Shown here: piece by piece, positions 1 to 31,623 of the stretch | Layout: each line of letters begins with the position of its first letter | Position numbering within the stretch: the stretch's first letter is position 1 | Source of the DNA: a virus | Length of the DNA: 31,623 bases | UHGV virus genome: UHGV-0098804 | Strand: one strand, 5' to 3' | Translations under genes and position numbers: made by a program | The notes under the pieces: generated by a model | What the model saw: the letters and a program-made list of their open reading frames with translations, nothing else | Told to the model about the DNA's origin: nothing | The model's database searches: none

Positions 1-150
1 CAGATGAAAAGCCCGCCATAGCCTGGCTGATTGCTAGAGCCTGCTCCTGCTGTGGGGTTTTCGGTGCTGGCGCTGCAGATGAAAAGCCCGCCATAGCCTG
101 GCTGATTGCTAGAGCCTGCTCCTGCTGTGGAGTTTTCGGAGTAGAAGGGG
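1..150 (-). repeat. In-frame 75-bp tandem direct repeat (2 copies, about 55 bp identical) inside the tape-measure-like ORF
   Basis: Positions 1-55 and 76-130 are identical (cagatgaaaagcccgccatagcctggctgattgctagagcctgctcctgctgtgg). Period 75 bp = 25 codons, encoding the repeated peptide PKTPQQEQALAISQAMAGFSS on the minus strand. Confidence 0.85.
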
Positions 151-3100
151 ATACTTGATCTCCCGGAAGTAGATCAATGATTTCTGTATCGTGATTAACA
201 GTGCGTTTTTGTTGTATGGCTGTTGCGATATCAGCCACTTGAGAAGCTTTTTTAAATCCAAAAGATTTACCGGTTAAGCCGGATATCTTTTCAGTAAGAG
301 CCTGATCCATTCCTTTCGCTTTTTCGGAAAGCGAAGATATAGAACCAAACGAAGTAGCCAACGCAAAATCCTTTACCAGGTCCAGACTTGTTCCAGCAAG
401 GCTGGTAGCCGCGCCGCCAAATAAATTACTTGCACCACTGATTCCGCTTTCATTTATTGCGATTAACCGCTCAAGCAAACTCGATGGAGAGCCGGTATTA
501 ACATCAGCGTTCTCTGGATTAATCGGTTGTGGTTGGTTACCTGTTTTTTGTGGCTTTTTGACTGCCTGGGCATGTTGTGCAACCTCAATTGGCTGTTGTG
601 TTGCTGTCGGAACGGCATTCAAAACTGGTTGAGCTGGAGATTTTCCATTAGCATATTTTACCTTGCGACCAACACTATATTGCGAATCGCGGGCAATTAG
701 CTGACCACCATTTTCTTTCTGAATTTTATTAATCCGCGCCAATGTTTCGTCAGAGAATTGTCCCTCCCATCGACCAGTGTTTGTGTTAAATGCTCCAAGT
801 GCGTTCTTAATGAACTCATTATTAACTGCCGGATTTCCGCCTTCTTTCGTCGCAATTGCACGAACTAATTGCGTCATAACCTCTGGTTTGCTGACATCTA
901 TTTTTTCATTAGGCGATACACCAAGATATTTACTGACGTTATCAATATATTGGTTAGTATTGTTCTCATTTGGCGGTGCCCATTTTGAAATGATGCTGGA
1001 TACCGTCTGTAACTTCTGATATCCCGCTGCGGCACTGGTGCCGTTGTAATAGCTGGAAACCTGGTTTGCCAGTGCCCTGATCCCTTCTTCAGGTGTGTTA
1101 AATCGCGCAAAACGTTGTTCACCTTTTGCATTTGGCGATTCCAGCGTCGCCCCTTCCTGGTTGGCAAAAACAAGATTGCCGAGATTATTATTTCGGTAAT
1201 TGCGGTTTTTAGCGTTGCTGCCGCCAATATTCAGATCCGCTGCAATGGTGTTGTTGGCAGGTGAACTAAATTCAGTTGGAGAAGTATACCCGTGCTCACC
1301 AACTCCATCCTCGCCATTACGCCCACCTTGTAATTGTTCACCTAGAGAATGAATCGCATCGACAGTTTTTTGGGTGCCGTCTTCAACAGCTTTTTTTACT
1401 TGTTTCGTGTTTTCGTCAGTGGATAAAAATGTATCCTTAAGGCTACCAAAAACAGATTTGGTGACATCTACCGCGCCGTTAACACCACGAGCAATATCTC
1501 CGGTATCAAAATTCTGAAGTTTTTCACCTGCTCTTTCAAATCCTAGCGCAGAAATTCCTTTCCCTATCAAGTTCGTTGCGCCCGACACCAAGCCCCCCAT
1601 ATCGAGCACATTAGCTGTTGCGTAAGCCGTTTTTTGCTGTTCGGATACAGCATCATCGTCACTTAATCCAAAGGCTGCCTTTTGCGCATCTGTATCAGTG
1701 TAACCATCTATAGCGTCATATCCCGCCATAGCCAGCGATCCGATGATAGGGATAGCTCTTGCAGCTGTAGAAGCAGCTGATTTAACACCTATTTTTGCAG
1801 CACTTTTGAGGGCTACGGATTCGGTTTTTTTCTTTGCAACAGTTTCACCTGTTTTAACTGTGGCCTCTTCGGCAACAACACCTGCTGGCTTAACTGCCTT
1901 TGCTGTGTTTTTTGTTTCTTTAGCAATACCCTTAGATGCGTCGCTTGTGGTGCTGATGTCTTTGGCTTTACTAACCTTTGTTTTAACAGTCTTTGCAGCT
2001 CCGGCACCAGCTCCAGCAGCAGCGGTTCCGGCAGCGGCTTTTTCACCAACAGAAAGGGCTTTTTTCCCCAGATTGCGACCTTTCCTTTTCGGTTTGTTCC
2101 GTTTATTTTTACCAGCCTGATCGCCAATATTGATTTTATTTCTTCTGCTTGCTCGATTTCTCCAGAGATCACTTAAGCCGAACTTATTCCCAGAAGATAC
2201 TGATTTGCGTAGCTTAACTACTTCGTCGGAGACATTTTCCAGACCATCAATTATTTTGTTGTCATTGGTCTGAAGAATTTTTGTTTGCTCTTCTACTGCT
2301 TGTGCTGATTTTGTCTCAACAGCATTATTAAATGCTGTTGCAGAGGTTGCTTTTTGAGTATTAACCACCGCCGGATAAGTGATAGCTGGAGATGTCGCTT
2401 TCGAAGGTGAAGCCTCACCTTTCCCCTTTTCTACCCATTCTTTAAGAGATTCTGCTTTACCTGTGATCTCTTTAGTAATGTCGTACATGCCGCGAGCAGC
2501 CATCCACAACGGACCACCAGCGCCAACACCTGCGGCATCTGTTAAAGACTCTTCACTGGAAGACTGATTGCCATCTACCCCTATAATGGAGCCTAATTTC
2601 CGGAGGAAGCCTTCTTGTAGTTTGGCGTCGGCCTTATGTGCTTTCTGCCATTCTTTTTTTCTGGCTATATCTTCGTTGTTTTTCTGGGATACAAAGCGTC
2701 CGTTACTATCCCGAAGCGGTCCTTTTTGGCTTTGGGGGGATTGTGGTTCAAGAGGAGCAGAATTAGCGGCTACTGGCACAGAACCTTTCAACTTTTGGGC
2801 TGACTGGCGTGATGACGCAAAATGAACGCGCTCTGATGTGTTGGTTGCAACAATGAGACGTTCTTCTCCGTTGTTGATCTGCGTCCTCCCTTTTTTCATC
2901 GGAAGGCGTTTTATATATGGGTTAGCTTGGGTGTTCTTGGCATCATCAGAGACATAGGGTTCGCTTGCTATGAGTCTACGGGATAGTCTTTGACTTACTT
3001 TACCTTGATTTTCACCAAGTTGAGTTATAGACCCTCTACCAGAGAGAATGGCGTCTTTGATCTCAGCAAGAGCGTTAAGTTCGTTTGTGCTCGCCCCCTG

Positions 3101-3235
3101 AATAGCGTCAATTATTGCGATACGGTCTTTATTCTCTTTCAAAATAACCTCTCTTTTGCCAGCGGCGATCAACGTTTCCCGGCTTGAGCTTTGTATTTTT
3201 CTTCCAGGGCTTTTGACATATGGAGTGCTCGCCAT
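1..3235 (-). CDS. Large virion protein, tail tape-measure-like; ATG at 3235, 3' end lies beyond window start (partial, >1077 aa)
   Basis: Hand translation of the minus strand from ATG 3235 runs without stop to position 1. The ORF track lists no >=60-aa minus ORF starting here, consistent with an ORF lacking an in-window stop. Gly/Ala/Lys-rich low-complexity stretches, an in-frame 25-aa tandem repeat and position next to tail genes suggest tape-measure or injection protein. An internal block (FARFNTPEEGIRALANQVSSYYNG...) looks like a conserved domain I cannot name. No strong SD before 3235. Confidence 0.55.
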   Translation of the reverse strand, partial: MASTPYVKSPGRKIQSSSRETLIAAGKREVILKENKDRIAIIDAIQGASTNELNALAEIKDAILSGRGSITQLGENQGKVSQRLSRRLIASEPYVSDDAKNTQANPYIKRLPMKKGRTQINNGEERLIVATNTSERVHFASSRQSAQKLKGSVPVAANSAPLEPQSPQSQKGPLRDSNGRFVSQKNNEDIARKKEWQKAHKADAKLQEGFLRKLGSIIGVDGNQSSSEESLTDAAGVGAGGPLWMAARGMYDITKEITGKAESLKEWVEKGKGEASPSKATSPAITYPAVVNTQKATSATAFNNAVETKSAQAVEEQTKILQTNDNKIIDGLENVSDEVVKLRKSVSSGNKFGLSDLWRNRASRRNKINIGDQAGKNKRNKPKRKGRNLGKKALSVGEKAAAGTAAAGAGAGAAKTVKTKVSKAKDISTTSDASKGIAKETKNTAKAVKPAGVVAEEATVKTGETVAKKKTESVALKSAAKIGVKSAASTAARAIPIIGSLAMAGYDAIDGYTDTDAQKAAFGLSDDDAVSEQQKTAYATANVLDMGGLVSGATNLIGKGISALGFERAGEKLQNFDTGDIARGVNGAVDVTKSVFGSLKDTFLSTDENTKQVKKAVEDGTQKTVDAIHSLGEQLQGGRNGEDGVGEHGYTSPTEFSSPANNTIAADLNIGGSNAKNRNYRNNNLGNLVFANQEGATLESPNAKGEQRFARFNTPEEGIRALANQVSSYYNGTSAAAGYQKLQTVSSIISKWAPPNENNTNQYIDNVSKYLGVSPNEKIDVSKPEVMTQLVRAIATKEGGNPAVNNEFIKNALGAFNTNTGRWEGQFSDETLARINKIQKENGGQLIARDSQYSVGRKVKYANGKSPAQPVLNAVPTATQQPIEVAQHAQAVKKPQKTGNQPQPINPENADVNTGSPSSLLERLIAINESGISGASNLFGGAATSLAGTSLDLVKDFALATSFGSISSLSEKAKGMDQALTEKISGLTGKSFGFKKASQVADIATAIQQKRTVNHDTEIIDLLPGDQVSPSTPKTPQQEQALAISQAMAGFSSAAPAPKTPQQEQALAISQAMAGFSS

Positions 3236-3289
3236 TGTGGCAATTGTTCAACGTCACTAACGGGCTGATATCCATACAGAGTCAGGTTG

Positions 3290-4111
3290 TTAATAATGGT
3301 TAGCCATCCATTCAGATCTAATTGATGGGATAAACTCTCTATTGAGAAAGGGGACGTACAGTGTGGTTGTCACATCTGCACCCTCCTTAGCGTTTTTGCA
3401 ATGTTGCGGAGGCAGGATCAGTCGGCTTGAGCCTCTCTCAATAGACATTTTCAGGCCGTGGCGTAGGTCTTTTTGCATAAGCTGTATGCGAGCCACAAGC
3501 GGGGTAAATTCGGTTTCAAGCGCCATGCTTTCAATGATGTCAAAGCGTCGGTTAGCGGCCTGCGTGAAGTCCTCCGGATCGTCTTCAAGCGCCGTGCATA
3601 AAGCGAGTTCAGCAATTCGCATCCGTGCTACGCCAGCACTGTATTCGGGAGTTTTCATATCAGGAAGTGACGCTCGCATTCGTTCAAGGAGTTCCGCGCC
3701 TTTCCCGGTTAATGGTTTAAGTATCCAGTCAGTTGGTACTCCATTTACTGGTACGTTGGTTTTCACGTAAGGAGGTACAGTGAGTATTTCTACTGTTTGG
3801 GCCAGGTCGCTCAGGTTAATATCTGCATGATGCGTATTACCGCAGTGACTGCACTCATAGGAGTAGGTCATTACTGCATCGGGGCGCGAATTAACAAATA
3901 TCCACCAAAGAGCAGTTCTGCGGTCCTGAACTGTCCAGTTAGCACTGTCGTTAATTTCACCATCCTGCATAGAGTTAAGGTACTCTGTAGTCGTTGCCTC
4001 ATCTTCTGCCGGGTTCAGGTCAGAATATTTCAGCGCATCCTTCACGGTAGGGGCGTGGAACTGAATTTCTGTCTCAGGACGGGAAGGCAATGGGAATTTT
4101 GGAATGTTCAA
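3290..4111 (-). CDS. Hypothetical phage protein (273 aa), TTG start
   Basis: Track ORF; GGAGG lies 7 nt upstream of the TTG at 4111; sits between the structural block and the tape-measure-like gene. No family recognised. Confidence 0.55.
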   Translation of the reverse strand: MNIPKFPLPSRPETEIQFHAPTVKDALKYSDLNPAEDEATTTEYLNSMQDGEINDSANWTVQDRRTALWWIFVNSRPDAVMTYSYECSHCGNTHHADINLSDLAQTVEILTVPPYVKTNVPVNGVPTDWILKPLTGKGAELLERMRASLPDMKTPEYSAGVARMRIAELALCTALEDDPEDFTQAANRRFDIIESMALETEFTPLVARIQLMQKDLRHGLKMSIERGSSRLILPPQHCKNAKEGADVTTTLYVPFLNREFIPSIRSEWMANHY

Positions 4112-4219
4112 TTATTCCTCCGAAAAGCAGGTATCTGTTCATTTTCCAGAGGATAGGGAGTGTGTGATTTGCGATGGGGATTGAATGAAGATCTTTGCCG
4201 GTCGAGAAGCGATTATTGA

Positions 4220-4262
4220 GGGTGATTTTTACACCTTAAGTGACGCTACTCACATATCCACA
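4220..4262. promoter_or_regulatory. Origin-proximal elements: inverted iteron-like copy (4220-4237) and DnaA-box-like ATATCCACA (4254-4262)
   Basis: agggtgatttttacacc is the reverse-complement form of the downstream iteron consensus; ATATCCACA matches the TTATCCACA DnaA box at 8 of 9 positions. Confidence 0.35.
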
Positions 4263-4356
4263 GAGTATTTTTATAAACCTTTTTCCATTTTTAATCCTTT
4301 TTAGATCCTTTTTAGGCGTCGCTGGAGCCAGTAGTGGCGCGGGCTGTAGAGGAGGC

Positions 4357-4476
4357 TGGTGTAAGATTTGCCCTCAATTAAATACGATCGGTGTAAGATT
4401 TGCCCTCAGAAGGTGTAAGATTTGCCCTCAAAAGGTGTAGTAATTGCCCTCAAAGTGGTGTAAAAATTGCCCTCAC
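4357..4476 (+). repeat. Five direct iterons (19-20 bp, consensus GGTGTAAGATTTGCCCTCA) upstream of and overlapping the repA start region
   Basis: Copies at 4357-4376, 4389-4408, 4411-4430, 4433-4452, 4457-4476 with about 22-bp spacing. Ends in ATTGCCCTCA like F/RepFIB-type iterons as I recall them. Confidence 0.85.
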
Positions 4477-4499
4477 CATTTGAAGGATCACACAGGGTT

Positions 4500-5255
4500 A
4501 TGAACAGAGCGGAATTAACAGCAAAAGCCGTCAGCCTGATTGAGTCAGCGACACCTATTAGTCGTAGTCTGGCACAAGCCAATGAGATCACGGAGGCTGC
4601 TTATCACCTGACTCGCGACCAAAAGCGACTGTTGTTTATTGTGGTGGGAAGACTTCGCTATGCTTCTAAGGATGGCGTTCTTGGTTCAGGTGCCTGTGAG
4701 TTGACGGTCAACGAATATGCAGAGATGTATAATTTGCCCTCTGCTGAAGCCAGCAAGGATATTCGTAAGGCCATTTCAGGGCTTAGCGAGAAGAAAGTTA
4801 CGATATATAACCCTGATGAATCGACCGAATCAGAAGACAGTTATGAGTCTTATCCCTGGATGATTAAGGATGCCTATTCACCACGGCGCGGGACTTACAT
4901 TATTCATCTTAATCCATATCTCATGCCGTTTTTTACTCTGCTTGATAAGAGATTCACAAGGCTGAATTTTACCGAAGTATCTCGCCTTACAAATCCTTAT
5001 TCTATGCGGCTTTATGAGTCCTTATGCCAGTACAGGAAGGATGATGGAAGCGGCTTTGCCATACTTGGCGTCGAATGGATGCGGGAGCGTTATGGGTTAC
5101 CAAAAAGCTATCAGCGGTATGCCGAATTTAAGAGAAGTTTTTTAACGAAGGCTGTAGCAGAGATTGAAAAAAATACAAAAATGAAAATAGTCTTCTCAGA
5201 GGTGACGGAAGGCGGCAAAGTTACCAGGATAAAATTTACCTATCAGCAGTCTTAA
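4500..5255 (+). CDS. repA: Iteron-binding replication initiator RepA (Rep_3-like), about 251 aa
   Basis: Track ORF 4467..5255; preferred start is the ATG at 4500 (MNRAELTAK...) because the first 11 codons fall inside the last iteron. N-terminal LIESA...LTRDQKRLLFIVVGRL resembles the Rep_3 initiator motif (recalled, not searched). Flanked by iterons on both sides. Confidence 0.8.
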   Translation: MNRAELTAKAVSLIESATPISRSLAQANEITEAAYHLTRDQKRLLFIVVGRLRYASKDGVLGSGACELTVNEYAEMYNLPSAEASKDIRKAISGLSEKKVTIYNPDESTESEDSYESYPWMIKDAYSPRRGTYIIHLNPYLMPFFTLLDKRFTRLNFTEVSRLTNPYSMRLYESLCQYRKDDGSGFAILGVEWMRERYGLPKSYQRYAEFKRSFLTKAVAEIEKNTKMKIVFSEVTEGGKVTRIKFTYQQS

Positions 5256-5546
5256 GGGCAATTTTTACACCCCTCTCAAGGTGTAGAATTTGCCCTTAAC
5301 GATCGGCAATTGAGGGCAATTTTTACATCTTGATTGCATGTATCTCGTTATTAGCAAGTTGTGTTTTTATATAACGTATTGATATGTAAGGATTATGTAA
5401 AAATCGCCCTCAACCAATATCGTGCGTATCGTGCATTCTTATTGCGCTTTTTTATTATCATTCACTGTGTTAACTGATTGATATTATTGAAATATGTAAA
5501 GAATGCCTTCATTGCTGATGGATTGATGATGTAAAAAATGCCCTCA
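5255..5546. repeat. Second iteron cluster downstream of repA (mixed orientation, partly degenerate) with an AT-rich stretch: candidate incompatibility/copy-control locus
   Basis: Iteron-like copies at about 5255-5272 (inverted), 5279-5298 (direct), 5312-5330 (inverted), 5393-5413, 5491-5510, 5528-5546 (degenerate direct); AT-rich 5340-5480. Confidence 0.6.
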
Positions 5547-5636
5547 ACATTGCGCTACCTTCCCTACCCGCTATCGTTGAGGTCGTGGGTGCTGACGGGA
5601 AATGAGCAACCCTCCAGCACACATAATTAAAGCTAT

Positions 5637-6344
5637 TCAGAATTTGATCACTCCACTCACAGCCCCCTTTAACGCGCTTGTAGCCATGCCAGCGGCACCG
5701 TTGACCAAAGCAGAAACACCTGAGCCTGCGGATGTGTATTTCTGGAAAGTGATTGGATATGACAAGAACTCTGACACCTGGTCTCGTGAGCGGGTGATTT
5801 CCCCAAGTTGAGTGGGGAATACGCGCATTTCCTCTTCCAGTTCTTTTCCGCCGTCCTGAGTTACCCGGTAGAGACGGATTTTCATCAGATATTCAGGAGG
5901 AAGGTTTATTGTTCCGTCCGGATTTGTTACGCGAGAACGACGTTCTTTGAACCAGTCCATGATCTTGCCATCTTCGGTATCCCTCACGGTCATAGTGACC
6001 GGTCCGACGCTAACATAGGTTGGCTTGCTGAATTCTACGCTGCCGATCACCTTGCTTTCTGTCTCGATGTTTCCACTGCTGTACGTGATATCCTTCACGA
6101 ACATATCGAAGCCGTTCAGGCCATCCACTTCAACTGTCCATTGCCATCCCTGGGCATAACGGATACGCATAGCGGCAGCAACAATATTTTTCCCGTAGGC
6201 AATATCGCTACTGTAATTCCCGCTTACCCCGCCGCCTGATATGGCTTTATCAAGAATGTCGCTAATGAGGTTGCTGGTGAATGATTTCGTGTTAAATGAC
6301 AATGCGGTGGTCAACGTTCTACCAACGCTGCTGAAAATACTCAC
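5637..6344 (-). CDS. Hypothetical phage structural protein (235 aa), GTG start
   Basis: Track ORF; GGAGG 7 nt upstream of the GTG at 6344; closely packed in the minus-strand structural operon. Confidence 0.5.
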   Translation of the reverse strand: MSIFSSVGRTLTTALSFNTKSFTSNLISDILDKAISGGGVSGNYSSDIAYGKNIVAAAMRIRYAQGWQWTVEVDGLNGFDMFVKDITYSSGNIETESKVIGSVEFSKPTYVSVGPVTMTVRDTEDGKIMDWFKERRSRVTNPDGTINLPPEYLMKIRLYRVTQDGGKELEEEMRVFPTQLGEITRSRDQVSEFLSYPITFQKYTSAGSGVSALVNGAAGMATSALKGAVSGVIKF

Positions 6345-6359
6345 TCTGCGCCTCCAGCG

Positions 6360-6920
6360 TTAAAAAATGGTAGCCCCCGGAATGATTGCCCGGTTTGAAG
6401 ACATTTTTTCCTCAATCTCCTGCACGCGGGCATATAGCGTTGCTTCATCGGGTAGATCGGAGTAGTCAAATTTTCCGTCGATGGACGCTCGCCGCTGCCG
6501 GGCGACATTTCTGACATTGATAAGCGCCTCCAGATACTCCTCCAGCATCCCAATGATCGCTGGCGGCACTTGCCATTCATCCAGCTTTCTGTCGCGTAGA
6601 TTAACCAGATACAGCATCCGAAAAGGCCAGCGTTCTGCACCTGTTAGCTCTAATTCAATAAAGCCGGATAATTCATCCGAATAGACCAGCAGGCCATTGT
6701 TGTCGGTAACATGGACCAGAGAGAGATAATCTTCTGGCAATGGGATTGCCGTGCCACCCTCTTTTTCAAGTTTTAATGTTTTCACTACCCCTGCCCTGTC
6801 CTGATACGTTGTCAGTGCTTTGATCAGGAAGGCTTTCAGCGTTTCTTCTTCACGCACAAGCAGTGGATTAAATCGTGCTTTAACGCTTTCTAATAATTCG
6901 GTTGGTGTCATCGTACCCAC
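6360..6920 (-). CDS. Hypothetical phage structural/assembly protein (186 aa)
   Basis: Track ORF; co-oriented and closely spaced with neighbours; start GTG 6920 or ATG 6911. Confidence 0.45.
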   Translation of the reverse strand: MGTMTPTELLESVKARFNPLLVREEETLKAFLIKALTTYQDRAGVVKTLKLEKEGGTAIPLPEDYLSLVHVTDNNGLLVYSDELSGFIELELTGAERWPFRMLYLVNLRDRKLDEWQVPPAIIGMLEEYLEALINVRNVARQRRASIDGKFDYSDLPDEATLYARVQEIEEKMSSNRAIIPGATIF

Positions 6921-6964
6921 AACTCAAATGCAAGGAGTTCCCGCCACAAGGGCGGGAGCGGGGA

Positions 6965-7456
6965 TTATTCTGCCCAGTTGTAAACAATGCGCAGGGAAGG
7001 CTTAACGACTGCCGTTACGTCTTCGGAGGAGAAGTCCACGGCGTCGGAATACACTTTGCAGTGAGAATATGTGCGGATCAGACCTTTATGGTTACCGCTA
7101 TTGGATTCAGCCGCTGCCTGTAAGGTAATTTCCAGATATTCTTTGCCGTATACCATTTGTTTTACAGCGGCGAGAACTGCGCCCTCGATAGTTTCCGCAC
7201 ATGTGACCTGAAATTCACCAGAGTTGCGTAATGGTCCGTGCTGGTTGAATTTCATGCCACCAGGAGCGTAATCTTCCACATCTTCGCGTGTCATTTCTGG
7301 TAACTGAGCAGTACGAACCAGTACAGACAGATGCTCATAACCTTTAATGGTCATCCAATATTCAGAGCCAATAAGTTTTTCGCCCGCAGCCAGGTTTTTA
7401 TTAAACCGGGATTTCAGAAAGGCCATATCGGCTTTTGTATTTGCAAAACCGGACAT
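6965..7456 (-). CDS. Candidate tail tube protein (163 aa)
   Basis: Track ORF; AGGAG SD before the ATG. Size and C-terminal ...IVYNWAE are reminiscent of T4 gp19-type tube proteins (weak, from memory); followed by an intercistronic hairpin at 6939-6957. Confidence 0.4.
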   Translation of the reverse strand: MSGFANTKADMAFLKSRFNKNLAAGEKLIGSEYWMTIKGYEHLSVLVRTAQLPEMTREDVEDYAPGGMKFNQHGPLRNSGEFQVTCAETIEGAVLAAVKQMVYGKEYLEITLQAAAESNSGNHKGLIRTYSHCKVYSDAVDFSSEDVTAVVKPSLRIVYNWAE

Positions 7457-7464
7457 AAATACTC

Positions 7465-8055
7465 CTACACAAAAACAGATGAGATATTGCTACGGTTAAT
7501 AGAGGTGTTTCCGCTGCATTGCAGGGTTACCGTGTTATGAGTGAAATAGCCTTCCGGTGTGCGCGGAGCGTCCAGTTGGTAACTCACGCTTTTGATAACG
7601 ACGTCGGTAAGGGCTATGTTTCTACCTATGTTTAACGTTACCGTCTCCGGGCGGCGACCGAATGGCGCTACATTGTTCAGTTCCGGCGATTCCATCTTCA
7701 GTAATGCTGTAATGGCTGCGTTCACTTCAAGTTGCGCGTTTACTGTCGCCATGAAGTCAATAACCAGATTAAATTCAGGCGGTTGCTGACCTTCCCAAAC
7801 AAGCATTGAGTTAAAGAGGGTCTTTGTTGTTACGCCGGTTGCGGTCTGAAGTGTATCAGCGAGAGAGCCAGCCGCTGCGCTAATACCGCCAAGCAAGCCC
7901 CCGACTGACTGGTTTTCAAATGGTGATTGCCACATTGAAGACAGTTCTGCGGTAGATCCTTCACCGATATAACCGACGACCATATCCTCAGGGGAGAGGA
8001 TATAAACCTTCATCAATGGACTTATTCCATCAGGCATTATCGCGCCGCAAATCAA
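7465..8055 (-). CDS. Hypothetical tail protein (196 aa), TTG start
   Basis: Track ORF; GGGAGG 8 nt upstream of the TTG at 8055. Confidence 0.45.
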   Translation of the reverse strand: MICGAIMPDGISPLMKVYILSPEDMVVGYIGEGSTAELSSMWQSPFENQSVGGLLGGISAAAGSLADTLQTATGVTTKTLFNSMLVWEGQQPPEFNLVIDFMATVNAQLEVNAAITALLKMESPELNNVAPFGRRPETVTLNIGRNIALTDVVIKSVSYQLDAPRTPEGYFTHNTVTLQCSGNTSINRSNISSVFV

Positions 8056-8104
8056 ACGCTATTCCTCCCAGATAGAGGCCACCTTTGCAGGTGGCCTGTG
8101 TCAC

Positions 8105-8836
8105 TTACAAACCGCGTTTTTTGCGAATGCGCATTGATTTTTTGCGGTTGATATTTGCTACGGATGTATGCGCTTTGCGGCGTGCTTTTTTCAGCGCCTG
8201 TTTTTGCAATGATGTCATGCGGCGAGGGCGCGGGCGCTTACGGATAATGGTAACCTTGCCATCACGGACCACTTTTTTACGTACCGCTTCCAGCATTGCG
8301 CTGTCACCACCAGCAACGGTGTAAATGGCAATAGCCGCTTCCATCATGTCGGCGTCGCTTTCGGAAAGCGCGTCATATACACGTTCGGCAGCAGAGTCAT
8401 CTTCATCGTCGATCATCTCGGTCACGTCGTCCTGGTCTGCGCCAAGCGCAACAGCAGCATCTGCAAGGGCTGCAAGAGCATCGTTATAAGCATCGACTTG
8501 TTCATCGGTAAAATCGGTGTCTTCATCGATATCAGCCAGGCCAGCCATAGTGATTGCTAACGCATCAAATGAGTCAGCTTCCGGATCGCCATCTTCAATC
8601 CAGCCTGCAAGCATGGAAGCCGCCAGGCTGCGCATATCTCCTTGTGCGCGAGACTCAACCGCTTCCATCATCGCGGTTTCAATATCTTCTTTTGGCTTTG
8701 TTTGAGTTTTCTGTTCGGCGCTTTCCAGCATGGCTTTATCATCATTTTCCGGCGTAGATTTATCACCGCTTTCAAAGCAGCCAGAACCAAAAATCGCACG
8801 CATAAAAGGATCAGCAGTATAATTTTTCATTTTCAA
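8105..8836 (-). CDS. Acidic protein with strongly basic C-terminal tail (243 aa): scaffold-like or DNA-binding virion protein
   Basis: Track ORF; Asp/Glu-rich body (DDEDDSAAE...) and Lys/Arg-rich C-terminus (RKRPRPRR...RKKRGL); purine-rich SD upstream. Confidence 0.45.
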   Translation of the reverse strand: MKMKNYTADPFMRAIFGSGCFESGDKSTPENDDKAMLESAEQKTQTKPKEDIETAMMEAVESRAQGDMRSLAASMLAGWIEDGDPEADSFDALAITMAGLADIDEDTDFTDEQVDAYNDALAALADAAVALGADQDDVTEMIDDEDDSAAERVYDALSESDADMMEAAIAIYTVAGGDSAMLEAVRKKVVRDGKVTIIRKRPRPRRMTSLQKQALKKARRKAHTSVANINRKKSMRIRKKRGL

Positions 8837-8871
8837 ACCTCTCTCCCCCGCATTTCTGCGGGGGTAATAAA

Positions 8872-10530
8872 TCAGCGCATCAGAATTGGTTTACCGACGA
8901 TTCGGCGAGCTGTACCGGTCGGGCAAACAGACCAGGACACTTCCCACAGATCGATGTCTTTCTGGACAACCTGGACAACATATGGATCTTCGCCCTGAGA
9001 CTTGTCACGGGGAGTAACCAGCGCACCGGATGCAACGTAACGGTCAAGCAATTCAGTCATTGCTTTCATCAGCGTCGCCTGGGTAATGCCATCCGGTTCA
9101 TGTTTAATCGCCAGTGCTACTTCATAGAAATTACGGGCAATAGCATTCATCAGAGACGAAACATGCTGGAATCGCAGGTAGTTGTTTTTACTGAAAGTTG
9201 TTAAAGAGTCGTCGATGTAGACAGAACCATCAGCAGCAACAGAAACTGGGTTAATGCGTGCGACAACGAATGCTTCGCGATCAACCGCACCGATATTTGG
9301 AATTCGGGCAATATTCTGTCGATCAATAATCGCGCGTGATATACCTGCCGGAGCGTAATGCCAGCCGCCAACATCCGATACCAGAGCCACCCCTCTTGCT
9401 TTTGCTACGAATGCATCGCAACTGATGCCGTAAACAACATTCATACCGGTGAAGGTATCTCGGCAGGAGAATGGGAAGTAGTAGCGGCTTGGCTGGTGTG
9501 AGCCACCAAAACTATGGCTTTTAGCTTCTGAAATGGCATTTTCTGGTGTCTGGTTGCCCTTCAGGTCGTAGAACATGTCTACACGAACGTCTTCTGCCAG
9601 ATTTTTGAGCGCGGCTAAGGCGGATGCGTCATAGCAGCCCAGTGACAGTAATGCGGTGTAATTAACCTCCGAGGCTTCGAGAACCTTTAATGCTTCCAGA
9701 TAGTCTTCGGTGTCAATGGTGGACAAATCGCCATCAGTGCCGCCTTCAAAAGCCACATCCTCAAACATGAGTTGAGCAGCAGATGCTTCCGCATTATCTG
9801 CCAGGACGGCACCAATGCGAGTGGACTGGCTTTCAAGCAGTGTCGGAATCCATGCTGGTTGGCCCATGTCGTTAGTGCCTTCTGGATTGAAGGACACCTG
9901 GTGGCTTTCCAGCACCTCAACAGACCCATCGGTTTGTTTTTCTTTCAGCGTCAGCGTAAAGAGTTCACTTTCTTCATCATCGCGAGTTAGTGATAACGTG
10001 CGATTTTGAGATGCATCACCATCTTTGATGAAGAATAATGCCTTCCCTTCGTCTTTAATCTGGGGAGTTTCTTTTGGTGTGAAAGTTACTGATTGTGTCG
10101 TTGCAGTTGAAGCAACACCCACGCTCAATGTGTCACCTGGATTTACTGTGGTTTCAGCAGGTTCCACGGTAAGTGTTTTGTTGGCCTTTGCCGCTTTTGC
10201 TCTGCTCGCGACGGAAACAGAAATTCCCGGCACCTTCATGTCTTTAGCGCAAACACGAACGACATAACCAGAGCCACCTTTTACGGCACGCTCCACGTGG
10301 CGGTATGGTTCAAATGCCGATCCCAGGCGAGGGTGAATAGGTGAACCTAATACGCTTTGATAAGTCGTATCGTCAACTTTCAGCACTTTACCCGGTGCGC
10401 AACGACGCGATATTACAAGCCCAGCAAAGACAGATGCGCCACCGCTGGTATTGGTGAGGGTAGCGTCAGCATTTACCGCCATTACAGCAACGCCAGCTGC
10501 CTGCCCTACCGAAAAACTAATCTTATTCAT
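8872..10530 (-). CDS. Major virion structural protein (552 aa): candidate tail sheath (or capsid)
   Basis: Long track ORF in the structural operon; assignment rests on size and context only, no confident sequence motif. Confidence 0.35.
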   Translation of the reverse strand: MNKISFSVGQAAGVAVMAVNADATLTNTSGGASVFAGLVISRRCAPGKVLKVDDTTYQSVLGSPIHPRLGSAFEPYRHVERAVKGGSGYVVRVCAKDMKVPGISVSVASRAKAAKANKTLTVEPAETTVNPGDTLSVGVASTATTQSVTFTPKETPQIKDEGKALFFIKDGDASQNRTLSLTRDDEESELFTLTLKEKQTDGSVEVLESHQVSFNPEGTNDMGQPAWIPTLLESQSTRIGAVLADNAEASAAQLMFEDVAFEGGTDGDLSTIDTEDYLEALKVLEASEVNYTALLSLGCYDASALAALKNLAEDVRVDMFYDLKGNQTPENAISEAKSHSFGGSHQPSRYYFPFSCRDTFTGMNVVYGISCDAFVAKARGVALVSDVGGWHYAPAGISRAIIDRQNIARIPNIGAVDREAFVVARINPVSVAADGSVYIDDSLTTFSKNNYLRFQHVSSLMNAIARNFYEVALAIKHEPDGITQATLMKAMTELLDRYVASGALVTPRDKSQGEDPYVVQVVQKDIDLWEVSWSVCPTGTARRIVGKPILMR

Positions 10531-10598
10531 GCTGTGTTCTTATCCTCTAAAGCGAGAGAACGAGGCAAGGCTACCCACGGTTAATGGGTAGCCTCTGA

Positions 10599-10877
10599 TC
10601 AGGATTCGCCTACCGTGAAGTTGTCGCCTACGGTTACTTCTTTCGTAGTCGGTTCAACACTGACGGCGCTTACGCTTTTAGGTGCCTCCCTAACAGTGAC
10701 CGTGCACTGTGCGGTTTTATTGCCGTCATTAGTTTTGATTGTCAGCACTGCCTGCCCTGCCTTAAGAGCGGTACATGTAGTGCCATCAACCTGGACAATT
10801 TCAGGGTGATCGGACTCAACAGTGAAAGATTTGTCTGTTGCGTCAGATGGCGTGATAGTTACTTGAATGTTTGCCAT
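10599..10877 (-). CDS. Small Ig-like (Big_2-type) domain protein (92 aa): candidate decoration protein
   Basis: Track ORF; AGGAG SD directly before the ATG. Thr/Val-rich beta-strand pattern (VTITPSDAT...FTVESDHPEIVQVD...LKAGQAVLTIKTNDGNKTAQCTVTV) typical of bacterial Ig-like domains. Confidence 0.5.
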   Translation of the reverse strand: MANIQVTITPSDATDKSFTVESDHPEIVQVDGTTCTALKAGQAVLTIKTNDGNKTAQCTVTVREAPKSVSAVSVEPTTKEVTVGDNFTVGES

Positions 10878-11023
10878 TTTTTCTCCTGAACGCCCCTTAA
10901 TCAGGGGCGTGTTTTTGCCTTACTTCTGCTTTGTTTTTTTCTGTGCCTTTGAAGTGTTCGCGGCGATAGTTTCACCTTCATCTACGTCAAGTGACGTTGG
11001 TGATACCGACACGTTCGCCACCA

Positions 11024-12721
11024 TCACTTTTTTTCGTTAACCTTGCCTGTCAGCATGTCGATAGCACCTTCTTTGGCACGAGTCAGACGCAGGCGGGCGA
11101 AATAATTCTCACCGTTGCGCGGGTGGACTTCGTTGATAGCACTACCCCAGAGAGTGGTGCGGTTAACGAGAGATGGATTGGTTTCGTGCACATACGGGAT
11201 TGCTGGGACCGCATCACCAGCGATCAGCCCGGCTTTACCGATGCCTTCACCGCGACCATAGAAATAAATGTCATCCAGACCTAAGTCATATCCCTGAGCC
11301 TTGAATTGCTCACACACAGGCTGCGGCACTTCGTAAATACGAATCGTGCCAAACAGGGTGCCGATGTACTGCACATACGGTGACTGAACGTAGCCCGGCG
11401 CGATTTGGAAGTGCTGTGGAGGCAGAGAACGCAGGAAGTTAGCTGCGTCACCACCTGCGAAGCCACCGCGAATACCTGTGGTCAGGGTGCGGTTTGCCAT
11501 TTCCTGAGACAGGGCGTTTACTGCGTGGCGCAGGAGGCCGACCCAGGACTCATAGTTTTGAGCTTCAGGCAGAGCCACATCAAATTCACGACCATAAACG
11601 GTATGGAATACCAGGGTGCGCAGACGCATGATGTCGGTTTCATGGGAGATCCAGTTCCGCATTGCGGAGAACTGAAGTGCCGCCAATTCAAGGCCGTGTT
11701 CACGGCTTAAATCGGAAGCGGACATTACGGTGTGTTCGGAAGCAATTACGTACTGAGACGGTCGAACTTCATACTTACGCATAGCCTGGTTGATTACCGG
11801 AATCAGGCTTGGATTGCGCTCGATGTTAATTTCGACCTGAACCGCAATTTCAGTCCCTTCTGCTGGCGCTTGAGTGAAGGTAATGTCGATGACACCAGTG
11901 TCATAAGCGACTTTTGCGGTAGCTGAGAATGCATTGCCTTTGCAGTCTTTATCATTGAAATAAAGGTTGCCATCGCCGTCGTCAACCTTGGACGGTTTGC
12001 GGTTGATAAGCAGCTTGTTATAACCAGCACGCAGCGGGCAGGACTGCCCCTCAAAATTTTGGATGTCGAACTGGAAAGTTTTGGTGCTACCGTCCCCTTT
12101 CGTGGAAAGGGTATACAGGCGCTTCATTTGAGAATAAACACCAGCGGACTGCATATTCAGTTCGTCACCTTGCTCGAAGGTGCCGAATTTTGTGCCTGCT
12201 ACGTTGACCAGTTCATAAATATTTGACTCATCACGATCACAAGGAACAAAAGTACAGGCATCACTGGTAGCAGCACCCAGAGAGGCAGGCAGAATTAGTG
12301 CAGCATATTGAGCAACTTTCATTACGCCGTCAGAGCTACGCATTGATTGCGCGACAGACTCAAACATTGCCTTGCCAGTGCCTACGTGTGTATCGCTGGC
12401 ACATTCAGTCATCAGGCGTTCAAGTGCCATGTGTGCGTTTGCCAGGATATCGCTTGCCGGGTAGTGACCATGCTGGCGCTTGTACTCATGCAGAGACATA
12501 GCCCACCCACCAGCGATCTGACGTGCAACCTCTGGATTTACGCCTTCAAACATAGCCTCCTTCTGGATAGCTTTATCCAGGTTCTCCATCATCGCTGCCT
12601 GATCAGCAATCATATTGCCCGCAGCATCGGTGGTCGGATCGACGGTCATAGCCATGACGCTTGCCGCCCGATTCATAATCTCGCGCTCGCGATCACGAGC
12701 TGGCTGAATGTTTTTATTCAC
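11024..12721 (-). CDS. Large virion protein (565 aa): candidate major capsid protein, GTG start
   Basis: Track ORF; first gene of the minus-strand structural run, followed by the Ig-like gene. Assignment by size and order only. Confidence 0.35.
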   Translation of the reverse strand: MNKNIQPARDREREIMNRAASVMAMTVDPTTDAAGNMIADQAAMMENLDKAIQKEAMFEGVNPEVARQIAGGWAMSLHEYKRQHGHYPASDILANAHMALERLMTECASDTHVGTGKAMFESVAQSMRSSDGVMKVAQYAALILPASLGAATSDACTFVPCDRDESNIYELVNVAGTKFGTFEQGDELNMQSAGVYSQMKRLYTLSTKGDGSTKTFQFDIQNFEGQSCPLRAGYNKLLINRKPSKVDDGDGNLYFNDKDCKGNAFSATAKVAYDTGVIDITFTQAPAEGTEIAVQVEINIERNPSLIPVINQAMRKYEVRPSQYVIASEHTVMSASDLSREHGLELAALQFSAMRNWISHETDIMRLRTLVFHTVYGREFDVALPEAQNYESWVGLLRHAVNALSQEMANRTLTTGIRGGFAGGDAANFLRSLPPQHFQIAPGYVQSPYVQYIGTLFGTIRIYEVPQPVCEQFKAQGYDLGLDDIYFYGRGEGIGKAGLIAGDAVPAIPYVHETNPSLVNRTTLWGSAINEVHPRNGENYFARLRLTRAKEGAIDMLTGKVNEKK

Positions 12722-12879
12722 GGTTAAGCCCTAAATTCGGGCGCGGCGTGAAGGTTCTTTTGACGCGCTAACAATACCAACTTTGTGATTTAGTCAATAG
12801 CATTAGTAAAATAAAATCTGTTAACACACGTGTTGTTATGTGGTTTAATTTTAATTTTCTAACACAAATCATTACGGTT

Positions 12880-13272
12880 ATGGCGTATCGGATCTTTGTT
12901 TCGTATAAAAATGGCGCGAAAAGCCACTCCCTGAACACAACGAGCCGCTTTCTTGTTGAGGCGCAACTGGCATCAATTCTTGCTGAAAGTGAGATACTCT
13001 CCCTCGCTGAACGAATCGTCATCCAGTTTTCTGGTAGAGATATTCTTAATGTCCCCGCCCTCACCCCGGCCTCCGAAGTCATGGAATCCATTAAATGGCC
13101 TGTATGTGGATGCCCGGCGAGAGTTGAAGAGCCGGTAACCGCTACGCTCTATATGCCGAAAGCAGTAAGAGACTGGCTTGCTGTGATTGGCAACGGGAAA
13201 GTCAGTGCTGGACTGCGAAAGTTAATTGAAATGGCAGATATTCCAGAGTTAAAAAACGCATGGCGACAATGA
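12880..13272 (+). CDS. Hypothetical protein (about 130 aa; track start 12838, ATG 12880 preferred)
   Basis: Track ORF 12838..13272; the first 14 codons lie in an AT-rich promoter-like region; stop overlaps the next ORF (ATGGCGACAATGA). Confidence 0.3.
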   Translation: MAYRIFVSYKNGAKSHSLNTTSRFLVEAQLASILAESEILSLAERIVIQFSGRDILNVPALTPASEVMESIKWPVCGCPARVEEPVTATLYMPKAVRDWLAVIGNGKVSAGLRKLIEMADIPELKNAWRQ

Positions 13273-13289
13273 GTAAACAGGGGGGCAAA

Positions 13290-13748
13290 ATGAGTCACGC
13301 GAATCCATCAAAAACACAATATCGCTTAATGCTGGCGATCGCGTCAGCTATACCAACCAGCCTGAATCCCCCTGCTGGCTATCCCGCTGTTGTTGATGAT
13401 TGTTTTCAGTATTACGGTGAAGACATTCTGGGACAGTCGAAAGCACTAAAACAGTTGTGCAAAGCCGGGATTCTTCACTGCATAGGCGATCCGGATGATT
13501 TTGTTGTCATGCTGGCAGATCGTGACTCTTTTCTGCTGTCCTGGAAAGCCGGGGCGCGCGAAGCGCGTTTGGGGAATGGCATTGGCTACATAGACTATAG
13601 CGATTGCCCGCTGGCATTTGCTGGTGGATATATGCATTGGCATGAGCGAAATAGAGGCCGTCAGCGTCAGTATCGCTTGAGTGACTTTAACGTCTGTCAC
13701 GGTTTCGAAGAAGCTGACAGCCAGGATATCTGGCTTCAGGAGCCGTGA
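13290..13748 (+). CDS. Hypothetical protein (about 152 aa)
   Basis: Track ORF 13260..13748; AGGGGGG sits 5 nt before the ATG at 13290 (MSHANPSK...), making that the likely start. Confidence 0.4.
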   Translation: MSHANPSKTQYRLMLAIASAIPTSLNPPAGYPAVVDDCFQYYGEDILGQSKALKQLCKAGILHCIGDPDDFVVMLADRDSFLLSWKAGAREARLGNGIGYIDYSDCPLAFAGGYMHWHERNRGRQRQYRLSDFNVCHGFEEADSQDIWLQEP

Positions 13749-14020
13749 TTACCCTTCCCTTCCCAAATCTCCCTATTCCTTTGGTTATTCAGTGCGTTTC
13801 GTTGGTTGCATTCATCGATCGTGCTGAATAACTGTTCAGTGTATGTTGGATACTTGTTTAACAGCACTGGCGTGTCCTCTGGCACCAGACAAGGGTAATA
13901 ATCAATCAGATTTGCCTGCGGCTTGCTGGTGGCTTCTACGGTAATTTTCACTGGCACGCTGGTTGATGGCTTTTGCCCGTTCCCGCTGCATCCTGATAAC
14001 GTCATCAGGCACACGCACAT
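13736..14020 (-). CDS. Candidate o-spanin (Rz1-like outer-membrane lipoprotein) starting inside the i-spanin gene
   Basis: Track ORF 13736..14068 in a different frame from 13902..14375. The internal Met gives MCVCLMTLSGCSG with an L-S-G-C lipobox; the overlapped architecture is classic Rz/Rz1. Confidence 0.5.
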   Translation of the reverse strand: MCVCLMTLSGCSGNGQKPSTSVPVKITVEATSKPQANLIDYYPCLVPEDTPVLLNKYPTYTEQLFSTIDECNQRNALNNQRNREIWEGKGNHGS

Positions 14021-14375
14021 CGTTAATCCCAGCACGGTGTAACGCAGTTTCAAGACGAGTGATTTCATTCTGGCTTTCCTCTCGTTGTTTGATTAGGTTG
14101 GCATTCAGTTCTGCTGTTTTGCGCTGGTACTCCTTTTCCAGTGCTTTAATTCTTTCGTTTTCGGTCAGCATGGCTGAGCGAGCGTTCTCACTTAACTGTA
14201 ATGCGGTAGAAAGCGTGTTGTTCGTGCTTTCCAGTTGTGATTTTGAGTCTTCAAGCGATCGGACATACCTGATGTGTTCGATAACTGCCGTCGTTGTTCG
14301 GTAAATTCCAGAAATGGCTAAAAGCGCAATTACAATCAAAATTATCTTTTTCAAAACCATCCTCTCCAGGTTCAT
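13902..14375 (-). CDS. Candidate i-spanin (Rz-like): N-terminal TM helix plus coiled-coil periplasmic domain
   Basis: N-terminal hydrophobic helix (LKKIILIVIALLAISGIY) followed by heptad-rich charged sequence; overlaps the lipoprotein ORF. Confidence 0.5.
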   Translation of the reverse strand: MNLERMVLKKIILIVIALLAISGIYRTTTAVIEHIRYVRSLEDSKSQLESTNNTLSTALQLSENARSAMLTENERIKALEKEYQRKTAELNANLIKQREESQNEITRLETALHRAGINDVRVPDDVIRMQRERAKAINQRASENYRRSHQQAAGKSD

Positions 14376-14430
14376 TTTTGGTGTTAAACATGTACCAATT
14401 TACATCCTTTTGTGTGCCTAAGTGGTGTTT

Positions 14431-15234
14431 CTATGGTTCCTTTTTGGTGTTCTTTTGGAGCGCATCGATAACGCCTTGTGGCATGATTAAACTGATTGCC
14501 GGACTCATTACTGCATCATCCAGTAGAGAACCAGTTAACGTGATGGCGACAGCGTTCTCTAAACCTTTGGTTGCCTGAGTGGTTGACGTTTTAATGCGAC
14601 CTGTAAGGGCTACGACACCCTCACTTGCTGAGTTAATTTCGGAGAGTAAAACTTCGGCGGCTGTCACTGCTTCCCGTAAAGCATCAATTTCATCCTGAGT
14701 AATGTCCGGAGCCTGTGTTGCCCCTCCACCAGCCTGTCCACCATCACTATCACCACCAGCACTCCCGGCAGCTTCAATTTTTGCGTTTATGGCGTTCATG
14801 GCGGTATTCAGATCGTCAAGTTTCAGCGCCGCCAATGCGTCCGTTAATGATTGCGGCATGGAAACATTCCCCATCCCCTCTACCAGGGCGAACGCTGGCG
14901 CGGGGATCAGTTCATTACCTTTTGCGTGGCACTCCCAGCCAATCTTCATCTGTAACAACTCTGATGGCGTGGTGTATGGGGAAAGAGAGTCAGCCAGTGA
15001 TGAAGAAGACTTGCTGGCCTCATTGAGCTGTTCGGAAAATCCAAGCAATTGAGTCGTCCAGGCCGACACTGAATCAGGATAGGTTTTATCAGGGTGAACC
15101 ATTTCCTGTATTGCGCTCGCGAGTGACGAGGCTTTTGAAGAAGCCCCCCGGCTTATGGTTATTGATTCCGGTGTGGAGGCACCAGCACCAGACAGAATTT
15201 GGAAGGCTTTAACTTCACCTATTGAATCAAGCAT
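14431..15234 (-). CDS. Hypothetical protein (267 aa) coupled to the PAAR-like gene
   Basis: Track ORF; start overlaps the upstream stop (TAATG). Ala/Ser/Gly-rich; no family recognised. Confidence 0.45.
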   Translation of the reverse strand: MLDSIGEVKAFQILSGAGASTPESITISRGASSKASSLASAIQEMVHPDKTYPDSVSAWTTQLLGFSEQLNEASKSSSSLADSLSPYTTPSELLQMKIGWECHAKGNELIPAPAFALVEGMGNVSMPQSLTDALAALKLDDLNTAMNAINAKIEAAGSAGGDSDGGQAGGGATQAPDITQDEIDALREAVTAAEVLLSEINSASEGVVALTGRIKTSTTQATKGLENAVAITLTGSLLDDAVMSPAISLIMPQGVIDALQKNTKKEP

Positions 15235-15518
15235 TATGCGACCTGAAAAATATCCTCGCCGTTAGCGATAACAGAACCACAAGAAAGCGGATCGCCTACG
15301 CAGACTACTCCCTTTCCACCTATTGAATACCATGCCCGTGTCGATACAGCCGATCCGGGATGTGCACTGTTGCCATCTGTATGGCTGGGAAACATGGCAC
15401 CATCCACAACAACTGGCTTACCGTTGACGGTGAACCAGGGAACGGTTTCAGCTACCAGTCGCGGCGGAAATCCTCCGTGACCGGAACAAAGTGTGTCGCT
15501 GGTGGCTATTGCGCTCAT
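15234..15518 (-). CDS. PAAR-like spike-tip protein (94 aa)
   Basis: AGGAG SD 9 nt upstream. Motifs CSGHGG, VNGKPVVVDGA and GDPLSCGSVIANG resemble PAAR-repeat proteins such as T4 gp5.4 and T6SS PAAR (from memory). Confidence 0.55.
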   Translation of the reverse strand: MSAIATSDTLCSGHGGFPPRLVAETVPWFTVNGKPVVVDGAMFPSHTDGNSAHPGSAVSTRAWYSIGGKGVVCVGDPLSCGSVIANGEDIFQVA

Positions 15519-15611
15519 TCTTCATCTCCTGGTTATTCGCCTATTGTCATCACTTTGTTATTTCGTCACTCAAAGAGAGAGTGAAATCACGGAACATTTA
15601 CAATTCCCGTT

Positions 15612-15644
15612 TTGTTCTCAAATTGTTCTCAAATTGTTCTCGCT
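15612..15644 (+). repeat. parC-like tandem 11-bp repeats (ttgttctcaaa x2.7) upstream of parM; more ttctcaaa copies at about 15677 and 15763
   Basis: Direct repeats seen in sequence; in type II partition loci ParR binds tandem repeats flanking the parM promoter. Confidence 0.5.
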
Positions 15645-15795
15645 TCTATCCAAGTGCCCAGCAGGCGATTAAAGATATTCTCAAAACAACCTCAATTATG
15701 ACTCTTATTTATCTCTAATTATGTGGATTTTCGATGCCTTCTCTTTTAAAATCATGATTTGATTCTCAAATGTGTCTCAGAAGTGGAGCAAGAAG

Positions 15796-16752
15796 ATGCG
15801 CATTTTTATCGATGATGGTTCAACCAATATCAAAATGCTGTGGGAGCACGACGGGGAAACTCGCACTCACATCAGCCCTAACAGCTTTAAGCGCGGATGG
15901 TCAGCAACATTTGGTGCTGGCAAGCCGTTTAACTATGTCATTGACGACGAAAAGTATTCGTATGATTTGATCTCGCCAGATGTTCTGCCGACAAATAACG
16001 TGGAATGGCAATACAGCCCGCTTAACGTTCTTGCTGTGCATCATGCTTTGTTGACCAGTGGTATTGAGCCGCAAGAAGTAGAAATTGTGGTTACACTGCC
16101 ACTGGCAGAGTTTTACGACGACGATGCGCAATACAATCTCGCTAATATTGAGCGCAAAAAAGCCAGCCTGATGCGCCCTGTCACGCTGAATAAAGGCAAT
16201 GTATTCACAATTAAGAAAGTTACGGTACGACCGGAGTCTATTCCGGCAGGAATTGGCCTGTGCGACAATCTGAACCCTGCCCATTCTGTTCTTATCGTCG
16301 ATTTGGGTGGAACTACCCTTGATGTTTCAATGGTCGCCGGGCAAATGACGGCAGTTTCCCGTGTTTTTGGCGATTCGAATCTTGGTGTATCACTGGTCAC
16401 CAGGGAAGTAAGGCAAGCACTTGCCAGAGCCAATACCGAAACGTCAAATTACAATGTCGATCAGCTTATTATTAACCGCCACGATGAAGAATATCTGAAC
16501 GACAATATCAATGATCCATCCGCTATTGGTGATGTGAAAAAGGCTATTAGTACAAGCATTGACCGCCTGCGTACTCGCGTTCTTGATGTAATTAGCGACT
16601 TTAAAGGGTATACGCATGTCATGGTGATCGGCGGTGGCGCGCCGCTGGTGGCTGATGCAATTCGCGAGCACGTTAACATTCGTGATGATCGTTTCTTTGT
16701 GGCAGATGATCCGCAACTTGCTCTTGTTCATGGTCTGAAGGCTATCGGTTAA
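15796..16752 (+). CDS. parM: Actin-like plasmid segregation ATPase ParM/StbA
   Basis: Track ORF 15772..16752; ATG at 15796 with GGAG upstream preferred. MRIFIDDGSTNIKMLW...HISPNSFKRGW closely resembles the R1 ParM N-terminus as I recall it. Confidence 0.85.
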   Translation: MRIFIDDGSTNIKMLWEHDGETRTHISPNSFKRGWSATFGAGKPFNYVIDDEKYSYDLISPDVLPTNNVEWQYSPLNVLAVHHALLTSGIEPQEVEIVVTLPLAEFYDDDAQYNLANIERKKASLMRPVTLNKGNVFTIKKVTVRPESIPAGIGLCDNLNPAHSVLIVDLGGTTLDVSMVAGQMTAVSRVFGDSNLGVSLVTREVRQALARANTETSNYNVDQLIINRHDEEYLNDNINDPSAIGDVKKAISTSIDRLRTRVLDVISDFKGYTHVMVIGGGAPLVADAIREHVNIRDDRFFVADDPQLALVHGLKAIG

Positions 16753-16758
16753 CGAGGT

Positions 16759-17103
16759 GTGTCCATGCCCCAGGAACGTAAGAAAGTGATGATTTATCTT
16801 CGCCCGGAGGCTTATGCCAATGAAAAAGCCGCGAGTGAAAAGATAAAAAAACATAGCGATATGGCAAGAACTGCGCTTTTAGCTGGCCTTGCGCTGGGAG
16901 AAGTCGATAGTCGGCTGCCGGGATTGCTCGCCTCTCTTCTGACAAAAGAGAGTAACCCAGAGCTGATCCGGGGAATGCTGGCCTCGTTTCTGGAAGTGCC
17001 TGCTGCGACAGAGGAGCGCCCTGCTTCTGTAGCGCCGGGTAAAGAGCAGGTCGTTGTCGAAAGTGTGTCTGCGCGGAACCTGGCTAATTCTCTACCTGAT
17101 TGA
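16759..17103 (+). CDS. parR: ParR/StbB-like centromere-binding adaptor
   Basis: Immediately downstream of parM; ALLAGLAL...LLASLLTKE matches the recalled R1 ParR motif ALTAGLAL...LLCELLTKE. Confidence 0.8.
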   Translation: MSMPQERKKVMIYLRPEAYANEKAASEKIKKHSDMARTALLAGLALGEVDSRLPGLLASLLTKESNPELIRGMLASFLEVPAATEERPASVAPGKEQVVVESVSARNLANSLPD

Positions 17104-17149
17104 CAGCGAATGCGTTCTTGAAAGGCTGCAAATTGCAGCCTTTTTTGTA

Positions 17150-17340
17150 CCGCTTTAACACCAATTTGGTACCAATTTTACACCATATATGAGCCGCTTA
17201 TGTACTGGTGCATAAATGGTGCTGGTTTGGTGCTTTCCAGGTATAAACGTGTACCGGTATATTGGGGATTTGCTGCTATACTGGCAATATTGAGGATTGT
17301 GCCGTTATTGCACCGAAACGGTACCAAAGAGGTACCTTTT
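17150..17340. repeat. Repeat-rich intergenic region (multiple GGTACC / ccaattt / ggtgct motifs): candidate centromere and promoter for the ParA-type system
   Basis: Visible repeated short motifs (ccaatttggtaccaatttt; ggtgctggtttggtgct; acggtaccaaagaggtacc) upstream of the ParA-like gene. Confidence 0.3.
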
Positions 17341-17380
17341 CAGTGTTAAAGTGATGCTAAAACAACACCGAGGAAAGGAC

Positions 17381-18022
17381 ATGATTATCCTGGTAGCAAG
17401 TCAAAAGGGAGGCTGTGGCAAGTCAACCACCAGCGTCAATATTTGTGCCGAGCTGGCCCGAAAAAACAAAGATGTCGTCTTGATTGATGCTGATAAGCAG
17501 GGAACGGCAGCTCGATGGGCGTCAGACCGTAATTCGTCCGAAGTGACACCAGTTATTCATTGCGTCCAGAAGTTTGGAAATATTCGAGAAACTCTGCTCG
17601 ATCTTAACAATCGATATGAATACGTGGTTGTTGATACCGCAGGTCGTGATAGTAAAGAGATGCGCACAGGTATAACGGCGGCGGATATTCTATTGGTTCC
17701 ATTCAGGCCGTCTCAGCCAGATTTGGACACGCTGGCACACTTTGTTGAGGTGTTTGAAGAGGCTTTGGATCTGATGCCTAATCCCAATATTAAGGCGTGC
17801 GCAGTCTTAACTATGGCCCCGGCAAATCCGGTTGTGAATGAAGCAAATGAGGCCAAAGAGTATCTGGCAGAATATCCGCAACTGAAATTGCTGAAAACCA
17901 TTATTCGCGATCGCAAGGTTTACCGCGACTGCATGGCTGAAGGAAAGGGTGTTGTTGAGATGGATAACGGTAAGGCGAAAGGTGAAATTCAGATGTTAGT
18001 TAAGGAGTTGCTAAGTGATTAA
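17381..18022 (+). CDS. parA: ParA/ParF-family partition ATPase (Walker-type, about 213 aa)
   Basis: Track ORF 17297..18022; ATG at 17381 follows AGGAAAGGAC. Deviant Walker A KGGCGKST near the N-terminus. Confidence 0.8.
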   Translation: MIILVASQKGGCGKSTTSVNICAELARKNKDVVLIDADKQGTAARWASDRNSSEVTPVIHCVQKFGNIRETLLDLNNRYEYVVVDTAGRDSKEMRTGITAADILLVPFRPSQPDLDTLAHFVEVFEEALDLMPNPNIKACAVLTMAPANPVVNEANEAKEYLAEYPQLKLLKTIIRDRKVYRDCMAEGKGVVEMDNGKAKGEIQMLVKELLSD

Positions 18023-18299
18023 ACGTCGAGAACCAGCTAAAGCGCCTAAGGCTACTGATCCGGAACTTGAGCGAAGAATTGAAGAGTTCGCCAGCAAAGC
18101 GGATTTAATCCCGGATGAAATTACAAAGGGGAAGGTGCTTGATAAAGATGCGCCGCGCGACTTTAAATCCATACGCGTGAGCTTTAATGAATATGAGTAC
18201 GGGGTGCTCGATGCGTTAGGCAAAAAGCTTAACCGCAGCAAATTGAACCTGATTCGACATGCCATCCTCATGCTTGCTGAGTCAGAGGATGCTAAATGA
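18015..18299 (+). CDS. Small partition partner protein (ParG/ParB-like), GTG start overlapping the parA stop
   Basis: 8-bp overlap with the parA stop (GTGATTAA); small basic protein in the position expected for a type Ib centromere-binding protein. Confidence 0.5.
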   Translation: MIKRREPAKAPKATDPELERRIEEFASKADLIPDEITKGKVLDKDAPRDFKSIRVSFNEYEYGVLDALGKKLNRSKLNLIRHAILMLAESEDAK

Positions 18300-18420
18300 T
18301 ACCGATTTGATGCCTTATTGGCGTCTATCGTGTACCAGTGCAATAATGGTGTCAAAGTGGCGCCATAATGGTGTTAATATACAGCCATATTGATATCAAA
18401 TTGACACTGTATCGGCATCA

Positions 18421-18446
18421 AAAAGCCCCAGGCGGGGCTTTTTCTA
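18421..18446. terminator. Bidirectional rho-independent terminator between the par operon and the dam operon
   Basis: aaaaagcccc aggc ggggcttttt: GC stem flanked by an A-run and a T-run; overlaps the dam stop codon. Confidence 0.6.
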
Positions 18447-19349
18447 TTTGAGCGTTGCAATGATATCGTTAGCGACTATTCGCGTGGATGCTTTGCATGA
18501 CACGGACCGCCTGGCTGGCATGTGGTACAGCTTAAAACCGTTTCTTTCGTACAATTCGCGAATTTTTGGCGCGCCACTGTTTGTTATTACTATCTTTGCA
18601 CCGCGCTGGTGGGCCGCCACCAACAGTGATACAAGCCGTTTTTGTTCATCGAAAAGGAAGCTATTTCCTGAATAGCTGGTAAATCCCTCTGTATCTGGCA
18701 GCGGCTCATACGGCGGATCACAAAAAATCACATCGTCTTCACCAGCCGCCTCGATGACACCAGCAAAGTCACCTGATACAAAGGAAGTGTTTTTGAGTAC
18801 GTCATCAGCCAAAAATGCCTCCATCTCTGCATGTGGGAAGTAGGGCGCTTTGTATTTGCCATACCCCACGTTGAACTCGCCATTTTGGTTGTACCGCGTT
18901 ACGCCATTAAAACAGTGACGATTAAGGTACAAAAATGCGGCAGCATGATGTAGCTGGTCATATTTTCCTCTGTTAAATGCCTCACGCACTTCGAGGTAAG
19001 CGTCAGCGTTGTTGTAATTTTTGAAAAAACTATATGACAGCGTGACGAGCGAATGTCCTTCTCGCTGCAATGTCTGATAGAAGTTAATCAGGTCACCGTT
19101 AATATCATTAAGCAGGTTTTGGCGAAATCCTGCATTCGTAAATACGGAACCGCCACCAACGAATGGTTCTATTAACCGCTTACCGTGTGGTAGATGCTCA
19201 AGCACTGTAGGCAATTCTGAGAATTTACCACCTACCCATTTGAATATCGGACGCTCATATTCATCCGGAGTCCGAATGGTGCGCATATAGCTAATTTCAG
19301 CCATCGTATCCTGTTTTTCTATGGCTATGCTTGCTATAGATTTACTCAT
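18444..19349 (-). CDS. dam: DNA adenine methyltransferase (Dam-like, N6-adenine, DPPY motif)
   Basis: FKWVGGK...EPFVGGGSVF...LYLNR...CDPPY align with E. coli Dam motifs (recalled). Preferred start is the ATG at 19349 (MSKSIA), which overlaps the upstream stop by 8 bp; the track start 19445 would overlap the upstream gene by about 100 bp. Confidence 0.85.
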   Translation of the reverse strand: MSKSIASIAIEKQDTMAEISYMRTIRTPDEYERPIFKWVGGKFSELPTVLEHLPHGKRLIEPFVGGGSVFTNAGFRQNLLNDINGDLINFYQTLQREGHSLVTLSYSFFKNYNNADAYLEVREAFNRGKYDQLHHAAAFLYLNRHCFNGVTRYNQNGEFNVGYGKYKAPYFPHAEMEAFLADDVLKNTSFVSGDFAGVIEAAGEDDVIFCDPPYEPLPDTEGFTSYSGNSFLFDEQKRLVSLLVAAHQRGAKIVITNSGAPKIRELYERNGFKLYHMPARRSVSCKASTRIVANDIIATLK

Positions 19350-20022
19350 AGAGCACCCCCTTATTCGCTTCGAAAACTGCCTTTGCGAATCCATGTGGAG
19401 TAGCACTTCGAAAATTAGCCCTGTCAGGCCCTGGTGGCGCGGCATGGATTCTGTTATCTGGCTTGCCTAATGATTCGTCCATTAGGGCATCAGGCATGAC
19501 AAAGCCCTGGCCGCTCCAGAGGCATGTTTTTTTGGTGTAGTTATCTTCCTGACAATATGCAGTGAAGAAGTAAGGGTGAAAGATGTGATCTGGCTTACGC
19601 CAGAATGTCGATATTTTGCTGACCGGATTTTCAATCATGTACGGACAACCGATCATCTTTGCAATGTCATAACACTGCCAGACAACCTGCATTGCTTTGA
19701 ACTGGAAAACCGGATCTTTATTAGCCTTGTCTGAAAACCAGCGCGCGCCGGAAACAGCCAGGTCAGTACACGGTGGGAACCCGGCCAGAAACACGATGCG
19801 CTGCAAATTCTTACGGAGAAAAGCGTATACTTCATCGCTATCGATGATCGCACTAATACGCGTCAGAACGGCACCTGATTGCATCCGCTCGTCACTGGTC
19901 GATAAGTGCTGTGGATCGACGATAGCGGCATCGACACCGTATTCCAGCCAGGGGGCAACCATTGCCCCCGTAAAATCACAAAGACTCACAACAAGCGGTC
20001 GGTTATTATCGTTCTGCTTCAC
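19342..20022 (-). CDS. Short C5-cytosine-methyltransferase-like protein (about 227 aa)
   Basis: [14 protein letters not shown] resembles C5-MTase motif IV (PCQ) and MIENPV resembles motif VI (ENV); weak motif-I-like LCDFTGA. GTG start at 20022 has GGAGG 10 nt upstream and overlaps the rdgC stop; the track ATG at 20094 would lie 88 bp inside rdgC. Confidence 0.45.
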
Positions 20023-20911
20023 CGCCAATGGCCTCCACCAGCGCGTTAAACAGTGCAGATAATTCGCCCGTAAAGAGCACGAAATCAGCATCAAATCGTT
20101 GTGCTACATCCTCCCGGTCGATATCGTCGTTCTGGTCATAGAGATCATCACAGAATGTCAGGGCTTTGATACTCATATCATCGTTGACTTTGAACGACGC
20201 GCGGTCCATCCAGTTAATTGCAACGGTCGTAGCTACTTTCCCCGCCTCAATGTGAGACATAATCTCGTCGGACTGTAGATCAACTTTGTTGCAGCGAACG
20301 GCACCACCATTATCGAGCAGACCCTTTAATGTGGCGTCTTCACCTGCTGTAAATCCGGCAGGGAAGCCGTTTTTAAACCACTCGGTCATTGTAATTTCCA
20401 GCGGTTCGCGTGGTGTGAATGGAATGACAGGCAGGCTGCCGAGCGATTTTCGCAATAAAGCCAGCTGGTCCTCTGCTTTTTTGGCGCTGCTTGCCTCAAC
20501 GAATACCAGATGGTTGCTGCGGTCGATCAGGATTTTTGCGAGTGATTTTCTCGTGAAAGCACGAGGAAGAAGAGAGTGAAGCACTTCATCCTTCAGCGAA
20601 TCTTTTTCGGTCTTCTTCAGCTTTCTGTCTTGCTCTTCTTCAAGTTTCAGGATTTTTTTCTGTAACTCTTCTTTGAGTACTTGAGAAGGCAGGATTTTTT
20701 CCTCTCGTTTATGCTGCATCAGAAGAAAACCCTGGTATTCATGGGTGAGGTTGTCGCCAAGAATTGGGGTCCAACCAGCTTTAGCCATATCCTGAGAACC
20801 GCATGGGGTAAACACAAACTTGCTAAGGGCTGCATTTACTTCTGCAGTATCCCAGCTAACTTCGCGTGAAAGACGATAGATGAAGATATTTTTGAAAGCG
20901 ACTGATCTCAT
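20006..20911 (-). CDS. rdgC: Recombination-associated protein RdgC homologue
   Basis: Near-colinear similarity to E. coli RdgC as recalled (FKNxxxYRLSRExS, [31 protein letters not shown], [15 protein letters not shown]). Confidence 0.85.
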
Positions 20912-20917
20912 GTCTCA

Positions 20918-20961
20918 CCATTTATGTTAGAAAATACACATTAATTATCTAACACAAATGG
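20918..20961. promoter_or_regulatory. Operator-like imperfect inverted repeat (ccatttatgttagaaaa ... ttatctaacacaaatgg) in the 60-bp gap upstream of rdgC
   Basis: Two arms of about 17 bp around a central acacattaatt; a matching half-site (ttttctaacacaaatca) occurs at 12853-12869 upstream of the capsid-like gene. Confidence 0.4.
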
Positions 20962-20970
20962 GTGCATTTT

Positions 20971-21624
20971 CTATCCTTTCTTGAAATCGAAGTTGCCAGC
21001 AGTGGCCTGAAAGGTTCCCCCTGCCTTGAAAGCTATGTTTCCGTTAGCGGTGACAGCAATATTTTCCCCATTAACATTGATGTTGTTGGCTGATTTGACG
21101 TTAACACTCCCTCCTGCATTCACGATTACATCAGCCGGACCAATGATATATATCTGCCCGGACTCATTCATGCCAATCCTTGAGCCTGCTGCCGTATTGG
21201 CAATTTCATAGCCGCCACCAGCAGTTCGTACTTCAAGAATATTGTTGCGGTGAATAACGAAGTCTTTCGTTGCTGAGATTTGGGGGCGGGGAGGTGCTCC
21301 ATCTACTTCCGGCGGCGTCCAGCCGCTACCATTGCCTGACGCCTCCGGCGCGACGTTTGGAACTCCGCCAGGCGCATCCTGAGCTGCGCCAACTATCATT
21401 GGGCGTCTGGTGTCTATTCGACCGTTAACATCTAAATAAGGAAACTCTACCCAGACAAGGTCACCTTTGACTGTAGGTACAAAAGCGTTCCCGATGGGTA
21501 ACAGGTATTCCGCCCAGGGTAGATCGTCATCAGGAACGCCATTCCAGTCAGGTAAAACACGGACTTGAGCACGCATAAGCCCTGCCGGGTGCACAGTTCC
21601 AACAATTTGCGCTCTACGCTTCAT
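20971..21624 (-). CDS. Baseplate central spike protein (gpV / gp5-like)
   Basis: N-terminal pattern (GTVHPAGLMRAQVRV...LPWAEYLLPIGN...KGDLVWVEF) resembles baseplate assembly protein V; C-terminus is a Gly/Asn/Val repeat typical of a beta-helix spike. Confidence 0.5.
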   Translation of the reverse strand: MKRRAQIVGTVHPAGLMRAQVRVLPDWNGVPDDDLPWAEYLLPIGNAFVPTVKGDLVWVEFPYLDVNGRIDTRRPMIVGAAQDAPGGVPNVAPEASGNGSGWTPPEVDGAPPRPQISATKDFVIHRNNILEVRTAGGGYEIANTAAGSRIGMNESGQIYIIGPADVIVNAGGSVNVKSANNINVNGENIAVTANGNIAFKAGGTFQATAGNFDFKKG

Positions 21625-22601
21625 TTGTTAGGCACTCCCAATATCATTCGTGTTGTGTAGCCTACTCGGTCCTCAAAGTGCGCAACATTTTTTACTATCA
21701 GCTTACGGGGCATTGATTCATCAATGCGGTTTTCCTGGTCATAGCGGTATACGATAATCTCTATTACCATCCCCGGTTTTATATCAGGATTGCCTGCGAC
21801 TTCTATATCCATTTTGGGGACGAGAGACAGCTGCATATTGCGAAGAGTTTCCATATCAGAGTCGGATATATAACGCACTGGGAGTGAGCTATCGCCATAT
21901 TCGACGTAGCCATCGGTCATGGAATACCCAACAAAACGATATTGATTCTTTGCTGTTGTCGCATGTTCCTGTTGGAGTAGGCGCATTTTGGACAAAGTGT
22001 ATTCTGCTTTAGGGTTATTCCCCTCGTAGGTAAATGATGGCGTTTGCTTCATCAGATCATCCAGGGTGTAAAAGTTAAATTCCCCCCGGCATACCCAACA
22101 TAATGCACCTTTGTCTCGCGCTATCTCCGAAAGCATTTTTGACGGTTTGTCACCGGCATTCAGATGATATGTAACTGCGCGTTTTAGCACGCTGCTGGTA
22201 ATTTTAAGCTTGCCGGAATATGCCTTGAATATAGCGTCTGGTGTTTTGTTGGTATGTAAATTTGTGCGCGGGGAGGGGATCTTAAACCTGCGCACGTCTT
22301 CACTGACAGCAATAACGGTAACAACATCACCAGCCAGCATTGCAGACGTAACAAAGAAATCTGTTTTAAAAGTGCCTGCATTACCGTTTGGATCGCCCAT
22401 TTCAGCCACCAGCGATGCACCGTATTTGGCTTTCCAGTCATCAATTACGGTGCCGGTAGCGTCATGAATTTCCAGTTTTAGCAAAGGGGCTTTGAGGCTG
22501 GTTTTTTCTACATATACTGCGGTAAAAATCCAGTCTCGTGGCACTTTGTTATCGTTAATGAGCACTGACTGTAGAAAATATTGTTGTAACTCCTGGGCCA
22601 C
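21621..22601 (-). CDS. Hypothetical baseplate-associated protein (326 aa)
   Basis: Track ORF; 4-bp overlap with the downstream spike gene; no family recognised. Confidence 0.45.
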   Translation of the reverse strand: MAQELQQYFLQSVLINDNKVPRDWIFTAVYVEKTSLKAPLLKLEIHDATGTVIDDWKAKYGASLVAEMGDPNGNAGTFKTDFFVTSAMLAGDVVTVIAVSEDVRRFKIPSPRTNLHTNKTPDAIFKAYSGKLKITSSVLKRAVTYHLNAGDKPSKMLSEIARDKGALCWVCRGEFNFYTLDDLMKQTPSFTYEGNNPKAEYTLSKMRLLQQEHATTAKNQYRFVGYSMTDGYVEYGDSSLPVRYISDSDMETLRNMQLSLVPKMDIEVAGNPDIKPGMVIEIIVYRYDQENRIDESMPRKLIVKNVAHFEDRVGYTTRMILGVPNK

Positions 22602-22604
22602 TTA

Positions 22605-23372
22605 TCACCCCATAGATATCGAGGTTTCGGTAATAATACGTTTTGCGTCCAACTCCCATGCTGTGATCACGTCTGCAATCACACTTATCGGCGCTTGTGT
22701 GGCATAAATACGCTCTTCTCCAATTGGTGCTGAAACATCCGTAAAGCCGACTTCTTTGGCATCCTGTATCGAGCAAATCAGCGGGACCGGAACACGAACA
22801 AGGTGAGTGGTTGCTTCAAATTGTGTACCTGTCATCAGGCGAAGCCGTGCGCCCAGCGAATTACACATCAGACTCATGGTCGCTTTATCAGTTGCCATTA
22901 ACGTAACGTCATACGTCAGAATGGCCTGGGTGTATTCCAGTTCTGCTAAAGGCATTCCGGTATCCGGTTCGCAAAAACTGGCTACTTTTTTGCGGTCAAT
23001 CTGCTGATCATCGTTGATATAATTGATATCCATAGTGCGTGAGATATTGACCAGGGGGAGAGCATCCCGGTTAATGTTCTGGTTTTCAGGTTTTCTCCCT
23101 TGCCCGGCATTTGCGCGACGAACTGCTTTAAGAAACTCGATCGCATTGTCGAAACGGGCCACATAGACACGCTCTGCTGGTGGACGATTCAAGAATGACG
23201 CAAAGCGTTTTTCTTCCGGCGCGGGGGCCACCAGTAAGATATCAGAAAAGATATTGCTGATTAGCGTAGCAAACGCGTTATCCACGTTTTCAAAGCCCGT
23301 GGTCTGGAATTTCCCTGTGCGTGAGGTTTGCCATTCACCTGTTCGCGCCAGGAGGGTTTTATTTGAAGTCAT
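22605..23372 (-). CDS. Hypothetical tail/baseplate protein (255 aa)
   Basis: Track ORF in operon context; overlaps the upstream ORF by 4 bp. Confidence 0.45.
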   Translation of the reverse strand: MTSNKTLLARTGEWQTSRTGKFQTTGFENVDNAFATLISNIFSDILLVAPAPEEKRFASFLNRPPAERVYVARFDNAIEFLKAVRRANAGQGRKPENQNINRDALPLVNISRTMDINYINDDQQIDRKKVASFCEPDTGMPLAELEYTQAILTYDVTLMATDKATMSLMCNSLGARLRLMTGTQFEATTHLVRVPVPLICSIQDAKEVGFTDVSAPIGEERIYATQAPISVIADVITAWELDAKRIITETSISMG

Positions 23373-24160
23373 TCGATCACTCCGTTTTGAGTCGTATCAA
23401 AATTCCTGGCAGGTATGCAGTAGTAAAGCGAACCAACATGCTGTGTGCCGTAGCTAAAAATACGGTGCACGTACCACCAGCGGCGGGCTACGCCGTTTAC
23501 CATCTCTTCATTCCATTCAAGAATTGATCCGACGGGGACGTTATTTGCTGCAATACGCAGAATCAGAACATCATCGGTTAAGCCATCCTGCTCACCGTCT
23601 GCGTCAATCGCATGGAAAGAGTCACGCCCGTCCGGGTTATCCAGCACATAAACGATTTCAGGTTCCTGGTAAGTCAGTTCGCGCTGGTTGTTATCCAGTT
23701 CAGTGAATGACTCTTCTCCTGTTTCGTCGCTGACTACCCCATATGTGCCAACATCTGGTCGATATAAGAGAGCCTGAAACGCGTCTGGGCTGGATTCAAT
23801 AATCAGCATCCAGTCTGCGCGGATTTGGTCGTTAAAGGCTTTATGCCCGTTATAGCGTGCTTTTAGCTGTGGAGTTGGTTCTCTGCCAGCCAGGGAAGGT
23901 GGAAGTATGGCTATATCTGATTCGGCAGCATCCGGAGTAAGGCCAGCGTTGCTATCAGCAAAATTATCATGGCTATCAGCTTTGGCGGCGGGTTGCTCTT
24001 CCAGAATGCTGAATGAATCCGAACCGGTATTGCCATGTTCCGGCGCACCTCCTGCATTCGCTTCAATCGGCGCTGGCGTTTCTCTCTGCGTGCTGTCATG
24101 TTCTGACTCCTTACTTGCCAGGTTTGCATCGTCAGCAAACCATTCGTCAAAACGGCCCAT
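23369..24160 (-). CDS. Hypothetical protein with acidic N-terminal half (about 264 aa)
   Basis: Track ORF 23369..24262; GAGG lies 6 nt before the second ATG at 24160 (MGRFDEW...), preferred over the track start. Confidence 0.45.
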   Translation of the reverse strand: MGRFDEWFADDANLASKESEHDSTQRETPAPIEANAGGAPEHGNTGSDSFSILEEQPAAKADSHDNFADSNAGLTPDAAESDIAILPPSLAGREPTPQLKARYNGHKAFNDQIRADWMLIIESSPDAFQALLYRPDVGTYGVVSDETGEESFTELDNNQRELTYQEPEIVYVLDNPDGRDSFHAIDADGEQDGLTDDVLILRIAANNVPVGSILEWNEEMVNGVARRWWYVHRIFSYGTQHVGSLYYCIPARNFDTTQNGVIE

Positions 24161-24322
24161 AAGCATCCTCAAAGGTCGATCTGTCAGGTATCGAAAGGAA
24201 GATTTTCGGGAGATTGTGATTTTGGATGAAGGAGGGGGAATCCATAAAGTGCACTTGCGCACAGTGCAACAGTGCGCTATAGTTATGGCATTCGGTAATC
24301 ATCACGGAGGATCAAATGACTA

Positions 24323-24625
24323 ATGACCAAAAAAATTAACATAAAGGATTTCAGGGATGCGTGGCTTGATGATTTTTTTGAATTTTCAACACCACATAGA
24401 AAGATACCTCCTGATATTCATATGACATTGTCACGGAAGTTGGACATTATCAATGCCGCAACTACCTGTAAGGATTTAAGATCACCACCAGGTAATCGGT
24501 ATGAGGAACTGTCAGGGAAGCTAAATGGCTATTCATCAGTAAGGGTGAATAAGCAATATAGGTTAATTTTTAAGTGGGTTAACGGAAAGGCCGAGGACTT
24601 GTATCTCGACCCTCACAAATACTAA
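24323..24625 (+). CDS. higB: HigB-like toxin (RelE/ParE superfamily, plasmid-killer type)
   Basis: C-terminal LRSPPGNRYEELSGKLNGYSSVRVNKQYRLIFKW...DLYLDPHKY matches the recalled HigB toxin pattern (PPGNRLE...SIRIN.QWRICF...DYH); toxin-first gene order; GGAGG at 24305. Confidence 0.75.
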   Translation: MTKKINIKDFRDAWLDDFFEFSTPHRKIPPDIHMTLSRKLDIINAATTCKDLRSPPGNRYEELSGKLNGYSSVRVNKQYRLIFKWVNGKAEDLYLDPHKY

Positions 24626-24695
24626 AACAGATACCCGGTTACGGACCGGGTTCTGACCAGAGTCCACTTAATACGCACGCTAGTAAGGGCAAAAA

Positions 24696-25034
24696 ATGAA
24701 ACAGGCAACCAGAAAACCGACGACCGTAGGTGATATCCTTCTGTACGAATACCTGGAGCCGTTAGAGCTGAAGATCAACGAGTTAGCAGAAATACTTCAT
24801 GTTCATCGTAACACCGTAAGTGCTCTTGTTAATAATAATCGTAAGCTAACGATGGATATGGCATATCGCCTGGCAAAAGCATTCGATACTTCTGTAGATT
24901 TTTGGATTAATCTTCAGACCGCAGTAGATCTGTGGGAAGTCGAAAATGATATGCGCGTTCAGGAAGAGTTAAGTCGTATCAATACTGCTGAAAAATTTAT
25001 TTCTCAGCGGAACCTGAATAAAAAAGCAGCCTGA
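24696..25034 (+). CDS. higA: HigA-like antitoxin (XRE-type HTH)
   Basis: HTH region LAEILHVHRNTVSALVNNNRKLTMDMAYRLAKAFDTSVDFWINLQTAVDLW matches the HigA antidote pattern; immediately downstream of higB. Confidence 0.8.
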   Translation: MKQATRKPTTVGDILLYEYLEPLELKINELAEILHVHRNTVSALVNNNRKLTMDMAYRLAKAFDTSVDFWINLQTAVDLWEVENDMRVQEELSRINTAEKFISQRNLNKKAA

Positions 25035-25055
25035 TATAGTAAAATACATACAAAA

Positions 25056-25084
25056 AGCCCACTTAGCAAGTGGGCTTTCCTTTG
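25056..25084 (+). terminator. Rho-independent terminator after higA
   Basis: agcccactt agc aagtgggct followed by ttcctttg. Confidence 0.55.
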
Positions 25085-25090
25085 TAATTA

Positions 25091-25291
25091 ATGAACATTA
25101 AACCTATCCGTACAGAACAAGATTATGAGGCCGCACTGCGTGCGGTCGAACCGATGTTCGATAACGAACCGGAAATGAATACTCCGGAAGGTGATTTCTT
25201 TGAGGTTATGAGTCTTCTCATTGAGGAGTACGAGAAGAAACATTACCCAATTCAGCCACCATCACCTGTTGAATCTTTTAACTATCCATAA
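25091..25291 (+). CDS. Orphan antitoxin-like N-terminal domain ORF (66 aa, no HTH): possible remnant of a third TA module
   Basis: IRTEQDYEAALRAVEPMFDNEPEMNTPEGDFFEVMSLLIEEYEKKHYPI resembles the N-terminal non-HTH domain of E. coli K-12-type HigA antitoxins (recalled). Starts right after a terminator with no SD; the usual C-terminal HTH is absent and an AT-rich gene follows. Confidence 0.4.
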   Translation: MNIKPIRTEQDYEAALRAVEPMFDNEPEMNTPEGDFFEVMSLLIEEYEKKHYPIQPPSPVESFNYP

Positions 25292-25312
25292 TAAAAGTAA
25301 TCAGGATAAGCT

Positions 25313-26041
25313 ATGATGTCAGAAAAAGTTACAGATAATCCGTCTATAAATGAAACAGAACTAAAATCATTTTCTGAAATAATAAAAGATAAAATATTTA
25401 ACAAGGTTTTTGCATATGTTGTCATTTCTTTTCTAATTTTTAACTGGAAGGATATTTTAATTATATTAAAGTCAAAGGACGACATCCTATATACATTATC
25501 TATTGTTTTTGTTGGTGGTAATGTCCCGTTCTTTGATAATTGGATTGTATCCCCGTGGGTTTATCACGTTGTAATCCCATTTGTTTATGGAGTATTTGCA
25601 TCTGTGTTAGCTCCTATTCTCACACTGAAGATATCTAAGCTAACAAGTAAATTATACACTGAAATAAGATATTTGGATGAAGTTGCTGATTATGATAAAA
25701 GAATAGAATTGCAAAGAAAGAAAACAAAGTTAAATCAAGCAACCAATGACGCTAAATATTCAAAACAAATCTTAGATGAAAATGAAAATAAACTTAATGA
25801 CCTAGCTAAGAAACAGCGAGAAATTTGTGGCGCGATAAAACTATTGCATACTGATGTTGGCAGTATTATTGAGCTATATAAAAATAAGGGGGTTAGCATT
25901 GAATCTCCGCAAGATTTATGTGATTTTATAGTCGCTATAAAAAGCACATCATTCTATAATGATGACAAGCATTTTAATAAATTGGTGTCTGATATTTCCA
26001 GTTTGTTTGATAATACTGGAATTGATCTTTCAAAAAAATGA
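25313..26041 (+). CDS. AT-rich accessory gene: multi-pass membrane N-terminus plus C-terminal coiled coil (242 aa), function unknown
   Basis: Track ORF with AGGA SD. Composition is visibly far more AT-rich than the flanks. Hydrophobic segments (FAYVVISFLIFNW; LSIVFVGGNVPFF; VVIPFVYGVFASVLAPILTL) then a charged heptad-like region. Confidence 0.6.
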   Translation: MMSEKVTDNPSINETELKSFSEIIKDKIFNKVFAYVVISFLIFNWKDILIILKSKDDILYTLSIVFVGGNVPFFDNWIVSPWVYHVVIPFVYGVFASVLAPILTLKISKLTSKLYTEIRYLDEVADYDKRIELQRKKTKLNQATNDAKYSKQILDENENKLNDLAKKQREICGAIKLLHTDVGSIIELYKNKGVSIESPQDLCDFIVAIKSTSFYNDDKHFNKLVSDISSLFDNTGIDLSKK

Positions 26042-26074
26042 AAGCCCAGCATAAACTACTAGGCTATGTGTGGT

Positions 26075-27268
26075 TTATGCTTTTTTCACGTACTCTATAA
26101 ACATCTTCTCAGCCTGTTCTTGTGGCGTTCCAGCCATGACAAGCGCATCAATGAACGCCTGCTTCTTCAGTGCGAACTGATCGGCAAGGCGTTGCTGAAG
26201 TTCCTTATTTTTCTGTTTCTCACGTTGCAAGGCCGCTTCTTTTGCAGCCGCCCGTTTTTTCTGTGCGTCTGACAACTTTCTGGCCCTGGTCAATTGGTCA
26301 CGTAGCTTGTCGATCTTGCCGTTGTCCTTTGCCAGTTTTGTACTTAAAGCTGCCTGGCGCTTCTGATAGAGCCTCCATTCGCGCTTGGCAGCGTCAACGT
26401 TTGTTTTACTGTTGCGATTGCGATTAAACTCCCTCTCGTCTTCTTTTGAGAAGTGTTTGGTTGTACGGCGGCGATCGTCACCAAATGCAATTTGCGTTGC
26501 GGCCTTTTGTAACGCACGAGCAATACTCATTTGCCAACTAGCGGACTGTAACCGCGTCATTGAGTGGATCACGTGTTTACAGGCGACGCCTTGTAGCTTA
26601 GGGTTACGAACTTTTGGATAGGCGTATTCTTTTGGCGGTGCCAGGGCAAAGTTACCCGCAGTAGCGATGTAACGATACCAGTATTGATGACGACCACAGT
26701 CACAATCGAAAGACACCCGCCCGGCGCACAGTGATTTAGTGATTTTCAGAGCTGATTTATCGTCTTCTGCGATGTCATCGACCATCTGATCCCATTCTTC
26801 AAAGCGTATCCGGACGATATGGTGCTGGTGGACGGATATATCCGATGCTTCTACGCGGATATTAATCACGTTGTGGCGAAGAGATACAGGTGTAGCTCTT
26901 TTGATACCAGATCCGTCATCCACGGCGTTATTTGCACGCTTAATATCGATTGCCTGGCTGGATGCCACCAGCTGGGCGTATGTGATGCCAGCCGTCTTGC
27001 TGTCATATTTTTCGCGTGTTTTACTCCGTAGCTTTTCGAAACCTTTCAGGTCGTCTCGCGTGAAGAACGTGCCGCCTTTTTTCTTCCCTAACTTGAGAAT
27101 ATCTTCGGCGGATTTGTTCCTCAGTCTACCTGGCGTCAGCGTCCGGTGAGCTTGTCGGCGCTTACGGGTTTGTTCTTTCCTGATAAGGTCGAATAAACGC
27201 GTGAAGTCCTTAGAGGACAGGCCGTCAGTGATATAGCGCCCGTCCTGGTTTTTCAGGAAATCAGGCAT
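26075..27268 (-). CDS. SWIM-zinc-finger-like protein with Lys/Arg/Glu-rich coiled-coil C-terminus (397 aa), function unknown
   Basis: Track ORF; GGAG SD; FDCDCGRHQYWY...CKHVIH fits a CxC...CxH SWIM-type finger; start overlaps the upstream ORF stop by 8 bp (ATGCCTGA). Confidence 0.6.
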   Translation of the reverse strand: MPDFLKNQDGRYITDGLSSKDFTRLFDLIRKEQTRKRRQAHRTLTPGRLRNKSAEDILKLGKKKGGTFFTRDDLKGFEKLRSKTREKYDSKTAGITYAQLVASSQAIDIKRANNAVDDGSGIKRATPVSLRHNVINIRVEASDISVHQHHIVRIRFEEWDQMVDDIAEDDKSALKITKSLCAGRVSFDCDCGRHQYWYRYIATAGNFALAPPKEYAYPKVRNPKLQGVACKHVIHSMTRLQSASWQMSIARALQKAATQIAFGDDRRRTTKHFSKEDEREFNRNRNSKTNVDAAKREWRLYQKRQAALSTKLAKDNGKIDKLRDQLTRARKLSDAQKKRAAAKEAALQREKQKNKELQQRLADQFALKKQAFIDALVMAGTPQEQAEKMFIEYVKKA

Positions 27269-27590
27269 TTTCTATCTCCGGTTCCGCGCTTGCGTAATCA
27301 CGGATCTTGTTCCTCAGCCATGCCACATCAGGAAGAGTTAACGTGGTCCCTGCGGGCATTTCTTCCATCTCTGACTCATGGCCCACCAGCACCCGGAATA
27401 CCCAGCGCAAATCTGCATTGCCATACGCCCTGTAGGCTGCAAGGTCTGAACGATATACTTCATCAATCTTTATCGTGTACTGGAAATTATCAGAGTGATA
27501 CTCCGATACCCGCTTAATCATTTCCTGGTGAAACAGCGCACGAAAAATATCGTCTTCAATGTACCTATCGTCGAGTCTGCTATAGCCCAT
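27261..27590 (-). CDS. Hypothetical protein (109 aa) translationally coupled to the SWIM-like gene
   Basis: Track ORF; GAGGGG SD about 9 nt upstream of the ATG; no family recognised. Confidence 0.5.
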   Translation of the reverse strand: MGYSRLDDRYIEDDIFRALFHQEMIKRVSEYHSDNFQYTIKIDEVYRSDLAAYRAYGNADLRWVFRVLVGHESEMEEMPAGTTLTLPDVAWLRNKIRDYASAEPEIENA

Positions 27591-27651
27591 AACAAAGCCC
27601 CTCAGTCATAACCTGGGGAAAACTGTATGCAGGGTGTGAAATGCGAGAAAG

Positions 27652-27677
27652 CAGCGTCACCAGGCCTGGTGACGCTG
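27652..27677. promoter_or_regulatory. Perfect 26-bp palindrome (cagcgtcaccagg|cctggtgacgctg) just downstream of higA-2: terminator or operator
   Basis: Seen in sequence; on the minus strand it is followed by a T-rich stretch (ctttctcgcattt). Confidence 0.45.
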
Positions 27678-27682
27678 TGAAA

Positions 27683-27976
27683 TTATGCGTGGAAAAATAA
27701 TGGACGGATGTTTGGGCGAGTGGTTTGCGAAGCAACCCAAAGCTCATACTGGGATTGCATACCGGTCCACATTTCGGCACTGGTTCCAAGAGCGGACTCC
27801 AGACGAAGTGCCATATCAGCAGATATACCTGCTTTTTCATTCAGAATTCGGGAAAGCGCCGTGCGAGTAATGCCTAATGCCGCAGCGGCGTCTGTGACTG
27901 ACATGTCTCCCAAATATTCACGAAGAACCGCGCCTGGATGCGCGGGATTATGCATACGACTCATAGTGTTCCTCAA
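27683..27976 (-). CDS. higA: HigA-like antitoxin (second copy, XRE HTH)
   Basis: [18 protein letters not shown]...[38 protein letters not shown] is the canonical HigA pattern; 4-bp overlap with the upstream toxin gene. Confidence 0.8.
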
Positions 27977-28254
27977 TGATAATCCTGATAGTCAACTAGA
28001 ATTGCGTCTTCTCCTTCAAATCGGAAGGTAAGTCGCCAGTTACCGTTTACCGATATTGCCCAGTGACCTTTAAGGTCCGCCCCCTTTAGAGGGTGCAATT
28101 CCCATCCAGGCGCAGACATATCGTCCGGGCGTTTAGCTGTATTAAGCGCAGTCAATTGAATGCGTAGCTTAACCGCATGTTTGGCCTGAATGCCTGCGGT
28201 TGAACCTGTCTTGAAAAAGCGTTCAAGCCCTTTATGGCGAAATGACTTAATCAA
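27973..28254 (-). CDS. higB: HigB/RelE-like toxin (second copy); probable TTG start giving [14 protein letters not shown]...
   Basis: [13 protein letters not shown]...[43 protein letters not shown] matches the HigB/RelE toxin pattern. Track ATG at 28317 adds 21 atypical residues; a TTG at 28254 with GGA upstream restores the conserved N-terminus. Start uncertain. Confidence 0.7.
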
Positions 28255-28590
28255 AATAATTCCATTCGTGCGTGCAACCTGTGTATATACGCTACACGCA
28301 GAAAGAGTAAAATGCAAGCACTATCCGTATAGACAGAGTTTTTTCGCCACCCTGGAATTTATTGACTGTCAACAAGTGACTTTCATTAATCTTAAGGCGT
28401 GGACCAGCTCGATAGTGAGCTGGGTGTTATTTACCGATCGAATGGATTCGAAAAGATGAATATTTTTAATAAGCTGATTGATTTATTGAATAAATTCATT
28501 AGTGCTTCTTTAACTCAGCAGGTATCCACGTCAGTGTTTTTGTTACTCTTCTACCTGGTATTGAGGGAGTTAACAAAGCTACTAATGTGA

Positions 28591-29244
28591 TCAAAGTATC
28601 ACGGTATCTTCATCAACTTCTTTCCCAGCCAGTGACTTTGGCTGGGAGGTGCCTGCTTTAACTTTTTCATGCCCAATAATGGACAGGAACGAAGCGAGTA
28701 TGCCTGTTTTTTGCTCTTTCTCGACTGTGCCGGTCATCTGCTCTACGTAATCTGCACTGGCAACGTTGTGGTATACGGTCGCGTAGCAACACAGGATCAT
28801 CAGAATATGCTCCGGCCTGATATCCTGCCAGTTCACCCTGTAGACTTCTTCTCCGTTACCGTTGTATTCGGTATCAACGATAGAGTCGGGGATTTCGAAA
28901 GCACCTTTGTTATTTTGCGGCAGGGATAATAGCTTCTGGAGTTTTAACTCTCTGTATCTTTCCATCCCGACGATGATTGCTGCTCTGCCATCGGCATGAC
29001 GGGTCTTGAGAGTCACCTGGCTTGCTCCGGTGCCAGCGGAGATCGTTGGCGTAATTTCGTCTACCAGTACCTTAAATTTGCTTTTCCGCAGGGCTGCTAT
29101 AGCTGGAGGAATTTTTTGCTTTTGCTCCAATGCTGACGCGGGAAGGGGTTTTACTTCGTTAATAATGAGAGCACCGTCTTTCAGTATTGCAGTGAGCATT
29201 TGAGGCTTGCTGGTGGTCAGGCTGAATATTGCGATCTTTTCCAT
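28591..29244 (-). CDS. Hypothetical protein (about 217 aa)
   Basis: Track ORF 28591..29286; GGAGGAAGG lies before the ATG at 29244 (MEKIAIF...), and the 14 codons upstream of it are read through terminator hairpin sequence. Confidence 0.5.
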   Translation of the reverse strand: MEKIAIFSLTTSKPQMLTAILKDGALIINEVKPLPASALEQKQKIPPAIAALRKSKFKVLVDEITPTISAGTGASQVTLKTRHADGRAAIIVGMERYRELKLQKLLSLPQNNKGAFEIPDSIVDTEYNGNGEEVYRVNWQDIRPEHILMILCCYATVYHNVASADYVEQMTGTVEKEQKTGILASFLSIIGHEKVKAGTSQPKSLAGKEVDEDTVIL

Positions 29245-29270
29245 TGTCCTTCCTCCACGGATGACGGATA

Positions 29271-29296
29271 CAAAAAAAGGCCGCACATGGCGGCCT
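29271..29296 (-). terminator. Intrinsic-terminator-like hairpin oriented for minus-strand transcripts, 5' of orf 28591..29244
   Basis: On the minus strand aggccgc catgt gcggcct is followed by TTTTTTT; no minus-strand gene is immediately upstream, so the role (insulator or relic) is unclear. Confidence 0.45.
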
Positions 29297-29512
29297 GCTT
29301 TGGCGTTATGACTCCCTACCGCGCTTCGGCTGAAAGTTAATCGTCAAAAGAACCTTCAACGGGAGCCGTTAGCGCGATGGATTATGTGCAGTTTGTGATT
29401 TCCAAAATAGTGTCAACCACTTTTTGTGGATTTTATTTTTTGACCGAAATTTGGCCTAAATCATGTTGATGTAGTTGATTGTTTTTGTAACATAAAACTT
29501 CATTTTGTTTAC

Positions 29513-30136
29513 ATGAAGGACGGTGTAGTGAAGTTAAGGGTTTTAGGGACCGCGCTCGCGGCTATGTTGGGATGCGTATCTGTTAATACAGCCAATGCAA
29601 CTGCGTTACCTGCACAATTCAGGGCAGGGCAGCAGGTTATGAATAACGCTGGTGGGGATCATTCACAAGCGGCAATTATGGACTTTTGCAAGAGAGAGGG
29701 CATTCCATTACGGCCTGTTGGAACTCAGTTTATTGGTAAAACTGACTTTTGCGTTTTTGCATATACAGCATATCTGACGGACAAAGCTATAACAAAAACA
29801 GGTTATTCAACCAAAGATACTCTTTCCAGATTAAGTCAGGGATGGCAGCAATTCGAAGTGTATCGCCAGCAAGGATTAGGTGAGTTATTACAACCACTTT
29901 TTATGCTTGCGCTGGTGCCCGAGGGGCAGCAATTTTTGGTTAAAAAGGGAATGCTTCGCCAAAGTGATATTGCCGGGTTCGATAGCATGATGGCTTATGA
30001 GCGCAAACTAACCGAGCAGCGAAATAAAAAACCATCTGCTTCATGTGTGCAAAGTAAAACAGCAGAATACAGTGCAGTAGCCGGGCCTTTAGCCAAACAA
30101 ATGGCAGAGCAATGGTGTAAAAAATACGGGCAATAA
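29513..30136 (+). CDS. Predicted exported protein (207 aa) with N-terminal signal peptide
   Basis: Track ORF; hydrophobic N-terminus LRVLGTALAAMLGCVSVNTANA with an AxA-like cleavage site; AT-rich promoter-like region upstream. Confidence 0.55.
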   Translation: MKDGVVKLRVLGTALAAMLGCVSVNTANATALPAQFRAGQQVMNNAGGDHSQAAIMDFCKREGIPLRPVGTQFIGKTDFCVFAYTAYLTDKAITKTGYSTKDTLSRLSQGWQQFEVYRQQGLGELLQPLFMLALVPEGQQFLVKKGMLRQSDIAGFDSMMAYERKLTEQRNKKPSASCVQSKTAEYSAVAGPLAKQMAEQWCKKYGQ

Positions 30137-30156
30137 GTTACGCAGCGGAGGCAGAA

Positions 30157-30549
30157 TTGAAAAGATTGGCTATTGCTTTACTGGCGTCTTTCCCTTTGAT
30201 CGCGAGCGCCGGAAATTTACAAGTTAAGTGCGGTCGGTTTGATATAAAAATCTATCCGGATGCCATATTTCTGAATGGGAATAAGGTTGATAACGCACAC
30301 CGAAAAACTGAATCTGACGTAATGAGCTATGTGTTCCAGGAGTATGCGGAGATGGGGGGAACTTACACGCTGTACTCGCTGGATGTTCCTTCTCGCGGTG
30401 ATATGACATTATCCCATCAATGGCAGAACGCCGATGGCGAAGCTCTGCGCGAGGTTAAAACAGAAAAATGTGGCACTTTCCATTCTTTTAAAGGGAAAGC
30501 GCCAAATGTTAAATCTGTGCTTGAAAAACAGCGCGCAGGTGAGCTTTAA
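30157..30549 (+). CDS. Predicted small exported protein (130 aa) with signal peptide
   Basis: MKRLAIALLASFPLIASA signal peptide; GGAGG SD at about 30146; 20 bp downstream of the previous gene. Confidence 0.6.
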   Translation: MKRLAIALLASFPLIASAGNLQVKCGRFDIKIYPDAIFLNGNKVDNAHRKTESDVMSYVFQEYAEMGGTYTLYSLDVPSRGDMTLSHQWQNADGEALREVKTEKCGTFHSFKGKAPNVKSVLEKQRAGEL

Positions 30550-30857
30550 ACACCTTTAACCACGGAGATGCCGTTCCCTGCACGATAGCGGCGGGGAACG
30601 GAATTCTCCATCAGGTCACGAATTACTCCCGCCTCATGTAGTTCCTCTGTTTCCCAGTATCTGTTTGTCACCAGATCGAGGCTGGCTATGACCTTGTGCC
30701 GATCATTAGGCATAGCCAATTTTTCTGCTATAACCATCAGTGAAAACTCTTCATCCAGTAGGATTTGATACCAGACTTTTGACAGTTCCAACTCTCTAAT
30801 GAGGGTGAAGCGCCGCTCAAGTGTGGCGGCAGAATAAGTGAAATCTATTTTTTTCAT
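30546..30857 (-). CDS. Hypothetical protein (103 aa)
   Basis: Track ORF; preceded on the minus strand by a GC-rich hairpin at about 30889-30908. Confidence 0.45.
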   Translation of the reverse strand: MKKIDFTYSAATLERRFTLIRELELSKVWYQILLDEEFSLMVIAEKLAMPNDRHKVIASLDLVTNRYWETEELHEAGVIRDLMENSVPRRYRAGNGISVVKGV

Positions 30858-30916
30858 CGTGCGGATAATCCGATTATTTGGCAGTTAAATCCCCGGCGTC
30901 GCCGGGGATGCAGCAT

Positions 30917-31623
30917 TTAACTAACAATCCAGTCCATAGCAATAACATCCTCTGGAGCTAAATCAATAGCATGGATTTTCCCGTCACGGATGGTGCGCCA
31001 GTGCTTTCGTGATCCACCTTCGGGCCACACCCATATACCTTCAGGCCAGGAAGAACGACGACACACTGTTGCGTATCCAGTCCTGATCTTCTCTCTGACG
31101 GTATGTAGTGACAGATTATCCTTTGGGCTTTCAGGCACAGGATGGTGGATTGCCTGAAACATCCCCATCTTTGGATGATACCAGCGTTTATTGCGTGGTT
31201 CTGCCTCCGACATCACCTGCTTAAAGGCTTTCCGGAAGGGGACCAGGGCCACAATGGAGCGTCGCGCAAGCAAACCATCTGGAGTTAAAAACTCATGCGT
31301 ATCGGTGGGAATCCGGAAAGCGTTAACCAGGTTGCGACATTTGGCTTCAGTCAGGCCACATTTCGCCGCCAGCTGGCGGTAGCCAATGTAGCCTTCCGGA
31401 ATATTGCCTTTCTTGATTTGCTCGAGTGTTTCAGCGACCATCGATACTTGTGCTGATACCTCGGCTACCTGGGCATTTACGGCGTTGATCCGGCGTTCAT
31501 GCTCAAGATGCATTTGCGCCATTTCAGCCAGAATTTCGGCTTTTGATTTTAACTGTACCCGGGCATTCTCCAGTTCGCGCCAGCGGTCCACCAGCCGGGC
31601 GGTGAATTCCGGAGAGAGCTGCG
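30917..31623 (-). CDS. Hypothetical protein with coiled-coil N-terminal region, 5' end probably beyond window end (partial)
   Basis: Track ORF 30917..31591 starts at a GTG, but the frame stays open to 31623, so the true start may lie outside the window. Confidence 0.5.
   Translation of the reverse strand, partial: QLSPEFTARLVDRWRELENARVQLKSKAEILAEMAQMHLEHERRINAVNAQVAEVSAQVSMVAETLEQIKKGNIPEGYIGYRQLAAKCGLTEAKCRNLVNAFRIPTDTHEFLTPDGLLARRSIVALVPFRKAFKQVMSEAEPRNKRWYHPKMGMFQAIHHPVPESPKDNLSLHTVREKIRTGYATVCRRSSWPEGIWVWPEGGSRKHWRTIRDGKIHAIDLAPEDVIAMDWIVS

Follow-up and report, generated by a model that had tools for sequence, protein, structure and literature searches.

A copy-number-variable, in-frame 75-bp repeat array in the sit homologue of a D6-like phage-plasmid

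The DNA analysed here, referred to as the window, is a stretch of 31,623 nucleotides whose matches identify it as a D6-like, P1-type phage-plasmid of E. coli. From 246 to 3300, it aligns to Escherichia phage D6 at 88.7% nucleotide identity (megablast), and the D6 features matched are a pmgB homologue and a 'putative tail injection transglycosylase, similar to P1 gene sit' (orf40). The window matches 111 plasmids in PLSDB and 104 of 5426 complete E. coli genomes, in which it is plasmid-borne every time, and relatives of the element are seen in Escherichia, Shigella, and Salmonella. Among GTDB species-representative genomes, no exact match to the repeat unit described below was found. The window is also collinear with plasmid pEc-050-T20-ESBL_3, in which capsid, tail sheath, PAAR, ParM, RepB, and HigBA genes are annotated. 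The features considered here are as follows.

2 to 3235, minus strand: sit homologue, visible part of 1078 codons, with the C-terminus beyond the window
145 to 71, minus strand: repeat unit 1, STPKTPQQEQALAISQAMAGFSSAA, residues 1031-1055, the N-terminal-most unit
70 to 1, minus strand: repeat unit 2, PAPKTPQQEQALAISQAMAGFSS, residues 1056-1078, cut by the window edge
788 to 1213, minus strand: muralytic (endolysin/transglycosylase-like) domain of the sit product, residues ~675-816, N-terminal to the array
1996 to 2023, minus strand: small in-frame repeat in sit, period 12 nt, Ala/Gly-rich, AAAGTAAAGAGAGAA, found by TRF at codons ~405-415
3290 to 4111, minus strand: pmgB homologue directly upstream of sit (PHROG 1854 'PmgB-like', E=1e-134; D6 annotation)
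4467 to 5255, plus strand: ORF for a RepB-family replication initiator, downstream of 22-bp repeats
15772 to 16752, plus strand: ParM-like ORF, annotated as parM in pEc-050-T20-ESBL_3

The long minus-strand ORF at the left edge is, by gene order and homology, a syntenic homologue of P1 sit. The local order pmgB-sit-pmgA-bplA is the same as in P1, and in D6 and its relatives, the tail module reads tub, (repB insert), pmgB, sit, pmgA (T4 gp25-like), and bplA (baseplate J). This places sit where a tape-measure gene is expected, between the putative chaperone gene pmgB and the baseplate genes pmgA and bplA. In P1, the pmgB product has been proposed as the tape-measure chaperone, and Sit, which was detected in virions by mass spectrometry, has been argued to be the tape measure itself (Gonzales et al., PMC9024508). 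A 2026 cryo-EM study likewise took P1 Sit as a tape measure that occupies the tail lumen and baseplate and is lost on contraction, Sit itself not being resolved (PMC12810830). By analogy, the D6-type Sit is most probably the tail tape measure. Because synteny and partial homology are joined here by the assignment made for P1, 'tape-measure-like', the term used for this gene in a preliminary description of the window, is a fair label.

Sit of the window and Sit of P1 are both large proteins in which an internal muralytic domain is followed by a C-terminal region. Their homologous part is the N-terminal half, where residues 175-617 align at 28% identity (E=1e-32). The C-terminal part, in contrast, is barely alignable, with a marginal alignment at the extreme C-terminus (E=0.005). 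P1 Sit also differs in its length of 1140 aa and in lacking the 75-bp array; a search of P1 sit for a homologous array found none. A tandem repeat has been reported for the P1 tape measure (PMC13585406) and was not identifiable in P1 sit at the DNA level. The muralytic domains differ as well. That of P1 Sit is a classical SLT domain by HHpred (PMC9024508), whereas that of the window has no Pfam match and resembles the 7q47 endolysin. Its matches include PDB 7q47 'Endolysin' (E=1.5e-15), 9vvp_L Gp29 (E=3.6e-13), and PHROGs 873 and 2276, and a tblastn search with Sit returned many phage endolysins and internal virion proteins. The match to PHROG 2276 'tail length tape measure protein' is limited to the lytic domain (residues 666-841); a match to PHROG 7182 covers the full-length protein. 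Pfam and NCBIfam scans of the full sit protein matched zero families, leaving the array and the C-terminal domain without a label. The array lies in the C-terminal third. It is preceded by the muralytic domain and the accompanying Ala/Gly/Ser-rich segment and followed by a conserved C-terminal domain of ~225 residues.

Phage D6 orf40 has the same architecture and neighbours as the window gene and 83% protein identity to it. It differs in that its C-terminal module is of another allele, the repeat unit is absent, and the protein is 1260 aa long; the megablast match to D6 ends at window 246 and so does not quite reach the array. Two C-terminal module alleles of sit can be distinguished, termed here repeat-type and D6-type. 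At the N-terminus, two unrelated alleles are also found, one beginning MASTPYVKS... (window, 3130-3235) and the other beginning MDISPLATLNNYRNGEHSICQKPW... (D6). The gene is a mosaic, and the different combinations in which N- and C-terminal alleles occur imply recombination within sit. In a study of D6-like prophages of Salmonella, divergence 'in the sit sequence' is the sole remark on the region (PMC6799933).

In the window, TRF reports a single array here, at 1-139, with a period of 75, 1.9 copies, 98% matches, no indels, and a score of 271. Ungapped comparison of 1-64 with 76-139, a spacing of 75, gives 63 identical bases out of 64. The chance of at least 63 matches in 64 is ~6e-37 per pair and ~2e-29 after a rough correction for all positions and offsets in the window. 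The period equals 25 codons, and the repeat is consequently in frame with the one minus-strand frame that stays open (1082 codons up to the window edge); the remaining two minus frames are shut within 11 and 57 codons of the edge. The start codon is the ATG at 3235, in agreement with the RefSeq annotation of a 99.6%-identical relative. Other frames are open across the array because the sequence is repeated; they close immediately outside it and are not meaningful. Unit 1 is preceded by the junction ...DLLPGDQVSP, which is identical across all relatives. The preliminary description, which had noted two 25-codon copies within 1-150 at the visible end of a large minus-strand ORF, was right about the position (units at 145-71 and 70-1), about the ORF (which starts at 3235 and exits the left edge), and about the two copies, which are real and in frame. 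Its figure of about 55 bp for the identical stretch was too low, given the 63 of 64 matching bases.

The array does not end with the second unit. Its architecture is shared by 15 repeat-type proteins, among 20 proteins read, and by six loci that were dissected unit by unit. In relatives, the array begins ...DLLPGDQVSP-STPKTP... and internal units end ...QAM(A/E)GFSS(A/V)A. The terminal unit lacks FSSA and runs from ...QAMAG straight into AAPVVTSGKR..., which holds in every relative examined. Unit 2 of the window ends ...QAMAGFSS, the internal form. Because it keeps the FSS that terminal units always lack, the source array has at least three units. Close relatives carry longer arrays: plasmid pEC213_2, which is 99.6% identical, has 6.7 copies by TRF and 7 units in the protein, and AR_0118 has 5.7 copies by TRF and 6 units in the protein. 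That the window holds a true two-copy in-frame duplication, followed past the edge by unrelated sequence, would agree with the two visible copies and with the existence of relatives with n=2. However, the n=2 relatives (four proteins and one IMG/VR contig) all have a second unit of the terminal form, ...QAMAG followed by AAPVV, whereas the second unit of the window continues ...QAMAGFSS, and we give this alternative next to no chance.

In IMG/VR, the unit was found in six contigs. Three of them end inside the array; one of these, 99.8% identical to the window, begins within unit 1. The remaining three contain complete arrays of 2, 3, and 8 units. The contigs that end inside the array point to assembly breaks, and most likely only two copies are visible in the window because either the source sequence or the window itself breaks off at a repeat beyond the resolution of short reads. 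Hence, window 1-145 is, with little room for doubt, the cut upstream end of an in-frame variable-number tandem repeat (VNTR) in a sit homologue. The earlier suggestion that the array may continue beyond the window is thereby borne out, by the internal-type FSS of unit 2 and by relatives that reach 17 units, and what had been described as a tandem duplication is instead the cut end of a multi-copy array of variable copy number. Relatives, rather than being confined to two copies with no length variation, range from 1 to 17 units.

This variation is evident in two censuses of plasmids, in which array length was taken as the span between two unique flanks in each record minus the flank length, using a flank-only query. 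Among 55 PLSDB plasmids with both flanks at ≥94% identity, arrays of 1-12 units were found (2, 3, 7, 6, 9, 8, 2, 6, 4, 4, 3, and 1 plasmids for n=1 to 12, respectively). Fifty of the 55 are exactly on the 75-bp register; a few records are 1 bp off and have no annotated gene at the locus. When 1000-bp flanks were compared with complete E. coli genomes, 57 plasmids gave arrays of 1-17 units, 53 of them on register and four off by 9 bp yet still in frame. Flank identity across the censuses is ~94-100%, and the distribution of copy number is broad and roughly unimodal, with a mode of 5-6 and a range of 1-17. The locus thus has the properties of a VNTR: its near-identical units lie head to tail, and close relatives differ in how many they have. 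It follows from this polymorphism that near-identical plasmids encode Sit proteins of ~1276 to ~1676 residues. Of the PLSDB records matched by the flank query, about 60% have the repeat-type allele; the majority of the remainder match at 80-90% identity and are taken to be the D6-type allele without repeats. A second site in the gene is polymorphic in length, the micro-repeat at 1996-2023, where two relatives have four additional residues (AAAG) and two others have five (TAAAG). Since this micro-repeat varies as well, sit contains two independent length-variable sites.

Differences in copy number could in principle be assembly artefacts, produced by collapsed or mis-bridged repeats in hybrid assemblies of an array whose true length is constant. 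Short-read contigs do break at the array, and Unicycler hybrid assembly, used by the group that works with strain Ec-050, can miscount tandem units (method: PMC11039899). Against this, replicate and sister records agree exactly: WCHEC035148, which was sequenced twice, has 4 and 4 units, MLI108K1/K2 have 17, AR_0118/0119/0128 have 6, SX4/SX48 have 4, and three CP0577xx records have 3 each. Moreover, counts from 1 to 17 come from many laboratories and platforms, and arrays vary in the order of unit variants as well as in number. An artefactual origin is therefore very improbable.

The array also appears to vary within a single strain. Five complete plasmid records of Ec-050 (NZ_CP086473 to NZ_CP086513) have 11, 9, 5, 5, and 5 units; by label, T0 has 11 units, T5-MAC has 9, and T5-ESBL, T20-ESBL, and T20-MAC have 5. 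The plasmids are 90446, 90296, and 89996 bp long, differences that equal the array differences exactly, and the 5-unit array is the 11-unit array minus six internal units. Ec-050 belongs to ST167 and carries NDM-5, and the group using it assembles Illumina and ONT R9.4.1 reads with Unicycler in hybrid mode (PMC11039899). Because of this method, the Ec-050 counts need confirmation. If the hybrid assemblies are right, the records suggest that the array changed within one lineage over a short time, the labels T0, T5, and T20 being read as a time series from the strain names alone.

If Sit of these elements serves as a ruler, as proposed for P1, it would occupy the lumen of the tail tube, its C-terminal end placed at the baseplate hub, and polymerisation of the tube would stop once the far end of Sit is reached. 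The near-identity of the units together with the reshuffling of the arrays suggests that replication slippage or unequal recombination adds, removes, and rearranges units, in each case without disturbing the frame. Rings of contractile tails rise by ~4 nm. Each added unit of 25 residues (~3.8-4.8 nm) would then add roughly one more tube and sheath ring (~4 nm), and tail length would be polymorphic, with 1 to 17 units corresponding to a span of ~16 rings.

The dimensions of P1 are consistent with such a scale. Its tail has 52 tube rings and two tube-like rings (PMC12810830). The 1140 residues of P1 Sit, divided among ~54 rings, give ~21 aa per ring, or ~1.9 Å per residue. At this ratio, spanning the tail would take essentially all of P1 Sit, the region past the lytic domain as well as the N-terminal helical part, and 25 aa would correspond to about one ring. 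From this we infer that the C-terminal third of Sit counts towards the measured length. Gonzales et al., who assumed a 120-nm tail, restricted the ruler to the N-terminal ~750 residues (PMC9024508), and with the ruler so restricted, the array lies outside it. In tape-measure systems, in-frame deletions and duplications shift tail length proportionally (Katsura and Hendrix, lambda; PMC3271669), in-frame deletions or duplications of the TP901-1 tape measure alter the tail as well, and part of the length of tape measures comes from tandem repeats (PMC13585406). A point against the ruler is that the D6-type Sit resembles P1 Sit in its N-terminal half only. Among the isolated phages of the phage collection, none has the array; D6, the only D6-like member, is without it. 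We regard the chances that unit number measurably alters tail length as evenly balanced.

The sequence of the unit bears on whether it would be stretched in the tail. The consensus is PAPKTPQQEQALAISQAMAGFSSAA, and 50 units fall into 14 distinct sequences that are ~95-100% identical. Each unit of 25 residues comprises 7 Ala, 4 Gln, 3 Pro, and 3 Ser, and because of the Ala, Pro, and Gln codons, its GC content is 58-61%, compared with 44.7% in the rest of sit. In composition, the unit resembles a short helix-prone segment that leads into an Ala/Pro-rich linker. The idea of an amphipathic helix was dropped, as the helical hydrophobic moment of the unit (at 100 degrees) does not stand out from those of shuffled sequences, 64% of which score at least as high. 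In one heptad register, A, I, M, and F fall at a/d positions, in a sequence too short for this to carry weight. AlphaFold2, run on the single sequence of the repeat and C-terminal region, returned a mean pLDDT of 43.6, and the model was discarded as structural evidence. Nine nucleotide sites vary among 43 internal units, three of them silently and six with a change of amino acid (L/I, S/N, A/E, A/V, Q/L, and T/I; mostly conservative).

Because of the linker-like composition, the non-significant moment, and the uninformative AlphaFold model, the units could be slack rather than taut. The array would then be a flexible, length-neutral Ala/Pro/Gln-rich spacer that is slack or compact in the tail, and tail length would not depend on copy number; a function, if there is one, would be exerted after ejection, for example by providing reach between the muralytic and C-terminal domains across the periplasm. 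In addition to the composition and the lack of a confidently predicted fold, the mostly conservative changes at six of the nine variable sites, the placement of the array C-terminal to the ruler region of Gonzales et al. (PMC9024508), and the fact that D6-type alleles manage without an array agree with a spacer. However, the number of P1 rings relative to the length of Sit leaves no spare protein, and at ~21 aa per ring, the C-terminal third would have to span the tube too. Furthermore, Piuri and Hatfull reportedly found in 2006 that deletion of an internal peptidoglycan-hydrolase motif from the tape measure of mycobacteriophage TM4 shortened the tail, so that non-helical inserts can count towards length. 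The length-neutral spacer is a plausible minority explanation, clearly less probable than an effect of unit number on tail length.

A different question is whether selection acts on the array at all. Copy number may drift neutrally by slippage under relaxed selection, in elements that are mainly inherited as plasmids or are often defective as phages, and the array may have no function. The broad, roughly unimodal distribution, the change in copy number between records of the single strain Ec-050, and the few records that are 1 bp off register without an annotated gene are what such drift would leave. On the other hand, the frame is intact in nearly all records, though any 75-bp change keeps the frame automatically, and the rest of the 4-kb sit gene is intact and conserved. 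Neutral drift of a functionless array is unlikely; it concerns selection rather than mechanism and would be compatible with tail length changing or staying the same. The range of 1-17 among near-identical elements does suggest that selection on length is weak, and many of these plasmids may rarely or never produce virions. The array could also act as a natural, fast-mutating 'adjustable ruler' that, within one phage-plasmid lineage, yields contractile tails varying by up to ~16 rings, the variation being kept to suit the envelope, O-antigen, or capsule thickness of the hosts. This is unlikely. If true, tails would differ by roughly 60-75 nm, ~30% of tail length, and the array would be the structural counterpart, in a virus, of a contingency locus.

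It is established that tape measures can contain tandem repeats and that these are linked to length, and the sit array is apparently an undescribed and unusually unstable example; a literature search found no paper describing the 75-bp array of sit. With the tape measures of siphoviruses, including lambda gpH and TP901-1, it shares in-frame repeated units inside a tail-length ruler, and the gain or loss of units is a recognised route by which tape measures, and hence tails, change length. The tandem repeats of siphovirus tape measures are built from units of 11 residues that carry Trp/Phe markers (Belcaid et al. 2011, PMC3271669). The sit array has neither their period of 11 or 11-11-18 nor Trp/Phe at fixed spacing; its unit is of 25 residues with one Phe and no Trp. 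Belcaid repeats are also ancient and diverged, whereas sit units are ~95-100% identical in DNA and vary in number between near-identical genomes. Additionally, unlike classical siphovirus repeats, the sit array belongs to a contractile-tailed element and lies downstream of the lytic domain. According to a 2026 survey, the tape measures of myoviruses are mostly without tandem repeats (PMC13585406).

Bacterial VNTRs and contingency loci offer a second comparison. Like them, the sit array has near-perfect tandem units whose copy number varies between close relatives and apparently within a strain. It differs in that the unit is a multiple of three, so that only protein length varies, and in that the locus is a structural gene of a phage-plasmid. 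Switching of frame or of promoter spacing, which defines phase-variable contingency loci, was not found in the sit array. Because 75 bp is a multiple of three and the array lies within an ORF, register-exact variants keep the frame, and the array is not an on/off switch.

If unit number sets tail length, these elements already supply an allelic series, from 1 to 17 units in nearly isogenic backbones, the backbones being widespread phage-plasmids of E. coli, Shigella, and Salmonella. Such a series could be used to test how a contractile-tail tape measure with an embedded lytic domain gauges length, whether residues downstream of that domain count, and how many residues correspond to a ring. If unit number is without effect on the tail, the array is an ordinary unstable linker repeat. 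In either case, the array accounts for the points at which short-read assemblies of the plasmids break, and it could serve as a high-resolution marker for typing D6-like phage-plasmids among clinical E. coli clones.

Two further repeats lie outside sit. At 4390-4475, TRF reports 3.9 copies of the 22-bp unit GGTGTAAGAATTGCCCTCAAAA, directly upstream of and overlapping the start of the RepB-family ORF, and these are almost certainly plasmid-replication iterons. Iterons have been mentioned for D6-like prophages (PMC6799933). A role of the 75-bp array at the DNA level, as binding sites or iterons, was considered and rejected because the array lies within a conserved ORF and the real iterons of the plasmid are elsewhere, at 4390-4475. 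The second repeat, a perfect 11-bp unit TTGTTCTCAAA in 2.7 copies (TRF), occupies 15612-15641, ~130 bp upstream of the ParM-like ORF. In plasmid R1, parC has 11-bp iterons, and by analogy, the repeat of the window is possibly a centromere of the parC type.

Relatives of the window also differ from it at several places away from sit. In pEC213_2, the closest relative, an IS200/IS605 insertion with tnpA and tnpB (RNA-guided endonuclease) occupies 8574-9300, between repB and the tail-tube gene. The insertion site corresponds to window ~5300-5640; neither the window nor most relatives have the insertion. The Ec-050 plasmids contain an insert of ~2 kb (12044-14036) with a glutamine-tRNA ligase gene (glnS) beside a truncated DNA adenine methylase gene. 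An aminoacyl-tRNA synthetase gene is unusual on a phage-plasmid, and the corresponding site in the window, ~18297-18455, is without the glnS insert. Finally, megablast blocks against the Ec-050 plasmid break at 27654, 28529-29570, and 30634, which marks window 27654-30634 as a stretch of poor conservation or rearrangement.

Follow-up and report, generated by a model that had tools for sequence, protein, structure and literature searches.

The iteron replicon of a D6-like phage-plasmid lies between tail genes and resembles mini-F ori2/RepE

In Escherichia phage D6 the gene orf42 has been annotated as a putative plasmid replication initiator, and iterons have been mentioned for pYU39_89, a D6-like Salmonella plasmid (PMC6799933). 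The separation of replication from partition in the D6-like subgroup has been noted previously (PMC7969092), and in the P1-g1 phage-plasmids the alternation of IncY and p0111 replicons has been read as an escape from incompatibility (PMC7969092; bioRxiv 10.1101/2024.02.02.574330). Elements of the D6-like and P1-like kinds occur commonly in E. coli, Salmonella and Shigella and are able to carry resistance genes; the replicon decides which plasmids and phage-plasmids can coexist with a D6-like element. We analysed one stretch of viral DNA (UHGV-0098804; 31,623 nucleotides, hereafter the window), in which the plus strand at 4168-5609 is the plasmid-maintenance iteron replicon of a D6-like phage-plasmid. 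The window shows near-identity and synteny with phage D6 (D6-like, P1-g2 phage-plasmids): nucleotide identity is 98.6% over 4100-5700, and the window aligns, with three gaps, to positions 41.6-74.7 kb of the D6 record. The flanking genes and their orientation are the same in the D6 orf42 region (NC_050154 / MF356679) and in pYU39_89. The replicon is essentially that of D6; differences from D6 occur in other parts of the window, such as the absence of the glnS block. The replicon is real, yet the core finding is known, since the D6 gene was already annotated and iterons had been noted in the Salmonella plasmid. What we add is the affinity to RepE, the variation of the slot, the scars of orphan iterons and the prediction of a late promoter for pmgB. 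The literature examined, which did not include Gilcrease & Casjens 2018, contained no detailed anatomy of the origin and no mention of the RepE affinity, the slot variation or the scars.

Table 1. Coordinates of the replicon, its elements and the flanking genes, numbered from the first nucleotide of the window.
Feature	Position	Strand	Basis or remark
sit homologue (tail ruler / injection transglycosylase)	2-3235	-	phrog_7182 E=0; D6 orf40, P1 sit
pmgB homologue (morphogenesis), left flank of slot	3290-4111	-	phrog_1854 1e-134
Predicted D6-type late promoter for pmgB-sit, AAATCACACACTCCCTATCCT	4150-4170	-	motif search
Replicon cassette by comparison	4168-5609	+	segment swapped for unrelated sequence in D6-like plasmids with other replicons
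Inverted iteron	4217-4235	-	outer side of DnaA box; 21.6 bits on iteron matrix
DnaA box, ATATCCACA	4254-4262	+	8/9 match to TTATCCACA
AT-rich presumed DNA-unwinding region	4263-4315	+	~11-nt repeats TTTTTAGATCC; GATC at 4304
Five direct 19-bp origin iterons	4358-4475	+	GGTGTAAGATTTGCCCTCA and variants
Individual origin iterons	4358-4376, 4390-4408, 4412-4430, 4434-4452, 4457-4475	+	weight matrix
repA	4500-5255	+	251-aa Rep_3 initiator, mini-F RepE homologue
Iteron-like site, GATGTATAATTTGCCCTCT	4724-4742	+	inside repA; 16.7 bits
Control-type iteron array	5253-5546	mixed	iteron matrix
Individual downstream iterons	5253-5271, 5280-5298, 5311-5329, 5394-5412, 5493-5511 (weak), 5528-5546	-, +, -, +, +, +	
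Two IHF-consensus sites	5372-5384, 5471-5483	-	consensus match
Orphan P1/IncY-type iterons	5585-5624		match to P1 incA/incC iterons
P1-type iteron, degenerate copy	5585-5599	+	
P1-type iteron, perfect core ATGTGTGCTGGAGGG	5610-5624	-	
tub homologue (tail tube), right flank of slot	5637-6344	-	phrog_1842 4e-98; D6 orf43, P1 tub

The only sizeable open reading frame in 4112-5636 is repA (Table 1). Its product carries the WH1 and WH2 winged-helix domains of Rep_3 initiators (PF01051, PF21205), with Pfam matches to Rep3_N (2.9e-29) and Rep3_C (9e-16) that are both over the curated cut-offs. It is 100% identical to the protein of phage D6, matches the RepE structures 1REP/2Z9O in the PDB at E~1e-73, and has 50% amino acid identity to RepE of IncFIA plasmids. 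On the NCBIfam RepE equivalog NF010305 it scores 280.6 bits, under the cut-off of 342, compared to 537.8 bits for a genuine IncFIA RepE. BLASTP against P1 RepA gave E=0.057, which is no detectable similarity. Judged by its sequence, the initiator is a homologue of mini-F RepE and not a relative of P1 RepA. It is under extreme purifying selection (dN/dS of 0.003-0.019, with 0.003 at dS 0.61). The iteron-like site inside repA is nearly unchanged in two relatives despite a dS of ~0.5, the one substitution, at its last base, being in L009.

The iterons were located with a weight matrix built on the five upstream copies, a strong match being one of at least 16 bits. In the whole window there are 12 such matches, all inside 4217-5546; the remaining 30 kb contains only two weak matches (11-13 bits), and shuffled sequence gives 0.63 matches at 8 bits or more. 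Upstream of repA, the inverted iteron is unchanged in two diverged relatives, and the DnaA box is invariant in diverged relatives and can be aligned to those of F ori2. The adjoining AT-rich region (GC of 0.27 at 4260-4319, with a period of 11 in TRF) is nearly invariant in relatives and aligns with the AT-rich region of F ori2. The origin iterons are spaced by 32 bp at the first gap and by 22-23 bp thereafter, the last ending 24 nt 5' of the repA ATG; they are 95-98% conserved in relatives. The whole block of inverted iteron, DnaA box, AT-rich repeats and five iterons is close to invariant within flanks that are 75-90% identical. Phased direct repeats beside rep, and a DnaA box with an AT-rich element beside the iterons, are what is expected of a Rep_3-type theta replicon. 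A scan with the sigma-70 consensus gave no convincing repA promoter; in our own reading, the iterons may carry extended -10-like TGnAAAAAT elements. A preliminary description had proposed a plus-strand unit of DnaA-box-like site, five iterons, repA, downstream iterons and AT-rich stretch between the minus-strand genes that we identify as pmgB and tub, and every element was found where it had been placed.

Downstream of repA, the iterons of mixed orientation are interspersed with two of the three full IHF-consensus matches in the whole window. Alignment to diverged relatives shows the spacers to be scrambled, with the iterons and IHF sites kept. With its AT-rich DNA, IHF sites and iterons, this part could be a second origin. 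The true origin could even lie in the downstream AT-rich region (~5330-5520), the five upstream iterons being only the repA operator: GC falls to 0.27-0.30 among the downstream iterons (5340-5399 and 5430-5519), both IHF sites are perfect and each sits 10-20 nt before an iteron, and the upstream iterons adjoin the start codon as an operator would. However, the minimal origin of F ori2 can be aligned base-for-base to the upstream DnaA box, AT-rich 11-mers and iterons, the upstream block is the most conserved non-coding stretch of the region, and a DnaA box with at most one mismatch is lacking downstream. Moreover, the irregular spacing and freely evolving spacers of the downstream array are those of P1 incA, and the p0111-type replacement described below retained this array and lost the upstream part and repA. 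We therefore think a downstream origin unlikely. An inverted pair of iterons across the repA stop was considered as an F-like operator and rejected: its half-sites face the opposite way and it lies at the 3' end of the gene.

The preliminary description had called for a synteny comparison, and this revealed that three different replicons occupy the same site in D6-like elements. Homology to CP057047, of the IncY-like type, extends up to 4167 and begins again at 5610; that to NZ_CP085065, of the p0111-like type, ends at ~4170. The slot is filled in the same orientation in 22 of 22 D6-like loci from IMG/VR (17 RepE-type, 3 IncY-like and 2 p0111-like), and the ~119 PLSDB records with a D6-like pmgB comprise 108 with this RepA, 9 with an IncY-like junction and 2 with a p0111-like junction. 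RepA of the IncY-like slot is 84% identical to P1 RepA and is accompanied by P1 iterons, and that of the p0111-like slot is 85% identical to RepB of pO111_2 (RefSeq copy NC_013370). The two flanking genes are adjacent in Cronobacter JK004 and in a Vibrio relative, and in P1, where both belong to the LPsit late operon, 14 bp separate them; in a Citrobacter relative the gap measures 310 bp, contains no rep and has a late-promoter-like motif. Across these genomes the tub-pmgB gap is seen as a fixed replicon slot, holding a RepE-like, an IncY/P1-like or a p0111-like replicon in one orientation. The modular acquisition suggested at the outset is, on such comparative grounds, well supported.

Scars of other replicons mark the slot. 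The orphan P1-type iteron in the window is homologous in position to the final iteron of the IncY-like cassette, orphan P1-type iterons are present in 15 of 15 main-clade RepE-type IMG/VR slots, and two or three copies persist in E. fergusonii. A P1-type replicon that once occupied the slot appears to have left them as its scar. The p0111-type elements in turn hold four or five orphan RepE-type iterons. From these short scars, and by parsimony, we infer that the slot was occupied by a P1-type replicon, then a RepE-type and, in one sub-lineage, a p0111-type replicon. It is conceivable, though we regard it as rather doubtful, that the gap is a dedicated replicon-exchange slot across the P1 family, where every exchange would leave orphan iterons and these would be kept for incompatibility against competitors that carry the old replicon. 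If this were true, the element would not only escape incompatibility with related phage-plasmids but also exclude them.

The genes on either side are, by homology, virion genes, as had been claimed; the PHROG matches are strong (Table 1) and the D6 and P1 annotations are concordant. The gene earlier called tape-measure-like is the sit homologue, which also matched a tape-measure PHROG; its frame runs from an ATG at 3235 to the edge of the window, the gene being truncated by the left end. PmgB is 98.5% identical to D6 orf41 and 40% identical to P1 PmgB, with a weak Pfam T4_baseplate match and a weak resemblance to a baseplate hub. On the other side, tub is the last gene of the block that runs from gene 23 to tub. 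By comparing upstream regions we derived a D6-specific late motif, found three times in the window against 0.19 expected. The whole of D6 has six strict matches against 1.6 in shuffles (0/300 shuffles reach six): one lies ~50 nt before darB, and the other five precede the late-gene homologues prt, ddrB, lydA, pmgB and 23 by 30-60 nt. With the motif relaxed, further matches appear in D6 before R, mat and the orf16 lysozyme. The P1-type late promoter consensus (AAGTnACTT-N4-TAnAAT) matched less often than chance, with no match near the cassette. The predicted pmgB promoter comprises an upstream box (4163-4170) and a -10-like TATCCT (4150-4155), adjoins the left edge of the cassette and is kept in the Citrobacter outgroup. 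Since a late promoter of its own is predicted for pmgB right beside the cassette, we suggest that the replicon lies between transcription units and not inside an operon. The claim that a morphogenesis module is split must be qualified accordingly: the replicon does stand between tail genes, but what it separates is two late transcription units. Nor is the arrangement as unusual as it first seemed. A replicon within a tail-gene block it is, but this is the norm across the D6 lineage, and it is unusual only in a relative sense because P1 interrupts the same morphogenesis block two genes away (by immI and the lytic-replicon region).

A second alternative is a discrete mobile insertion into a continuous tub-pmgB operon, through which structural transcription must read. 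The single late operon of P1 would suit it, and the search between tub and the cassette yielded no terminator; late transcripts may for this reason still enter the replicon. A hairpin of the two P1-type iterons after tub was tried as a terminator and discarded (z = -0.87 against shuffles, no U-run), and a search of Rfam returned nothing at gathering thresholds. We nevertheless consider the insertion very improbable. There is no transposase or integrase, and neither terminal repeats nor a target duplication are evident at 4168 or 5609; the rep-less Citrobacter gap already has a late-promoter-like motif at the site, and the pmgB motif is present with every cassette type. The breakpoints coincide with the promoter edge and a retained iteron, which fits recombinational replacement of cassettes. 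An origin as a transposon or IS element was rejected, there being neither transposase nor target duplication, and the terminal inverted matches being iterons.

The replicon also appears to be in use. RepA at 95% identity or more is found in 108 plasmid records, mostly complete circular plasmids of ~90 kb, and MOB-suite types only rep_cluster_1704 in such plasmids; no other plasmid initiator was found in the D6 annotation, only repL. The nearest partition genes (ParM/StbA at 15772-16752, StbB, and a ParA-like gene at 17297-18022) are more than 10 kb from the replicon. Although this distance and the relics of other replicons in the slot might suggest a decaying remnant or passenger, with maintenance by another replicon or by integration, the selection on RepA, the conservation of every iteron, the plasmid records, the D6 annotation and a slot that is never empty in 22 IMG/VR loci make that reading highly implausible.

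In the end, we conclude, with a probability of roughly 0.85, that this is the low-copy prophage-state replicon of a D6-like phage-plasmid of the P1 family, in a fixed inter-operon slot where related elements have other types of replicon. It probably replicates in theta mode as an iteron replicon, in the manner of mini-F ori2/RepE. For its firing and control we infer that RepA monomers would bind the five phased iterons beside the DnaA box and AT-rich region and that the origin would be opened together with host DnaA. RepA on the iterons proximal to the start codon probably also represses repA, by analogy with P1; the mode of autoregulation is a guess, since an F-type inverted-repeat operator is absent. 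The downstream mixed iterons and two IHF sites probably titrate or handcuff RepA and so set the copy number, and incompatibility would depend on these iterons too, as it does on P1 incA and F incC. The replicon sits in a fixed gap that follows the tub stop codon and immediately precedes the putative pmgB-sit late promoter; in the lysogen, neither of the late units beside it should be expressed. These findings leave the understanding of how iteron replicons work unchanged. They bear on replicon typing, on the prediction of incompatibility and on the history of D6-like elements, where one backbone can carry any of three replicons at one site and old iterons persist as scars.

Like mini-F ori2/RepE (IncFIA), the replicon has an initiator of 251 amino acids from the fold family of the solved RepE structures, and its rep is flanked by iteron arrays. 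The two origins can be aligned at the DnaA box, at the AT-rich region with TTTTTAGATC and at the iteron core AAATTGCCCTCA, which indicates homology. There are, however, differences. The D6-like origin has one DnaA box (8/9) where F has two, and five origin iterons where F has four; the gap from iterons to rep is 24 nt rather than ~95 nt, with no inverted-repeat operator in it. Its downstream iterons are of mixed orientation and accompanied by IHF sites, whereas F has five in one orientation, and no sopABC is adjacent.

The P1 R replicon (oriR/incC-repA-incA) serves the same role in a phage-plasmid of the same family, and the order of DnaA box, AT/GATC-rich segment, five iterons up to rep and mixed downstream array is common to both, as is a location shortly before a late promoter (LP23 in P1). 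This shared layout is a resemblance in working, not family membership. The iteron sequence differs, and no P1-type RepA with P1-type iterons is found here; the two P1-type iterons, one perfect and one degenerate, both lie outside the working replicon. The P1 replicon stands beside parAB and gene 23, the D6-like one between pmgB and tub on the strand opposite to the neighbouring late genes, with no linked parA-parB-parS module.

The alternation of IncY and p0111 replicons in P1-g1 is the closest parallel to the slot itself. In both cases phage-plasmids that are otherwise related have different initiators at one and the same position, and the IncY-like and p0111-like Rep proteins of the D6 slot are 84-85% identical to those types. 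Unlike that alternation, the D6-like locus lies within the block of tail genes with no linkage to partition, the displaced replicon leaves orphan iterons behind, and a third type dominates, a relative of RepE that is neither IncY nor p0111.

Every element of the iteron replicon set out in the preliminary description (DnaA box, iterons, repA, AT-rich stretch and downstream array) is present in the window, and homology to P1 bears out the claim that this plus-strand cassette (4168-5609) lies among minus-strand virion genes. Its neighbours are homologues of sit, pmgB and tub, and beyond tub the minus strand continues, in order, with those of pmgC, bplB, pmgG, 21, 22 (sheath), an Ig-domain gene and 23 (major capsid). 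Over 4100-5700 the window shares 98.6% identity with Escherichia phage D6. This phage is the type member of one of the P1-like phage-plasmid subgroups, the second (PMC7969092). With dozens of plasmids of E. coli, Salmonella and Shigella, all non-mobilizable and about 90 kb long, identity over the same stretch reaches at least 99%. Within sit there is a 75-nt tandem repeat (1.9 copies, 1-139); the sit frame opens at the ATG at 3235, and the equivalent of the start annotated in D6 lies at 3275 in a different frame.

Features of the replicon cassette and its surroundings
Feature	Position	Strand	Remarks
sit homologue	2-3235	-	continues past left edge; P1 gene homologue
pmgB homologue	3290-4111	-	P1 gene homologue
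Late-promoter-like motif AAATCACAnACTnnn(T/C)AnnnT	4150-4170	-	upstream of pmgB
Inverted iteron	4217-4235		weight matrix
DnaA box ATATCCACA	4254-4262
Five direct iterons	4358-4475		weight matrix; spacing 22-23 bp, first gap 32 bp
repA	4500-5255	+	both Rep_3 winged-helix domains
Iteron-like site within repA	4724-4742
Orphan P1/IncY-type iteron, degenerate	5585-5599		inverted relative to perfect copy
Orphan P1/IncY-type iteron, perfect core	5610-5624		12 nt from tub stop codon
tub homologue	5637-6344	-	P1 gene homologue
Late-promoter-like motif	12771-12791	-	upstream of gene 23
Late-promoter-like motif	29381-29401	-	upstream of ORF 28591-29286 (-), at D6 mat position

A weight matrix derived from the five upstream iterons gave 12 matches of at least 16 bits, all inside 4217-5546, and two weak ones elsewhere in the 31.6 kb (shuffled sequence gave 0.63 matches at 8 bits). 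Between the DnaA box and the direct iterons are an AT-rich block (GC 0.27) that contains 11-nt repeats, and then a GC-rich spacer. Six iterons, all clear except for one weak copy, follow repA in mixed orientation, and among them are two of the three full IHF-consensus matches of the whole window. In the two diverged relatives compared, E. fergusonii pEF-4 and E. coli CP104667, the tail genes flanking the slot show 75-90% nucleotide identity and RepA is 99.6% and 98.4% identical, respectively (repA dS 0.46-0.61, dN/dS 0.003-0.019). The inverted iteron, the DnaA box, the AT-rich repeats and all five iterons are near-invariant in both. The downstream spacers are scrambled (52-65% identity), yet every iteron and both IHF-consensus sites are retained, the pattern expected for protein-binding sites. 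The iteron-like site inside repA is also near-unchanged despite a dS of about 0.5, with one substitution, at the last base, in pEF-4; such an internal site is found in p0111-type repA too.

Was the cassette acquired as a module, as had been proposed? Comparisons of gene order indicate that it was. In P1 the tub-pmgB gap is 14 bp, within one late operon driven from LPsit upstream of pmgC, and the two genes are adjacent in Cronobacter phage JK004 and a Vibrio plasmid as well. Gene order in a Citrobacter freundii plasmid (NZ_CP114569) matches that of D6; its pmgB is 58% identical, and the gap there, of 310 bp, contains no rep gene. D6-like slots hold three replicon types, and rep always runs counter to the tail genes. 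The window represents the RepE-like type; a second has P1-type iterons and a RepA 84% identical to that of P1; in the third, RepA shares 85% identity with RepB of pO111_2, on which the p0111 replicon type is based. The 22 IMG/VR loci comprise 17 RepE-like, three P1-type and two p0111-type slots, none being empty; the corresponding PLSDB counts (about 119) are roughly 108, 9 and 2. Backbone homology breaks at 4167-4170 on the left and 5610-5636 on the right. The Citrobacter gap (L037 4191-4500) is full of TGTACAT and TATTTACA repeats, to which an initiator encoded at another site could bind; no replicon type is assigned to this plasmid.

Remnants of earlier occupants are also found. The element, with its RepE-like working replicon, carries P1/IncY-type iterons beside the tub stop, and the perfect orphan is the positional homologue of the final iteron in the IncY-like cassette. 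An orphan P1-type iteron occurs in all 15 main-clade RepE-type IMG/VR slots, and the E. fergusonii plasmid retains two or three. Downstream of their new replicon, the p0111-type elements (L007, NZ_CP085065, 5000-5220; loci L030 and L031) still carry the last 13 nt of the displaced RepE-type repA together with four or five iterons of the RepE type, these remnants being 97% identical to those of the closest RepE-type relative. The simplest reading, by parsimony from short remnants, is that a P1-type replicon was followed by the RepE type and, in one sub-lineage, by the p0111 type.

Comparison of the regions upstream of late genes yielded the motif AAATCACA-N7-TAnnnT, which has three occurrences in the window where 0.19 would be expected. 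The whole D6 genome has six strict matches, every one on the late-gene strand, a number not attained in any of 300 shuffles. The prt, ddrB, lydA, pmgB and 23 homologues each have one 30-60 nt upstream, and darB has the sixth, about 50 nt upstream. Slight relaxation adds R, mat and a lysozyme gene to the genes preceded by a match, and several positions correspond to record-annotated P1 late promoters (LPs, LPsit, LP23). From these positions, counts and correspondences we read the motif as the predicted D6 late promoter; unlike it, the P1 late-promoter consensus found nothing. The pmgB copy adjoins the left edge in every cassette type, and the Citrobacter gap without rep has a close variant of it. 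This places the cassette between two predicted late transcription units, 23-to-tub and pmgB-to-16. The replicon thus stands within the morphogenesis block, as described, but would not interrupt one transcription unit, pmgB having its own predicted late promoter. Late transcripts may enter the cassette against repA, as no terminator was detected after tub.

Elsewhere in the window, a perfect 11-nt tandem repeat (TTGTTCTCAAA, 2.7 copies, 15612-15641) between the PAAR-like upfC homologue and the ParM/StbA-StbB pair (15772-17103) is probably a parC-type centromere. The segment 17143-18454 is without counterpart in D6, where a ParA-like gene and glnS stand; with its 22-nt repeat (two copies, 17143-17185) and ParA/MinD-type ATPase gene (17297-18022) it is a second partition-like locus, with no glutaminyl-tRNA synthetase. 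A HigB-like RelE-family toxin gene (27973-28317, minus strand; Pfam 1.2e-20) presumably belongs to the HigBA addiction module that D6 is reported to carry.

The original observation is confirmed and its interpretation supported; the core finding is already known. The D6 GenBank record annotates the gene and its putative role, and in the D6-like plasmid pYU39_89 iterons have been noted beside 'repB' (PMC6799933). Replication and partition are 14 conserved genes apart in the D6 subgroup, and IncY and p0111 initiators alternate at one position in the P1 subgroup (PMC7969092), a switch described as frequent (bioRxiv 10.1101/2024.02.02.574330). What we add is of moderate specialist interest and unsurprising in the light of existing knowledge on P1-like elements: the initiator's kinship to RepE, a slot in the tail block that holds any of three replicons, the orphan iterons, and a predicted late promoter next to the cassette.

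The D6 record labels the repA homologue 'similar to P1 gene repA?', a kinship against which BLASTP speaks, since P1 RepA shows no significant similarity to the window RepA (E=0.057). Outside D6-like elements the protein is closest to RepE, the initiator of IncFIA (F-type) replicons, with 50% identity across 90% of the length, and solved RepE structures are matched at E~1e-73. The origin core aligns with F ori2, sharing the DnaA box, TATTTTTATAA, TTTTTAGATC and the iteron core AAATTGCCCTCA. With a score of 280.6 bits, below the equivalog cut-off of 342, the protein is not F RepE proper. The window origin has one DnaA box and five iterons, whereas F has two and four, and it is without counterpart to the inverted-repeat operator between the F iterons and repE. 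With iterons that extend to 24 nt before the ATG, the window replicon is closer in layout to P1, whose repA promoter lies within the origin iterons. By analogy with both of these well-studied systems, the D6-type cassette would likely replicate as they do. In P1 the same morphogenesis block is interrupted too: the immunity-I and lytic-replicon segment separates bplB from pmgC, and LPsit comes after it.

Follow-up and report, generated by a model that had tools for sequence, protein, structure and literature searches.

Several gaps between the structural genes of this viral genome contain GC-rich hairpins, which raises the question of whether they end transcripts or act on the message in another way. 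The window, a 31,623-nucleotide stretch comprising UHGV virus genome UHGV-0098804, had been given a preliminary description in which five stable inverted repeats were placed in gaps between minus-strand genes and regarded as mRNA processing or stability elements, or partial attenuators, rather than full terminators. We analysed these repeats in the window and in related phage-plasmids, and suggest that they act mainly on the stability of the late mRNA.

Results

Stem-loops follow stop codons in the late operon

Judged by its sequence, the window is a D6-like E. coli phage-plasmid of the P1 family, and we used the complete D6 record as its annotation reference. Open reading frames, D6 annotation and PHROG/Pfam matches together delimit a late operon with the gene order 23-orf50-Ig-22-21-pmgG-bplB-pmgC-tub, in which each long gap contains a hairpin (Table 1).

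Table 1. Hairpins and genes of the late operon, with the sixth hairpin. Stem-loops are written as 5′ arm-loop-3′ arm on the coding strand.
Feature	Coordinates	Strand	Stem-loop	Stem (bp)	Energy (kcal/mol)	Upstream stop (nt to stem)	Next start (nt further on)	Remarks
hp5	10890–10910	−	ACGCCCCU-GAUUA-AGGGGCGU	8	−15.3	orf50 (9)	Ig (14)	whole-gap z −3.7
hp4	10568–10594	−	AGGCUACCCA-UUAACCG-UGGGUAGCCU	10	−18.4	Ig (4)	sheath (37)	
hp3	8845–8864	−	CCCCCGCA-GAAA-UGCGGGGG	8	−16.7	sheath (7)	gene 21 (14)	GNRA loop
hp2	8076–8097	−	AGGCCACCU-GCAA-AGGUGGCCU	9	−17.2	gene 21 (7)	pmgG (20)	GNRA loop
hp1	6939–6957	−	UCCCGCC-CUUGU-GGCGGGA	7	−12.7	bplB (7)	pmgC (27)	
Sixth hairpin	30889–30909	−	AUCCCCGGC-GAC-GCCGGGGAU		−16.6	Ant-like gene (7)	pmgF-like gene	T-score 1.69
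Late operon	5637–12721	−						carries hp1–hp5
Gene 23 (capsid)	11024–12721	−						late operon
orf50	10920–11024	−						late operon
Ig gene	10599–10877	−						late operon
Gene 22 (sheath)	8872–10530	−						late operon
Gene 21	8105–8830	−						late operon
pmgG	7465–8055	−						late operon; TTG start
bplB (tube)	6965–7456	−						late operon
pmgC	6360–6911	−						late operon
tub	5637–6344	−						late operon

All five inverted repeats were recovered on the coding strand, each between cistrons and 4–9 nt past the upstream stop codon. One of them, hp3, had been placed 3 nt off, at 8848–8867. Computed folding energies (−12.7 to −18.4 kcal/mol) bear out the stability ascribed to the stems and are far from chance. 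The window contains 19 GC-rich perfect stems of at least 7 bp, compared with 4.5 ± 2.0 in dinucleotide shuffles; whole-gap folds have z-scores of −2.3 to −4.2, and the observed hairpin energy was equalled in 0 of 500 gap shuffles for four gaps and in 6 of 500 for hp1. Outside the range described earlier lies a sixth such hairpin, which has an equivalent in D6. The window fold also placed an outer helix around hp1, sequestering the pmgC ribosome-binding site; this candidate was dropped, as by eye it is not kept in the spacers of the related loci L004 and L007.

The hairpins differ from canonical intrinsic terminators

The five hairpins are not canonical intrinsic terminators. They have the GC-rich stem-loop of that class, but its U-tract is missing (T-score 0.06–1.10, d-score −25 to −43), while the window's three canonical terminators reach T-scores of 3.5–4.1 and d-scores of +10 to +20 on their better strand; for those at 17121, 18420 and 25054 the values are 3.97–4.09 and +13 to +20. 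A terminator scan called no minus-strand terminator among the five. The statement that most of them lack a T-run was right about the absence but too weakly worded, since none of the five has one on the coding strand. The earlier view that these are not full terminators also agrees with their setting: another structural gene starts within 14–37 nt, apparently leaving no room for a promoter, and a promoter scan of the minus strand found no sigma-70-like promoter within the late operon (5.6–12.7 kb). The P1 homologues of downstream structural genes (sheath and tube) are essential (PMC10695390).

We also compared the hairpins with other known elements. REP/BIME elements share a consensus, whereas the five sequences are mutually unrelated, and T7-type RNase III sites have a duplex of at least ~20 bp that frequently contains an internal loop, whereas the stems here measure 7–12 bp. 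No Rfam family was detected in 5000–13200, where the sole sub-threshold match was to an archaeal snoRNA model. The P1 late promoter consists of an Lpa box (the 9-bp inverted repeat AAGTNACTT) with a −10 hexamer behind it, and this arrangement, for which the box pattern was derived from the P1 LP23 sequence, is absent from the hairpin gaps. A palindrome upstream of gene 23, ACACGTGT, was considered as a promoter-type box and rejected, as it is not recurrent. One hallmark of stabilisers and 3′ barriers, an intercistronic stable stem-loop selected in the sense orientation, is present, as judged by covariation, G·U pairs, tetraloops and position.

Stems are selected on the sense RNA

From covariation, together with G·U pairs and GNRA/UUCG loops that form only in the sense orientation, we conclude that selection acts on the stems as coding-strand RNA. 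By RNAalifold and pair counts, 100% of cells in hp4 are paired, with three double-change pairs and at most five pair types per position. The covariation scores of hp2 and hp4 were matched in 0 of 500 shuffles, and slid controls were only 22–53% paired; in hp2, the closing pair is swapped from U-A to A-U with the GCAA loop retained. For hp1 and hp3, per-sequence stems replaced pair counts, because MAFFT cross-clade alignments misplaced the 3′ arms. In hp1 of Shigella/HX138 plasmids, a C-G pair is replaced by U-A in a compensatory change, and the perfect stem at the hp3 site differs by lineage (CCCCGCC/GGCGGGG, UCCCCGC/GCGGGGA or GCCGCCC/GGGCGGC). The hp5 stem is unchanged across the D6-like and 80% clades, with variable loop and flanks.

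Strand asymmetry was evident in several counts. Among internal non-Watson-Crick pairs, with at least two Watson-Crick pairs on each side, a hand tally gave 9 G·U versus 0 A·C; the script total was 18 versus 6, with the A·C pairs sitting 1–3 pairs from the helix base. Of 70 distinct hairpins, 51 fold more stably in the sense orientation and 11 in the antisense (Wilcoxon p = 7e-8), and GNRA/UNCG tetraloops numbered 13 in sense and 1 in antisense.

Hairpin positions are conserved across the P1 family

In a comparison set of ~70 related loci, with a hairpin counted at −10 kcal/mol or stronger, the operon junctions are bimodal: hairpins occur in none of 42 distinct junctions with gaps of at most 20 nt and in 105 of 114 with gaps of at least 35 nt. 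The same energy is reached by 3.6% of 60-nt coding windows versus 90% of long gaps (11 representative loci). Every lineage, P1 included and with sheath identity as low as 42%, has one hairpin behind the capsid gene and another behind gene 21, their sequences being unrelated between lineages. At the orf50/Ig junction, where hp5 lies, hairpins of unrelated sequence are found in L057, L034, P1 and others; at the hp1 site, stems of other sequence occur in L026 and L057, and P1 has a UUCG hairpin after bplB. The preliminary description had proposed checking whether the stems are conserved despite sequence drift, and such conservation is seen both in the covariation and in the use of the same junctions by unrelated sequences.

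The stop-to-stem distance has a median of 7 nt (interquartile range 6–8), while anything from 7 to 39 nt separates the stem from the next start, suggesting that the element is tied to the upstream cistron. This 7-nt spacing may reflect genome compaction only, since the canonical terminators of D6 likewise lie near stop codons. Downstream of each hairpin-bearing junction there is a separate Shine-Dalgarno sequence. At the same junctions, some lineages have hairpins with 4–6 U's (L051 behind gene 21 and L052 behind the capsid gene, for instance), and for such U-bearing hairpins co-transcriptional termination is plausible.

Discussion

On balance, and with moderate confidence, we favour the reading that the hairpins are stop-proximal 3′ barrier or stabiliser elements of the mRNA that terminate weakly at most. 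The five would then be stem-loops of the late polycistronic mRNA, formed by the sense strand a few nucleotides 3′ of stop codons. RNA 3′ ends would arise by downstream endonucleolytic cleavage, and occasionally by Rho-dependent or hairpin-induced termination; 3′-to-5′ exonucleases would be halted at the stem, so that the upstream segments (capsid, Ig decoration, sheath, gene 21, pmgG-tube) would outlast the distal RNA, with full-length transcripts still extending to pmgC and tub. We infer the exonuclease-barrier action and any influence on protein ratios. As a class the element is ordinary, and message-tuning elements of this kind are familiar from phages.

Published P1 RNA-seq data bear on how far transcription itself might be curtailed. 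In a coarse table of log fold-changes versus uninfected cells, which is not length-normalised and supports at most the statement that there is no strong termination, the cumulative drop over two P1 hairpins at equivalent positions is no larger than 2.3-fold, and adjustment for length leaves the values flat between 23 and bplB (PMC8201110 supplement). These fold-changes argue against strong attenuation and do not separate the mechanisms; the flat values indicate that an effect of differential stability may likewise be small. The hairpins could still be leaky co-transcriptional terminators or pause sites, each stopping a fraction of RNA polymerase and together producing a 5′-to-3′ gradient, like T_J, T_F and T_G of phiX174, which let 0.59–0.80 of transcription through (bioRxiv 10.1101/2020.03.05.979765). 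Consistent with this, the GC-rich stems are terminator-like, several related lineages have U-runs behind the stem at the same junctions, and the P1 hairpin after bplB (UUCG loop followed by UUU) precedes a pmgF signal that is 2–4-fold lower. Given that all five window hairpins lack a U-tract and score poorly as terminators, that the P1 drop is small, and that the sheath and tube genes are situated downstream, we regard attenuation as unlikely, if a real possibility.

A role in translation is suggested by the strictly bimodal junctions, the stop-to-stem spacing centred on 7 nt and the separate Shine-Dalgarno sequences: a hairpin at the mRNA entrance of a ribosome on the stop codon would block 70S/30S sliding and re-initiation, so that the cistrons are translated independently, and hairpin-free junctions (overlap or gap of at most 15 nt) would be coupled. 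We know of no established natural precedent for translational insulator hairpins, and we think this very unlikely, as the true terminators of D6 have the same spacing and independent initiation can be explained without hairpins. A wider proposal of junction devices gauged by the ribosome strikes us as quite unlikely. Here the stem, ~7 nt past the stop, would stay unmelted where the mRNA enters the terminating ribosome, deny naked RNA to Rho and exonucleases, block post-termination sliding and uncouple the cistrons; the P1 family would thus use a binary code (overlap or short gap for coupled, hairpin spacer for insulated) that is rewritten per lineage as virion composition changes, for example with hairpins arriving together with the Ig gene. 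Cleavage between stop codon and stem might instead leave the hairpin at a new 5′ end, shielding the downstream cistron from RNase E, and the location of the stems ahead of the next start is typical 5′-UTR geometry; yet it is the distance to the downstream start that varies and that to the upstream stop that is tight, and only 4–9 nt are available for a cleavage site, making this more doubtful again than a block to ribosome sliding. A role at the DNA level, as protein-binding palindromes (late-activator sites, for instance), antisense-strand terminators or homology patches at recombination module boundaries, is already disfavoured and seems to us extremely improbable. Plus-strand hp5 does have a T-run and is the top match of the terminator scan, mosaic pmgG alleles lie beside hp2, and a 9-bp inverted repeat is part of P1 late promoters (PMC10695390). 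However, the G·U pairs and tetraloops are sense-only, the five sequences all differ, none matches the P1 box or carries a −10 element, and the A-run behind the antisense T-run of hp5 is deleted in the 80% clade.

Intercistronic mRNA stabilisers include those of the Rhodobacter puf operon and the malE-malF REP elements; REPs form a repeated sequence family, unlike the unrelated hairpins here. Phage T4 reportedly has intercistronic C(UUCG)G and related hyper-stable tetraloop hairpins (said to be the work of Tuerk et al. in 1988), and GNRA/UUCG loops recur in our set (GCAA in hp2, GAAA in hp3, UUCG in P1, L052 and L054), although T4 belongs to another phage family and only some hairpins here have such loops. 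The 3′ end of E. coli galE mRNA is set by an 8-bp/4-nt hairpin that blocks 3′ exonucleases and creates polarity (PMC11925234). Like it, the five phage hairpins are short GC-rich stem-loops of a polycistronic mRNA, on the sense strand and without a U-tract, and are its putative equivalents, known from sequence; the galE hairpin lies inside galT, whereas here five unrelated sequences serve one phage operon, each just past a stop codon. In phiX174, several hairpins (T_J, T_F, T_G and T_H) likewise lie between structural genes, but these are leaky Rho-independent terminators with measurable termination and nested mRNAs (bioRxiv 10.1101/2020.03.05.979765), whereas the hairpins here have no U-tracts.

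Should the hairpins indeed affect the stability of individual mRNA segments, a P1-type phage, which lacks lambda-style antitermination and relies on the Lpa activator for late transcription, would be able to tune what is made from one late transcript encoding proteins required at very different copy numbers. The ~70 sequence-unrelated hairpins offer a natural set for testing intercistronic barriers, with the same junctions bearing or lacking a U-tract according to lineage. P1/D6-type phage-plasmids act as vectors and spread resistance genes, and their annotation gains from correct operon models and start sites.

Two observations concern the start of the operon. Joining of orf50 to Ig by stop-codon read-through was considered and rejected, as only some variants have them in the same frame and others have extra stops. 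At the end of the capsid gene there is a conserved dnaX-type slippery site, A_AAA_AAG, leading into a −1 ORF, which looks as if it encodes the first strand that the downstream Ig protein lacks.

The hairpins of the late operon

Over positions 6700-11200, the window shares 93% identity with Escherichia phage D6, a plasmid prophage related to P1, and 99.6% with an E. coli plasmid. D6 annotation and our ORF list, with PHROG and Pfam matches, place one late gene block on the minus strand, and no sigma-70-like site was found on that strand from 5.6 to 12.7 kb. Genes 23, 22, 21, pmgG and bplB are all essential in P1, for which there is no proven antiterminator (PMC10695390).

Stable inverted repeats had been described in five gaps of this operon from preliminary inspection. 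All five (hp1-hp5, numbered by rising coordinate) are present on the coding strand, four of them where described and hp3 displaced by 3 nt. Folding bore out their stability, with whole-gap z-scores of -2.3 to -4.2 in the five gaps; shuffled gaps matched the observed hairpin energy in 0/500 cases for four gaps and in 6/500 for hp1. The window holds 19 perfect stems of this type, versus 4.5 +/- 2.0 in dinucleotide shuffles. Every operon gap of at least 40 nt carries one of the five, and no hairpin is found at the three other operon junctions, 23/orf50 (overlap), pmgG/bplB (8 nt) and pmgC/tub (15 nt).

Features of the window (A, D6 annotation and ORF list; P, PHROG/Pfam; energies in kcal/mol)
Feature	Position	Strand	Description
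tub	5637-6344	-	A
pmgC	6360-6911	-	A
hp1	6939-6957	-	7-bp stem, loop CUUGU, -12.7
bplB	6965-7456	-	A; PHROG 'tail tube'
pmgG	7465-8055	-	A
pmgG, TTG to ATG	8037-8055	-	six codons
hp2	8076-8097	-	9-bp stem, loop GCAA, -17.2
gene 21	8105-8830	-	A
hp3	8845-8864	-	8-bp stem, loop GAAA, -16.7
gene 22, sheath	8872-10530	-	A
hp4 to sheath start	10531-10565	-	second weak helix
hp4	10568-10594	-	10-bp stem, loop UUAACCG, -18.4
Ig-like protein gene	10599-10877	-	A, P
hp5	10890-10910	-	8-bp stem, loop GAUUA, -15.3
orf50	10920-11024	-	A; 35 codons; hypothetical protein in D6
gene 23, major capsid	11024-12721	-	A
slippery heptamer	11033-11027	-	A_AAA_AAG
candidate -1 frameshift	11024-11035	-	capsid gene 3' end
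canonical bidirectional terminator	17121-17143	both	A-run, stem, T-run; internal positive control
canonical bidirectional terminator	18420-18443	both	A-run, stem, T-run; internal positive control
canonical bidirectional terminator	25054-25078	both	A-run, stem, T-run; internal positive control
same-type hairpin	30889-30909		9 bp, -16.6, no U-tract

The same-type hairpin outside the operon lies 7 nt past the stop of an Ant-like gene and ahead of a pmgF-like gene; P1 pmgF also has a hairpin in front, after bplB. The second helix between hp4 and the sheath gene (GUUCUCU/AGAGGAU), in a pyrimidine-rich, G-poor spacer, pairs with the sheath Shine-Dalgarno, and RNAalifold retains only 3 of its pairs across clades.

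Hairpins recur at long junctions across the family

We mapped the operon genes in D6, P1, four plasmids at 80-90% identity, 6 genome contigs and 56 IMG/VR contigs, over which sheath identity spans 42%-98%, and counted hairpins of -10 kcal/mol or stronger. Gap length is bimodal among the 156 distinct junction sequences: gaps of at most 20 nt carry a hairpin in 0/42 cases, gaps of at least 35 nt in 105/114, and none measures 21-34 nt. Across 11 representative loci, 37 of the 41 long gaps hold a hairpin, versus 3.6% of 1031 coding 60-nt windows. Every lineage, including P1, has one after the capsid gene (GCGCCCC-CGUGC-GGGGCGC in P1) and one after gene 21 (GGAGGCCGGG-GAAC-UCCGGCCUUU in P1), with sequences that bear no relation from one lineage to the next. 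Only lineages with the Ig gene have hairpins after the Ig and sheath genes, and the one after bplB occurs in P1 and in the D6-like, 80% (plasmids at lower identity) and L057 lineages, its place being taken in the Citrobacter-like clade by one after pmgC. Surveyed in full, the D6 genome has the same stop-proximal, U-less hairpins after 16, ddrA, darB and the second ant gene, and no gaps between its baseplate genes. The ant/pmgF hairpin has its counterpart in the window at 30889-30909. No regulatory feature is annotated at the hairpin sites in the D6 and P1 records. In the distant relative L054, the pmgC-tub gap is 158 nt long and contains a tandem ATTGTACG-type repeat, not the usual hairpin.

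Pairing is conserved on the mRNA strand

Independently, RNAalifold also arrived at hp4 and hp2, whose stems are conserved despite sequence drift. In hp4, 96/96 cells are paired, with double changes at three pairs and GC, AU, CG, UA and UG pairs all occurring at one position; slid partners pair at only 39-52%. In hp2, 94% of cells are paired, and the closing U-A changes to A-U while the GCAA loop is retained. Neither covariation score was matched by any of 500 shuffles. The arms of hp1 and hp3 could not be aligned across clades by MAFFT, and stems were read per sequence; each lineage has its own perfect stem, with a clean C-G to U-A change in hp1.

The pairing is also strand-specific. A by-eye tally over distinct hairpins, counting internal non-Watson-Crick pairs flanked by at least two Watson-Crick pairs on each side, found 9 G·U versus 0 A·C on the mRNA strand; a looser scripted total gave 18 versus 6, with five of the A·C adjoining the outermost pair and the sixth two pairs in. 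The sense fold is the more stable in 51/70 distinct hairpins and the less stable in 11/70 (Wilcoxon p = 7e-8), and GNRA or UNCG tetraloops number 13 sense versus 1 antisense. The counts on strand are not phylogenetically independent but draw on many different lineages and junctions. Taken together, they exclude a palindrome acting purely at the DNA level as well as a function on the antisense strand.

Stems follow stop codons at a median of 7 nt (interquartile range 6-8) and precede the next start codon by 7-39 nt; the tight first distance and the variable second therefore link the hairpin to the end of the cistron before it. Given the ribosome footprint, a stem about 7 nt past a stop lies where the mRNA enters a ribosome that stands on that codon. 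Canonical D6 terminators can be as close to stops (3-6 nt), so the spacing may simply reflect compaction.

Probable boundary hairpins, possibly leaky terminators

The preliminary view that these are not full terminators held, and the lack of a coding-strand T-run, ascribed to most of them, extends to all five. hp1-hp5 fail the U-tract test that defines intrinsic terminators, with T-tract scores of 0.06-1.10 and d-scores of -25 to -43, versus 3.97-4.09 and +13 to +20 on the better strand of the three canonical terminators, whose stems are weaker (-9.2 to -11.4); these d'Aubenton-Carafa-type scores are comparable only within the window. The three terminators end the partition, rdgC and toxin-antitoxin units. 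A consensus terminator scan called 0/5 hairpins on the minus strand and only hp5 on the plus strand, through an A-run that is deleted in the 80% clade. The spacers to the next start (14-37 nt) contain the Shine-Dalgarno and are too short for a promoter, and the P1 late-promoter box (AAGTGACTT-N4-TAAAAT) is absent from the hairpin gaps.

The evidence best supports reading each as an mRNA boundary hairpin of the sense strand, whose stem would halt 3' exonucleases and cause weak termination at most, resembling the 8-bp/4-nt hairpin that sets the galE mRNA end (PMC11925234). The chief alternative is leaky termination of the kind seen at phiX174 T_J, T_F and T_G, which 0.59-0.80 of transcription passes (bioRxiv 10.1101/2020.03.05.979765), and this alternative gains weight from lineages with 4-6 U's past the stem at the same junctions. 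P1 infection RNA-seq at 30 min (PMC8201110 supplement) gives logFC values of 12.07 (23), 11.45 (22), 11.12 (21), 10.62 (pmgG), 10.86 (bplB) and 8.91 (pmgF), a cumulative drop of at most ~2.3-fold across the two U-less hairpins (none when length-adjusted) and one of 2-4-fold past the UUCG-plus-U hairpin downstream of bplB. These values agree with the hairpins not being strong terminators and are compatible with either model. The hairpins do not form a REP-type repeat family, hp1-hp5 lack the length of an RNase III site, and no Rfam family matches. They fit a long-known class, the intercistronic stabiliser or attenuator stem-loops of phage and bacterial operons; new here are their documentation for the P1/D6 family and the family-wide junction pattern.

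A candidate frameshift at the capsid gene end

Gene 23 ends ...GAA AAA AAG TGA, placing a dnaX-type -1 slippery heptamer directly ahead of the stop, from which the -1 frame leads straight into orf50, a candidate programmed frameshift on sequence grounds. Conservation of the heptamer and of an open -1 ORF extends from the D6-like clade to the 80% clade, whose orf50 lacks an ATG, and to L057, whose heptamer sits two codons ahead of the stop and whose -1 ORF contains no canonical start codon. A predicted consensus structure begins 5 nt past the heptamer.

The 35 added residues (VMVANVSVSPTSLDVDEGETIAANTS...) look like the opening strands of a Big_2 Ig domain, and the downstream Ig protein lacks its first strand, judging by a Pfam Big_2 match that begins only at profile position 22. 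The Ig protein itself terminates, in every lineage down to 43% identity, with a further first-strand peptide left dangling. When the orf50-TAA-Ig reading of the window was modelled with AlphaFold, taking TAA as Q (mean pLDDT 72.7), the orf50 peptide formed three strands and Ig residues 3-9 became a first strand, which they are not in the Ig-alone model. Against Big_2 domains, Foldseek aligned 118-122 columns of the fusion (TM 0.67 to the lambda gpV Ig domain) versus 58-61 of Ig alone (TM 0.49). This artificial cis model suggests that the orf50 peptide completes the Ig fold and, with a shallow alignment, that a frameshifted capsid tail may supply the decoration protein with its missing strand; the decoration protein may thereby be anchored or chained on the capsid by donor strands.

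Within pmgG, the six codons between TTG and ATG differ across clades mainly at third positions, L057 has ATG at the upstream start site, and a GGGAGG Shine-Dalgarno lies 7 nt ahead of that site. The true start is probably TTG 8055, not the ATG of the D6 annotation. In four related loci (L005, L007, L021, L032), pmgG is 74-76% identical to the window while flanking genes are 94-100% identical, which indicates that the allele was swapped by recombination, with limits lying roughly at hp2 and at the start of bplB.

Follow-up and report, generated by a model that had tools for sequence, protein, structure and literature searches.

The D6-lineage version of the P1 upfC-upfB-ppfA-mlp run: a structural tail tip and a predicted overlapped spanin pair

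Four co-directional genes on the minus strand, spanning positions 15518-13736 of the 31.6-kb window (the whole stretch of DNA that was analysed), very probably constitute the D6-lineage version of the P1 run upfC-upfB-ppfA-mlp, and as such encode a structural tail tip and a P1-type spanin pair, with the lysis genes located elsewhere. Phage P1 is already known to have this layout, every part has a described counterpart, and the finding is an ordinary one that adds little that is new; the P1 run was reportedly annotated by Lobocka in 2004, and its spanins are said to have been assigned by Summer et al. in 2007. The original prediction had described a PAAR gene, a gene for a 267-aa protein, and an overlapped spanin-like pair, and all four open reading frames are confirmed at their positions. 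The features discussed below, with the evidence for each, are as follows.

15234..15518, minus strand: upfC homolog, 94-aa PAAR-repeat protein (PDB, PHROG, P1 homology)
14431..15234, minus strand: upfB homolog, 267-aa all-alpha protein (PHROG, hhalign, AF2)
13902..14375, minus strand: predicted i-spanin, 157 aa, type II inner-membrane protein (TMD, AF2, PHROG, synteny)
13736..14068, minus strand: predicted o-spanin, 110-aa outer-membrane lipoprotein precursor (lipobox, P1 Mlp homology, dN/dS)
13902..14068, minus strand: dual-coding overlap of 167 nt (two frames)
20971..21624, minus strand: gp5 central spike, partner of the PAAR cap (phmmer against PDB 9vzk_q 'Gp5', E=5.3e-56)

The element and its relatives

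The window is a D6-like phage-plasmid of the P1 family. Its best whole-window matches are 95-97% identical, and the relatives used to place its holin and endolysin are 92-97% identical across most of its length. Within the region 15518-13736, DNA identity is 91.7-93.5% to phage D6 and 99.7% to pSOI121-1, and the region matched 123 plasmids (PLSDB) and no chromosomes. D6-like phage-plasmids are widespread in E. coli (101 out of 5,426 complete genomes), Salmonella, and Shigella. The closest named counterpart of the run is orf57-orf54 of Escherichia phage D6 (NC_050154), which has the same genes at 92-94% DNA identity and differs in annotation only: orf54 is called as a 73-aa gene that starts after the lipobox, both orf54 and orf55 are hypothetical, and the two upstream genes are labelled 'similar to P1 upfC/upfB'.

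The order PAAR, UpfB, TMD protein, and overlapped lipobox ORF is found in 36 of the 37 relatives' loci (D6, P1, JK004, three plasmids, one Logan contig, and 29 of 29 IMG/VR loci). In this same number the PAAR gene adjoins upfB, with four small genes intervening in the remaining locus (L011), and an i-spanin-type gene directly follows upfB in 36 of the 37. The flanks of the run differ, being parABS/repA in P1, parMR in D6, and dam in the Enterobacter relative L009. P1 and the present run share all four genes in order and orientation, have an i-/o-spanin overlap of the same length (167 nt), and are alike in lying unlinked to the holin and the endolysin. They differ in that the upstream neighbour here is parMR rather than uhr-hrdC-dmt, that upfA is absent downstream and is replaced by two convergent genes without known function, and that the D6 lineage has an endolysin of the TIGR02594 type, whereas P1 uses the SAR lysozyme Lyz.

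A scan of positions 13300-15900 for σ70 promoters and terminators gave nothing above chance. (Upstream of upfC, the P1 LP23-type late-promoter pattern likewise finds no match; the one exact match at another place is no more than chance would give.) Because no such signal stands out, we infer, rather than observe, that the four genes form a single operon and are expressed late.

The tail tip genes upfC and upfB

Residues 1-93 of the 94-aa protein match the P1 'UpfC' chain of PDB 9vyi_A in a phmmer search (E=8.1e-36), the protein is 56% identical to P1 UpfC, and it also matches T4 gp5.4 (5iv5, E=1e-5 by phmmer against the PDB) and phrog_281 'PAAR motif' (E=2.6e-29). Scores with the curated PAAR models stay below their cut-offs: the Pfam PAAR_motif (PF05488) scores 26.7 bits, just under the gathering score of 27, and the NCBIfam T6SS_PAAR_dom scores 35 bits, far under its cut-off of 124. 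P1 UpfC is described as structurally equivalent to T4 gp5.4 (PMC12810830), and the upfC homolog is the predicted equivalent of gp5.4, a monomer that caps and sharpens the central gp5 spike of the tail. The gp5 gene lies on the same strand as the tip genes but is not adjacent to them (5.5 kb away), and the D6 annotation of this gene reads 'similar to P1 gene 5'. In the proposed structure, the monomeric PAAR cone of UpfC would cap the trimeric gp5 spike. The T4 gp5.4 protein and T6SS PAAR tips are similar in having one PAAR domain of ~95 aa; the difference here is that the PAAR protein has an additional partner, UpfB, which has no established T4 equivalent (gp5.1 has been proposed as one in a single 2026 paper, by modelling only).

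The upfB homolog begins immediately, since its ATG shares one base with the upfC stop codon (TAATG). The 267-aa protein is 88.8% identical to D6 UpfB, and it is far more distant from P1 UpfB. A tblastn search of the phage collection at E<=1e-5 recovered D6 and Cronobacter phage JK004 only and missed P1, so the homology with P1 UpfB was established by other means: direct blastp (25% identity, E=1.6e-20), hhalign (99.8%, E=1.6e-28), and a shared PHROG, phrog_1559, which is matched by P1 UpfB with E=1.4e-134 and by the 267-aa protein with E=1.6e-101 (residues 1-264, covering profile positions 1-263 of 263). Among 1.84 billion proteins, just 74 clusters match. These clusters are single-domain proteins of <=265 aa or fragments, without a fused catalytic domain, the exception being P0086, a lone low-complexity outlier of 1917 aa. 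(A phmmer match at E=0.02 to 'Fusion glycoprotein F0, Fibritin' constructs was rejected as a low-complexity alignment of the Gly/Ser linker.)

The original prediction had posed a choice: the 267-aa protein is a lysis or tail-tip enzyme that has gone unrecognised, or else the spanin-like call is wrong. This is a false dichotomy; the tail-tip placement is probable, but neither the enzyme nor the error in the spanin call holds up. An enzyme here would supply the wall- or membrane-degrading activity that is absent beside the spanins, and several features could be read in this way: the protein is labelled 'hypothetical protein' in all database sources, with no annotated function and no match in Pfam, NCBIfam, or PDB sequences; its gene is placed between a piercing tip and lysis genes; and P1 gp5 lacks the lysozyme domain that is present in T4 gp5 (PMC12810830). 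However, the AF2 model (pLDDT 81, pTM 0.73) has 10 helices and no strands, being composed wholly of helical bundles plus a disordered Gly/Ser-rich linker at residues 161-172, and its structural matches are generic helical bundles with no enzyme fold among them. Most invariant residues are hydrophobic or small, and they form no recognised motif of catalytic type. In addition, the P1 virion contains UpfB, visible as helical density on its tip, peptidoglycan cleavage at entry is already provided by the Sit transglycosylase (window 1-3235), and endolysin candidates are present elsewhere in relatives. An enzymatic role for the 267-aa protein is therefore highly improbable.

Its homology with P1 UpfB, the 'tripod' structure of the latter, and an all-alpha model without an enzyme match argue instead that the 267-aa protein is a structural component of the tail tip. 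UpfC and UpfB both appear in the 2026 P1 cryo-EM structure (PDB 9vyi/9vzk), in which UpfB is an alpha-helical 'tripod' attached to the PAAR tip, an assignment based on a map of medium resolution into which an AlphaFold3 model was fitted (PMC12810830). The stoichiometry differs between two papers, with three trimers in one and three copies in the other. By analogy, the 267-aa protein probably forms a 'tripod' that decorates the PAAR tip in the D6-like phage. UpfB would bind the PAAR cone in a structural rather than catalytic capacity, and when the sheath contracts, UpfC and UpfB together would make the virion's first contact with the host envelope.

The overlapped pair and its two reading frames

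The 157-aa protein, which is 98.7% identical to its D6 counterpart and contains no Cys, consists of an N-terminal TMD (~residues 9-25), a long helix predicted to be periplasmic, a hinge at residues 115-123, and a second helix. (The gene could also start at M6, position 14360, which is the PGAP choice in relatives, or at a TTG, position 14354, which is used in the D6 GenBank entry.) The N-terminal helix is hydrophobic, with a Kyte-Doolittle 19-mer value of 2.48 for residues 6-24, and the presence of R5, K9, and K10 on the N-terminal side of the hydrophobic segment fits a type II topology (N-in, C-out). An AF2 model made with a 7-sequence alignment (mean pLDDT 87) has helices at 2-114 and 124-153, as assigned by DSSP, separated by the break at 115-123. 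With heptads in their best phase, 48% of the a/d positions are hydrophobic vs 31% overall, although this is a weak test of a coiled coil. The protein matches phrog_214 'Rz-like spanin' (E=2.2e-15), phrog_89 (E=9.5e-7), and phrog_2466, and so its matches are to Rz-like spanin families and no others, in agreement with the original spanin-like call. No curated Pfam family (including the Rz-family Phage_lysis) or NCBIfam family is matched, and an hhalign alignment with lambda Rz is not significant. Unlike the other members of the run, this protein has diverged from its P1 counterpart, PpfA, past pairwise detection: a full-length comparison is not significant (blastp E=0.27), and hhalign aligns 33 C-terminal columns only. 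Given the lack of a significant match to lambda Rz and the shortness of that to PpfA, membership of the Rz family by sequence is not claimed.

The 110-aa protein is encoded in a different frame and reads MKSLVLKLRYTVLGLTMCVCLMTLSG, followed by CSG. Its signal peptide comprises residues 1-26 (14068-13991) and ends in a lipobox, L-S-G-C (TLSGC at residue 23), in which the Cys is residue 27 (13990-13988). The +2 residue is Ser rather than Asp, which in a rule-based test indicates sorting to the outer membrane. Its mature part of 84 aa has 7 Pro and, besides Cys27, two conserved Cys. The 110-aa protein shares 31% identity with P1 Mlp (E=5.7e-8) and matches phrog_456 (E=7.5e-5) as well as phrog_30284, the P1 Mlp family (E=3.4e-4); the match to Pfam O_Spanin_T7 is sub-threshold, and there is none in NCBIfam. 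An alignment of 8 sequences that includes P1 Mlp shows an invariant motif L-S-[GA]-C-S, and the invariant positions as a whole are L, LS, C, S, C60, P63, E64, P74, N88, N91, and N98.

The two genes share 167 nt, which encode both the C-terminal helix of the 157-aa protein and the 110-aa protein from its signal peptide through its lipobox to mature residue 29; the latter gene then runs 166 nt beyond the stop codon of the former, which places the pair in the 'overlapped' class. The overlap is likewise 167 nt in P1 ppfA/mlp and in 19 IMG/VR loci. No other DNA in the locus is as well conserved; nucleotide identity to L009 is 73% in the overlap compared with 49-58% in the flanks, and in a comparison with the relative L007, dS is lowered in both frames (0.15-0.17 vs 0.52-1.08).

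One could suppose that the lipobox ORF is nothing but a chance open frame within and after the 157-aa gene, so that a single membrane protein is encoded. PGAP indeed calls no such ORF in the RefSeq plasmids, GenBank D6 has only the 73-aa ORF that starts after the lipobox, and the Pfam match is, as noted, below threshold. However, the D6 DNA does contain the complete 110-aa lipobox ORF, and overlapped o-spanins are known to be under-annotated, a documented artefact in which 196 of 528 were missed (Kongari 2018). In each of the 36 relatives' loci with the pair, the ORF, its start, and its L-S-G/A-C lipobox are retained, even at a protein identity as low as 28%, and this conservation upholds the spanin call. 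The part that encodes the 110-aa protein only has a dN/dS in its own frame of 0.09 (L007) and 0.20 (L008) as opposed to >2.5 in the control frame, and the exceptional conservation of the overlap points in the same direction. The part specific to the 157-aa gene behaves similarly, with a dN/dS of 0.22 and control frames >2. Conservation and selection have already refuted a chance frame, whose probability is practically nil; both reading frames are real genes, carrying the signature of purifying selection or dual coding. (A 46-aa ORF on the minus strand at 14251-14391, which overlaps the start of the i-spanin gene, was rejected as non-coding, given an alternative-frame control dN/dS >2.)

Spanin function and the other lysis genes

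A type II TMD protein with a helix-hinge-helix structure, together with an out-of-frame, overlapped gene for an outer-membrane lipoprotein, is a diagnostic spanin architecture (Kongari 2018). This architecture, the Rz-like PHROGs, the conservation in 36 of 37 loci, and the purifying selection support assignment of the 157-aa and 110-aa proteins as a predicted i-/o-spanin pair that probably has spanin activity. The i-spanin would be anchored in the inner membrane by its N-terminal helix, with its two periplasmic helices reaching outward. The o-spanin would be cut by signal peptidase II between LSG and C, lipidated on Cys27, and, having Ser at +2, taken to the outer membrane by the Lol pathway. 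The two proteins would connect across the peptidoglycan mesh and, after a holin and an endolysin remove the wall, would fuse or disrupt the outer membrane.

As in other overlapped two-component spanins, such as P2 LysB/LysC, a type II protein with helical periplasmic segments is paired with an outer-membrane lipoprotein whose gene, in another frame, extends past the i-spanin stop. The present pair differs from these in lying outside any lysis cassette and in its Cys residues, which are lacking in the i-spanin but include two conserved periplasmic ones in the o-spanin. The functional prototype of two-component spanins is lambda Rz/Rz1. The i-spanin here differs from Rz in having no significant similarity to it and no Phage_lysis match, and the mature o-spanin is 84 aa vs 40 in Rz1.

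The statement in the original prediction that no endolysin or holin lies nearby holds for the entire window. A hydropathy scan of all ORFs >=45 aa in the 31.6 kb revealed no small multi-TMD gene except antisense ORFs, PHROG scans of the window's unknown ORFs gave no lysis family, and the sole peptidoglycan-active gene is that for the tape-measure/transglycosylase Sit, a virion protein. This arrangement is explained by a scattered lysis layout in the style of P1. In D6, lydA/lydB are at 30.7-31.5 kb and a TIGR02594/endolysin-like gene is at 19.3 kb, while the spanins are at 55.1-55.7 kb; pSOI121-1 has the same layout, and in both the holin/antiholin is 24 kb, and the endolysin 36-37 kb, from the spanins. 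The check for lysis genes elsewhere in the genome thus finds them, in these two relatives, far from the spanins. Judging from the relatives, the source genome probably carries a LydA/LydB-type holin/antiholin and an endolysin at two other loci.

It has to be asked whether the TMD protein and the lipoprotein might instead be envelope proteins that serve the tail tip or infection, for example in superinfection exclusion or in the assembly or targeting of the PAAR-UpfB tip. Such a role would explain why the pair travels with the tip genes rather than with a holin and endolysin, since the linkage to upfC/upfB is tight (36 of 37 loci) despite differing flanks. In P1 the accepted spanins, ppfA/mlp in an unlinked operon, are themselves predicted, as is spanin activity throughout this family (PMC9025707). 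In a CRISPRi screen, knock-down of P1 mlp, ppfA, upfB, and upfC caused no plating defect, whereas lambda Rz scored as essential (PMC10695390), and the i-spanin, as noted, matches no curated family. However, spanins are dispensable in many laboratory conditions (PMC9025707), the PHROGs that both proteins match include several labelled 'Rz-like spanin' and none of a different functional class, and the architecture is the diagnostic one (Kongari 2018). In addition, the proteins identified in the reconstructed P1 virion do not include PpfA or Mlp (PMC12810830), and no other spanin candidate lies beside the holin or endolysin in D6-like genomes. We consider an envelope role of this kind unlikely. 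The version of it offered in the original prediction, that the spanin-like call is wrong and these are tail-associated membrane proteins, is disfavoured by the Rz-like PHROGs, the conserved lipobox ORF, and the evidence of selection.

The linkage invites a further thought, namely that the PAAR tip, UpfB, and the spanins are kept together by a functional connection rather than by shared late expression. The spanin-like pair or UpfB might act on the envelope at both entry and exit, or the helical UpfB tripod might be a membrane-active, fusogen-like device. What suggests such a connection is the linkage itself, in 36 of the 37 relatives' loci despite rearranged flanks, and we regard it as very unlikely. 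In the preferred reading, the tail tip and lysis would be two mechanistically unrelated functions, both presumably expressed late in infection.

The value of these assignments lies in annotation. Current annotations of D6-like phage-plasmids label UpfB and both spanins 'hypothetical', and the o-spanin is truncated (GenBank D6) or uncalled (RefSeq PGAP). The divergent UpfB, only 25% identical to that of P1, offers material for testing the newly proposed PAAR-tip 'tripod', and recognition of the predicted spanin genes completes the lysis gene set of the D6-like lineage.

A four-gene run shared with D6 and P1

The original prediction placed four consecutive minus-strand ORFs in this part of the window, and all four are found, with exact coordinates:

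15518-15234, minus strand: PAAR protein (94 aa)
15234-14431, minus strand: 267-aa protein, whose ATG has one base in common with the PAAR stop (TAATG)
14375-13902, minus strand: predicted i-spanin (157 aa)
14068-13736, minus strand: predicted o-spanin (110 aa), in a different frame and with a 167-nt overlap with the 157-aa gene

The description given there, of a PAAR gene, a 267-aa protein and an overlapped spanin-like pair without an adjacent endolysin or holin, is right. The interpretation built on it, that either the 267-aa protein is an unrecognised lysis or tail-tip enzyme or the spanin-like call is wrong, fails on both sides: the 267-aa protein is a homolog of P1 UpfB, and the spanin call is upheld.

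A plasmid prophage related to P1, Escherichia phage D6, matches the region at 91.7-93.5% identity. The region is also matched in 123 PLSDB plasmids and on plasmids in 101 of 5,426 complete E. coli genomes, and never on a chromosome; over the whole window, the best matches in these collections reach 95-97% identity. In the D6 annotation, the first two genes of the run are labelled 'similar to P1 gene upfC' and 'similar to P1 gene upfB', and the other two are 'hypothetical'. The corresponding run in P1 is upfC (94 aa), upfB, ppfA (140 aa) and mlp (110 aa), and there the overlap between ppfA and mlp is likewise 167 nt. The run in the window is an unannotated new member of an arrangement that is already known. 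Its four genes may well be transcribed together as late genes; a scan of the run found no promoter or terminator exceeding chance, and nothing upstream of upfC matches the late-promoter pattern of the P1 LP23 type. (The window has one exact match to this pattern, AAGTGACTT-N4-TANNNT, at 28374-28392 (+) between the gp26-like and mat-like genes; with a mean of 2.6 matches in shuffles it lies within chance expectation and is a candidate only.)

Several features lie around the run and elsewhere in the window. Between the divergent genes upfC and parM lie direct repeats of TTCTCAAAT(TG) at 15615-15641, 15677-15685 and 15762-15778, two copies being in tandem 11 bp apart; these repeats are probably the iterons of parC, the centromere/operator that belongs to the ParMR partition system. 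On the other side, where P1 has upfA downstream of the spanins, the window has two convergent genes, 13260-13748 (+) and 12838-13272 (+), matching phrog_8101 and phrog_7830, and the 162-aa convergent ORF overlaps the 3' end of the o-spanin gene by 13 nt. The glutaminyl-tRNA synthetase gene glnS, which in D6 (locus L001, 20074-21735), in pSOI121-1 and in many relatives lies between the ParA-like operon and DNA methyltransferase genes, is absent from the window at 18300-18444; at least one relative (NZ_CP115379.1) aligns in one piece through this point. Finally, a gene at 25313-26041 (+), whose 242-aa product matches phrog_8191 and has two hydrophobic segments, lies in an island of low GC (0.33 versus about 0.47 elsewhere) and adjoins a HigB/HigA-like toxin-antitoxin pair at 24323-25034. 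It looks like an acquired moron.

The tail-tip genes

The 94-aa protein matches the PDB chain 9vyi_A, 'UpfC' (E=8.1e-36), and T4 gp5.4 (E=1e-5), and is 56% identical to P1 UpfC; its Pfam PAAR_motif score, 26.7 bits, is slightly below the cut-off of 27. In the structure built by a 2026 cryo-EM study, P1 UpfC is a monomer that caps the trimeric gp5 spike and corresponds to T4 gp5.4 (PMC12810830). In the window, the gene for the gp5 partner lies 5.5 kb away:

20971-21624: gp5 spike, the partner of UpfC (PDB 9vzk Gp5, E=5.3e-56)

The tip gene is consequently also without its own spike as a neighbour.

The 267-aa protein has no match in Pfam, NCBIfam or PDB sequences. Over its full length it matches phrog_1559 (E=1.6e-101), the PHROG to which P1 UpfB belongs (E=1.4e-134). 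Direct blastp against P1 UpfB gives 25% identity (E=1.6e-20), and a profile built from 12 D6-type sequences gives an alignment of 258 columns with P1 UpfB (99.8% probability, E=1.6e-28). In P1, UpfB has been assigned to a novel 'tripod' fixed to the PAAR tip, from an AlphaFold3 model placed in medium-resolution density (PMC12810830), and this assignment is repeated in a second 2026 paper (PMC13611949). (The two papers conflict on the stoichiometry at the P1 tip, 'three trimeric tripod' in the former versus 'three copies of UpfB' in the latter, and a sequence search with a D6-type homolog found no UpfB chain in the PDB.) Taken together, the full-length phrog_1559 match, the homology with P1 UpfB and the cryo-EM tripod argue that the 267-aa protein is, as judged by homology, a structural component of the tail tip, and in the D6-like phage of the window it would sit on the PAAR tip.

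The alternative is that the 267-aa protein is an enzyme. When 1.84 billion representative proteins were searched exhaustively with an HMM, only 74 members of the UpfB family turned up, and none carries a fused catalytic domain. With one exception, they have a single domain and no more than 265 aa, or are pieces of such proteins; the exception, an outlier of 1,917 aa, aligns solely over a low-complexity linker region. Nothing supports an enzyme, and this reading is very unlikely.

The predicted, overlapped spanin pair

Both proteins of the pair carry membrane-targeting signals. The N-terminus of the 157-aa protein has a strongly hydrophobic segment (residues 6-24, Kyte-Doolittle 2.48) preceded by Lys-Lys. 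That of the 110-aa protein reads MKSLVLKLRYTVLGLTMCVCLMTLSG|CSG, in which a basic n-region and a hydrophobic core lead up to an L-S-G-C lipobox (Cys27), with Ser at +2. The i-spanin matches 'Rz-like spanin' PHROGs, namely phrog_214 (E=2.2e-15), phrog_89 (E=9.5e-7) and phrog_2466, the first two of which are also matched by P1 PpfA; it has no significant similarity to lambda Rz, and none to PpfA apart from the C-terminal 33 residues. Its AF2 model predicts a long helix (residues 2-114, with the TMD within it) that a hinge (115-123) joins to another helix (124-153), which is the layout expected for an i-spanin. The o-spanin matches phrog_456 and phrog_30284, the P1 Mlp family, and is 31% identical to P1 Mlp (E=5.7e-8). 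In an alignment of eight sequences that takes in both D6-type and P1-type proteins, the lipobox is retained as L-S-G/A-C-S, and one periplasmic Cys, a P-E motif and three Asn are likewise invariant. The o-spanin has two conserved cysteines, C60 and C87.

The order PAAR, UpfB, TMD protein and overlapped lipobox ORF is kept in D6, P1 and Cronobacter phage JK004, in two E. coli plasmids (~83% identity), one Enterobacter plasmid (69% identity) and one Logan contig, and in all 29 of the 29 IMG/VR loci retrieved with a UpfB profile, at UpfB identities down to 36%. The only distant UpfB relative without a spanin pair after UpfB is L011, the locus on Logan SRR26958235. At 2168-6690 of this contig, four small unknown genes separate the PAAR gene from UpfB (phrog_1559, E=1.6e-35), and a capsid gene follows UpfB directly, so the four genes do not always go together.

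Selection acts on both overlapping frames. In two relatives, the lipobox frame 3' of the i-spanin stop has dN/dS of 0.09 and 0.20, versus >2.5 for the alternative frame taken as a control. Within the overlap, synonymous divergence is lowered in both frames, and the most distant relative shares 73% of nucleotides, versus 49-58% in the flanks. This is the pattern left where two genes overlap and selection acts on each. The spanin call had been staked on the lipobox ORF being conserved in relatives and on the TM protein not belonging to a non-lysis family; the conservation of the ORF in relatives' loci, its dN/dS values and the Rz-like PHROG matches answer both points in its favour.

The o-spanin gene is easily missed in annotation. 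In GenBank, D6 orf54 (locus L001, 15237-15569) starts at Val38, past the lipobox, and has 73 aa; the D6 DNA itself contains the whole 110-aa ORF, uninterrupted. RefSeq PGAP leaves the gene uncalled in pSOI121-1 (locus L006, about 38687-39019), and JK004 gene_24 is likewise shortened, to 44 aa. The mis-annotation in D6 and pSOI121-1 is an instance of a known bias against overlapped o-spanin genes: in the survey of Kongari et al. 2018, 196 of 528 had been missed and 64 had wrong starts.

Lysis genes dispersed in the genomes of relatives

The lack of an endolysin or holin near the run extends to the entire window. Scanning every ORF of at least 45 aa for hydropathy revealed no holin-like gene, and PHROG scans of the unassigned ORFs found no lysis family. 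The sole muralytic gene in the window encodes the tape-measure/transglycosylase Sit (1-3235), a virion protein. The lysis genes of D6, and of pSOI121-1, which matches the region at 99.7% identity, lie as follows.

Lysis genes of two relatives
D6, 19.3 kb: endolysin-like gene, TIGR02594-family
D6, 30.7-31.5 kb: homologs of the holin LydA and the antiholin LydB
D6, 55.1-55.7 kb: spanin pair
pSOI121-1, 47.35 kb: TIGR02594 gene
pSOI121-1, 60.8 kb: holin
pSOI121-1, about 84.7-85.3 kb: spanin locus

For D6-like Salmonella plasmids, the lysis-related passages of PMC6799933 give modules made up of a peptidoglycan hydrolase and LydA/LydB, and these passages make no mention of spanins.

In P1, the accepted spanins are ppfA and mlp, two partially overlapping genes that were picked by their predicted features and whose function is putative; their operon is unlinked to the remaining lysis genes (PMC9025707). 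Two promoters in front of ppfA, P1ppfA and P2ppfA, are predicted in P1. (The labels Mlp and PpfA are swapped in that paper; in the P1 sequence (locus L002, 11355-11943), Mlp has the TLSGC lipobox and PpfA the N-terminal TMD.) In a CRISPRi screen, knock-down of P1 mlp, ppfA, upfB or upfC caused no plating defect on the K-12 strain BW25113, whereas lambda Rz came out as essential (PMC10695390). The scattering of lysis genes in P1 has been termed atypical (Bednarek et al., PMC9025707). The spread of lysis genes in D6 and pSOI121-1 is this same scattered organisation. The spanin pair would disrupt the outer membrane as lysis ends.

Follow-up and report, generated by a model that had tools for sequence, protein, structure and literature searches.

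In virions of phage P1, cryo-EM places a trimeric gp5 in the central spike, with a monomeric UpfC capping its blunt end and a trimeric UpfB "tripod" anchored at the tip (PMC12810830; bioRxiv 10.1101/2025.07.21.665459); gp6 is named as the baseplate hub in the same description (PMC12810830), and plaques are unimpaired when upfC is deleted (PMC9024508). The P1 genome (NC_005856) has the order upfB-upfC ... 5-6-24-7-25-26, and between upfC (64779 to 65063) and gene 5 (73704 to 74336) lies a gap of 8.6 kb. This gap contains rdgC (hrdC) and dam (dmt), along with uhr, three tRNAs, plp, upl, tciABC, ban, and dbn; it holds no par genes, parAB-repA being located between gene 23 and upfA. The D6-like plasmid prophages constitute P1 subgroup 2 (Pfeifer et al. 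2021, PMC7969092), and D6 itself (MF356679/NC_050154) has the order upfB-upfC, parM-stbB-parA-orf61, dam-MTase-rdgC, and 5-6-24-7, with its upfC-like orf57 and gene 5-like orf66 7.3 kb apart. In phage T4, a trimeric OB-fold and beta-helix spike, gp5, additionally carries a lysozyme domain, and the ~95-aa monomeric PAAR tip, gp5.4, has a His3-Cys metal site and is dispensable for laboratory plaque formation; gene 5.4 lies almost next to gene 5 (PMC12407873). P2 gpV, Mu gp45, and the R2 pyocin spike are small OB-fold and beta-helix proteins whose fused apex bears an HxH iron site, and no PAAR protein is needed.

The window, by which we mean the entire 31,623-nt stretch of the virus genome UHGV-0098804 that was analyzed, belongs to a D6-like (P1 subgroup 2) phage-plasmid from Escherichia coli and its relatives. 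It shows 95% nucleotide identity to Escherichia phage D6, with 89% of a 12-kb query covered, and is 92 to 98% identical to ~100 enterobacterial plasmids, in all of which the order of spike and tip genes is unchanged; 100 of the 124 plasmid matches to the 12-kb query are co-linear over at least 80%. RefSeq annotation likewise gives the order unchanged, under the labels "PAAR domain-containing protein" and "baseplate protein". Co-linear homology with both D6 and P1 runs across structural and maintenance genes, placing the element among the P1/D6-like phage-plasmids, and the P1 proteins are 47 to 56% identical to those of the window. As in D6, a Rep3-type repA is located apart from the par genes. 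Unlike D6, the window lacks orf72 and glnS and has, upstream of gene 26, a second pair of higBA genes.

The spike gene (20971 to 21624, minus strand) codes for a 217-aa protein of the P1 gp5 type with a predicted gpV/VgrG-like OB fold followed by a beta-helix. It matches PHROG 430 ("baseplate hub"; E = 1.3e-44) and the "Gp5" chain of the P1 baseplate (PDB chain 9vzk_q; E = 5e-56). Foldseek searches with its AlphaFold model (pLDDT 84.5) recovered the same P1 chain as the best hit (E = 8e-21 over 216 columns), followed by the VgrG/Afp8/Pvc8 spikes, the R2 pyocin spike, and P2 gpV (3qr8, E = 1e-3), with further matches to 4s37 (E = 3e-4) and 9ki1_V among the small spikes of similar size. The PF04717 (OB fold) profile found no match at E < 0.01 in the window spike taken alone; P1 gp5 scores 21 bits and distant spike homologs score 29.8 to 30.1 bits against a cut-off of 23.8, and the assignment is present in precomputed form for many spike homologs. 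The predicted N-terminal OB fold is confirmed by the beta-barrel in the model together with the spike matches in Foldseek. A C-terminal beta-helix is likewise predicted, as is a trimeric state: the C terminus matches DUF2345 (VgrG C terminus; E = 0.002), and a profile of spike alignment A1 matches the beta-helix regions of VgrG and gp5 (E = 4.6e-6 to 4e-3). The protein ends in GNFDFKKG, with no HxH near the C terminus, and it contains no lysozyme domain. Since a spike without an HxH apex is of the blunt, tip-requiring type, a separate tip is expected, and in this respect the protein is gp5/VgrG-like rather than strictly gpV-like, as it had been called. Directly upstream of it in the tail operon 26-25-7-24-6-5 lies the P1 gp6-like baseplate hub gene (21621 to 22601, minus strand; phrog_1390, E = 1.9e-144), corresponding to D6 orf67 and P1 gene 6.

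The candidate for this tip is a 94-aa PAAR-repeat protein of the P1 UpfC/T4 gp5.4 type (15234 to 15518, minus strand). It matches PHROG 281 ("PAAR motif"; E = 2.6e-29) and, over residues 1 to 93, P1 UpfC in PDB chain 9vyi_A (E = 8.1e-36), a protein with which it shares 56% identity along its entire length. Weaker matches were obtained to 9f4b_BA (E = 4.4e-7), to T4 gp5.4 (5iv5_ZA, E = 1e-5; 4ku0_D, E = 2e-5), and to the type VI secretion PAAR protein 4jiv_D (E = 0.011), while the NCBIfam model T6SS_PAAR_dom (NF033420) is matched at E = 1e-8, far under its equivalog cut-off. With PF05488, whose gathering score is 27, the window tip reaches 26.7 bits, P1 UpfC reaches 26.0, and a Vibrio homolog passes with 38.8. 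PAAR tips bind metal at the apex of the cone through three histidines and one cysteine (PMC12407873). A corresponding site is predicted in the window tip from H14 (SGHGG), H46 (SHTD), H53 (AHPG), and C80 (SCGS), which are retained in the window, P1, Xenorhabdus, and L095 tips and align with the GH, HT, HgG, and SCG motifs of 9f4b_BA (gp5.4-type tips). Its 56% identity to P1 UpfC suggests that the window protein would similarly cap its own spike. Directly downstream of the PAAR gene is an UpfB-like gene (14431 to 15234, minus strand; phrog_1559, E = 1.6e-101) whose product is 25% identical to P1 UpfB (E = 3e-20); the two are probably cotranscribed. No promoter was found for this upfC-upfB pair; the region lacks the late-promoter motif of P1, and scanning it for sigma-70 promoters and terminators gave results no better than chance. 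The sequence-only reading, which had assigned a spike and a PAAR-like cap to these two open reading frames 5.5 kb apart, was correct on both proteins and on their spacing, and the two frames lie at precisely the coordinates it gave.

The intervening 5,452 nt (15519 to 20970) contain parMR, a small parA with a partner, dam, a second methylase gene, and rdgC, as had also been recognized from the sequence; profile matches bear out the list. On the side of the tip gene, upfC and parM diverge from a 253-nt region that holds parC-like iterons (15604 to 15778; repeat families D1 and D2), with TTCTCAAATTG repeats at an 11-nt period at 15604 to 15641 and further copies at 15677 to 15685 and 15762 to 15778. 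Lying ahead of parM as R1 parC does, they may be the centromere. They are followed on the plus strand by genes for a ParM/StbA actin-like partition ATPase (15772 to 16752; PF06406, E = 1.7e-69; PF21523, E = 3.3e-56) and a StbB/ParR-type adaptor (16759 to 17103; PF10784, E = 2.5e-11; phrog_8671, E = 1.3e-52). The ParM and StbB profiles, with three to four iterons of 11-nt period ahead of parM, point to a type II (ParMRC) system. The second par system, a candidate for type Ib in which no centromere was recognized, comprises a small ParA-family ATPase (17297 to 18022, plus strand; NF041546, E = 1.2e-47, 162 bits against a cut-off of 180; phrog_164, E = 6e-58) and a 94-aa partner (18015 to 18299, plus strand; D6 orf61; phrog_9169, E = 2e-48). 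The partner has no Pfam, NCBIfam, or PDB match and, from its position, is possibly the centromere-binding protein. Immediately beyond lies a cargo slot and recombination breakpoint (18298 to 18443), where the window has 138 nt and D6 has 1,972 nt with glnS. The window is a mosaic relative to D6 in BLASTN comparisons, being 91.4% identical left of 18297 and 98.1% identical right of 18436, and this jump coincides exactly with the point of glnS presence or absence. Inside the slot, between the convergent par and dam operons, a predicted bidirectional terminator hairpin (18420 to 18443), AAAAAGCCCC-AGGC-GGGGCUUUUU, folds on both strands.

On the side of the spike gene, three genes are encoded on the minus strand. 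The first is a Dam-type D12 N6-adenine DNA methyltransferase (18444 to 19445; PF02086, E = 1e-55), which corresponds to the C-terminal half of P1 dmt and is 68% identical to the C-terminal part of Dmt; the open reading frame overlaps the next gene, so that the real start is probably downstream of 19445. In phage P1, methylation of the pac site by the phage Dam allows packaging to begin. The remaining two are a second DNA methyltransferase-like gene (19342 to 20094; D6 orf64; phrog_757, E = 3.4e-78), which has no Pfam match, and the gene for the recombination-associated RdgC (20006 to 20911; PF04381, E = 8.8e-103), 52% identical to P1 HrdC. The 59-nt spacer from the spike stop codon to the rdgC start holds a conserved palindrome (20920 to 20959) formed by two inverted copies of ATTTGTGTTAGAnAATTAA, of which the window has three copies against 0.01 expected; a half-site also occurs upstream of ref in D6. 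Across 14 D6-type variants the dyad is retained, 6 of its pairs being compensatory, and in P1 the C1 operator Odmt lies directly upstream of uhr-hrdC-dmt. The palindrome is probably a C1-type operator for the rdgC-methylase operon; it could instead act as an RNA hairpin, and the covariation of the dyad fits both. Terminator searches in the interval from the spike gene to rdgC gave no hit.

A synteny comparison, which the sequence-only reading had proposed as a check on a local insertion, showed the same split with rdgC and Dam in D6 and in P1, and P7 also has it; relatives with this separation are what that reading had named as evidence against itself. Among loci holding both genes, 71 of 72 are split by 1,870 to 9,690 nt (the median for the full set of 72 is 6.3 kb), although these loci do not count as independent, several being near-identical or representing one element present in two collections. 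They come from Escherichia, Salmonella, Citrobacter, Enterobacter, Pantoea, Rosenbergiella, Serratia, Erwinia, Buttiauxella, and Xenorhabdus. RdgC is encoded in the gap of 69 of the 71 split loci, the other two having an N6/N4 methylase (L095) or a ParA-like gene (L099). D6-type gaps fall into size classes of 5.45, 7.29, and 8.0 to 8.3 kb, and in gene content the gap of the window differs from that of D6 only by glnS. The minimal gap, in Xenorhabdus (L010 and L097), consists of rdgC and dam only, all co-oriented with the spike gene, and the end of dam is 8 nt from the PAAR start by TBLASTN coordinates. In every locus that is not of the P1 type, rdgC and dam run in the same direction as the spike gene, beginning 43 to 390 nt past its stop codon; in P1 this cassette is inverted and adjoins upfC, with the methylases fused into one Dmt protein.

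More distant relatives, with spikes 31 to 39% identical to the window gp5, have other arrangements. In a Vibrio clade (L022 and L113 to L117), the only one found with a separate but adjacent PAAR gene, spike, PAAR, and UpfB genes are contiguous, and the PAAR gene starts 7 nt past the spike stop codon. In other distant groups the tip is fused to the spike, which ends in HHSH (L025 and L027 to L029) or GVVTG.H.C.FTG.PHSD, and capsid and sheath genes directly follow; rdgC and dam are absent from that position in three distant groups besides the Vibrio clade. That spike and PAAR cap normally sit together in contractile-tail modules, as had been assumed, is too strong a statement. We infer that spike, tip, and UpfB genes were once contiguous and that DNA was inserted in the ancestor of the Enterobacterales P1/D6 clade rather than in this element, a direction given by parsimony with the Vibrio, Desulfovibrio, and other loci taken as outgroups by identity levels alone. 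The proposal of accessory DNA within a tail module can be kept for that ancestor, where the Vibrio order argues for it; for the element at hand the split is an old, clade-defining arrangement, and lineage-level cargo is limited to the par cassettes together with the glnS slot.

A recent, element-specific insertion of a maintenance and DNA metabolism block into an intact tail module would account for par genes on the strand opposite to the flanking tail genes, for gap content that differs among lineages, and for a recombination breakpoint inside the gap. It is nevertheless highly improbable, given that D6, P1, P7, and 71 of the 72 related loci, drawn from about ten genera, share the split, that the GC content of the gap (0.44 to 0.50) does not differ from that of the flanking DNA, and that 100 of the 124 matching plasmids are co-linear along the 12-kb query. 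The converse history, in which the ancestral P1-like structural module as a whole was already split and the gap was lost secondarily by deletion in the Vibrio clade, draws on the frequency of deletions in phage genomes and on the restriction of the adjacent PAAR gene to that clade. We regard it as unlikely in view of the three further distant groups without rdgC and dam after the spike, where capsid and sheath genes come next and tips are fused, of the near contiguity of T4 genes 5 and 5.4, and of the Xenorhabdus arrangement, in which rdgC and dam between spike and PAAR genes resemble a small cassette in an operon.

The co-orientation and closeness of rdgC and dam to the spike gene in all non-P1-type loci, together with the missing spike-rdgC terminator, make it conceivable, if somewhat doubtful, that they belong to the late program and are cotranscribed with the spike gene, only the par genes being foreign to the module. 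An operator-like conserved palindrome exactly at the spike/rdgC junction and the inverted P1 cassette, driven by the C1-controlled promoter Pdmt, speak against this possibility, which in part overlaps our preferred account rather than excluding it. The distance would lose its meaning altogether if the PAAR-like gene were a moron or a type VI secretion-type accessory and not a virion part: PHROG 281 carries the category "moron, auxiliary metabolic gene and host takeover", PF05488 falls 0.3 bits under its gathering score, and P1 UpfC is dispensable for plaques and was undetected in virions by mass spectrometry. There is very little to recommend this, as the protein is 56% identical to a P1 UpfC modeled at the gp5 spike tip (9vyi), is homologous to T4 gp5.4, and accompanies a spike without an HxH apex.

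We favor, with a probability of roughly 85%, a D6-like element with a two-unit spike device, a clade-ancestral split, and a later cargo slot. The membrane-piercing device would be encoded by two separate transcription units: the spike gene as the last of the tail/baseplate operon, and the UpfC-like tip with UpfB as a small unit of its own, followed by a spanin pair. A gp5 trimer would sit on the gp6 hub, one UpfC monomer would cap the blunt end of its beta-helix, and UpfB trimers would be placed on the tip; since these parts assemble as proteins, after translation, adjacency of their genes is not required. The two gap blocks would be under different control, with two partition systems on the opposite strand serving the plasmid state and an rdgC-methylase-dam operon extending from the palindrome past the spike gene to the bidirectional terminator. 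The split most likely arose by capture of an rdgC cassette, with or without dam, between contiguous ancestral spike and tip genes. The site would then have become a long-lived cargo and recombination slot, acquiring par cassettes and a variably present glnS in the D6 lineage and uhr, tRNAs, tciABC, ban, and dbn, plus the rdgC-dam inversion, in P1. The order of the genes and the roles of the proteins have been published before, and the separation of spike and tip is an ordinary finding: it is the standard gene order of the P1/D6 family.

The spike gene (20971 to 21624, minus strand; 217 aa) and the tip gene (15234 to 15518, minus strand; 94 aa) encode, respectively, a spike of the gp5/VgrG type and a tip of the PAAR family. 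The spike protein matched PHROG 430 (E = 1.3e-44) and PDB chain 9vzk_q, the P1 "Gp5" (E = 5e-56; 47% identity to P1 gp5), and its profile also reached VgrG, Afp8, and T4 gp5 (17 homologues). An AlphaFold model of this protein (pLDDT 84.5) recovered P1 gp5 as the closest structure (E = 8e-21), followed by central spikes from other contractile injection systems and by those of the R2 pyocin, P2 (gpV), and Mu (gp45). It contains no lysozyme domain, and the HxH motif sought near its C terminus is absent, which makes it a spike of the blunt-ended type that needs a separate tip (PMC12407873). The tip protein was recovered with PHROG 281 ("PAAR motif"; E = 2.6e-29) and NCBIfam T6SS_PAAR_dom (E = 1e-8) and scored just below threshold against Pfam PF05488 (26.7 bits; cutoff, 27). 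PDB chain 9vyi_A (UpfC) matches it end to end (E = 8e-36; 56% identity to P1 UpfC), and T4 gp5.4 is a further match (E = 1e-5). Its H14, H46, H53, and C80 align with conserved positions of gp5.4-type tips, in which these three histidines and one cysteine make a metal site (PMC12407873).

Within the intervening 5,452 nt are genes for ParM and StbB/ParR, for a small ParA and its 94-aa partner, for RdgC, and for two methylases, one of them a D12 Dam enzyme. The ORF table and the profile and PDB matches bore out the gene calls and coordinates of the spike, tip, and intervening genes in every particular. For the ORF after parA (18015 to 18299), the 94-aa partner, Pfam, NCBIfam, and PDB searches gave no relative. 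A 12-kb query spanning this region shares 95% identity with Escherichia phage D6 and 92 to 98% with 124 plasmids from Escherichia, Salmonella, Shigella, Klebsiella, and Enterobacter, 100 of which are co-linear with it over at least 80% of its length. The top plasmid match, E. coli p1_000837, has the same gene order in its RefSeq annotation, with labels including "PAAR domain-containing protein," parM, rdgC, and "baseplate protein." The element thus belongs to the D6-like group. The second subgroup of P1-like phage-plasmids, of which D6 is the type member, has its partition genes apart from its replication genes and variable gene clusters between conserved blocks (PMC7969092). The window agrees with the former trait, as its Rep3-type initiator gene (4467 to 5255, opposite strand; PF01051, 3.4e-29), situated between the tail genes pmgB and tub, is >10 kb from the partition genes. 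The GenBank record of D6, which together with citing papers was the source for that phage, labels the two genes "similar to P1 gene upfC" and "similar to P1 gene 5"; they are 7.3 kb apart, with the same intervening genes as in the window plus glnS. In P1, upfC (64779 to 65063) and gene 5 (73704 to 74336) are 8.6 kb apart and flank uhr, hrdC (rdgC), dmt (dam), three tRNA genes, plp, upl, tciABC, ban, and dbn; the arrangement in P7 is similar. The window gap, unlike that of P1, is devoid of tRNA genes, and searches for tRNA genes and Rfam families over all of the window returned nothing. The split arrangement has already been published for P1 and D6 and is also present in RefSeq plasmid annotations.

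To survey this arrangement, spike-gene relatives and 10 kb on either side of them were collected from one genome per species and from IMG/VR, and the window proteins were mapped onto them with TBLASTN. The IMG/VR search with the spike alignment gave only close relatives among its best 80 hits, and the use of a Vibrio protein as the query recovered more distant ones. Both genes were captured in 72 loci, with spike identities ranging from 47% to 100% and hosts including Citrobacter, Enterobacter, Pantoea, Rosenbergiella, Serratia, Buttiauxella, Xenorhabdus, and Escherichia. The genes are split by 1,870 to 9,690 nt in 71 of these (median over all 72, 6.3 kb), a count that overstates independence, since some loci are near-identical or represent one element in two collections. 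An rdgC homologue lies in the gap of 69 of the 71 split loci, usually with dam after it. The minimal gap, found in two Xenorhabdus loci (L010 and L097), consists only of rdgC and dam, tightly packed and in the orientation of the spike gene; in P1-type loci this cassette is inverted, and ParM, StbB, and ParA are encoded in the gap only in D6-type loci and a few neighboring lineages. In one IMG/VR contig (L095; spike, 52% identical), the gap lacks rdgC and dam and instead encodes a 430-aa N6/N4 DNA methylase (11339 to 12631; PF01555, 1.8e-17), so that a methylase is found between the spike and tip genes even there. The sequence-only reading had implied that the separation is a notable feature of this element; as every close and moderately distant relative, D6 and P1 included, shares it, this view is not supported.

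More distant relatives (spike, 31 to 39% identical to that of the window; capsid and sheath, about 27 to 35%; compare 47% and 42 to 44%, respectively, for P1) have no such gap, although the general order 26-25-(7)-24-6-5 ... 23-22 is retained. In a Vibrio clade (L022 and L113 to L117), a 94-aa PAAR ORF (38.8 bits on PF05488) begins 7 nt past the spike stop codon and is followed by a 252- to 255-aa ORF with weak homology to UpfB (24% identity; E = 9e-6). Other distant groups have a longer spike with a C terminus of HHSH, the HxH motif found at the apex of spikes like P2 gpV, or GVVTG.H.C.FTG.PHSD, and their capsid gene lies within about 1 kb after the spike gene; judging from these sequences, such groups carry tips fused to the spike. 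A Xenorhabdus bakwenae plasmid (L026) has a weak PAAR-like ORF (13195 to 13479; E = 5.5e-6) on the opposite strand, 2.5 kb downstream of the spike gene and past a relE/higA pair, and the C terminus of its spike resembles that of a fused tip. Since the distant relatives are contiguous or fused, parsimony would place a contiguous or fused spike-tip unit at the root. We infer that a cassette of rdgC, with or without dam, was inserted at the base of the Enterobacterales P1/D6 clade, so that the insertion of DNA between spike and tip probably happened long ago. Accordingly, the proposal that accessory DNA entered a once-contiguous tail unit is supported at a deep evolutionary level, as seen in the Vibrio contiguity and the fused tips, but not as an event in this element.

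One place where the gap content differs is 18298 to 18435, where the window has 138 nt and D6 has 1,972 nt with the glutaminyl-tRNA synthetase gene glnS (L001, 19303 to 21274). D6 and most of the listed relatives carry glnS at this point, and the glnS-less 5.45-kb gap is common to at least eight related loci. Many IMG/VR contigs stop just beyond dam; these ends are perhaps assembly breaks at glnS, which has a chromosomal copy. Identity to D6 is 91.4% over the 18 kb left of 18297 and 98.1% over the 6.8 kb right of 18436, a change that points to a recombination breakpoint at the glnS position and to different recent histories of the tip and spike sides of the gap. Here the par genes (plus strand) and the dam operon (minus strand) converge on a GC-rich hairpin (18420 to 18443) with flanking A and U runs, which folds on either strand and is a predicted bidirectional terminator. 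A generic sigma-70 and terminator scan of 13600 to 21700 found sites no more often than in shuffled sequence, and it overlooked this clear hairpin, which was confirmed by folding. The 253-nt intergenic region between upfC (minus strand) and parM (plus strand) contains three to four repeats with an 11-nt period (TTCTCAAATTG) and isolated copies thereof, fitting a candidate parC-type centromere and promoter region. A P1 late-promoter motif derived from LP23 and LP26 (a −22 box, AAnTGACTn, 4 nt, and TAnAAT) was also scanned for throughout the window; its sole site is near 28374, with none upstream of upfC, gene 26, or the capsid gene, and neither this nor the sigma-70 scan found a promoter for upfC-upfB.

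Between the stop codon of the spike gene and the start of rdgC, a palindrome (20920 to 20959) built of two inverted copies of ATTTGTGTTAGAnAATTAA takes up nearly all of the 59-nt spacer. The window has three occurrences of the motif where 0.01 would be expected, and the dyad is kept in 14 D6-type variants, with compensatory changes at six positions. The palindrome could work as an RNA hairpin instead of a DNA site. A single half-site is present at 12851 to 12869, near the capsid gene, and another upstream of ref in D6, the place equivalent to that of the C1 operator Oref of P1. The P1 record likewise has a C1-repressor operator, Odmt, upstream of uhr-hrdC-dmt, at the place equivalent to the window palindrome. 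The excess of the motif, the conservation of the dyad, and the placement of Odmt and Oref together favor an operator, and we regard the palindrome as a candidate C1-type repressor operator of the rdgC-methylase-dam operon.

Cryo-electron microscopy of P1 shows a gp5 spike trimer on the gp6 hub, a single UpfC monomer at the spike tip, and UpfB trimers (the "tripod") anchored at the tip (PMC12810830; bioRxiv 10.1101/2025.07.21.665459). The window UpfB-like protein (14431 to 15234, minus strand) is 25% identical to that of P1. As this assembly takes place at the protein level, adjacency of the genes is not required. Further, P1 plaque formation does not need UpfC (PMC9024508), and T4 gp5.4 is dispensable in the laboratory, yet it contributes to fitness and is important on hosts with truncated LPS (PMC12407873); such dispensability may explain why selection tolerates a tip gene away from the tail operon. 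The gap genes would serve other phases of the life cycle, with the par systems acting in plasmid inheritance and RdgC and the methylases probably acting early after derepression.

Other parts of the window also differ from P1 or D6. Between tail genes 7 and 25, the segment 24323 to 26041 holds a higB/higA toxin-antitoxin pair (PF05015, 4.4e-35; HTH_3) and an AT-rich ORF (25313 to 26041; GC down to 0.33). In P1, genes 26-25-7-24-6-5 are contiguous, whereas D6 shares the interruption and has an extra higA; relative to P1, this block is a clearer case of accessory DNA in the tail operon than is the spike/tip split. In the segment 27651 to 28528, upstream of gene 26, are a second higB (27973 to 28317, minus strand) and an HTH antitoxin gene (27683 to 27976, minus strand), where D6 has about 200 nt with two tiny ORFs. 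Right after upfB, at 13736 to 14375, two ORFs overlapping in different frames (13902 to 14375 and 13736 to 14068, both minus strand) match Rz-like spanin families (phrog_214, 2.2e-15; phrog_456, 7.5e-5) and occupy the position of P1 ppfA/mlp. About 1 kb (29571 to 30586) has no D6 counterpart; a simB-like gene is at the equivalent place in D6.

With the order published, and with work between 2022 and 2026 having established what gp5, UpfC, and UpfB do in the P1 spike, the split matters little as a discovery. Given that the structural genes of P1/D6-type elements are scattered, a tip gene distant from its spike gene should not be taken as a sign of a defective or rearranged prophage. One point is mildly new, namely, the view of the junction as a slot for cargo throughout the clade that began with rdgC-dam, which is consistent with the variable regions between conserved phage-plasmid blocks (PMC7969092). 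We give roughly even odds to the full form of this reading: the spike/tip junction of Enterobacterales P1-like phage-plasmids would be a long-lived cargo and recombination slot, seeded when an rdgC-dam cassette was captured in a once-contiguous spike-PAAR-UpfB operon and shielded from the tail operon by the palindrome acting as a conserved operator, in which lineages swap partition systems, a tRNA synthetase gene, a helicase gene, tRNAs, and methylases without harm to virion assembly. The turnover of cargo in this interval (par systems, glnS, and methylases, with ban and tRNAs in P1) bears on the typing of these plasmids and on the tracing of their recombination. If the reading is true, the junction would be a predictable site for finding or engineering cargo in the P1-like family.

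Follow-up and report, generated by a model that had tools for sequence, protein, structure and literature searches.

The locus considered here raises the question of whether two complete partition systems of different class stand side by side on one replicon and, if they do, how such a pairing arose and whether both members are likely to be used. The window, by which we mean the whole stretch of 31,623 nucleotides of viral DNA that was analysed (UHGV-0098804), is on sequence grounds part of a D6-like (P1-related) Escherichia coli phage-plasmid. Synteny and similarity to phage D6 extend around the locus through capsid, upfB, upfC, stbA, stbB, parA, orf61, dmt and hrdC/rdgC, and the parMR DNA matches that of D6 at 88%. 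Phage genes surround the locus, with an upfC-like PAAR gene on one side and dmt on the other (the flanking genes match PAAR, D12 methylase and RdgC in Pfam). The 122 plasmids with matches are non-conjugative and about 76-96 kb in size, and 120 of them are typed non-mobilizable.

A preliminary description of this DNA had proposed two different partition systems side by side, and all the elements that it listed are present at or near the places that it gave. We find two apparently intact partition cassettes of different class, one an actin-type ParM/ParR system and the other a ParA/ribbon-helix-helix (RHH) system, which lie in tandem on the + strand and directly adjacent on one replicon. The concern that the two ATPases might belong to a single family, or that one might be inactive through a degenerate Walker motif, did not materialize, in that ParM and ParA fall into unrelated Pfam families and the ATPase motifs of both are intact. 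We consider it probable that the locus serves as the double partition locus of a D6-like phage-plasmid, built from two autonomous co-directional cassettes with the following features.

15604-17147, + strand: cassette 1, type II, with 11-bp iteron centromere/promoter region (putative), parM, parR and strong terminator
15604-15795, + strand: parC-like candidate centromere and promoter region; 11-bp iterons with TTCTCAAA or TCTC core
15796-16752, + strand: parM (stbA), ATG start, actin-like segregation ATPase, 318 aa (Pfam, R1 ParM structures)
16765-17103, + strand: parR (stbB), predicted centromere-binding adaptor of ParM, 112 aa (Plasmid_stab_B)
17120-17147, + strand: intrinsic terminator closing the parMR operon (stem-loop and U-run)
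17146-18443: cassette 2, type Ib, with 213-aa ParA, overlapping gene for a 94-aa predicted RHH partner, and two repeat arrays
17146-17376: upstream repeat array, like parC1 or parH; about 20 GGTACC-like hexamers in 11-bp phase
17381-18022, + strand: parA, small Walker-type (type Ib) partition ATPase, 213 aa, ParF-like
18015-18299, + strand: ParG-/ParB-like partner gene, 94 aa, GTG start, 8-nt overlap with parA
18296-18419: downstream repeat array, like parC2; about 11 hexamers in 11-bp phase
18420-18443: bidirectional intrinsic terminator, perfect 10-bp inverted repeat AAAAAGCCCC/GGGGCTTTTT

By its genes and repeats, cassette 1 is a type II (ParMRC) system, and we infer the position of its iterons relative to the promoter. 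Three tandem units (15612-15647) are followed by degenerate phased units (15678-15721) and by a pair (15762-15784) just 5' of the parM start codon. The parC-like 11-bp repeats of the preliminary description are borne out by TRF, which reports a period of 11 with 2.7 copies of TTGTTCTCAAA at 100% match (15612-15641, score 60), and by lag-11 autocorrelation, which gives z = 6.2 against shuffles for 15604-15795. Four of the six copies of TTCTCAAA in the whole window fall within this region. A putative -10 element, TAAAAT at 15747-15752, and the parM Shine-Dalgarno sequence GGAG at 15785-15788 complete it. The promoters of both cassettes were placed by eye; a consensus promoter scan returned 6 sites versus 4.7 expected from shuffles and did not call the one assigned to parMR.

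The parM gene begins at ATG 15796 (the ORF finder had chosen GTG 15772). Its product matches StbA_N (1.7e-69) and the ParM C-terminal domain (3.3e-56) in Pfam, and aligns over its full length with R1 ParM structures (E 1e-112, 54.7% identity), with the motifs DDGSTNIK, DLGGTTLD and GGGA conserved and D169 aligned to R1 D170. The parR gene starts 12 nt 3' of parM, and its product matches Plasmid_stab_B (2.5e-11) and PHROG 8671 'partition protein' (5.9e-52), and is 32% identical to ParR of the pB171-type locus (here and below pB171 is represented by the locus of identical layout, L003, on plasmid pE1246_1). In two relatives (L011 and L023) whose ParR is 54% identical, the iteron core TTCTCAAA becomes GTCTCT; the ParM-facing C-terminal NLANSLPD is kept in this allele, and the N-terminal part of the protein and the iterons change. 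The operon closes with a terminator of 11-bp stem, 3-nt loop and U-run (dG -15.7 kcal/mol, z -4.66, with 0/200 shuffles as good), in which AAGGCTGCAAATTGCAGCCTTTTT is conserved in D6, L006 and L007 despite divergent flanks.

The second cassette contains an ATPase gene that had been placed within 300 bp of the ParM/ParR operon, which agrees with the 277-bp gap between parR and parA. By alignment, this ParA is a small type Ib ATPase with an intact deviant Walker A motif. It lacks an N-terminal DNA-binding domain, and among proteins of solved structure it is closest to ParF of TP228 (4dzz; residues 4-211 against 5-202, E 1.5e-17), the Walker A residues KGGCGKST aligning to ParF KGGSGKTT (QKGGCGKST spans residues 8-16). 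It covers positions 1-203 of 203 in the NCBIfam model NF041546 ParA_partition at 162.7 bits, below the 180-bit cut-off. Identity is 43-44% to ParA of the pB171-type and IncI1 par loci and 70% to that of a stand-alone cassette in Chimaeribacter.

The small partner had been described as ParG-like. It is present and is assigned to the RHH fold by profile and structure, but it is not recognizable as ParG by sequence. The assignment takes this route because no direct sequence match was obtained in Pfam, NCBIfam or PDB. A profile search collected 124 small homologues. Among 60 of these scanned against Pfam, 20 weakly match the NikA-like family, which we take to be RHH, 18 match RHH_1, and others match RHH_4/5/7 or the PutA RHH-domain family; the partner profile also aligns with the whole beta-alpha-alpha unit of CopG (E 0.11). 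An AF2 model (pLDDT 87, rising to 93-97 in the C-terminal domain) finds mostly RHH proteins as its best matches in a Foldseek search of the PDB, at target-normalized TM-scores of 0.7-0.8, with ParG (1p94) at rank 2 and 74 of its 76 residues aligned. The E-values behind the RHH assignment are weak (0.1-5), but the hits agree very well with one another, and we therefore predict an RHH protein with a basic N-terminal tail. The tail, MIKRR, precedes a helix (IEEFASKAD), a linker and the predicted C-terminal RHH domain (residues about 50-90). Across the family M1, R5 and F25 are nearly invariant, and R5 of the M-x-K-R-R motif is at least 90% conserved.

The repeat-rich upstream region attributed to the ParA system is evident from its lag-11 signal (z = 6.0 for 17146-17380). 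A 5-bp AT-rich spacer comes after each of its hexamers (GGTRCC / RYACC). Allowing at most one mismatch, GGTRCC has a density of 42/kb in the array versus 9.9/kb elsewhere, and its copies are spaced by 11, 22 and so on. Within the array lies a putative extended -10 promoter, TGCTATACT (17274-17282), and the repeats continue into the ribosome-binding site GAGGA (17370-17374). The TGnTATACT of this promoter is conserved in D6, L006 and L007, and the 11-bp periodicity of the array is kept in 8 relatives (z 3.8-5.7).

A second array, absent from the preliminary description, lies downstream of the operon. Its hexamers (GATACC, GATGCC, TGTACC, GGTGTC, GGCGCC, GATATC and others) reach a motif density of 46/kb, such that both arrays of the ParA cassette are enriched 4-5-fold, and the lag-11 z for 18296-18420 is 5.0 with a lag-22 match fraction of 0.47. 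It is partly an inverted copy of the upstream array, with a 32-nt inverted repeat relative to 17155-17186 at 81% complementarity. The D6-type relatives carry a downstream array of other sequence and the same period, and the Chimaeribacter cassette also has one. When lag-11 periodicity is scanned along all 31.6 kb, the top three peaks are exactly the three non-coding par repeat regions, with the downstream array ranking third. The hexamer arrays are likely to be a type Ib centromere and operator, a candidacy that we draw from their sequence and placement. Beyond them, the terminator at 18420-18443 serves the convergent dam-like methylase gene as well as the parA-partner operon; the dG values for its two strands are -15.8 and -15.6 kcal/mol (z about -3.1).

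How might such a locus work? In cassette 1, ParR dimers would bind the 11-bp TTCTCAAA-type iterons flanking the parMR promoter, both assembling a partition complex and repressing the operon, and the ParR C-terminal tails would capture ParM-ATP filaments that push sister plasmids apart. In cassette 2, the 94-aa RHH protein might bind cooperatively to the hexamer arrays that flank the operon, with a dimer for each helical turn, and because both the promoter and the ribosome-binding site are overlapped by the upstream array, this binding would also autoregulate the operon. The basic N-terminal tail of the partner may stimulate the ATPase of nucleoid-bound ParA, as the conservation of M-x-K-R-R suggests, and a ParA gradient would distribute the plasmid over the nucleoid. 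Given the strong terminator between the operons, the two should be regulated independently. Together, the cassettes could provide redundant or condition-dependent segregation of a plasmid prophage that is about 90 kb in size and low in copy number, for which the unusually stringent low-copy lifestyle raised in the preliminary description is plausible. In the literature searched here, we found no experiments on either cassette of any D6-like element.

It is not guaranteed that both cassettes are active, because StbAB of pINV and parABS2 of SCP1 are dispensable or masked. Both systems of the double loci of Shigella pINV are functional, and still the native plasmid was unaffected when stbAB was deleted (PMC6519299); in SCP1, parABS1 alone matters under laboratory conditions (PMC13245405). 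One cassette might likewise do all the segregating here, with the other being redundant, masked or host- or condition-specific baggage, which we regard as possible but somewhat unlikely. The frameshifted parM of one metagenomic relative (L021) would fit such a state, as would the synonymous divergence of parA and the partner gene, at 3-4 times the dS of parM, and their greater allele shuffling. However, dN/dS is within 0.02-0.14 for each of the four genes across a deep synonymous divergence (dS 0.25 to >1), which shows purifying selection, with 0.035 for parM relative to D6, 0.08 for parR, 0.025 for parA and 0.04-0.14 for the partner gene. The ATPase motifs have survived, and the three repeat regions remain periodic in every relative examined even as their sequence drifts. 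Almost the entire D6-like lineage keeps the order of the four genes. In PLSDB it is kept in 112 plasmids, whose matches span at least 80% of the locus (versus 118 records at 80% identity or more), all four genes are in order in 19 of 19 IMG/VR loci, and the locus is present in 101 of 5,426 complete E. coli genomes, in each case as a single plasmid-borne copy; matching D6-like plasmids also occur in Salmonella and Shigella. If one cassette were truly dispensable, decay or loss would be expected in some of these more than 100 plasmids.

The uneven synonymous divergence and allele shuffling also indicate that the two modules have different histories. Alleles are mosaic, with two relatives (L002 and L022) joining a window-type ParA to a D6-type partner, and the ParA cassette stands alone, with hexamers on both sides, on a 251-kb Chimaeribacter plasmid. 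Perhaps the ParA-RHH cassette and its flanking arrays recombine freely as a self-contained module for incompatibility and segregation that is swapped among D6-like phage-plasmids independently of the conserved ParMR cassette, and the two systems are specialized rather than redundant. We advance this idea tentatively and think it unlikely, although the higher parA and partner dS, the mosaic alleles and the co-variation of ParR and its iterons all fit. If true, the systems might be specialized by host, growth condition, or prophage versus early-infection state, or might offer escape from incompatibility with co-resident R1/pB171-type ParMR or IncF/IncI-type ParA plasmids.

Returning to the double partition locus that we favour, its pairing of systems was initially thought to be uncommon and perhaps a product of cointegrate history, and neither idea fares well. 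Multiple partition systems occur in about 19% of partition-bearing PLSDB plasmids according to a 2026 survey, and the combination of type I RHH and type II is found in 971 PLSDB accessions (PMC13245405). Loci of type II and type Ib next to each other are familiar from pB171 onwards, as cited in PMC6519299; the same four genes are given as the partition module of pYU39_89 (PMC6799933), and the GenBank record of D6 already names StbA, StbB and a possible ParA. The tandem arrangement is thus real and already familiar, and it is no new class of system. We consider it very unlikely that a cointegrate or recent plasmid insertion left the pair behind, with the second system as a passenger from the other parent replicon. 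Gene exchange between phage-plasmids and plasmids does occur, as described in PMC10879196, and close relatives of the ParA cassette reside on ordinary plasmids. Furthermore, ParM is nearer to R1 ParM (54.7%) than to the pB171-type ParM (42%), and the modules were therefore probably acquired separately. In contrast, GC content runs at 0.45-0.51 across both modules and their flanks without a compositional step, the genes adjoining the locus are upfB, upfC and dmt, with no IS element, transposase gene or second replicon among them, and the sole plasmid replicon visible in the window, Rep_3, is 11 kb away. The two-cassette arrangement is no recent event, being ancestral to the D6-like group as a whole.

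It is equally improbable that ParA and the RHH protein are a VirC1/VirC2- or NikA-like DNA-processing pair, or regulators of neighbouring cargo such as glnS: Pfam VirC1 does cover ParA nearly full length (E 1e-13), the partner family has its weak NikA-like matches, and the authors of the pYU39_89 study list a 'cop' copy-number-control gene, taken here as the small gene, among the four partition genes (PMC6799933), but ParA scores only 55.5 bits on VirC1 (cut-off 313) against 162.7 on ParA_partition and has ParF as its best solved relative, nearly all matching plasmids fall into the non-mobilizable type, glnS is missing from the window and from L007 and yet both retain the ParA cassette and downstream array, and about 30 phased hexamers flanking an overlapping operon, in a cassette that also stands alone in Chimaeribacter, form a type Ib centromere pattern.

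The double partition locus matters mainly for annotation and for the plasmid biology of a clinically widespread group of phage-plasmids, given that D6-like elements are present in about 2% of complete E. coli genomes. The orf61-type 'hypothetical' protein could be labelled as a predicted RHH centromere-binding protein, and the hexamer arrays as a likely centromere.

Phage D6 itself (MF356679; Gilcrease & Casjens 2018) provides a close comparison, and its orf58-orf61 are the same genes in the same order and genomic position, with identities of 98% for ParM, 87% for ParR, 93% for ParA and 76% for the partner. D6-like plasmid prophages such as pYU39_89 form the group to which the window belongs, and the architecture of terminator and arrays is the same. 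The parR, parA, partner and repeat alleles differ (dS 0.9 to saturation), and glnS, which lies 3' of orf61 in D6, is absent from the window. The D6 record labels orf60 'possible ParA' and orf61 'hypothetical', and leaves the RHH protein and hexamer arrays unannotated.

Compared with R1 ParMRC, the window has a ParM that is similar over its full length with conserved motifs, and 11-bp direct repeats around the putative promoter. For R1, PMC9426499 describes ten repeats flanking the promoter and a ParR requirement for two 11-bp repeats. The window differs in its TTCTCAAA iteron core and in the number and regularity of its units (about nine, several degenerate), and its ParR matches that of R1 only at family level (Plasmid_stab_B). 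With TP228 ParFGH the window shares an ATPase whose alignment to ParF runs over the full length and keeps Walker A, A' and B, and a partner predicted, like ParG, to combine a flexible basic N-terminal tail with a C-terminal RHH domain. The ParG tail stimulates ParF through an arginine-finger-like motif (Barilla 2007, as cited in PMC9178275). Unlike TP228, the window has hexamer arrays with 11-bp spacing flanking the operon; its ParA shares little sequence identity with ParF, and there is no sequence match to ParG.

Another close precedent is the E. coli virulence plasmid pB171, in which par1 is a type II ParMR system and par2 a type Ib ParAB system (Ebersbach & Gerdes 2001, as cited in PMC6519299 and PMC13245405). 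As in pB171, ParM/ParR are directly adjacent to a small ParA and a partner of roughly 90 aa (identities to the pB171-type locus are 42% for ParM, 32% for ParR and 43% for ParA). The type Ib operon of the window has arrays on both sides, as does par2, which has been used experimentally with centromeres parC1 and parC2 flanking parAB (PMC4270457). In contrast, the host replicon is a phage-plasmid rather than an IncF virulence plasmid, the repeat sequences differ, and hhalign detects no homology of the partner to pB171 ParB or to a Photobacterium partner (probability <1%). The operons of pB171 are divergent and share one common regulatory region (PMC6519299; L003 layout) and a centromere (parC1), whereas those of the window are co-directional and separated by a terminator, each with its own array and repeat motif. 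This naturally insulated tandem pair of type II and type Ib systems offers a contrast to the cross-regulated pB171 loci when asking why a low-copy replicon should keep two segregation machines.

Two different partition systems lie side by side in the window, as the preliminary description had proposed, and this reading is supported in silico. All four genes are present. The first cassette is type II (parM and parR, with upstream iterons), and the second is type Ib (parA and the gene for a 94-aa partner, with two arrays of hexamers). Beyond the original account, the analysis adds a downstream array, the terminators and an assignment of the partner to the RHH proteins. The features of the locus are as follows.

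15612-15647, three tandem 11-bp iterons upstream of parM
15678-15721, four degenerate phased iteron units upstream of parM
15762-15784, two iteron units adjoining the Shine-Dalgarno sequence of parM
15796-16752, parM, ATG preceded by GGAG (Pfam StbA_N, 1.7e-69; ParM C-terminal domain, 3.3e-56)
16765-17103, parR (Pfam Plasmid_stab_B, 2.5e-11)
17120-17144, hairpin followed by a U-run that ends the parMR operon (folding dG -15.7 kcal/mol, z -4.7)
17146-17376, upstream hexamer array of parA, approximately 20 GGTACC-like units in three phase blocks (from an 11-nt row listing)
17381-18022, parA, 213 aa, after a 277-bp spacer following parR
18015-18299, partner gene, 94 aa, its GTG start overlapping the parA stop by 8 nt
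18296-18419, downstream hexamer array, approximately 11 units (GATACC, GATGCC, TGTACC, GGTGTC, GGCGCC, GATATC and others)
18420-18443, bidirectional terminator at the end of the downstream array

Aligned over 318 residues, ParM shares 54.7% identity with R1 ParM and keeps the nucleotide-binding motifs DDGSTNIK, DLGGTTLD and GGGA. Its D169 aligns with D170 of R1 ParM, an essential residue whose role is described in PMC6519299. The ORF finder stretched the parM frame to a GTG at 15772. Upstream of the gene, the 11-mer TTGTTCTCAAA is repeated 2.7 times without mismatch at 15612-15641 (TRF), and the 190 bp preceding parM hold four of the window's six TTCTCAAA octamers. This region resembles R1 parC in its 11-bp repeats; according to PMC9426499 and its reference list, R1 ParR requires two such repeats, and ten of them flank the R1 promoter. 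The hairpin after parR was missed by a consensus terminator scan and confirmed by folding, and it is kept in phage D6 and in the related loci L006 and L007 despite diverged flanks.

A second ParR allele occurs among the relatives. In four loci (L011, L012, L023 and L024; approximately 1520-3080 in each), ParR (121 aa) is only 54% identical to that of the window, although ParM is still 94% identical. The iterons were read in two of the four, L011 and L023, where the core is GTCTCT instead of TTCTCAAA with the 11-bp spacing unchanged, and where the ParR C-terminus, NLANSLPD, is also unchanged. Such covariation is the pattern expected if ParR recognises the iterons through its N-terminal domain and ParM through its C-terminal tail. 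Judging from these sequences, the GTCTCT type is likely to represent a distinct parC/ParR specificity, or a distinct incompatibility type, among the D6-like elements.

For ParA, the closest solved relative is ParF of TP228, to which it aligns end to end (E 1.5e-17), with a deviant Walker A motif (QKGGCGKST) and with A' and B motifs that align with those of ParF. It shares 70% identity with the ParA of a Chimaeribacter plasmid, 52% with that of a Photobacterium plasmid and 43-44% with those encoded by pB171-type and IncI1 par loci. A VirC1/VirC2-like reading of ParA and its partner was rejected because ParA scores only 55.5 bits on the VirC1 model, versus a whole-model match of 162.7 bits, just below the 180-bit cut-off, on NCBIfam ParA_partition.

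The partner has no match in Pfam, NCBIfam or PDB by direct sequence search, and a word-indexed homologue search returned nothing beyond D6-like copies. An exhaustive HMMER profile search gathered 124 small proteins (E up to 0.001), and an alignment of 60 sequences defines a family with an N-terminal M-x-K-R-R, a helix IExFAxxAD, a variable linker and the segment FKxIRVPFNEYEY...GRSKLNxIRxAI. Within this alignment, 20 of 60 members match the Pfam NikA-like family, which we take to be RHH, and 18 match RHH_1; other matches are to RHH_4/5/7 and PutA RHH-domain families, as well as to DUF6290, TraY and TacA1, the last three of which carry no RHH label. CopG aligns with the profile across the whole beta-alpha-alpha unit (E 0.11). 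AlphaFold2 gave a poor model from a shallow alignment of D6-like copies (pLDDT 55), which was discarded for the model built on the 60 sequences (pLDDT 87 overall, 93-97 in the C-terminal domain). Most of the top Foldseek matches to this model in PDB are RHH proteins, namely CopA(SO), ParG, TacA1, PutA, CopG and Arc, with ParG (1p94) in second rank covering 74 of its 76 residues; target-normalised TM-scores are 0.7-0.8, and the E-values are weak (0.4-5) for so small a domain. We conclude that the partner is a predicted RHH centromere-binding protein of ParG-like architecture. Since hhalign found no significant relation between its family and either the pB171-type ParB or the Photobacterium partner, it appears to share architecture with these proteins, and no homology is claimed.

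The repeat regions that the preliminary description had reported for the two cassettes are real. Besides the TTGTTCTCAAA copies, TRF reports a 22-bp repeat at 17143-17185. Identity at a lag of 11 nt is 0.46 in 15604-15795 and 0.42 in 17146-17380 (z versus shuffles 6.2 and 6.0), and a third region 3' of the partner gene, absent from that description, reaches 0.46 in 18296-18420 (z 5.0). When the entire 31.6 kb is scanned with a 120-bp sliding window, the top three lag-11 peaks coincide with these non-coding regions, and the periodicity is kept in all three in eight relatives (z 3.0-6.2) with differing sequences.

Almost every 11-nt row of the upstream parA array carries a near-GGTACC hexamer (for example TGTACC, ACACC, GGTGCT, TGCACC or GGTACC) followed by a 5-bp AT-rich spacer, and its units extend into the parA ribosome-binding site. 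The array encloses a putative extended -10 promoter, TGCTATACT (17274-17282), kept as TGTTATACT in D6, L006 and L007; a consensus promoter scan was uninformative (6 promoter-like sites versus 4.7 expected). Part of the downstream array repeats the upstream one in inverted orientation (32 nt, 81% complementarity). Allowing no more than one mismatch, GGTRCC is present 42-46 times per kb in the arrays versus 9.9 per kb elsewhere, at spacings that are multiples of 11. GGTACC-like hexamers at 11-bp spacing also lie on both sides of a ParA-RHH cassette that stands alone, with no adjacent parMR, on the 251-kb Chimaeribacter arupi plasmid p251_DSM_115072 (locus L027, 2224-3300; ParA 70% and partner 46% identical). 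Predicted sites spaced one per helical turn to either side of an operon in which parA and the partner gene overlap fit the type Ib pattern, and pB171 par2 is also used in experiments with the arrangement parC1-parA-parB-parC2 (PMC4270457).

We infer every DNA-binding, regulatory and stabilisation step of the following mechanism. ParR bound to the iterons would form the type II partition complex and repress parMR, and ParM filaments would push plasmid copies apart. Independently, dimers of the RHH partner would occupy both hexamer arrays and repress the parA promoter lying within the upstream one. The basic N-terminal tail of the partner would activate nucleoid-bound ParA-ATP, by analogy with the activation of ParF by the ParG tail (Barilla 2007, cited in PMC9178275), so that the plasmid would be spaced over the nucleoid via ParA.

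Further features of the window are as follows.

4284-4315, 11-bp TCCTTTTTA repeats preceding the Rep_3 gene
4358-4480, approximately 4-5 copies of the 22-bp iteron GGTGTAAGATTTGCCCTCA preceding the Rep_3 gene (TRF 4390-4475)
4467-5255, Rep_3-family initiator gene (Pfam Rep3_N, 3.4e-29; Rep3_C, 9.8e-16)
15234-15518, PAAR-like protein (Pfam), flanking the par locus
18444-19445, minus strand, D12 adenine methylase (Pfam), flanking the par locus
20006-20911, RdgC (Pfam), flanking the par locus

According to its GenBank annotation, phage D6 has the order major capsid protein (similar to P1 gene 23), upfB, upfC, StbA (orf58), StbB (orf59), 'possible ParA' (orf60), a hypothetical gene (orf61), glnS, dmt, cytosine methylase and hrdC/RdgC. 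The gene order is as in D6, and therefore the window is from a D6-like, P1-related phage-plasmid, with which the PAAR-like, D12 methylase and RdgC genes agree. D6 itself matches the first 1.65 kb of a 2.95-kb query around the par region at 88%, and the same query has matches in 122 plasmids, approximately 76-96 kb long, from Escherichia, Salmonella, Shigella and Klebsiella; 120 of these plasmids are typed as non-mobilizable.

The segment 4284-5255 is the plasmid replicon of the element, lies approximately 11 kb from the par locus and is the only replicon seen within the window. The preliminary description had raised a cointegrate history. This origin has no support and was rejected, given the single replicon, a GC content that is flat across the locus (0.45-0.51), no mobile-element genes flanking it and a par arrangement that is ancestral to the D6-like group.

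Several local observations accompany these features. The glutaminyl-tRNA synthetase gene glnS, which in D6 and many relatives comes next after the partner gene, is absent from the window (18300-18443 versus 7803-9732 in locus L001); the downstream array directly adjoins the terminator and the dam-like methylase gene, and the glnS-less junction also occurs in L007. On the minus strand, the D12 methylase ORF and the 3' part of the ORF upstream of it share approximately 100 nt; this upstream ORF (19342-20094) has no Pfam match and is syntenic with the putative cytosine methylase of D6. The RdgC ORF overlaps this ORF as well, and the start codons of these ORFs are putative. TRF finds a 75-bp tandem repeat (1.9 copies, 98% match) at 1-139, cut by the window edge. 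Autocorrelation peaks at lags 7, 10, 12 and 19 in 25300-25700, at the start of ORF 25313-26041 (no Pfam match), and this region may be repeat-rich or of low complexity.

All four genes are under purifying constraint as judged by dN/dS against D6, L006 and L007: 0.035-0.05 for parM, 0.08 for parR, 0.025-0.05 for parA and 0.10-0.14 for the partner, at synonymous divergences from 0.25 to saturation. In PLSDB, coverage of the four-gene query reaches 80% or more in 112 plasmids, versus 118 records at an identity of at least 80%. Among 5,426 complete E. coli genomes, 101 carry a single copy of the locus, in every case on a plasmid. A search with the partner protein led to 19 IMG/VR contigs, all of which have the four genes in the same order. 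One of these, L021 (approximately 1773-2730), has a frameshift in parM after approximately residue 175 with parR, parA and the partner intact, which reflects either misassembly or a natural parM pseudogene.

At synonymous sites parM is far less diverged than parR, parA and the partner gene. At the nucleotide level, plasmid pEHP91H1-2 (locus L002) matches the window at 100% in parM and parR, at 94.8% in parA and at only 73.8% in the partner (5882-6803 of L002 versus 17381-18299), a drop that therefore places a breakpoint near the 3' end of parA. In another relative, L022, a window-type ParA is paired with a D6-type partner. These mosaic alleles, together with the unequal synonymous divergence, indicate that modules recombine within the D6-like lineage.

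The preliminary description had called dual partition systems uncommon, a view that does not hold: among partition-bearing PLSDB plasmids, approximately 19% carry two or more systems, and type I RHH and type II are combined in 971 accessions (PMC13245405), with pINV and R27 as further characterised examples (PMC13245405, PMC6519299). GenBank already annotates all four genes in D6, and PMC6799933 groups those of D6-like elements into a partition module, 'cop, parA, stbB and parM'; we found no experimental work on these four genes in the literature searched. The locus is a D6-type tandem variant of the familiar type II and type Ib pairing.

The closest system is the double par locus of pB171, where the same two classes also lie next to each other and the NTPases and ParR are homologous to those of the window. 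PMC6519299 describes divergent pB171 operons with one common regulatory region and cross-talk, and this agrees with the layout of L003, the locus of the IncFIA/FIB plasmid pE1246_1 that we call pB171-type from its divergent layout alone. In contrast, the operons in the window are co-directional, with a terminator between them and unrelated repeat motifs, and the divergent arrangement around a common region that defines pB171 is absent. ParM is 54.7% identical to R1 ParM versus 42% to the pB171-type protein. This closer relation to R1 suggests that the pairing was probably assembled independently rather than inherited from a pB171-like locus.

Follow-up and report, generated by a model that had tools for sequence, protein, structure and literature searches.

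An rdgC, C5-methyltransferase-fold and dam operon in a D6-like phage-plasmid, a probable counterpart of the P1 hrdC-dmt operon

Three minus-strand genes, rdgC, an open reading frame encoding a 226-aa protein, and dam, are chained by overlaps in the window, that is, the whole 31,623-nt stretch of the virus genome UHGV-0098804 analyzed here (Table 1). The overlap of rdgC with the middle gene comprises 17 nt (20022–20006), and that of the middle gene with dam, 8 nt (ATGAGTAA), which confirms the layout described in an earlier note on this DNA. The three genes lie between a promoter-like site, overlapped by a candidate repressor operator, and a terminator hairpin. No Rfam families or tRNAs were found in the window.

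Table 1. Features of the rdgC–dam region (positions in the window)
Feature	Position	Strand	Description
rdgC	20911..20006	(-)	301 aa, homologue of P1 hrdC
Gene of predicted minimal C5-cytosine-methyltransferase fold	20022..19342	(-)	226 aa, GTG start, homologue of D6_64
dam	19349..18444	(-)	301 aa, D12-class N6-adenine methyltransferase; homologue of the C-terminal half of P1 Dmt
Promoter-like site	within 20920..20973	(-)	TAGAAA 20973-20968, 18-nt spacer, GATAAT 20949-20944
Candidate D6-type C1 operator half-site	20959-20943	minus	ATTTGTGTTAGATAATT
Candidate D6-type C1 operator half-site	20920-20936	plus	ATTTATGTTAGAAAATA
Bidirectional intrinsic-terminator hairpin	18420..18443	both	AAAAAGCCCC-GCCT-GGGGCTTTTT; sequence and folding

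The middle reading frame is open from a TTG codon at 20094, and the best start is the GTG codon at 20022, as it has GGAGG 9 nt upstream, the N-termini of homologous proteins line up at it, and the annotated gene of phage D6 starts at the equivalent codon. The dam frame is open from 19445; the ATG codon at 19349, preceded by the Shine-Dalgarno sequence AAGGGGG with a 6-nt spacer, yields the 8-nt overlap with the middle gene, and a start at 19304 is an alternative. Translational coupling of the two methylase genes is proposed.

The locus is the already-annotated operon of rdgC, a small cytosine-methylase-like gene and dam known from D6-type (P1-like) phage-plasmids. The phage-plasmid context suggested earlier is borne out by 97% DNA identity to phage D6 (MF356679) and 100% identity to three Escherichia coli plasmids. 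The D6 record is reportedly due to Gilcrease and Casjens, 2018. In D6 the trio D6_65, D6_64 and D6_63, annotated as RdgC family, putative DNA-cytosine methylase and site-specific DNA-adenine methylase, respectively, has the identical order and identical 17-nt and 8-nt overlaps; D6 differs in carrying glnS, absent from the window, just downstream of dam, and otherwise only by point divergence. The trio with conserved spacing was observed in 17 out of 17 IMG/VR loci encoding a middle protein at least 64% identical to that studied here, as well as on plasmids in 100 out of 5,426 complete E. coli genomes (about 2%), and rdgC and the middle gene both have dN/dS of 0.06–0.10. Given this recurrence in D6, the IMG/VR loci and E. 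coli plasmids, together with the low dN/dS, the arrangement is not a chance one.

The assignment of the first gene is supported, in agreement with the earlier note. The protein matches Pfam PF04381 over residues 6–298 of 301 (E 8.8e-103, 344.1 bits against a cut-off of 25) and NCBIfam NF001462 (383.4 bits against a cut-off of 330), and aligns at full length (residues 5–301) with the ring-dimer structure of E. coli RdgC, PDB 2owl (E 9.9e-110), as well as with PDB 2owy (E 8e-61), the gene studied here being a plasmid/phage-borne paralogue of the E. coli one. The identity is 98% to D6_65 and 52% to HrdC of phage P1, encoded in the equivalent operon position, and RdgC homologues are encoded in 296 phage records, at variance with the former view of a phage-borne RdgC as unusual. 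By homology, the protein would be a ring binding double-stranded DNA and able to restrain RecA; inhibition of RecA functions by E. coli RdgC is established (cited in PMC12315714).

The dam assignment holds as well. The product matches Pfam PF02086 (D12; E 1e-55, 189.6 bits against a cut-off of 22) and TIGR00571 (248.3 bits against a cut-off of 114.85), is 68% identical to residues 478–753 of P1 Dmt, and aligns at full length with E. coli Dam (PDB 2g1p, E 1e-58), including the SAM-binding EPFVGGGSVF and the catalytic FCDPPYEPL. The segment FLYLNRH..RYN..EFNV, containing the LNR, RYN and FNV DNA contacts, is also conserved with E. coli Dam. The differences are about 30 additional residues at the N-terminus and Gly in place of Pro134, likewise seen in P1 Dmt; this gene, too, is a plasmid/phage-borne paralogue. 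The Dam half of Dmt is annotated in the P1 record as methylating GATC, and the protein is a putative GATC adenine methyltransferase.

Cleavage of the P1 pac site requires Dam methylation (PMC12707154). In the window we found no pac-like cluster of GATC, and GATC is not depleted (111 sites compared to about 124 expected). Outside the window, pacA of D6 contains five GATC sites within 135 bp, but 20% of random placements match this density, which is not statistically strong, and the cluster is suggestive only.

The middle protein is a different case: the earlier note had proposed profile searches for all three proteins, and while RdgC and Dam matched, the 226-aa protein yielded no methylase match in Pfam, NCBIfam or PADLOC, failing PF00145. 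Neither did it match PDB sequences in a phmmer search, and a profile search of PDB produced only spurious matches to ornithine decarboxylase (E about 0.6). Comparison of its family with N-terminal halves of P1 Dmt by hhalign gave a probability below 1%. Homologues retrieved with this half of P1 Dmt as a query were all near-identical P1-type proteins, so no diverse C5 profile was obtained. Still, the modelled structure clearly has the fold of the C5-methyltransferase catalytic domain, and in this sense the C5-methylase-like nature of the short protein, suggested earlier, stands.

Moreover, motif I-like, II, IV, VI, VIII-like and X-like elements are present in the canonical order, and not only motifs IV and VI, as had been thought. 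Motif IV is FPPC85T and motif VI is E131-N-P133, and among 128 distant cluster representatives C85 is conserved in 127, E131 and P133 in all 128, and D36 in 123. Two other motifs deviate from the canonical form, QxRxR of motif VIII being represented by Y162-T-K-K-T166, and GN of motif X, by R205-S206, according to a manual alignment on the conservation table with the register uncertain by about one residue. The target-recognition domain is absent; in its place there is a conserved loop about 35 residues long (172–204), at which some relatives (P0009 and P0241) carry a 28-residue insertion. The family is large, forming more than 2,600 clusters at the 50% identity level and being found in 1,580 phage records, and is common in early and DNA-metabolism regions of both lytic and temperate phages; literature searches found no biochemical test of any member.

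Could the short protein be something other than an ordinary SAM-dependent 5mC methylase, that is, transfer a different group (carboxymethyl from Cx-SAM), act on another substrate, or be dead, as the earlier note had allowed? We regard this as quite improbable. Its second-best structural match is CmoX (PDB 8yf3), a phage DNA cytosine C5-carboxymethyltransferase, and both proteins have the PPC nucleophile motif and an Arg of motif X near the cofactor pocket. However, CmoX is a 333-aa protein with a recognition domain, and its published criteria are SPPC, Arg at the position of Asn304 of M.HhaI, and cmoA nearby (PMC12783734). Here the motif is FPPC, and Arg205 is, in our manual alignment, one residue before Ser206, the equivalent of Asn304. 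CmoX genes usually adjoin cmoA and a ligase gene, and no cmoA-like or ligase gene was seen flanking the operon in D6 or in the window. As for a dead enzyme, the invariant Cys and Glu, the strong purifying selection (dN/dS about 0.06–0.10) and an intein located precisely at the catalytic Cys of one relative (P0339) make it very unlikely.

A related reading retains activity and considers the whole family as minimal C5-fold enzymes lacking the recognition domain and having a rewired active site, with Thr for the cytosine-binding Arg165 and Arg-Ser for Gly-Asn of motif X. Such an architecture could imply that the target is relaxed or unusually short, or that plain SAM is replaced as the donor, e.g., by Cx-SAM; we consider this speculative and rather unlikely.

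The overlap of the middle gene and dam raises the possibility that their products form a heteromeric bifunctional enzyme, a split Dmt, in which Dam would supply the DNA binding or targeting that the short enzyme, having no recognition domain, lacks. This would be consistent with the coupling of the genes by the 8-nt overlap, with their adjacency at one locus (L025) where Dam identity is only 45%, with a natural fusion of the short methylase and Dam in P0241, and with the C5 methylase fused to Dam in P1. On a wider scale the association disappears: out of 63 more distant loci of the middle family, none has Dam within 4 kb, the genes of PaulSarasin, CR3, a Vibrio phage and a Pseudomonas prophage have no adjoining Dam, and the neighbor in HK578, about 400 bp away, is a different type of N6-adenine methylase. 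As the distant members and these phages lack an adjoining Dam, the short family should be functional without it, and we consider a split enzyme unlikely. Since, in addition, just one of the 63 loci has rdgC nearby, we also rejected the trio as a general RdgC-methylase module.

The two half-sites upstream of rdgC form an inverted pair of the D6-type 17-mer and look like a bivalent prophage-repressor operator. The promoter-like site that it overlaps, the only one at the operon, is weak (9 of 12 positions), and the promoter scan count is no higher than in shuffled sequences. The operator-like 12-mer is overrepresented in D6, with 14 sites compared to 3.3 ± 2 in shuffles, and these are found upstream of c1, lpa, icd/ant, ref, ppp and cre. 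The dmt operon and ppp are annotated as C1-controlled in the retrieved region of the P1 record, and we take c1, lpa, icd/ant, ref and the cre region of P1 to be C1-controlled as well. The arms of the inverted repeat are conserved across D6-like contigs, while the spacer varies, and in two contigs (L022 and L024) both arms are changed symmetrically. The P1 C1 operator consensus itself has no matches in the window at up to three mismatches, the sequence upstream of rdgC agreeing with it at 11 of 17 positions, so the operator is assigned by motif recurrence and by the position relative to homologous genes. The match of this inverted repeat to sites at D6 genes with C1-controlled counterparts in P1 suggests repression of the operon in lysogeny and its expression upon lytic induction.

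At the other end, the terminator hairpin directly follows the dam stop codon, is common to the convergent parA-like operon, and has a folding energy of about –15.6 kcal/mol on either strand. One more terminator-like site, at 19521–19505 inside the middle gene, is within chance expectation and was discarded.

The candidate operator bears on the timing of operon action. It had been suggested that RdgC might exert effects during lysogeny; in a reading of this kind, RdgC would damp host RecA and SOS, and the methylases would reprogram the host epigenome. The inhibition of RecA by E. coli RdgC and the stable maintenance of the element as a plasmid would be in line with this, but the only promoter-like site is overlapped by the candidate bivalent operator, and the homologous P1 operon is C1-controlled; hence we find action in the lysogen hard to credit.

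Considering the gene identities, the fold, conservation and synteny, along with the operator motif being both enriched and suitably located, the region is probably (at a probability of roughly 0.7) the D6-type version of the P1 uhr-hrdC-dmt operon, repressed in the prophage and methylating replicating phage DNA. It would be a single transcription unit of a D6-like phage-plasmid, delimited by the promoter/operator and the terminator. Most likely, a C1-type prophage repressor silences it, and it is turned on early once induction or infection has occurred. The methylases would then modify replicating phage DNA, Dam keeping GATC fully methylated, as pac cleavage needs in P1, and the 226-aa protein, as a minimal orphan C5-fold enzyme with the 35-residue loop for a target-recognition domain, adding a protective mark, while the RdgC homologue may modulate RecA-dependent processing of phage DNA. 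These roles would be accessory, since neither hrdC nor dmt is required for lytic growth of P1 when the host is Dam+, and hrdC was non-essential in a CRISPRi screen (PMC10695390).

Anti-restriction is a plausible purpose of the methylases. In its strict form, with both of them serving purely to pre-methylate phage DNA against restriction enzymes of new hosts, it is a possible reading, if clearly a less probable one. Both methylases are orphan, as had been supposed, no nuclease gene adjoining either of them, and Dam matches the "orphan methyltransferase" models of PADLOC; the occurrence of the short family in early regions of many phages points in the same direction. On the other hand, GATC is methylated in E. 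coli hosts anyway, which leaves little protection for the phage Dam to add there, and the documented need of P1 for Dam is pac cleavage. The D6-type elements already have the Dar anti-restriction genes, and in the BASEL study resistance to restriction was not linked in any simple way with the presence of these methylase genes (PMC8594841). Overall, the earlier interpretation is partly supported.

The operon itself is ordinary, being annotated in D6, paralleling the long-known hrdC-dmt of P1 and occurring in about 2% of complete E. coli genomes. The practical value is in annotation, as the middle gene is labeled "hypothetical protein" by NCBI PGAP despite the clear C5-methyltransferase fold of the modelled product, and its family is not represented by any model of Pfam, NCBIfam or PADLOC. 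Determination of the family activity and target would explain a modification that far more than a thousand phages with sequenced genomes potentially carry, among them common groups of coliphages on which phage-host studies are done, and would bear on the fate of phages facing restriction and methyl-dependent restriction. If a short or relaxed target or another donor proved true, this would be a widespread, so far unmapped phage DNA modification.

Compared to the canonical C5 methyltransferases of PF00145 (M.HhaI, M.HaeIII, DNMT3), the 226-aa protein has the same fold and motif order, with the Pro-Cys nucleophile loop after strand 4, Glu-Asn-x after strand 5, and a motif X-like C-terminal helix, but is about 100 residues shorter and has Thr instead of Gln after the catalytic Cys.

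The P1 operon consists of the promoter Pdmt with the C1 operator Odmt/Op68, followed by uhr, hrdC and dmt with overlapping junctions. It adjoins upfC, and its operator differs in sequence from the bivalent candidate considered here, whereas the present operon lacks uhr and lies directly downstream of the baseplate gene 5. Dmt is a single 754-aa fusion of canonical PF00145 and PF02086 domains, while here the two functions are encoded by separate genes, and its C5 half has no detectable sequence similarity to the 226-aa protein; the replacement is a non-orthologous one, by a member of another phage family that is very widespread. The order is the same in both operons: the RdgC homologue, then the C5-type function, then Dam.

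All three minus-strand open reading frames described in the earlier note, rdgC, a short C5-methylase-like gene (here the middle gene) and dam, were found in place, so that the observation itself is confirmed, while its interpretation is partly right. The middle frame is open from TTG 20094. Its GTG start at 20022 is credible, as GGAGG is located 9 nt before it, 50 homologues have N-termini that align no more than a few residues away, and the equivalent start is annotated in Escherichia phage D6 (MF356679). Given this start, rdgC and the middle gene overlap by 17 nt; the overlap of the middle gene and dam, given ATG 19349 with its AAGGGGG, is 8 nt (ATGAGTAA), as reported earlier. The hairpin directly 3' of the dam end is common to dam and the convergent parA-like genes.

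Features of the rdgC operon and its upstream region
Feature	Position	Strand	Description
rdgC	20911..20006	-	301 aa
Middle gene	20022..19342	-	GTG start, 226 aa
dam	19349..18444	-	ATG start with Shine-Dalgarno AAGGGGG
Terminator hairpin AAAAAGCCCC-GCCT-GGGGCTTTTT	18420-18443	both	about -15.6 kcal/mol on either strand
Promoter-like site, weak	gap between baseplate gene 5 and rdgC	-	TAGAAA, 18-nt spacer, GATAAT
Candidate operator 17-mer ATTTGTGTTAGATAATT	20959-20943	-	inverted pair with partner at 20920-20936

The identification of RdgC holds: the protein is a full-length family member (Pfam, 344 bits; NCBIfam equivalog score above the cut-off; E = 1e-109 against the E. coli RdgC structure 2owl). 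The view that a phage-borne RdgC is unusual does not, as it is 52% identical to HrdC of bacteriophage P1, and 296 phage records contain a homologue (among them P1, ICP1 and numerous phages of Vibrio and Pseudomonas), as do some lambdoid phages (PMC12315714), making RdgC a minority trait in phages and no surprise. The Dam-type adenine methylase is likewise supported: it belongs to the D12 class (PF02086, 1e-55; TIGR00571 match) and shares 68% identity with P1 Dmt over residues 478-753 of the latter, and its alignment with E. coli Dam is full-length, with FVGGGS, DPPY and the LYLNRH..RYN..FNV segment retained. One protein (P0004, from a 1,053-bp ENA contig) links the C-terminus of RdgC in frame with the short methylase via the upstream extension of the methylase frame; this probably reflects a frameshift or an error in assembly and not a real fusion.

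The middle protein matches phrog_757 at 3e-78 and has no sequence match, profile search included, in Pfam, NCBIfam, PADLOC or PDB. Its structural matches are DNMT3B (score 12.7), the carboxymethyltransferase CmoX (12.3), the prophage enzyme 3g7u (11.6), DNMT3A (11.1), DNMT1 (9.8), M.HhaI (9.8), M.MpeI (9.6) and M.HaeIII (9.3), with 169-187 residues aligned (175-187 in the first four matches), compared to mostly 115-158 for generic Rossmann folds; Foldseek agrees (DNMT3A, E = 7e-5). The order of secondary-structure elements and motifs follows the canonical C5-methyltransferase scheme: strands 1, 2, 4 and 5 are followed by LCDxTG, Asp36, FPPC85T and E131-N-P, respectively, and C-terminal RSATPxGFAxAV aligns with motif X GNAVPxxLAxAI. 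Hence the short frame has a methyltransferase fold, consistent with its C5-methylase-like description, and is not limited to motif-IV- and motif-VI-like signatures, as strand-1, strand-2 and motif X-like elements are also present. The same fold forms one domain of two very large phage proteins in BFVD (A0A6J5NPY6_2, 1,126 aa, and A0A6J5SE15_1, 1,397 aa), one of which has an annotated helicase/UvrB domain at its N-terminus.

Of the two suggestions made for this protein, non-canonical or inactive, the former stands and the latter is very unlikely. Several lines of sequence evidence point to an active enzyme. Among 128 representatives of 50%-identity clusters of the family, Glu131 and Pro133 are conserved in all 128, Cys85 in 127 and Asp36 in 123, and Arg205 in 116 of the 120 aligning at that position; comparison with D6-like relatives gives a dN/dS of 0.06-0.10, equal to that of rdgC. 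Moreover, in a short-family protein, P0339, a Hint/LAGLIDADG intein interrupts the sequence as FGFPP|C...HN|CTNLSVSG, so that the catalytic cysteine occupies the +1 position of the extein, and inteins typically sit at such sites. LAGLIDADG_3 and Hint_2 domains are also seen in P0216, a canonical C5 methylase of the P1 Dmt type. The enzyme is non-canonical, since about 35 conserved residues (172-204) occupy the place of the target-recognition domain, motif VIII QxRxR is replaced by YTKKT, and motif X Gly-Asn by Arg-Ser (both by manual alignment, with an uncertainty of about one residue). In some relatives an insertion of 28 residues falls exactly at the 172-204 position. There is a small chance that the rewired active site reflects an unusual specificity or donor group.

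Among the matches listed, the short-methylase family forms over 7,900 clusters at 90% identity, and at least 2,617 at 50% identity (median length 226 aa); it has members in 1,580 phage records, with Drexlerviridae, Dhillonvirus, Vequintavirinae and Vibrio phages among them. A literature search found no experimental characterisation of the family; in the BASEL study such methylase genes had no simple link to restriction resistance (PMC8594841). The remaining interest lies in an uncharacterised, minimal C5-methyltransferase-fold family with a possible unusual specificity or donor. In all 17 IMG/VR loci with a short methylase at least 64% identical, rdgC precedes the methylase gene and dam follows it directly, even where Dam identity is as low as 45%, and a natural short methylase-Dam fusion exists (P0241, 563 aa); hence the coupling looks selected. 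The family as a whole does not depend on Dam: among more distant loci Dam is found within 4 kb in 0 of 63 and rdgC nearby in one of 63, and four annotated phages and one Pseudomonas prophage have the short methylase, in early or DNA-metabolism regions, with no adjacent Dam.

The operon is already known from the annotation of D6, a P1-like plasmid prophage, and from the P1 parallel. Window positions 18455-21000 are 97.3% identical to D6, where the counterparts are annotated as 'RdgC family' (D6_65), 'putative DNA-cytosine methylase' (D6_64) and 'site-specific DNA-adenine methylase, similar to C-term half of P1 dmt' (D6_63). Three 92.5-kb E. coli plasmids carry an identical (100%) operon, and it is found in 100 of 5,426 complete E. 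coli genomes, plasmid-borne every time; the PGAP annotation of these records identifies rdgC and the adenine methylase and leaves the middle gene a 'hypothetical protein'. A glutaminyl-tRNA synthetase gene lies between orf61 and dam in D6 (59925-61586; 4280-5941 in locus L001) and in other D6-like plasmids, and is missing from the window (about 18300-18455) and WCHEC-type plasmids, constituting a presence/absence polymorphism at the operon's terminator. In the D6-like E. coli plasmid NZ_CP122510.1 the match to the operon region is broken into two, and an IS91-family transposase is among the features annotated there, which suggests an insertion in or beside the operon. Elsewhere in the window, an AT-rich island (25001-26000; GC 0.33 against about 0.47) holds a 242-aa ORF (25313..26041, +) beside RelE/HigA toxin-antitoxin genes; this ORF is a homologue of D6_73 by position, is matched by neither Pfam nor PADLOC, and may be an accessory gene gained by horizontal transfer.

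Upstream of rdgC, the gap to baseplate gene 5 is 59 nt. The candidate operator motif occurs 14 times in D6, compared to 3.3 +/- 2 in shuffled sequences (at most 4 mismatches): upstream of c1, lpa, icd/ant, ref and ppp/pdcB, beside cre, and at the rdgC operon. In the P1 region examined, operators of the prophage repressor C1 are annotated at the dmt operon and ppp. C1 is known to control the counterparts of the other motif-bearing genes in P1 as well. The motif shares 11 of its 17 positions with the P1 operator consensus; the consensus itself is absent from the window. Both arms are conserved in D6-like contigs, with a variable central spacer, and in two of these (L022 and L024) both arms are altered symmetrically (AAAACTGTGTTAGA ... 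TCTAACACAGTTTT), an apparent footprint of function. From the motif recurrence, arm conservation and C1 control in P1, we infer that a prophage repressor would keep the operon off in the plasmid-prophage state and that induction would derepress it, as in P1, making the proposed effect during lysogeny less likely. A second exact 12-mer copy of this candidate D6-type operator (ATTTGTGTTAGA, context GATTTGTGTTAGAAAATTAAAAT) is located at 12858-12869 (-), between a capsid gene (11024..12721, -) and an ORF (12838..13272, +); its D6 equivalent is at 54222.

Orphan phage cytosine methylases are usually explained by protection from restriction, which is plausible for the middle gene. In P1, lytic growth on a Dam+ host does not require hrdC or either half of dmt (PMC10695390), which are hence accessory, and Dam, according to a paper citing Sternberg & Coulby 1990, keeps the pac GATC sites methylated for packaging cleavage (PMC12707154). 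Outside the window, the N-terminal part of the D6 pacA homologue (3715-3849) contains five GATC within 135 bp, four of them inside a TGATC pentamer on one or other strand, at the position of the methylation-controlled pac site of P1; as 20% of random placements reach the same density, the cluster is suggestive only.

The P1 operon is arranged as Pdmt/Odmt (the C1 operator)-uhr-hrdC-dmt, where Dmt is a fusion of a canonical C5 methylase (PF00145) with Dam. The window retains the order RdgC, C5-type enzyme, Dam; unlike P1, the C5-type function is a separate gene, translationally coupled to dam. With no BLAST similarity between the middle protein and the N-terminal half of P1 Dmt, the middle gene is a non-orthologous replacement of the P1 C5 half inside a conserved module.

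Follow-up and report, generated by a model that had tools for sequence, protein, structure and literature searches.

A probable bivalent operator for a C1-family immunity repressor upstream of hrdC in a D6-like plasmid prophage of the P1 family

A 31,623-nucleotide stretch of viral DNA (UHGV-0098804), referred to here as the window, was analyzed around an inverted repeat located upstream of an rdgC gene. Positions 19000-23000 were 98.8% identical to Escherichia phage D6 (MF356679). Phage D6 is a P1-like plasmid prophage and, judged by nucleotide identity, the window is a D6-like plasmid prophage of the P1 family. Positions 20500-21400 (901 bp) were 100% identical to the E. coli plasmid p1_000837 (NZ_CP032875.1), and in a search with the hrdC locus 169 plasmid records were matched, the majority being of Escherichia, Salmonella and Shigella origin. 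At hrdC, the offset between window and D6 coordinates differed by 1838 bp from that at the capsid gene, indicating that approximately 1.8 kb of D6 is missing from the window in the interval between these genes; the window is, therefore, a relative of D6 (p1_000837-like) and not D6 itself. A glutaminyl-tRNA synthetase gene sits in the corresponding interval of D6. Outside the region shared with the window, p1_000837 carries two TnpB-family RNA-guided endonuclease genes (L012, 39022-40230; L011, 44097-45305), both of which are absent from the D6 annotation. The best inverted repeat of the window lies at 5252-5299, with 20-nt arms (TTAAGGGCAATTTTTACACC and GGTGTAGAATTTGCCCTTAA) that are 90% complementary and separated by a gap of 8 nt; this repeat begins at the stop of a RepB-type replication initiator ORF (4467-5255) and may act in termination or in the control of replication.

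The rdgC gene is orf65 in the D6 annotation, where it is described as "similar to P1 gene hrdC"; it is termed hrdC below. According to this annotation, gene 5 (baseplate) is followed on the same strand by hrdC and then by two methylase genes, one putatively for cytosine and the other for adenine, the latter described as "similar to P1 dmt" (Table 1). The 565-aa gene located further to the left is annotated in D6 as the homologue of P1 gene 23, the major capsid gene. Pfam searches found no family for the D6-type C1 protein, orf52, ORF 29513-30136, the capsid protein or gene 5.

Table 1. Genes, predicted promoter elements and putative regulatory sites in the window
Feature	Position	Strand	Basis or remark
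Adenine methylase, D12 class, dam/dmt-like	18444-19445	-	Pfam PF02086, 1e-55
Putative cytosine methylase, D6 orf64 homologue	19342-20094	-	D6 annotation; without Pfam match
hrdC/rdgC	20006-20911	-	Pfam PF04381, 9e-103
Predicted target operon (hrdC and both methylase ORFs)	18444-20911	-	D6 orf63-65 annotation
Imperfect palindrome in the gene 5-hrdC gap	20918-20961	.	Arms 20918-20935 and 20944-20961; dyad between 20939 and 20940
Putative promoter-proximal operator copy GTGTATTTTCTAACATAA	20922-20939	-	17.5 bits; 22.0 bits in D6
Putative promoter-distal operator copy ATTAATTATCTAACACAA	20940-20957	+	24.1 bits
Predicted -10 hexamer GATAAT, inside distal copy	20944-20949	-	Promoter scan
Putative single operator copy TTTAATTTTCTAACACAA	12850-12867	+	26.3 bits, best of the window
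Putative fourth operator copy, weaker, ATTGTTTTTGTAACATAA	29478-29495	+	16.8 bits; D6 equivalent 72197-72214
orf52 homologue	12880-13272	+	phrog_7830; D6 orf52 start
ORF 29513-30136	29513-30136	+	phrog_12786; copy at 29478-29495 lies 18 bp before
Late box, pmgB/sit	4150-4169	-	No mismatch
Late box, gene 23 (capsid)	12771-12790	-	No mismatch
Late box, gene 7	24202-24221	-	No mismatch
Late box, mat	29381-29400	-	No mismatch

An imperfect palindrome, conserved throughout D6-like relatives, is located in the 59 bp that separate the gene 5 homologue, with its stop at 20971, from the ATG of hrdC (20911, minus strand). The arms (CCATTTATGTTAGAAAAT and ATTATCTAACACAAATGG) are 18 nt each, 89% complementary and 8 nt apart. 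An inverted-repeat search with a seed of 7 detected this repeat, the longest exact run of which is 7, while the whole-window search with a seed of 8 missed it. The preliminary description of the locus had reported an imperfect inverted repeat in this gap, which is real (the 17-nt arms as first drawn match at 15 of 17 positions), and a nearly identical third copy upstream of the capsid gene. The latter also exists (TTTTCTAACACAAATCA) but lies at 12855-12871 rather than at 12853-12869, a shift of 2 bp. The 12-mer TCTAACACAAAT was present in the window as two exact copies and one copy with a single mismatch. When up to two mismatches were allowed, seven matches were obtained against a shuffle mean of 3.1, and 2 of 100 shuffles reached this number. 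This loose scan was unconvincing alone; hence, a matrix trained on an independent relative was used instead.

Copies of the motif were gathered as every match to T[TA]TCTAAC[AG] in p1_000837 and in the E. marmotae plasmid NZ_CP099353, which is ~70% identical at the hrdC locus. Information was concentrated in ~17 asymmetric positions, ATTAATTTTCTAACAYA, in a conserved register located ~5 bp inward of the half-site first drawn; the outer AAATGG/AAATCA was almost uninformative across sites. A position weight matrix was built from the E. marmotae copies only and applied with a threshold of at least 15 bits. Four matches were detected in the window against 0.27 expected (simulation maximum of 2, n = 60), indicating that the repetition is well beyond chance. 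In the D6 genome there were 15 matches against 0.75 expected, and 14 of these were in intergenic DNA, which makes up 10.2% of D6 (binomial, 2e-13). Occurrence at chance frequency with no enrichment at promoters had been named beforehand as the outcome that would speak against a shared site; this outcome was not observed, the enrichment in intergenic DNA being strong.

The matrix sites at hrdC indicated that the inverted repeat consists of two complete asymmetric units abutting at the dyad. The symmetric operator with 17-bp half-sites that was originally drawn has, hence, been replaced by an asymmetric unit of ~17 to 18 nt, present as two copies placed head to head. A second abutting head-to-head pair is present in D6 at 80706-80723 (minus) and 80724-80741 (plus), and the remaining D6 sites are single. 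The core AATTATCTAACACA of the distal copy was invariant in aligned relatives down to ~70% DNA identity with two exceptions, a Salmonella plasmid (NZ_MK356558) and a contig whose RdgC is 69% identical (L035). The alignment showed a footprint, with TGTGTTAGAAAAT...AATTATCTAACACA unchanged in the ~70%-identical relatives and the surroundings divergent. Among 19 distinct relatives, the core TGTGTTAGA(A/T)AAT...ATT(A/T)TCTAACACA was essentially invariant.

The genes next to the D6 sites were then compared with the known operators of P1. Sites were located directly before c1, lpa, repL, the icd/antirepressor operon, ref with the divergent orf88, pmgS and hrdC(-dam), with further sites before a simB-like gene, a pdcB-like gene and orf117. 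The C1 operators in the P1 GenBank record (Lobocka et al.) include Oc1a-e, Olpa, OrepL (Op53), Oc4 (Op51) and OpmgRa/b (Op86). This record also has Odmt (formerly Op68) and the promoter Pdmt upstream of uhr-hrdC-dmt, which was considered decisive for the finding at hrdC. The D6 site positions mirror the annotated C1 regulon of P1, position for position. P1 C1 has 22 dispersed asymmetric 17-bp operators with the consensus ATTGCTCTAATAAATTT (PMC8546580); dmt, ref, kilA and ban of P1 are lytic genes under C1 control, an operator of P1 ref is known, and P1 dmt is induced once C1 is inactivated (PMC4713147). The suggestion that one regulator is common to otherwise unrelated promoters is, thus, supported by the presence of sites at P1 C1-operator positions.

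A C1 homologue of 345 aa is encoded by D6 (orf1) and p1_000837, the gene being located outside the 31.6-kb window. Both this protein (5e-170) and P1 C1 (3e-140) matched phrog_1678, and BLASTP detected 21% identity between the two over 240 aa (E = 2e-8). The D6-lineage motif did not match the P1/P7 consensus beyond ATT...TCTAA, at a different spacing. The sites are, therefore, not operators of P1 specificity and, if operators, have a different (heteroimmune) specificity; the divergence of the motif together with the distant C1 homology fits a homologous repressor of different specificity. The other testable properties of C1 operators were all found, namely, a dispersed asymmetric site of ~17 bp, a location at early and immunity promoters, a C1-family gene and the occurrence of monovalent and bivalent forms, so that the P1 consensus match was the only one lacking. 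From these similarities, we infer that C1 is the protein binding the D6-lineage sites. With an estimated probability of about 0.8, the hrdC palindrome serves a D6-type, P1-like plasmid prophage as a bivalent operator, to which its C1-family immunity repressor would bind. Points against this reading are the low identity of the two C1 proteins, the departure from the P1 consensus, the weakness of the promoter predicted at hrdC, the lack of a good promoter over the orf52 site and a geometry of the paired copies that is unlike that of P1. The D6 GenBank record contains no annotated operators or regulatory sites. A full-text literature search for TTTCTAACA returned unrelated primer matches only, and an earlier description of the D6 motif is possible.

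A promoter scan of the gap detected TAGAAA-18-GATAAT (9 of 12 consensus positions), with the -35-like TAGAAA at 20968-20973. Position k = 8 from the dyad was T/T in 17 of the 19 distinct sequences and was the only conserved break in symmetry. Because of this T/T, the distal copy reads TTATC and not TTTTC and, therefore, GATAAT on the hrdC strand. The consensus match of the predicted hrdC promoter is, hence, backed by conservation, although with a -35 of TAGAAA and a 9/12 match the promoter is predicted to be weak. Transcription from GATAAT would start near 20937, within the "loop" of the palindrome. The distal copy would then cover the -10 element and the promoter spacer (about -3 to -20), and the proximal copy the start site and early 5' UTR (about -2 to +16). 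In the proposed mechanism, a C1-family repressor would recognize the ~17-bp asymmetric site, two of which lie back to back before hrdC; as two repressors would cover the core promoter, RNA polymerase would be excluded and hrdC and the methylase genes would be off in the lysogen. Following inactivation of C1, the hrdC operon would fire as an early lytic function, like dmt in P1. Operator-based silencing of early genes is the ordinary way for the P1-like phage family.

The single copies at 12850-12867 and 29478-29495 would repress the small divergent genes orf52 and ORF 29513-30136 in the same manner and would not serve the adjacent capsid or mat genes. The former site, which had been taken as a control element of the capsid gene, is on the plus strand, with its end 13 bp short of the start codon of the divergent orf52 homologue, and is placed ~60 bp past the late box of the capsid gene itself, so that this assignment was abandoned. 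The promoter scan found no good sigma-70 promoter overlapping this operator, the sole match being TTGTGA-18-TAAAAT ~40 bp upstream. A near-palindrome (GTTAACACACGTGTTGTTA; 12820-12838, plus strand) containing the operator core TAACACA is located 12 bp upstream of the orf52 operator; its GTTAACA is conserved in D6 and the E. marmotae plasmid, and the near-palindrome may represent a second, degenerate operator or belong to the orf52 promoter. Possible -35 (TTGATG) and -10 (TAACAT) hexamers, read by eye, overlap the site at 29478-29495. The arrangement of a leftward late promoter and a rightward small gene with an operator was, thus, seen twice (23/orf52 and mat/ORF 29513).

Late promoters were examined separately. 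The P1 late pattern RTGACT-N4-7-TAnnnT yielded just a single convincing site each for the window (28371-28392) and D6, and the late box of this lineage had to be found de novo. The box AAATCACA-N7-TAnnnT was common to seven D6 late operons (pmgB/sit, 23, prt, R, 7, ddrB and 26), with a variant, ATTTCACA, at gene 26. Matrix scans of D6 and the window did not find the TTTCTAACA motif at late-operon promoters. Two regulatory vocabularies coexist in this lineage, and that of the hrdC motif is the repressor one. The P1-type site at 28371-28392 (plus strand; AACAAGTGACT-TTCAT-TAATCT) closely resembles P1 LP23 (CAACAAGTGACTTTCAATAAAAT). It has the gene 26 region on one side and the mat region on the other and is conserved in D6 at 71098; a lone P1-type box beside the box of the lineage is odd.

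The hrdC palindrome extends further than the operator. Positions k = 16-22 from the dyad fall on the 3' edge of the operator consensus or outside it and have low information, yet were found to remain complementary through changes in both arms. The arms end in CCATTTG/CAAATGG in the window and D6, CCAATTG/CAATTGG in a second group (ATTATG/CATAAT in one member), GCAAAACTG/CAGTTTTGC in the E. marmotae group and CAATG/CATTG in a Shigella plasmid. For the window (20918-20961) and the homologous loci L005-L008 and L015-L039, RNAalifold detected six pairs with double-sided changes. Paired cells amounted to 97.7%, the covariation score was reached by none of 500 shuffles, and the signal collapsed in slid controls. 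In the inner 13 bp, 10 of 13 pairs never varied. A shift in repressor specificity was considered as the cause of the outer-arm changes and rejected, as other operators of the E. marmotae plasmid are without the CAGTTTTG flank and the c1-proximal operator core is identical in groups whose C1 proteins have 100%, 89% and 80% identity. Operator function alone does not account for the covariation of the outer positions.

These observations bear on the alternative that the palindrome is mainly a nucleic acid hairpin, and its resemblance to the other sites secondary, acting in read-through RNA of the tail operon (7-24-6-5) to terminate, to be processed by RNase III, to insulate, or to mask the hrdC ribosome-binding site. 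The sense RNA folds at -20.8 kcal/mol (z = -3.8), which together with the six covarying pairs favors a hairpin, as do the changes at the consensus edge between lineages with an identical c1-proximal core and the lack of extended symmetry in the second head-to-head pair (D6 80706/80724). We nevertheless regard this alternative as improbable, since a hairpin cannot be formed by the ~13 single copies of the core that occur unpaired at other places in the genome and the inner 13 bp are conserved as sequence, beyond mere pairing. Termination also fits poorly: the stem is AT-rich and followed by UGAGACAUG, failing the pattern of a GC-rich stem and U-tract, and a scan of 20800-21100 found no terminator-like site and no U-tract. 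Furthermore, with the predicted start in the loop, the mRNA of the operon itself would be without the 5' arm, and both arms would be present only in read-through RNA. Two readings of the outer covariation remain. One is a functional hairpin in late read-through RNA or single-stranded DNA. The other, which the same data fit, is non-adaptive homogenization of the arms by quasi-palindrome template switching; template-switch "correction" during replication can reportedly produce symmetric quasi-palindrome changes without selection (Ripley 1982 and the Lovett laboratory). A dual purpose, in which the bivalent C1 operator in DNA would also form a ~22-bp stem-loop in late tail-operon read-through RNA, is possible but doubtful. 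If true, the stem-loop could serve as a target of RNase III-type processing, as an insulator or as a cover over the ribosome-binding site of hrdC, late structural transcripts would be uncoupled from the early hrdC-methylase operon, and the compensatory changes outside the operator consensus would be explained with repressor specificity unchanged.

The preliminary description had left the type of regulator as a late activator or an immunity repressor. A late activator (Lpa homologue) co-activating rdgC and the capsid gene would agree with the presence of an lpa homologue (D6 orf4), the location of one copy in the intergenic DNA that precedes the capsid gene and a loose resemblance of the outer part, ACAAATGG/ACAAATCA, to the P1 -22 box CAAATGACT. 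This explanation is very unlikely, as the D6 late operons share their own box, with four perfect copies in the window that are all on the minus strand, while the hrdC motif is absent from late promoters and marks C1-operator positions such as c1, lpa, repL, icd/ant and ref; moreover, the copy near the capsid gene points away from it. Of the two candidates, the immunity repressor is, therefore, the one that fits. An origin in chance similarity of AT-rich intergenic DNA, or as iterons, a partition centromere or IHF sites, is hardly credible. The loose 12-mer count is only ~2-fold above expectation and the AT content of intergenic DNA is somewhat raised (43.6% GC, against 47.0% for the whole genome), but D6 intergenic DNA analyzed alone, with its own base composition as the null, contained 12 sites against 0.13 expected. 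The sites are also single, spread over 90 kb and placed at gene starts rather than clustered near repB or parM, and relatives with an overall identity of 70% have an unchanged core.

The result is a probable operator sequence and, hence, the probable immunity specificity and C1 regulon of the D6 lineage, whose phage-plasmids are common in E. coli, Salmonella and Shigella. The motif could be used for predicting accessory genes that are silent in the lysogen (orf52 and ORF 29513-30136), for predicting heteroimmunity with P1 and P7 and for the design of induction reporters. As P1 has been known since the 1980s to carry asymmetric C1 operators at dispersed positions, the conceptual gain is small; the covarying palindrome extension alone goes past the textbook picture.

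By analogy, the hrdC palindrome may be regarded as the D6-lineage functional counterpart of P1 Odmt/Pdmt, in which a C1-type site is likewise located at the promoter of an operon for hrdC and a Dam methylase in the same family of plasmid prophages. The arrangements differ in that P1 has one 17-mer (ATTGCTCTAATAAATAT) abutting the -35 element, whereas the window has two inverted copies (ATTAATTWTCTAACAYA) over -10 and +1. Furthermore, hrdC of the window follows tail gene 5 on the same strand and is without uhr, and the fused dmt of P1 is represented in D6 by separate cytosine and adenine methylase ORFs. The P1 operators Obanab (Op72ab) and Oc1ab (Op99ab) are similar in consisting of two inverted asymmetric sites that form an imperfect palindrome overlapping a sigma-70 promoter. 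In these bivalent operators, however, the 17-mers converge and overlap by 6 bp at their AAATTT ends, while the 18-mers of the window diverge and abut at their ATT ends, with a palindrome that runs 4 to 6 bp past the consensus and exhibits covariation. The Lpa-dependent late promoters of P1 (-22 box CAAaTGACT, N5, TAnAAT) have their counterpart in the late box of the window, which has the same architecture but another box sequence; the hrdC motif differs from this class in sequence and in not being located at late structural operons, and does not belong to it.
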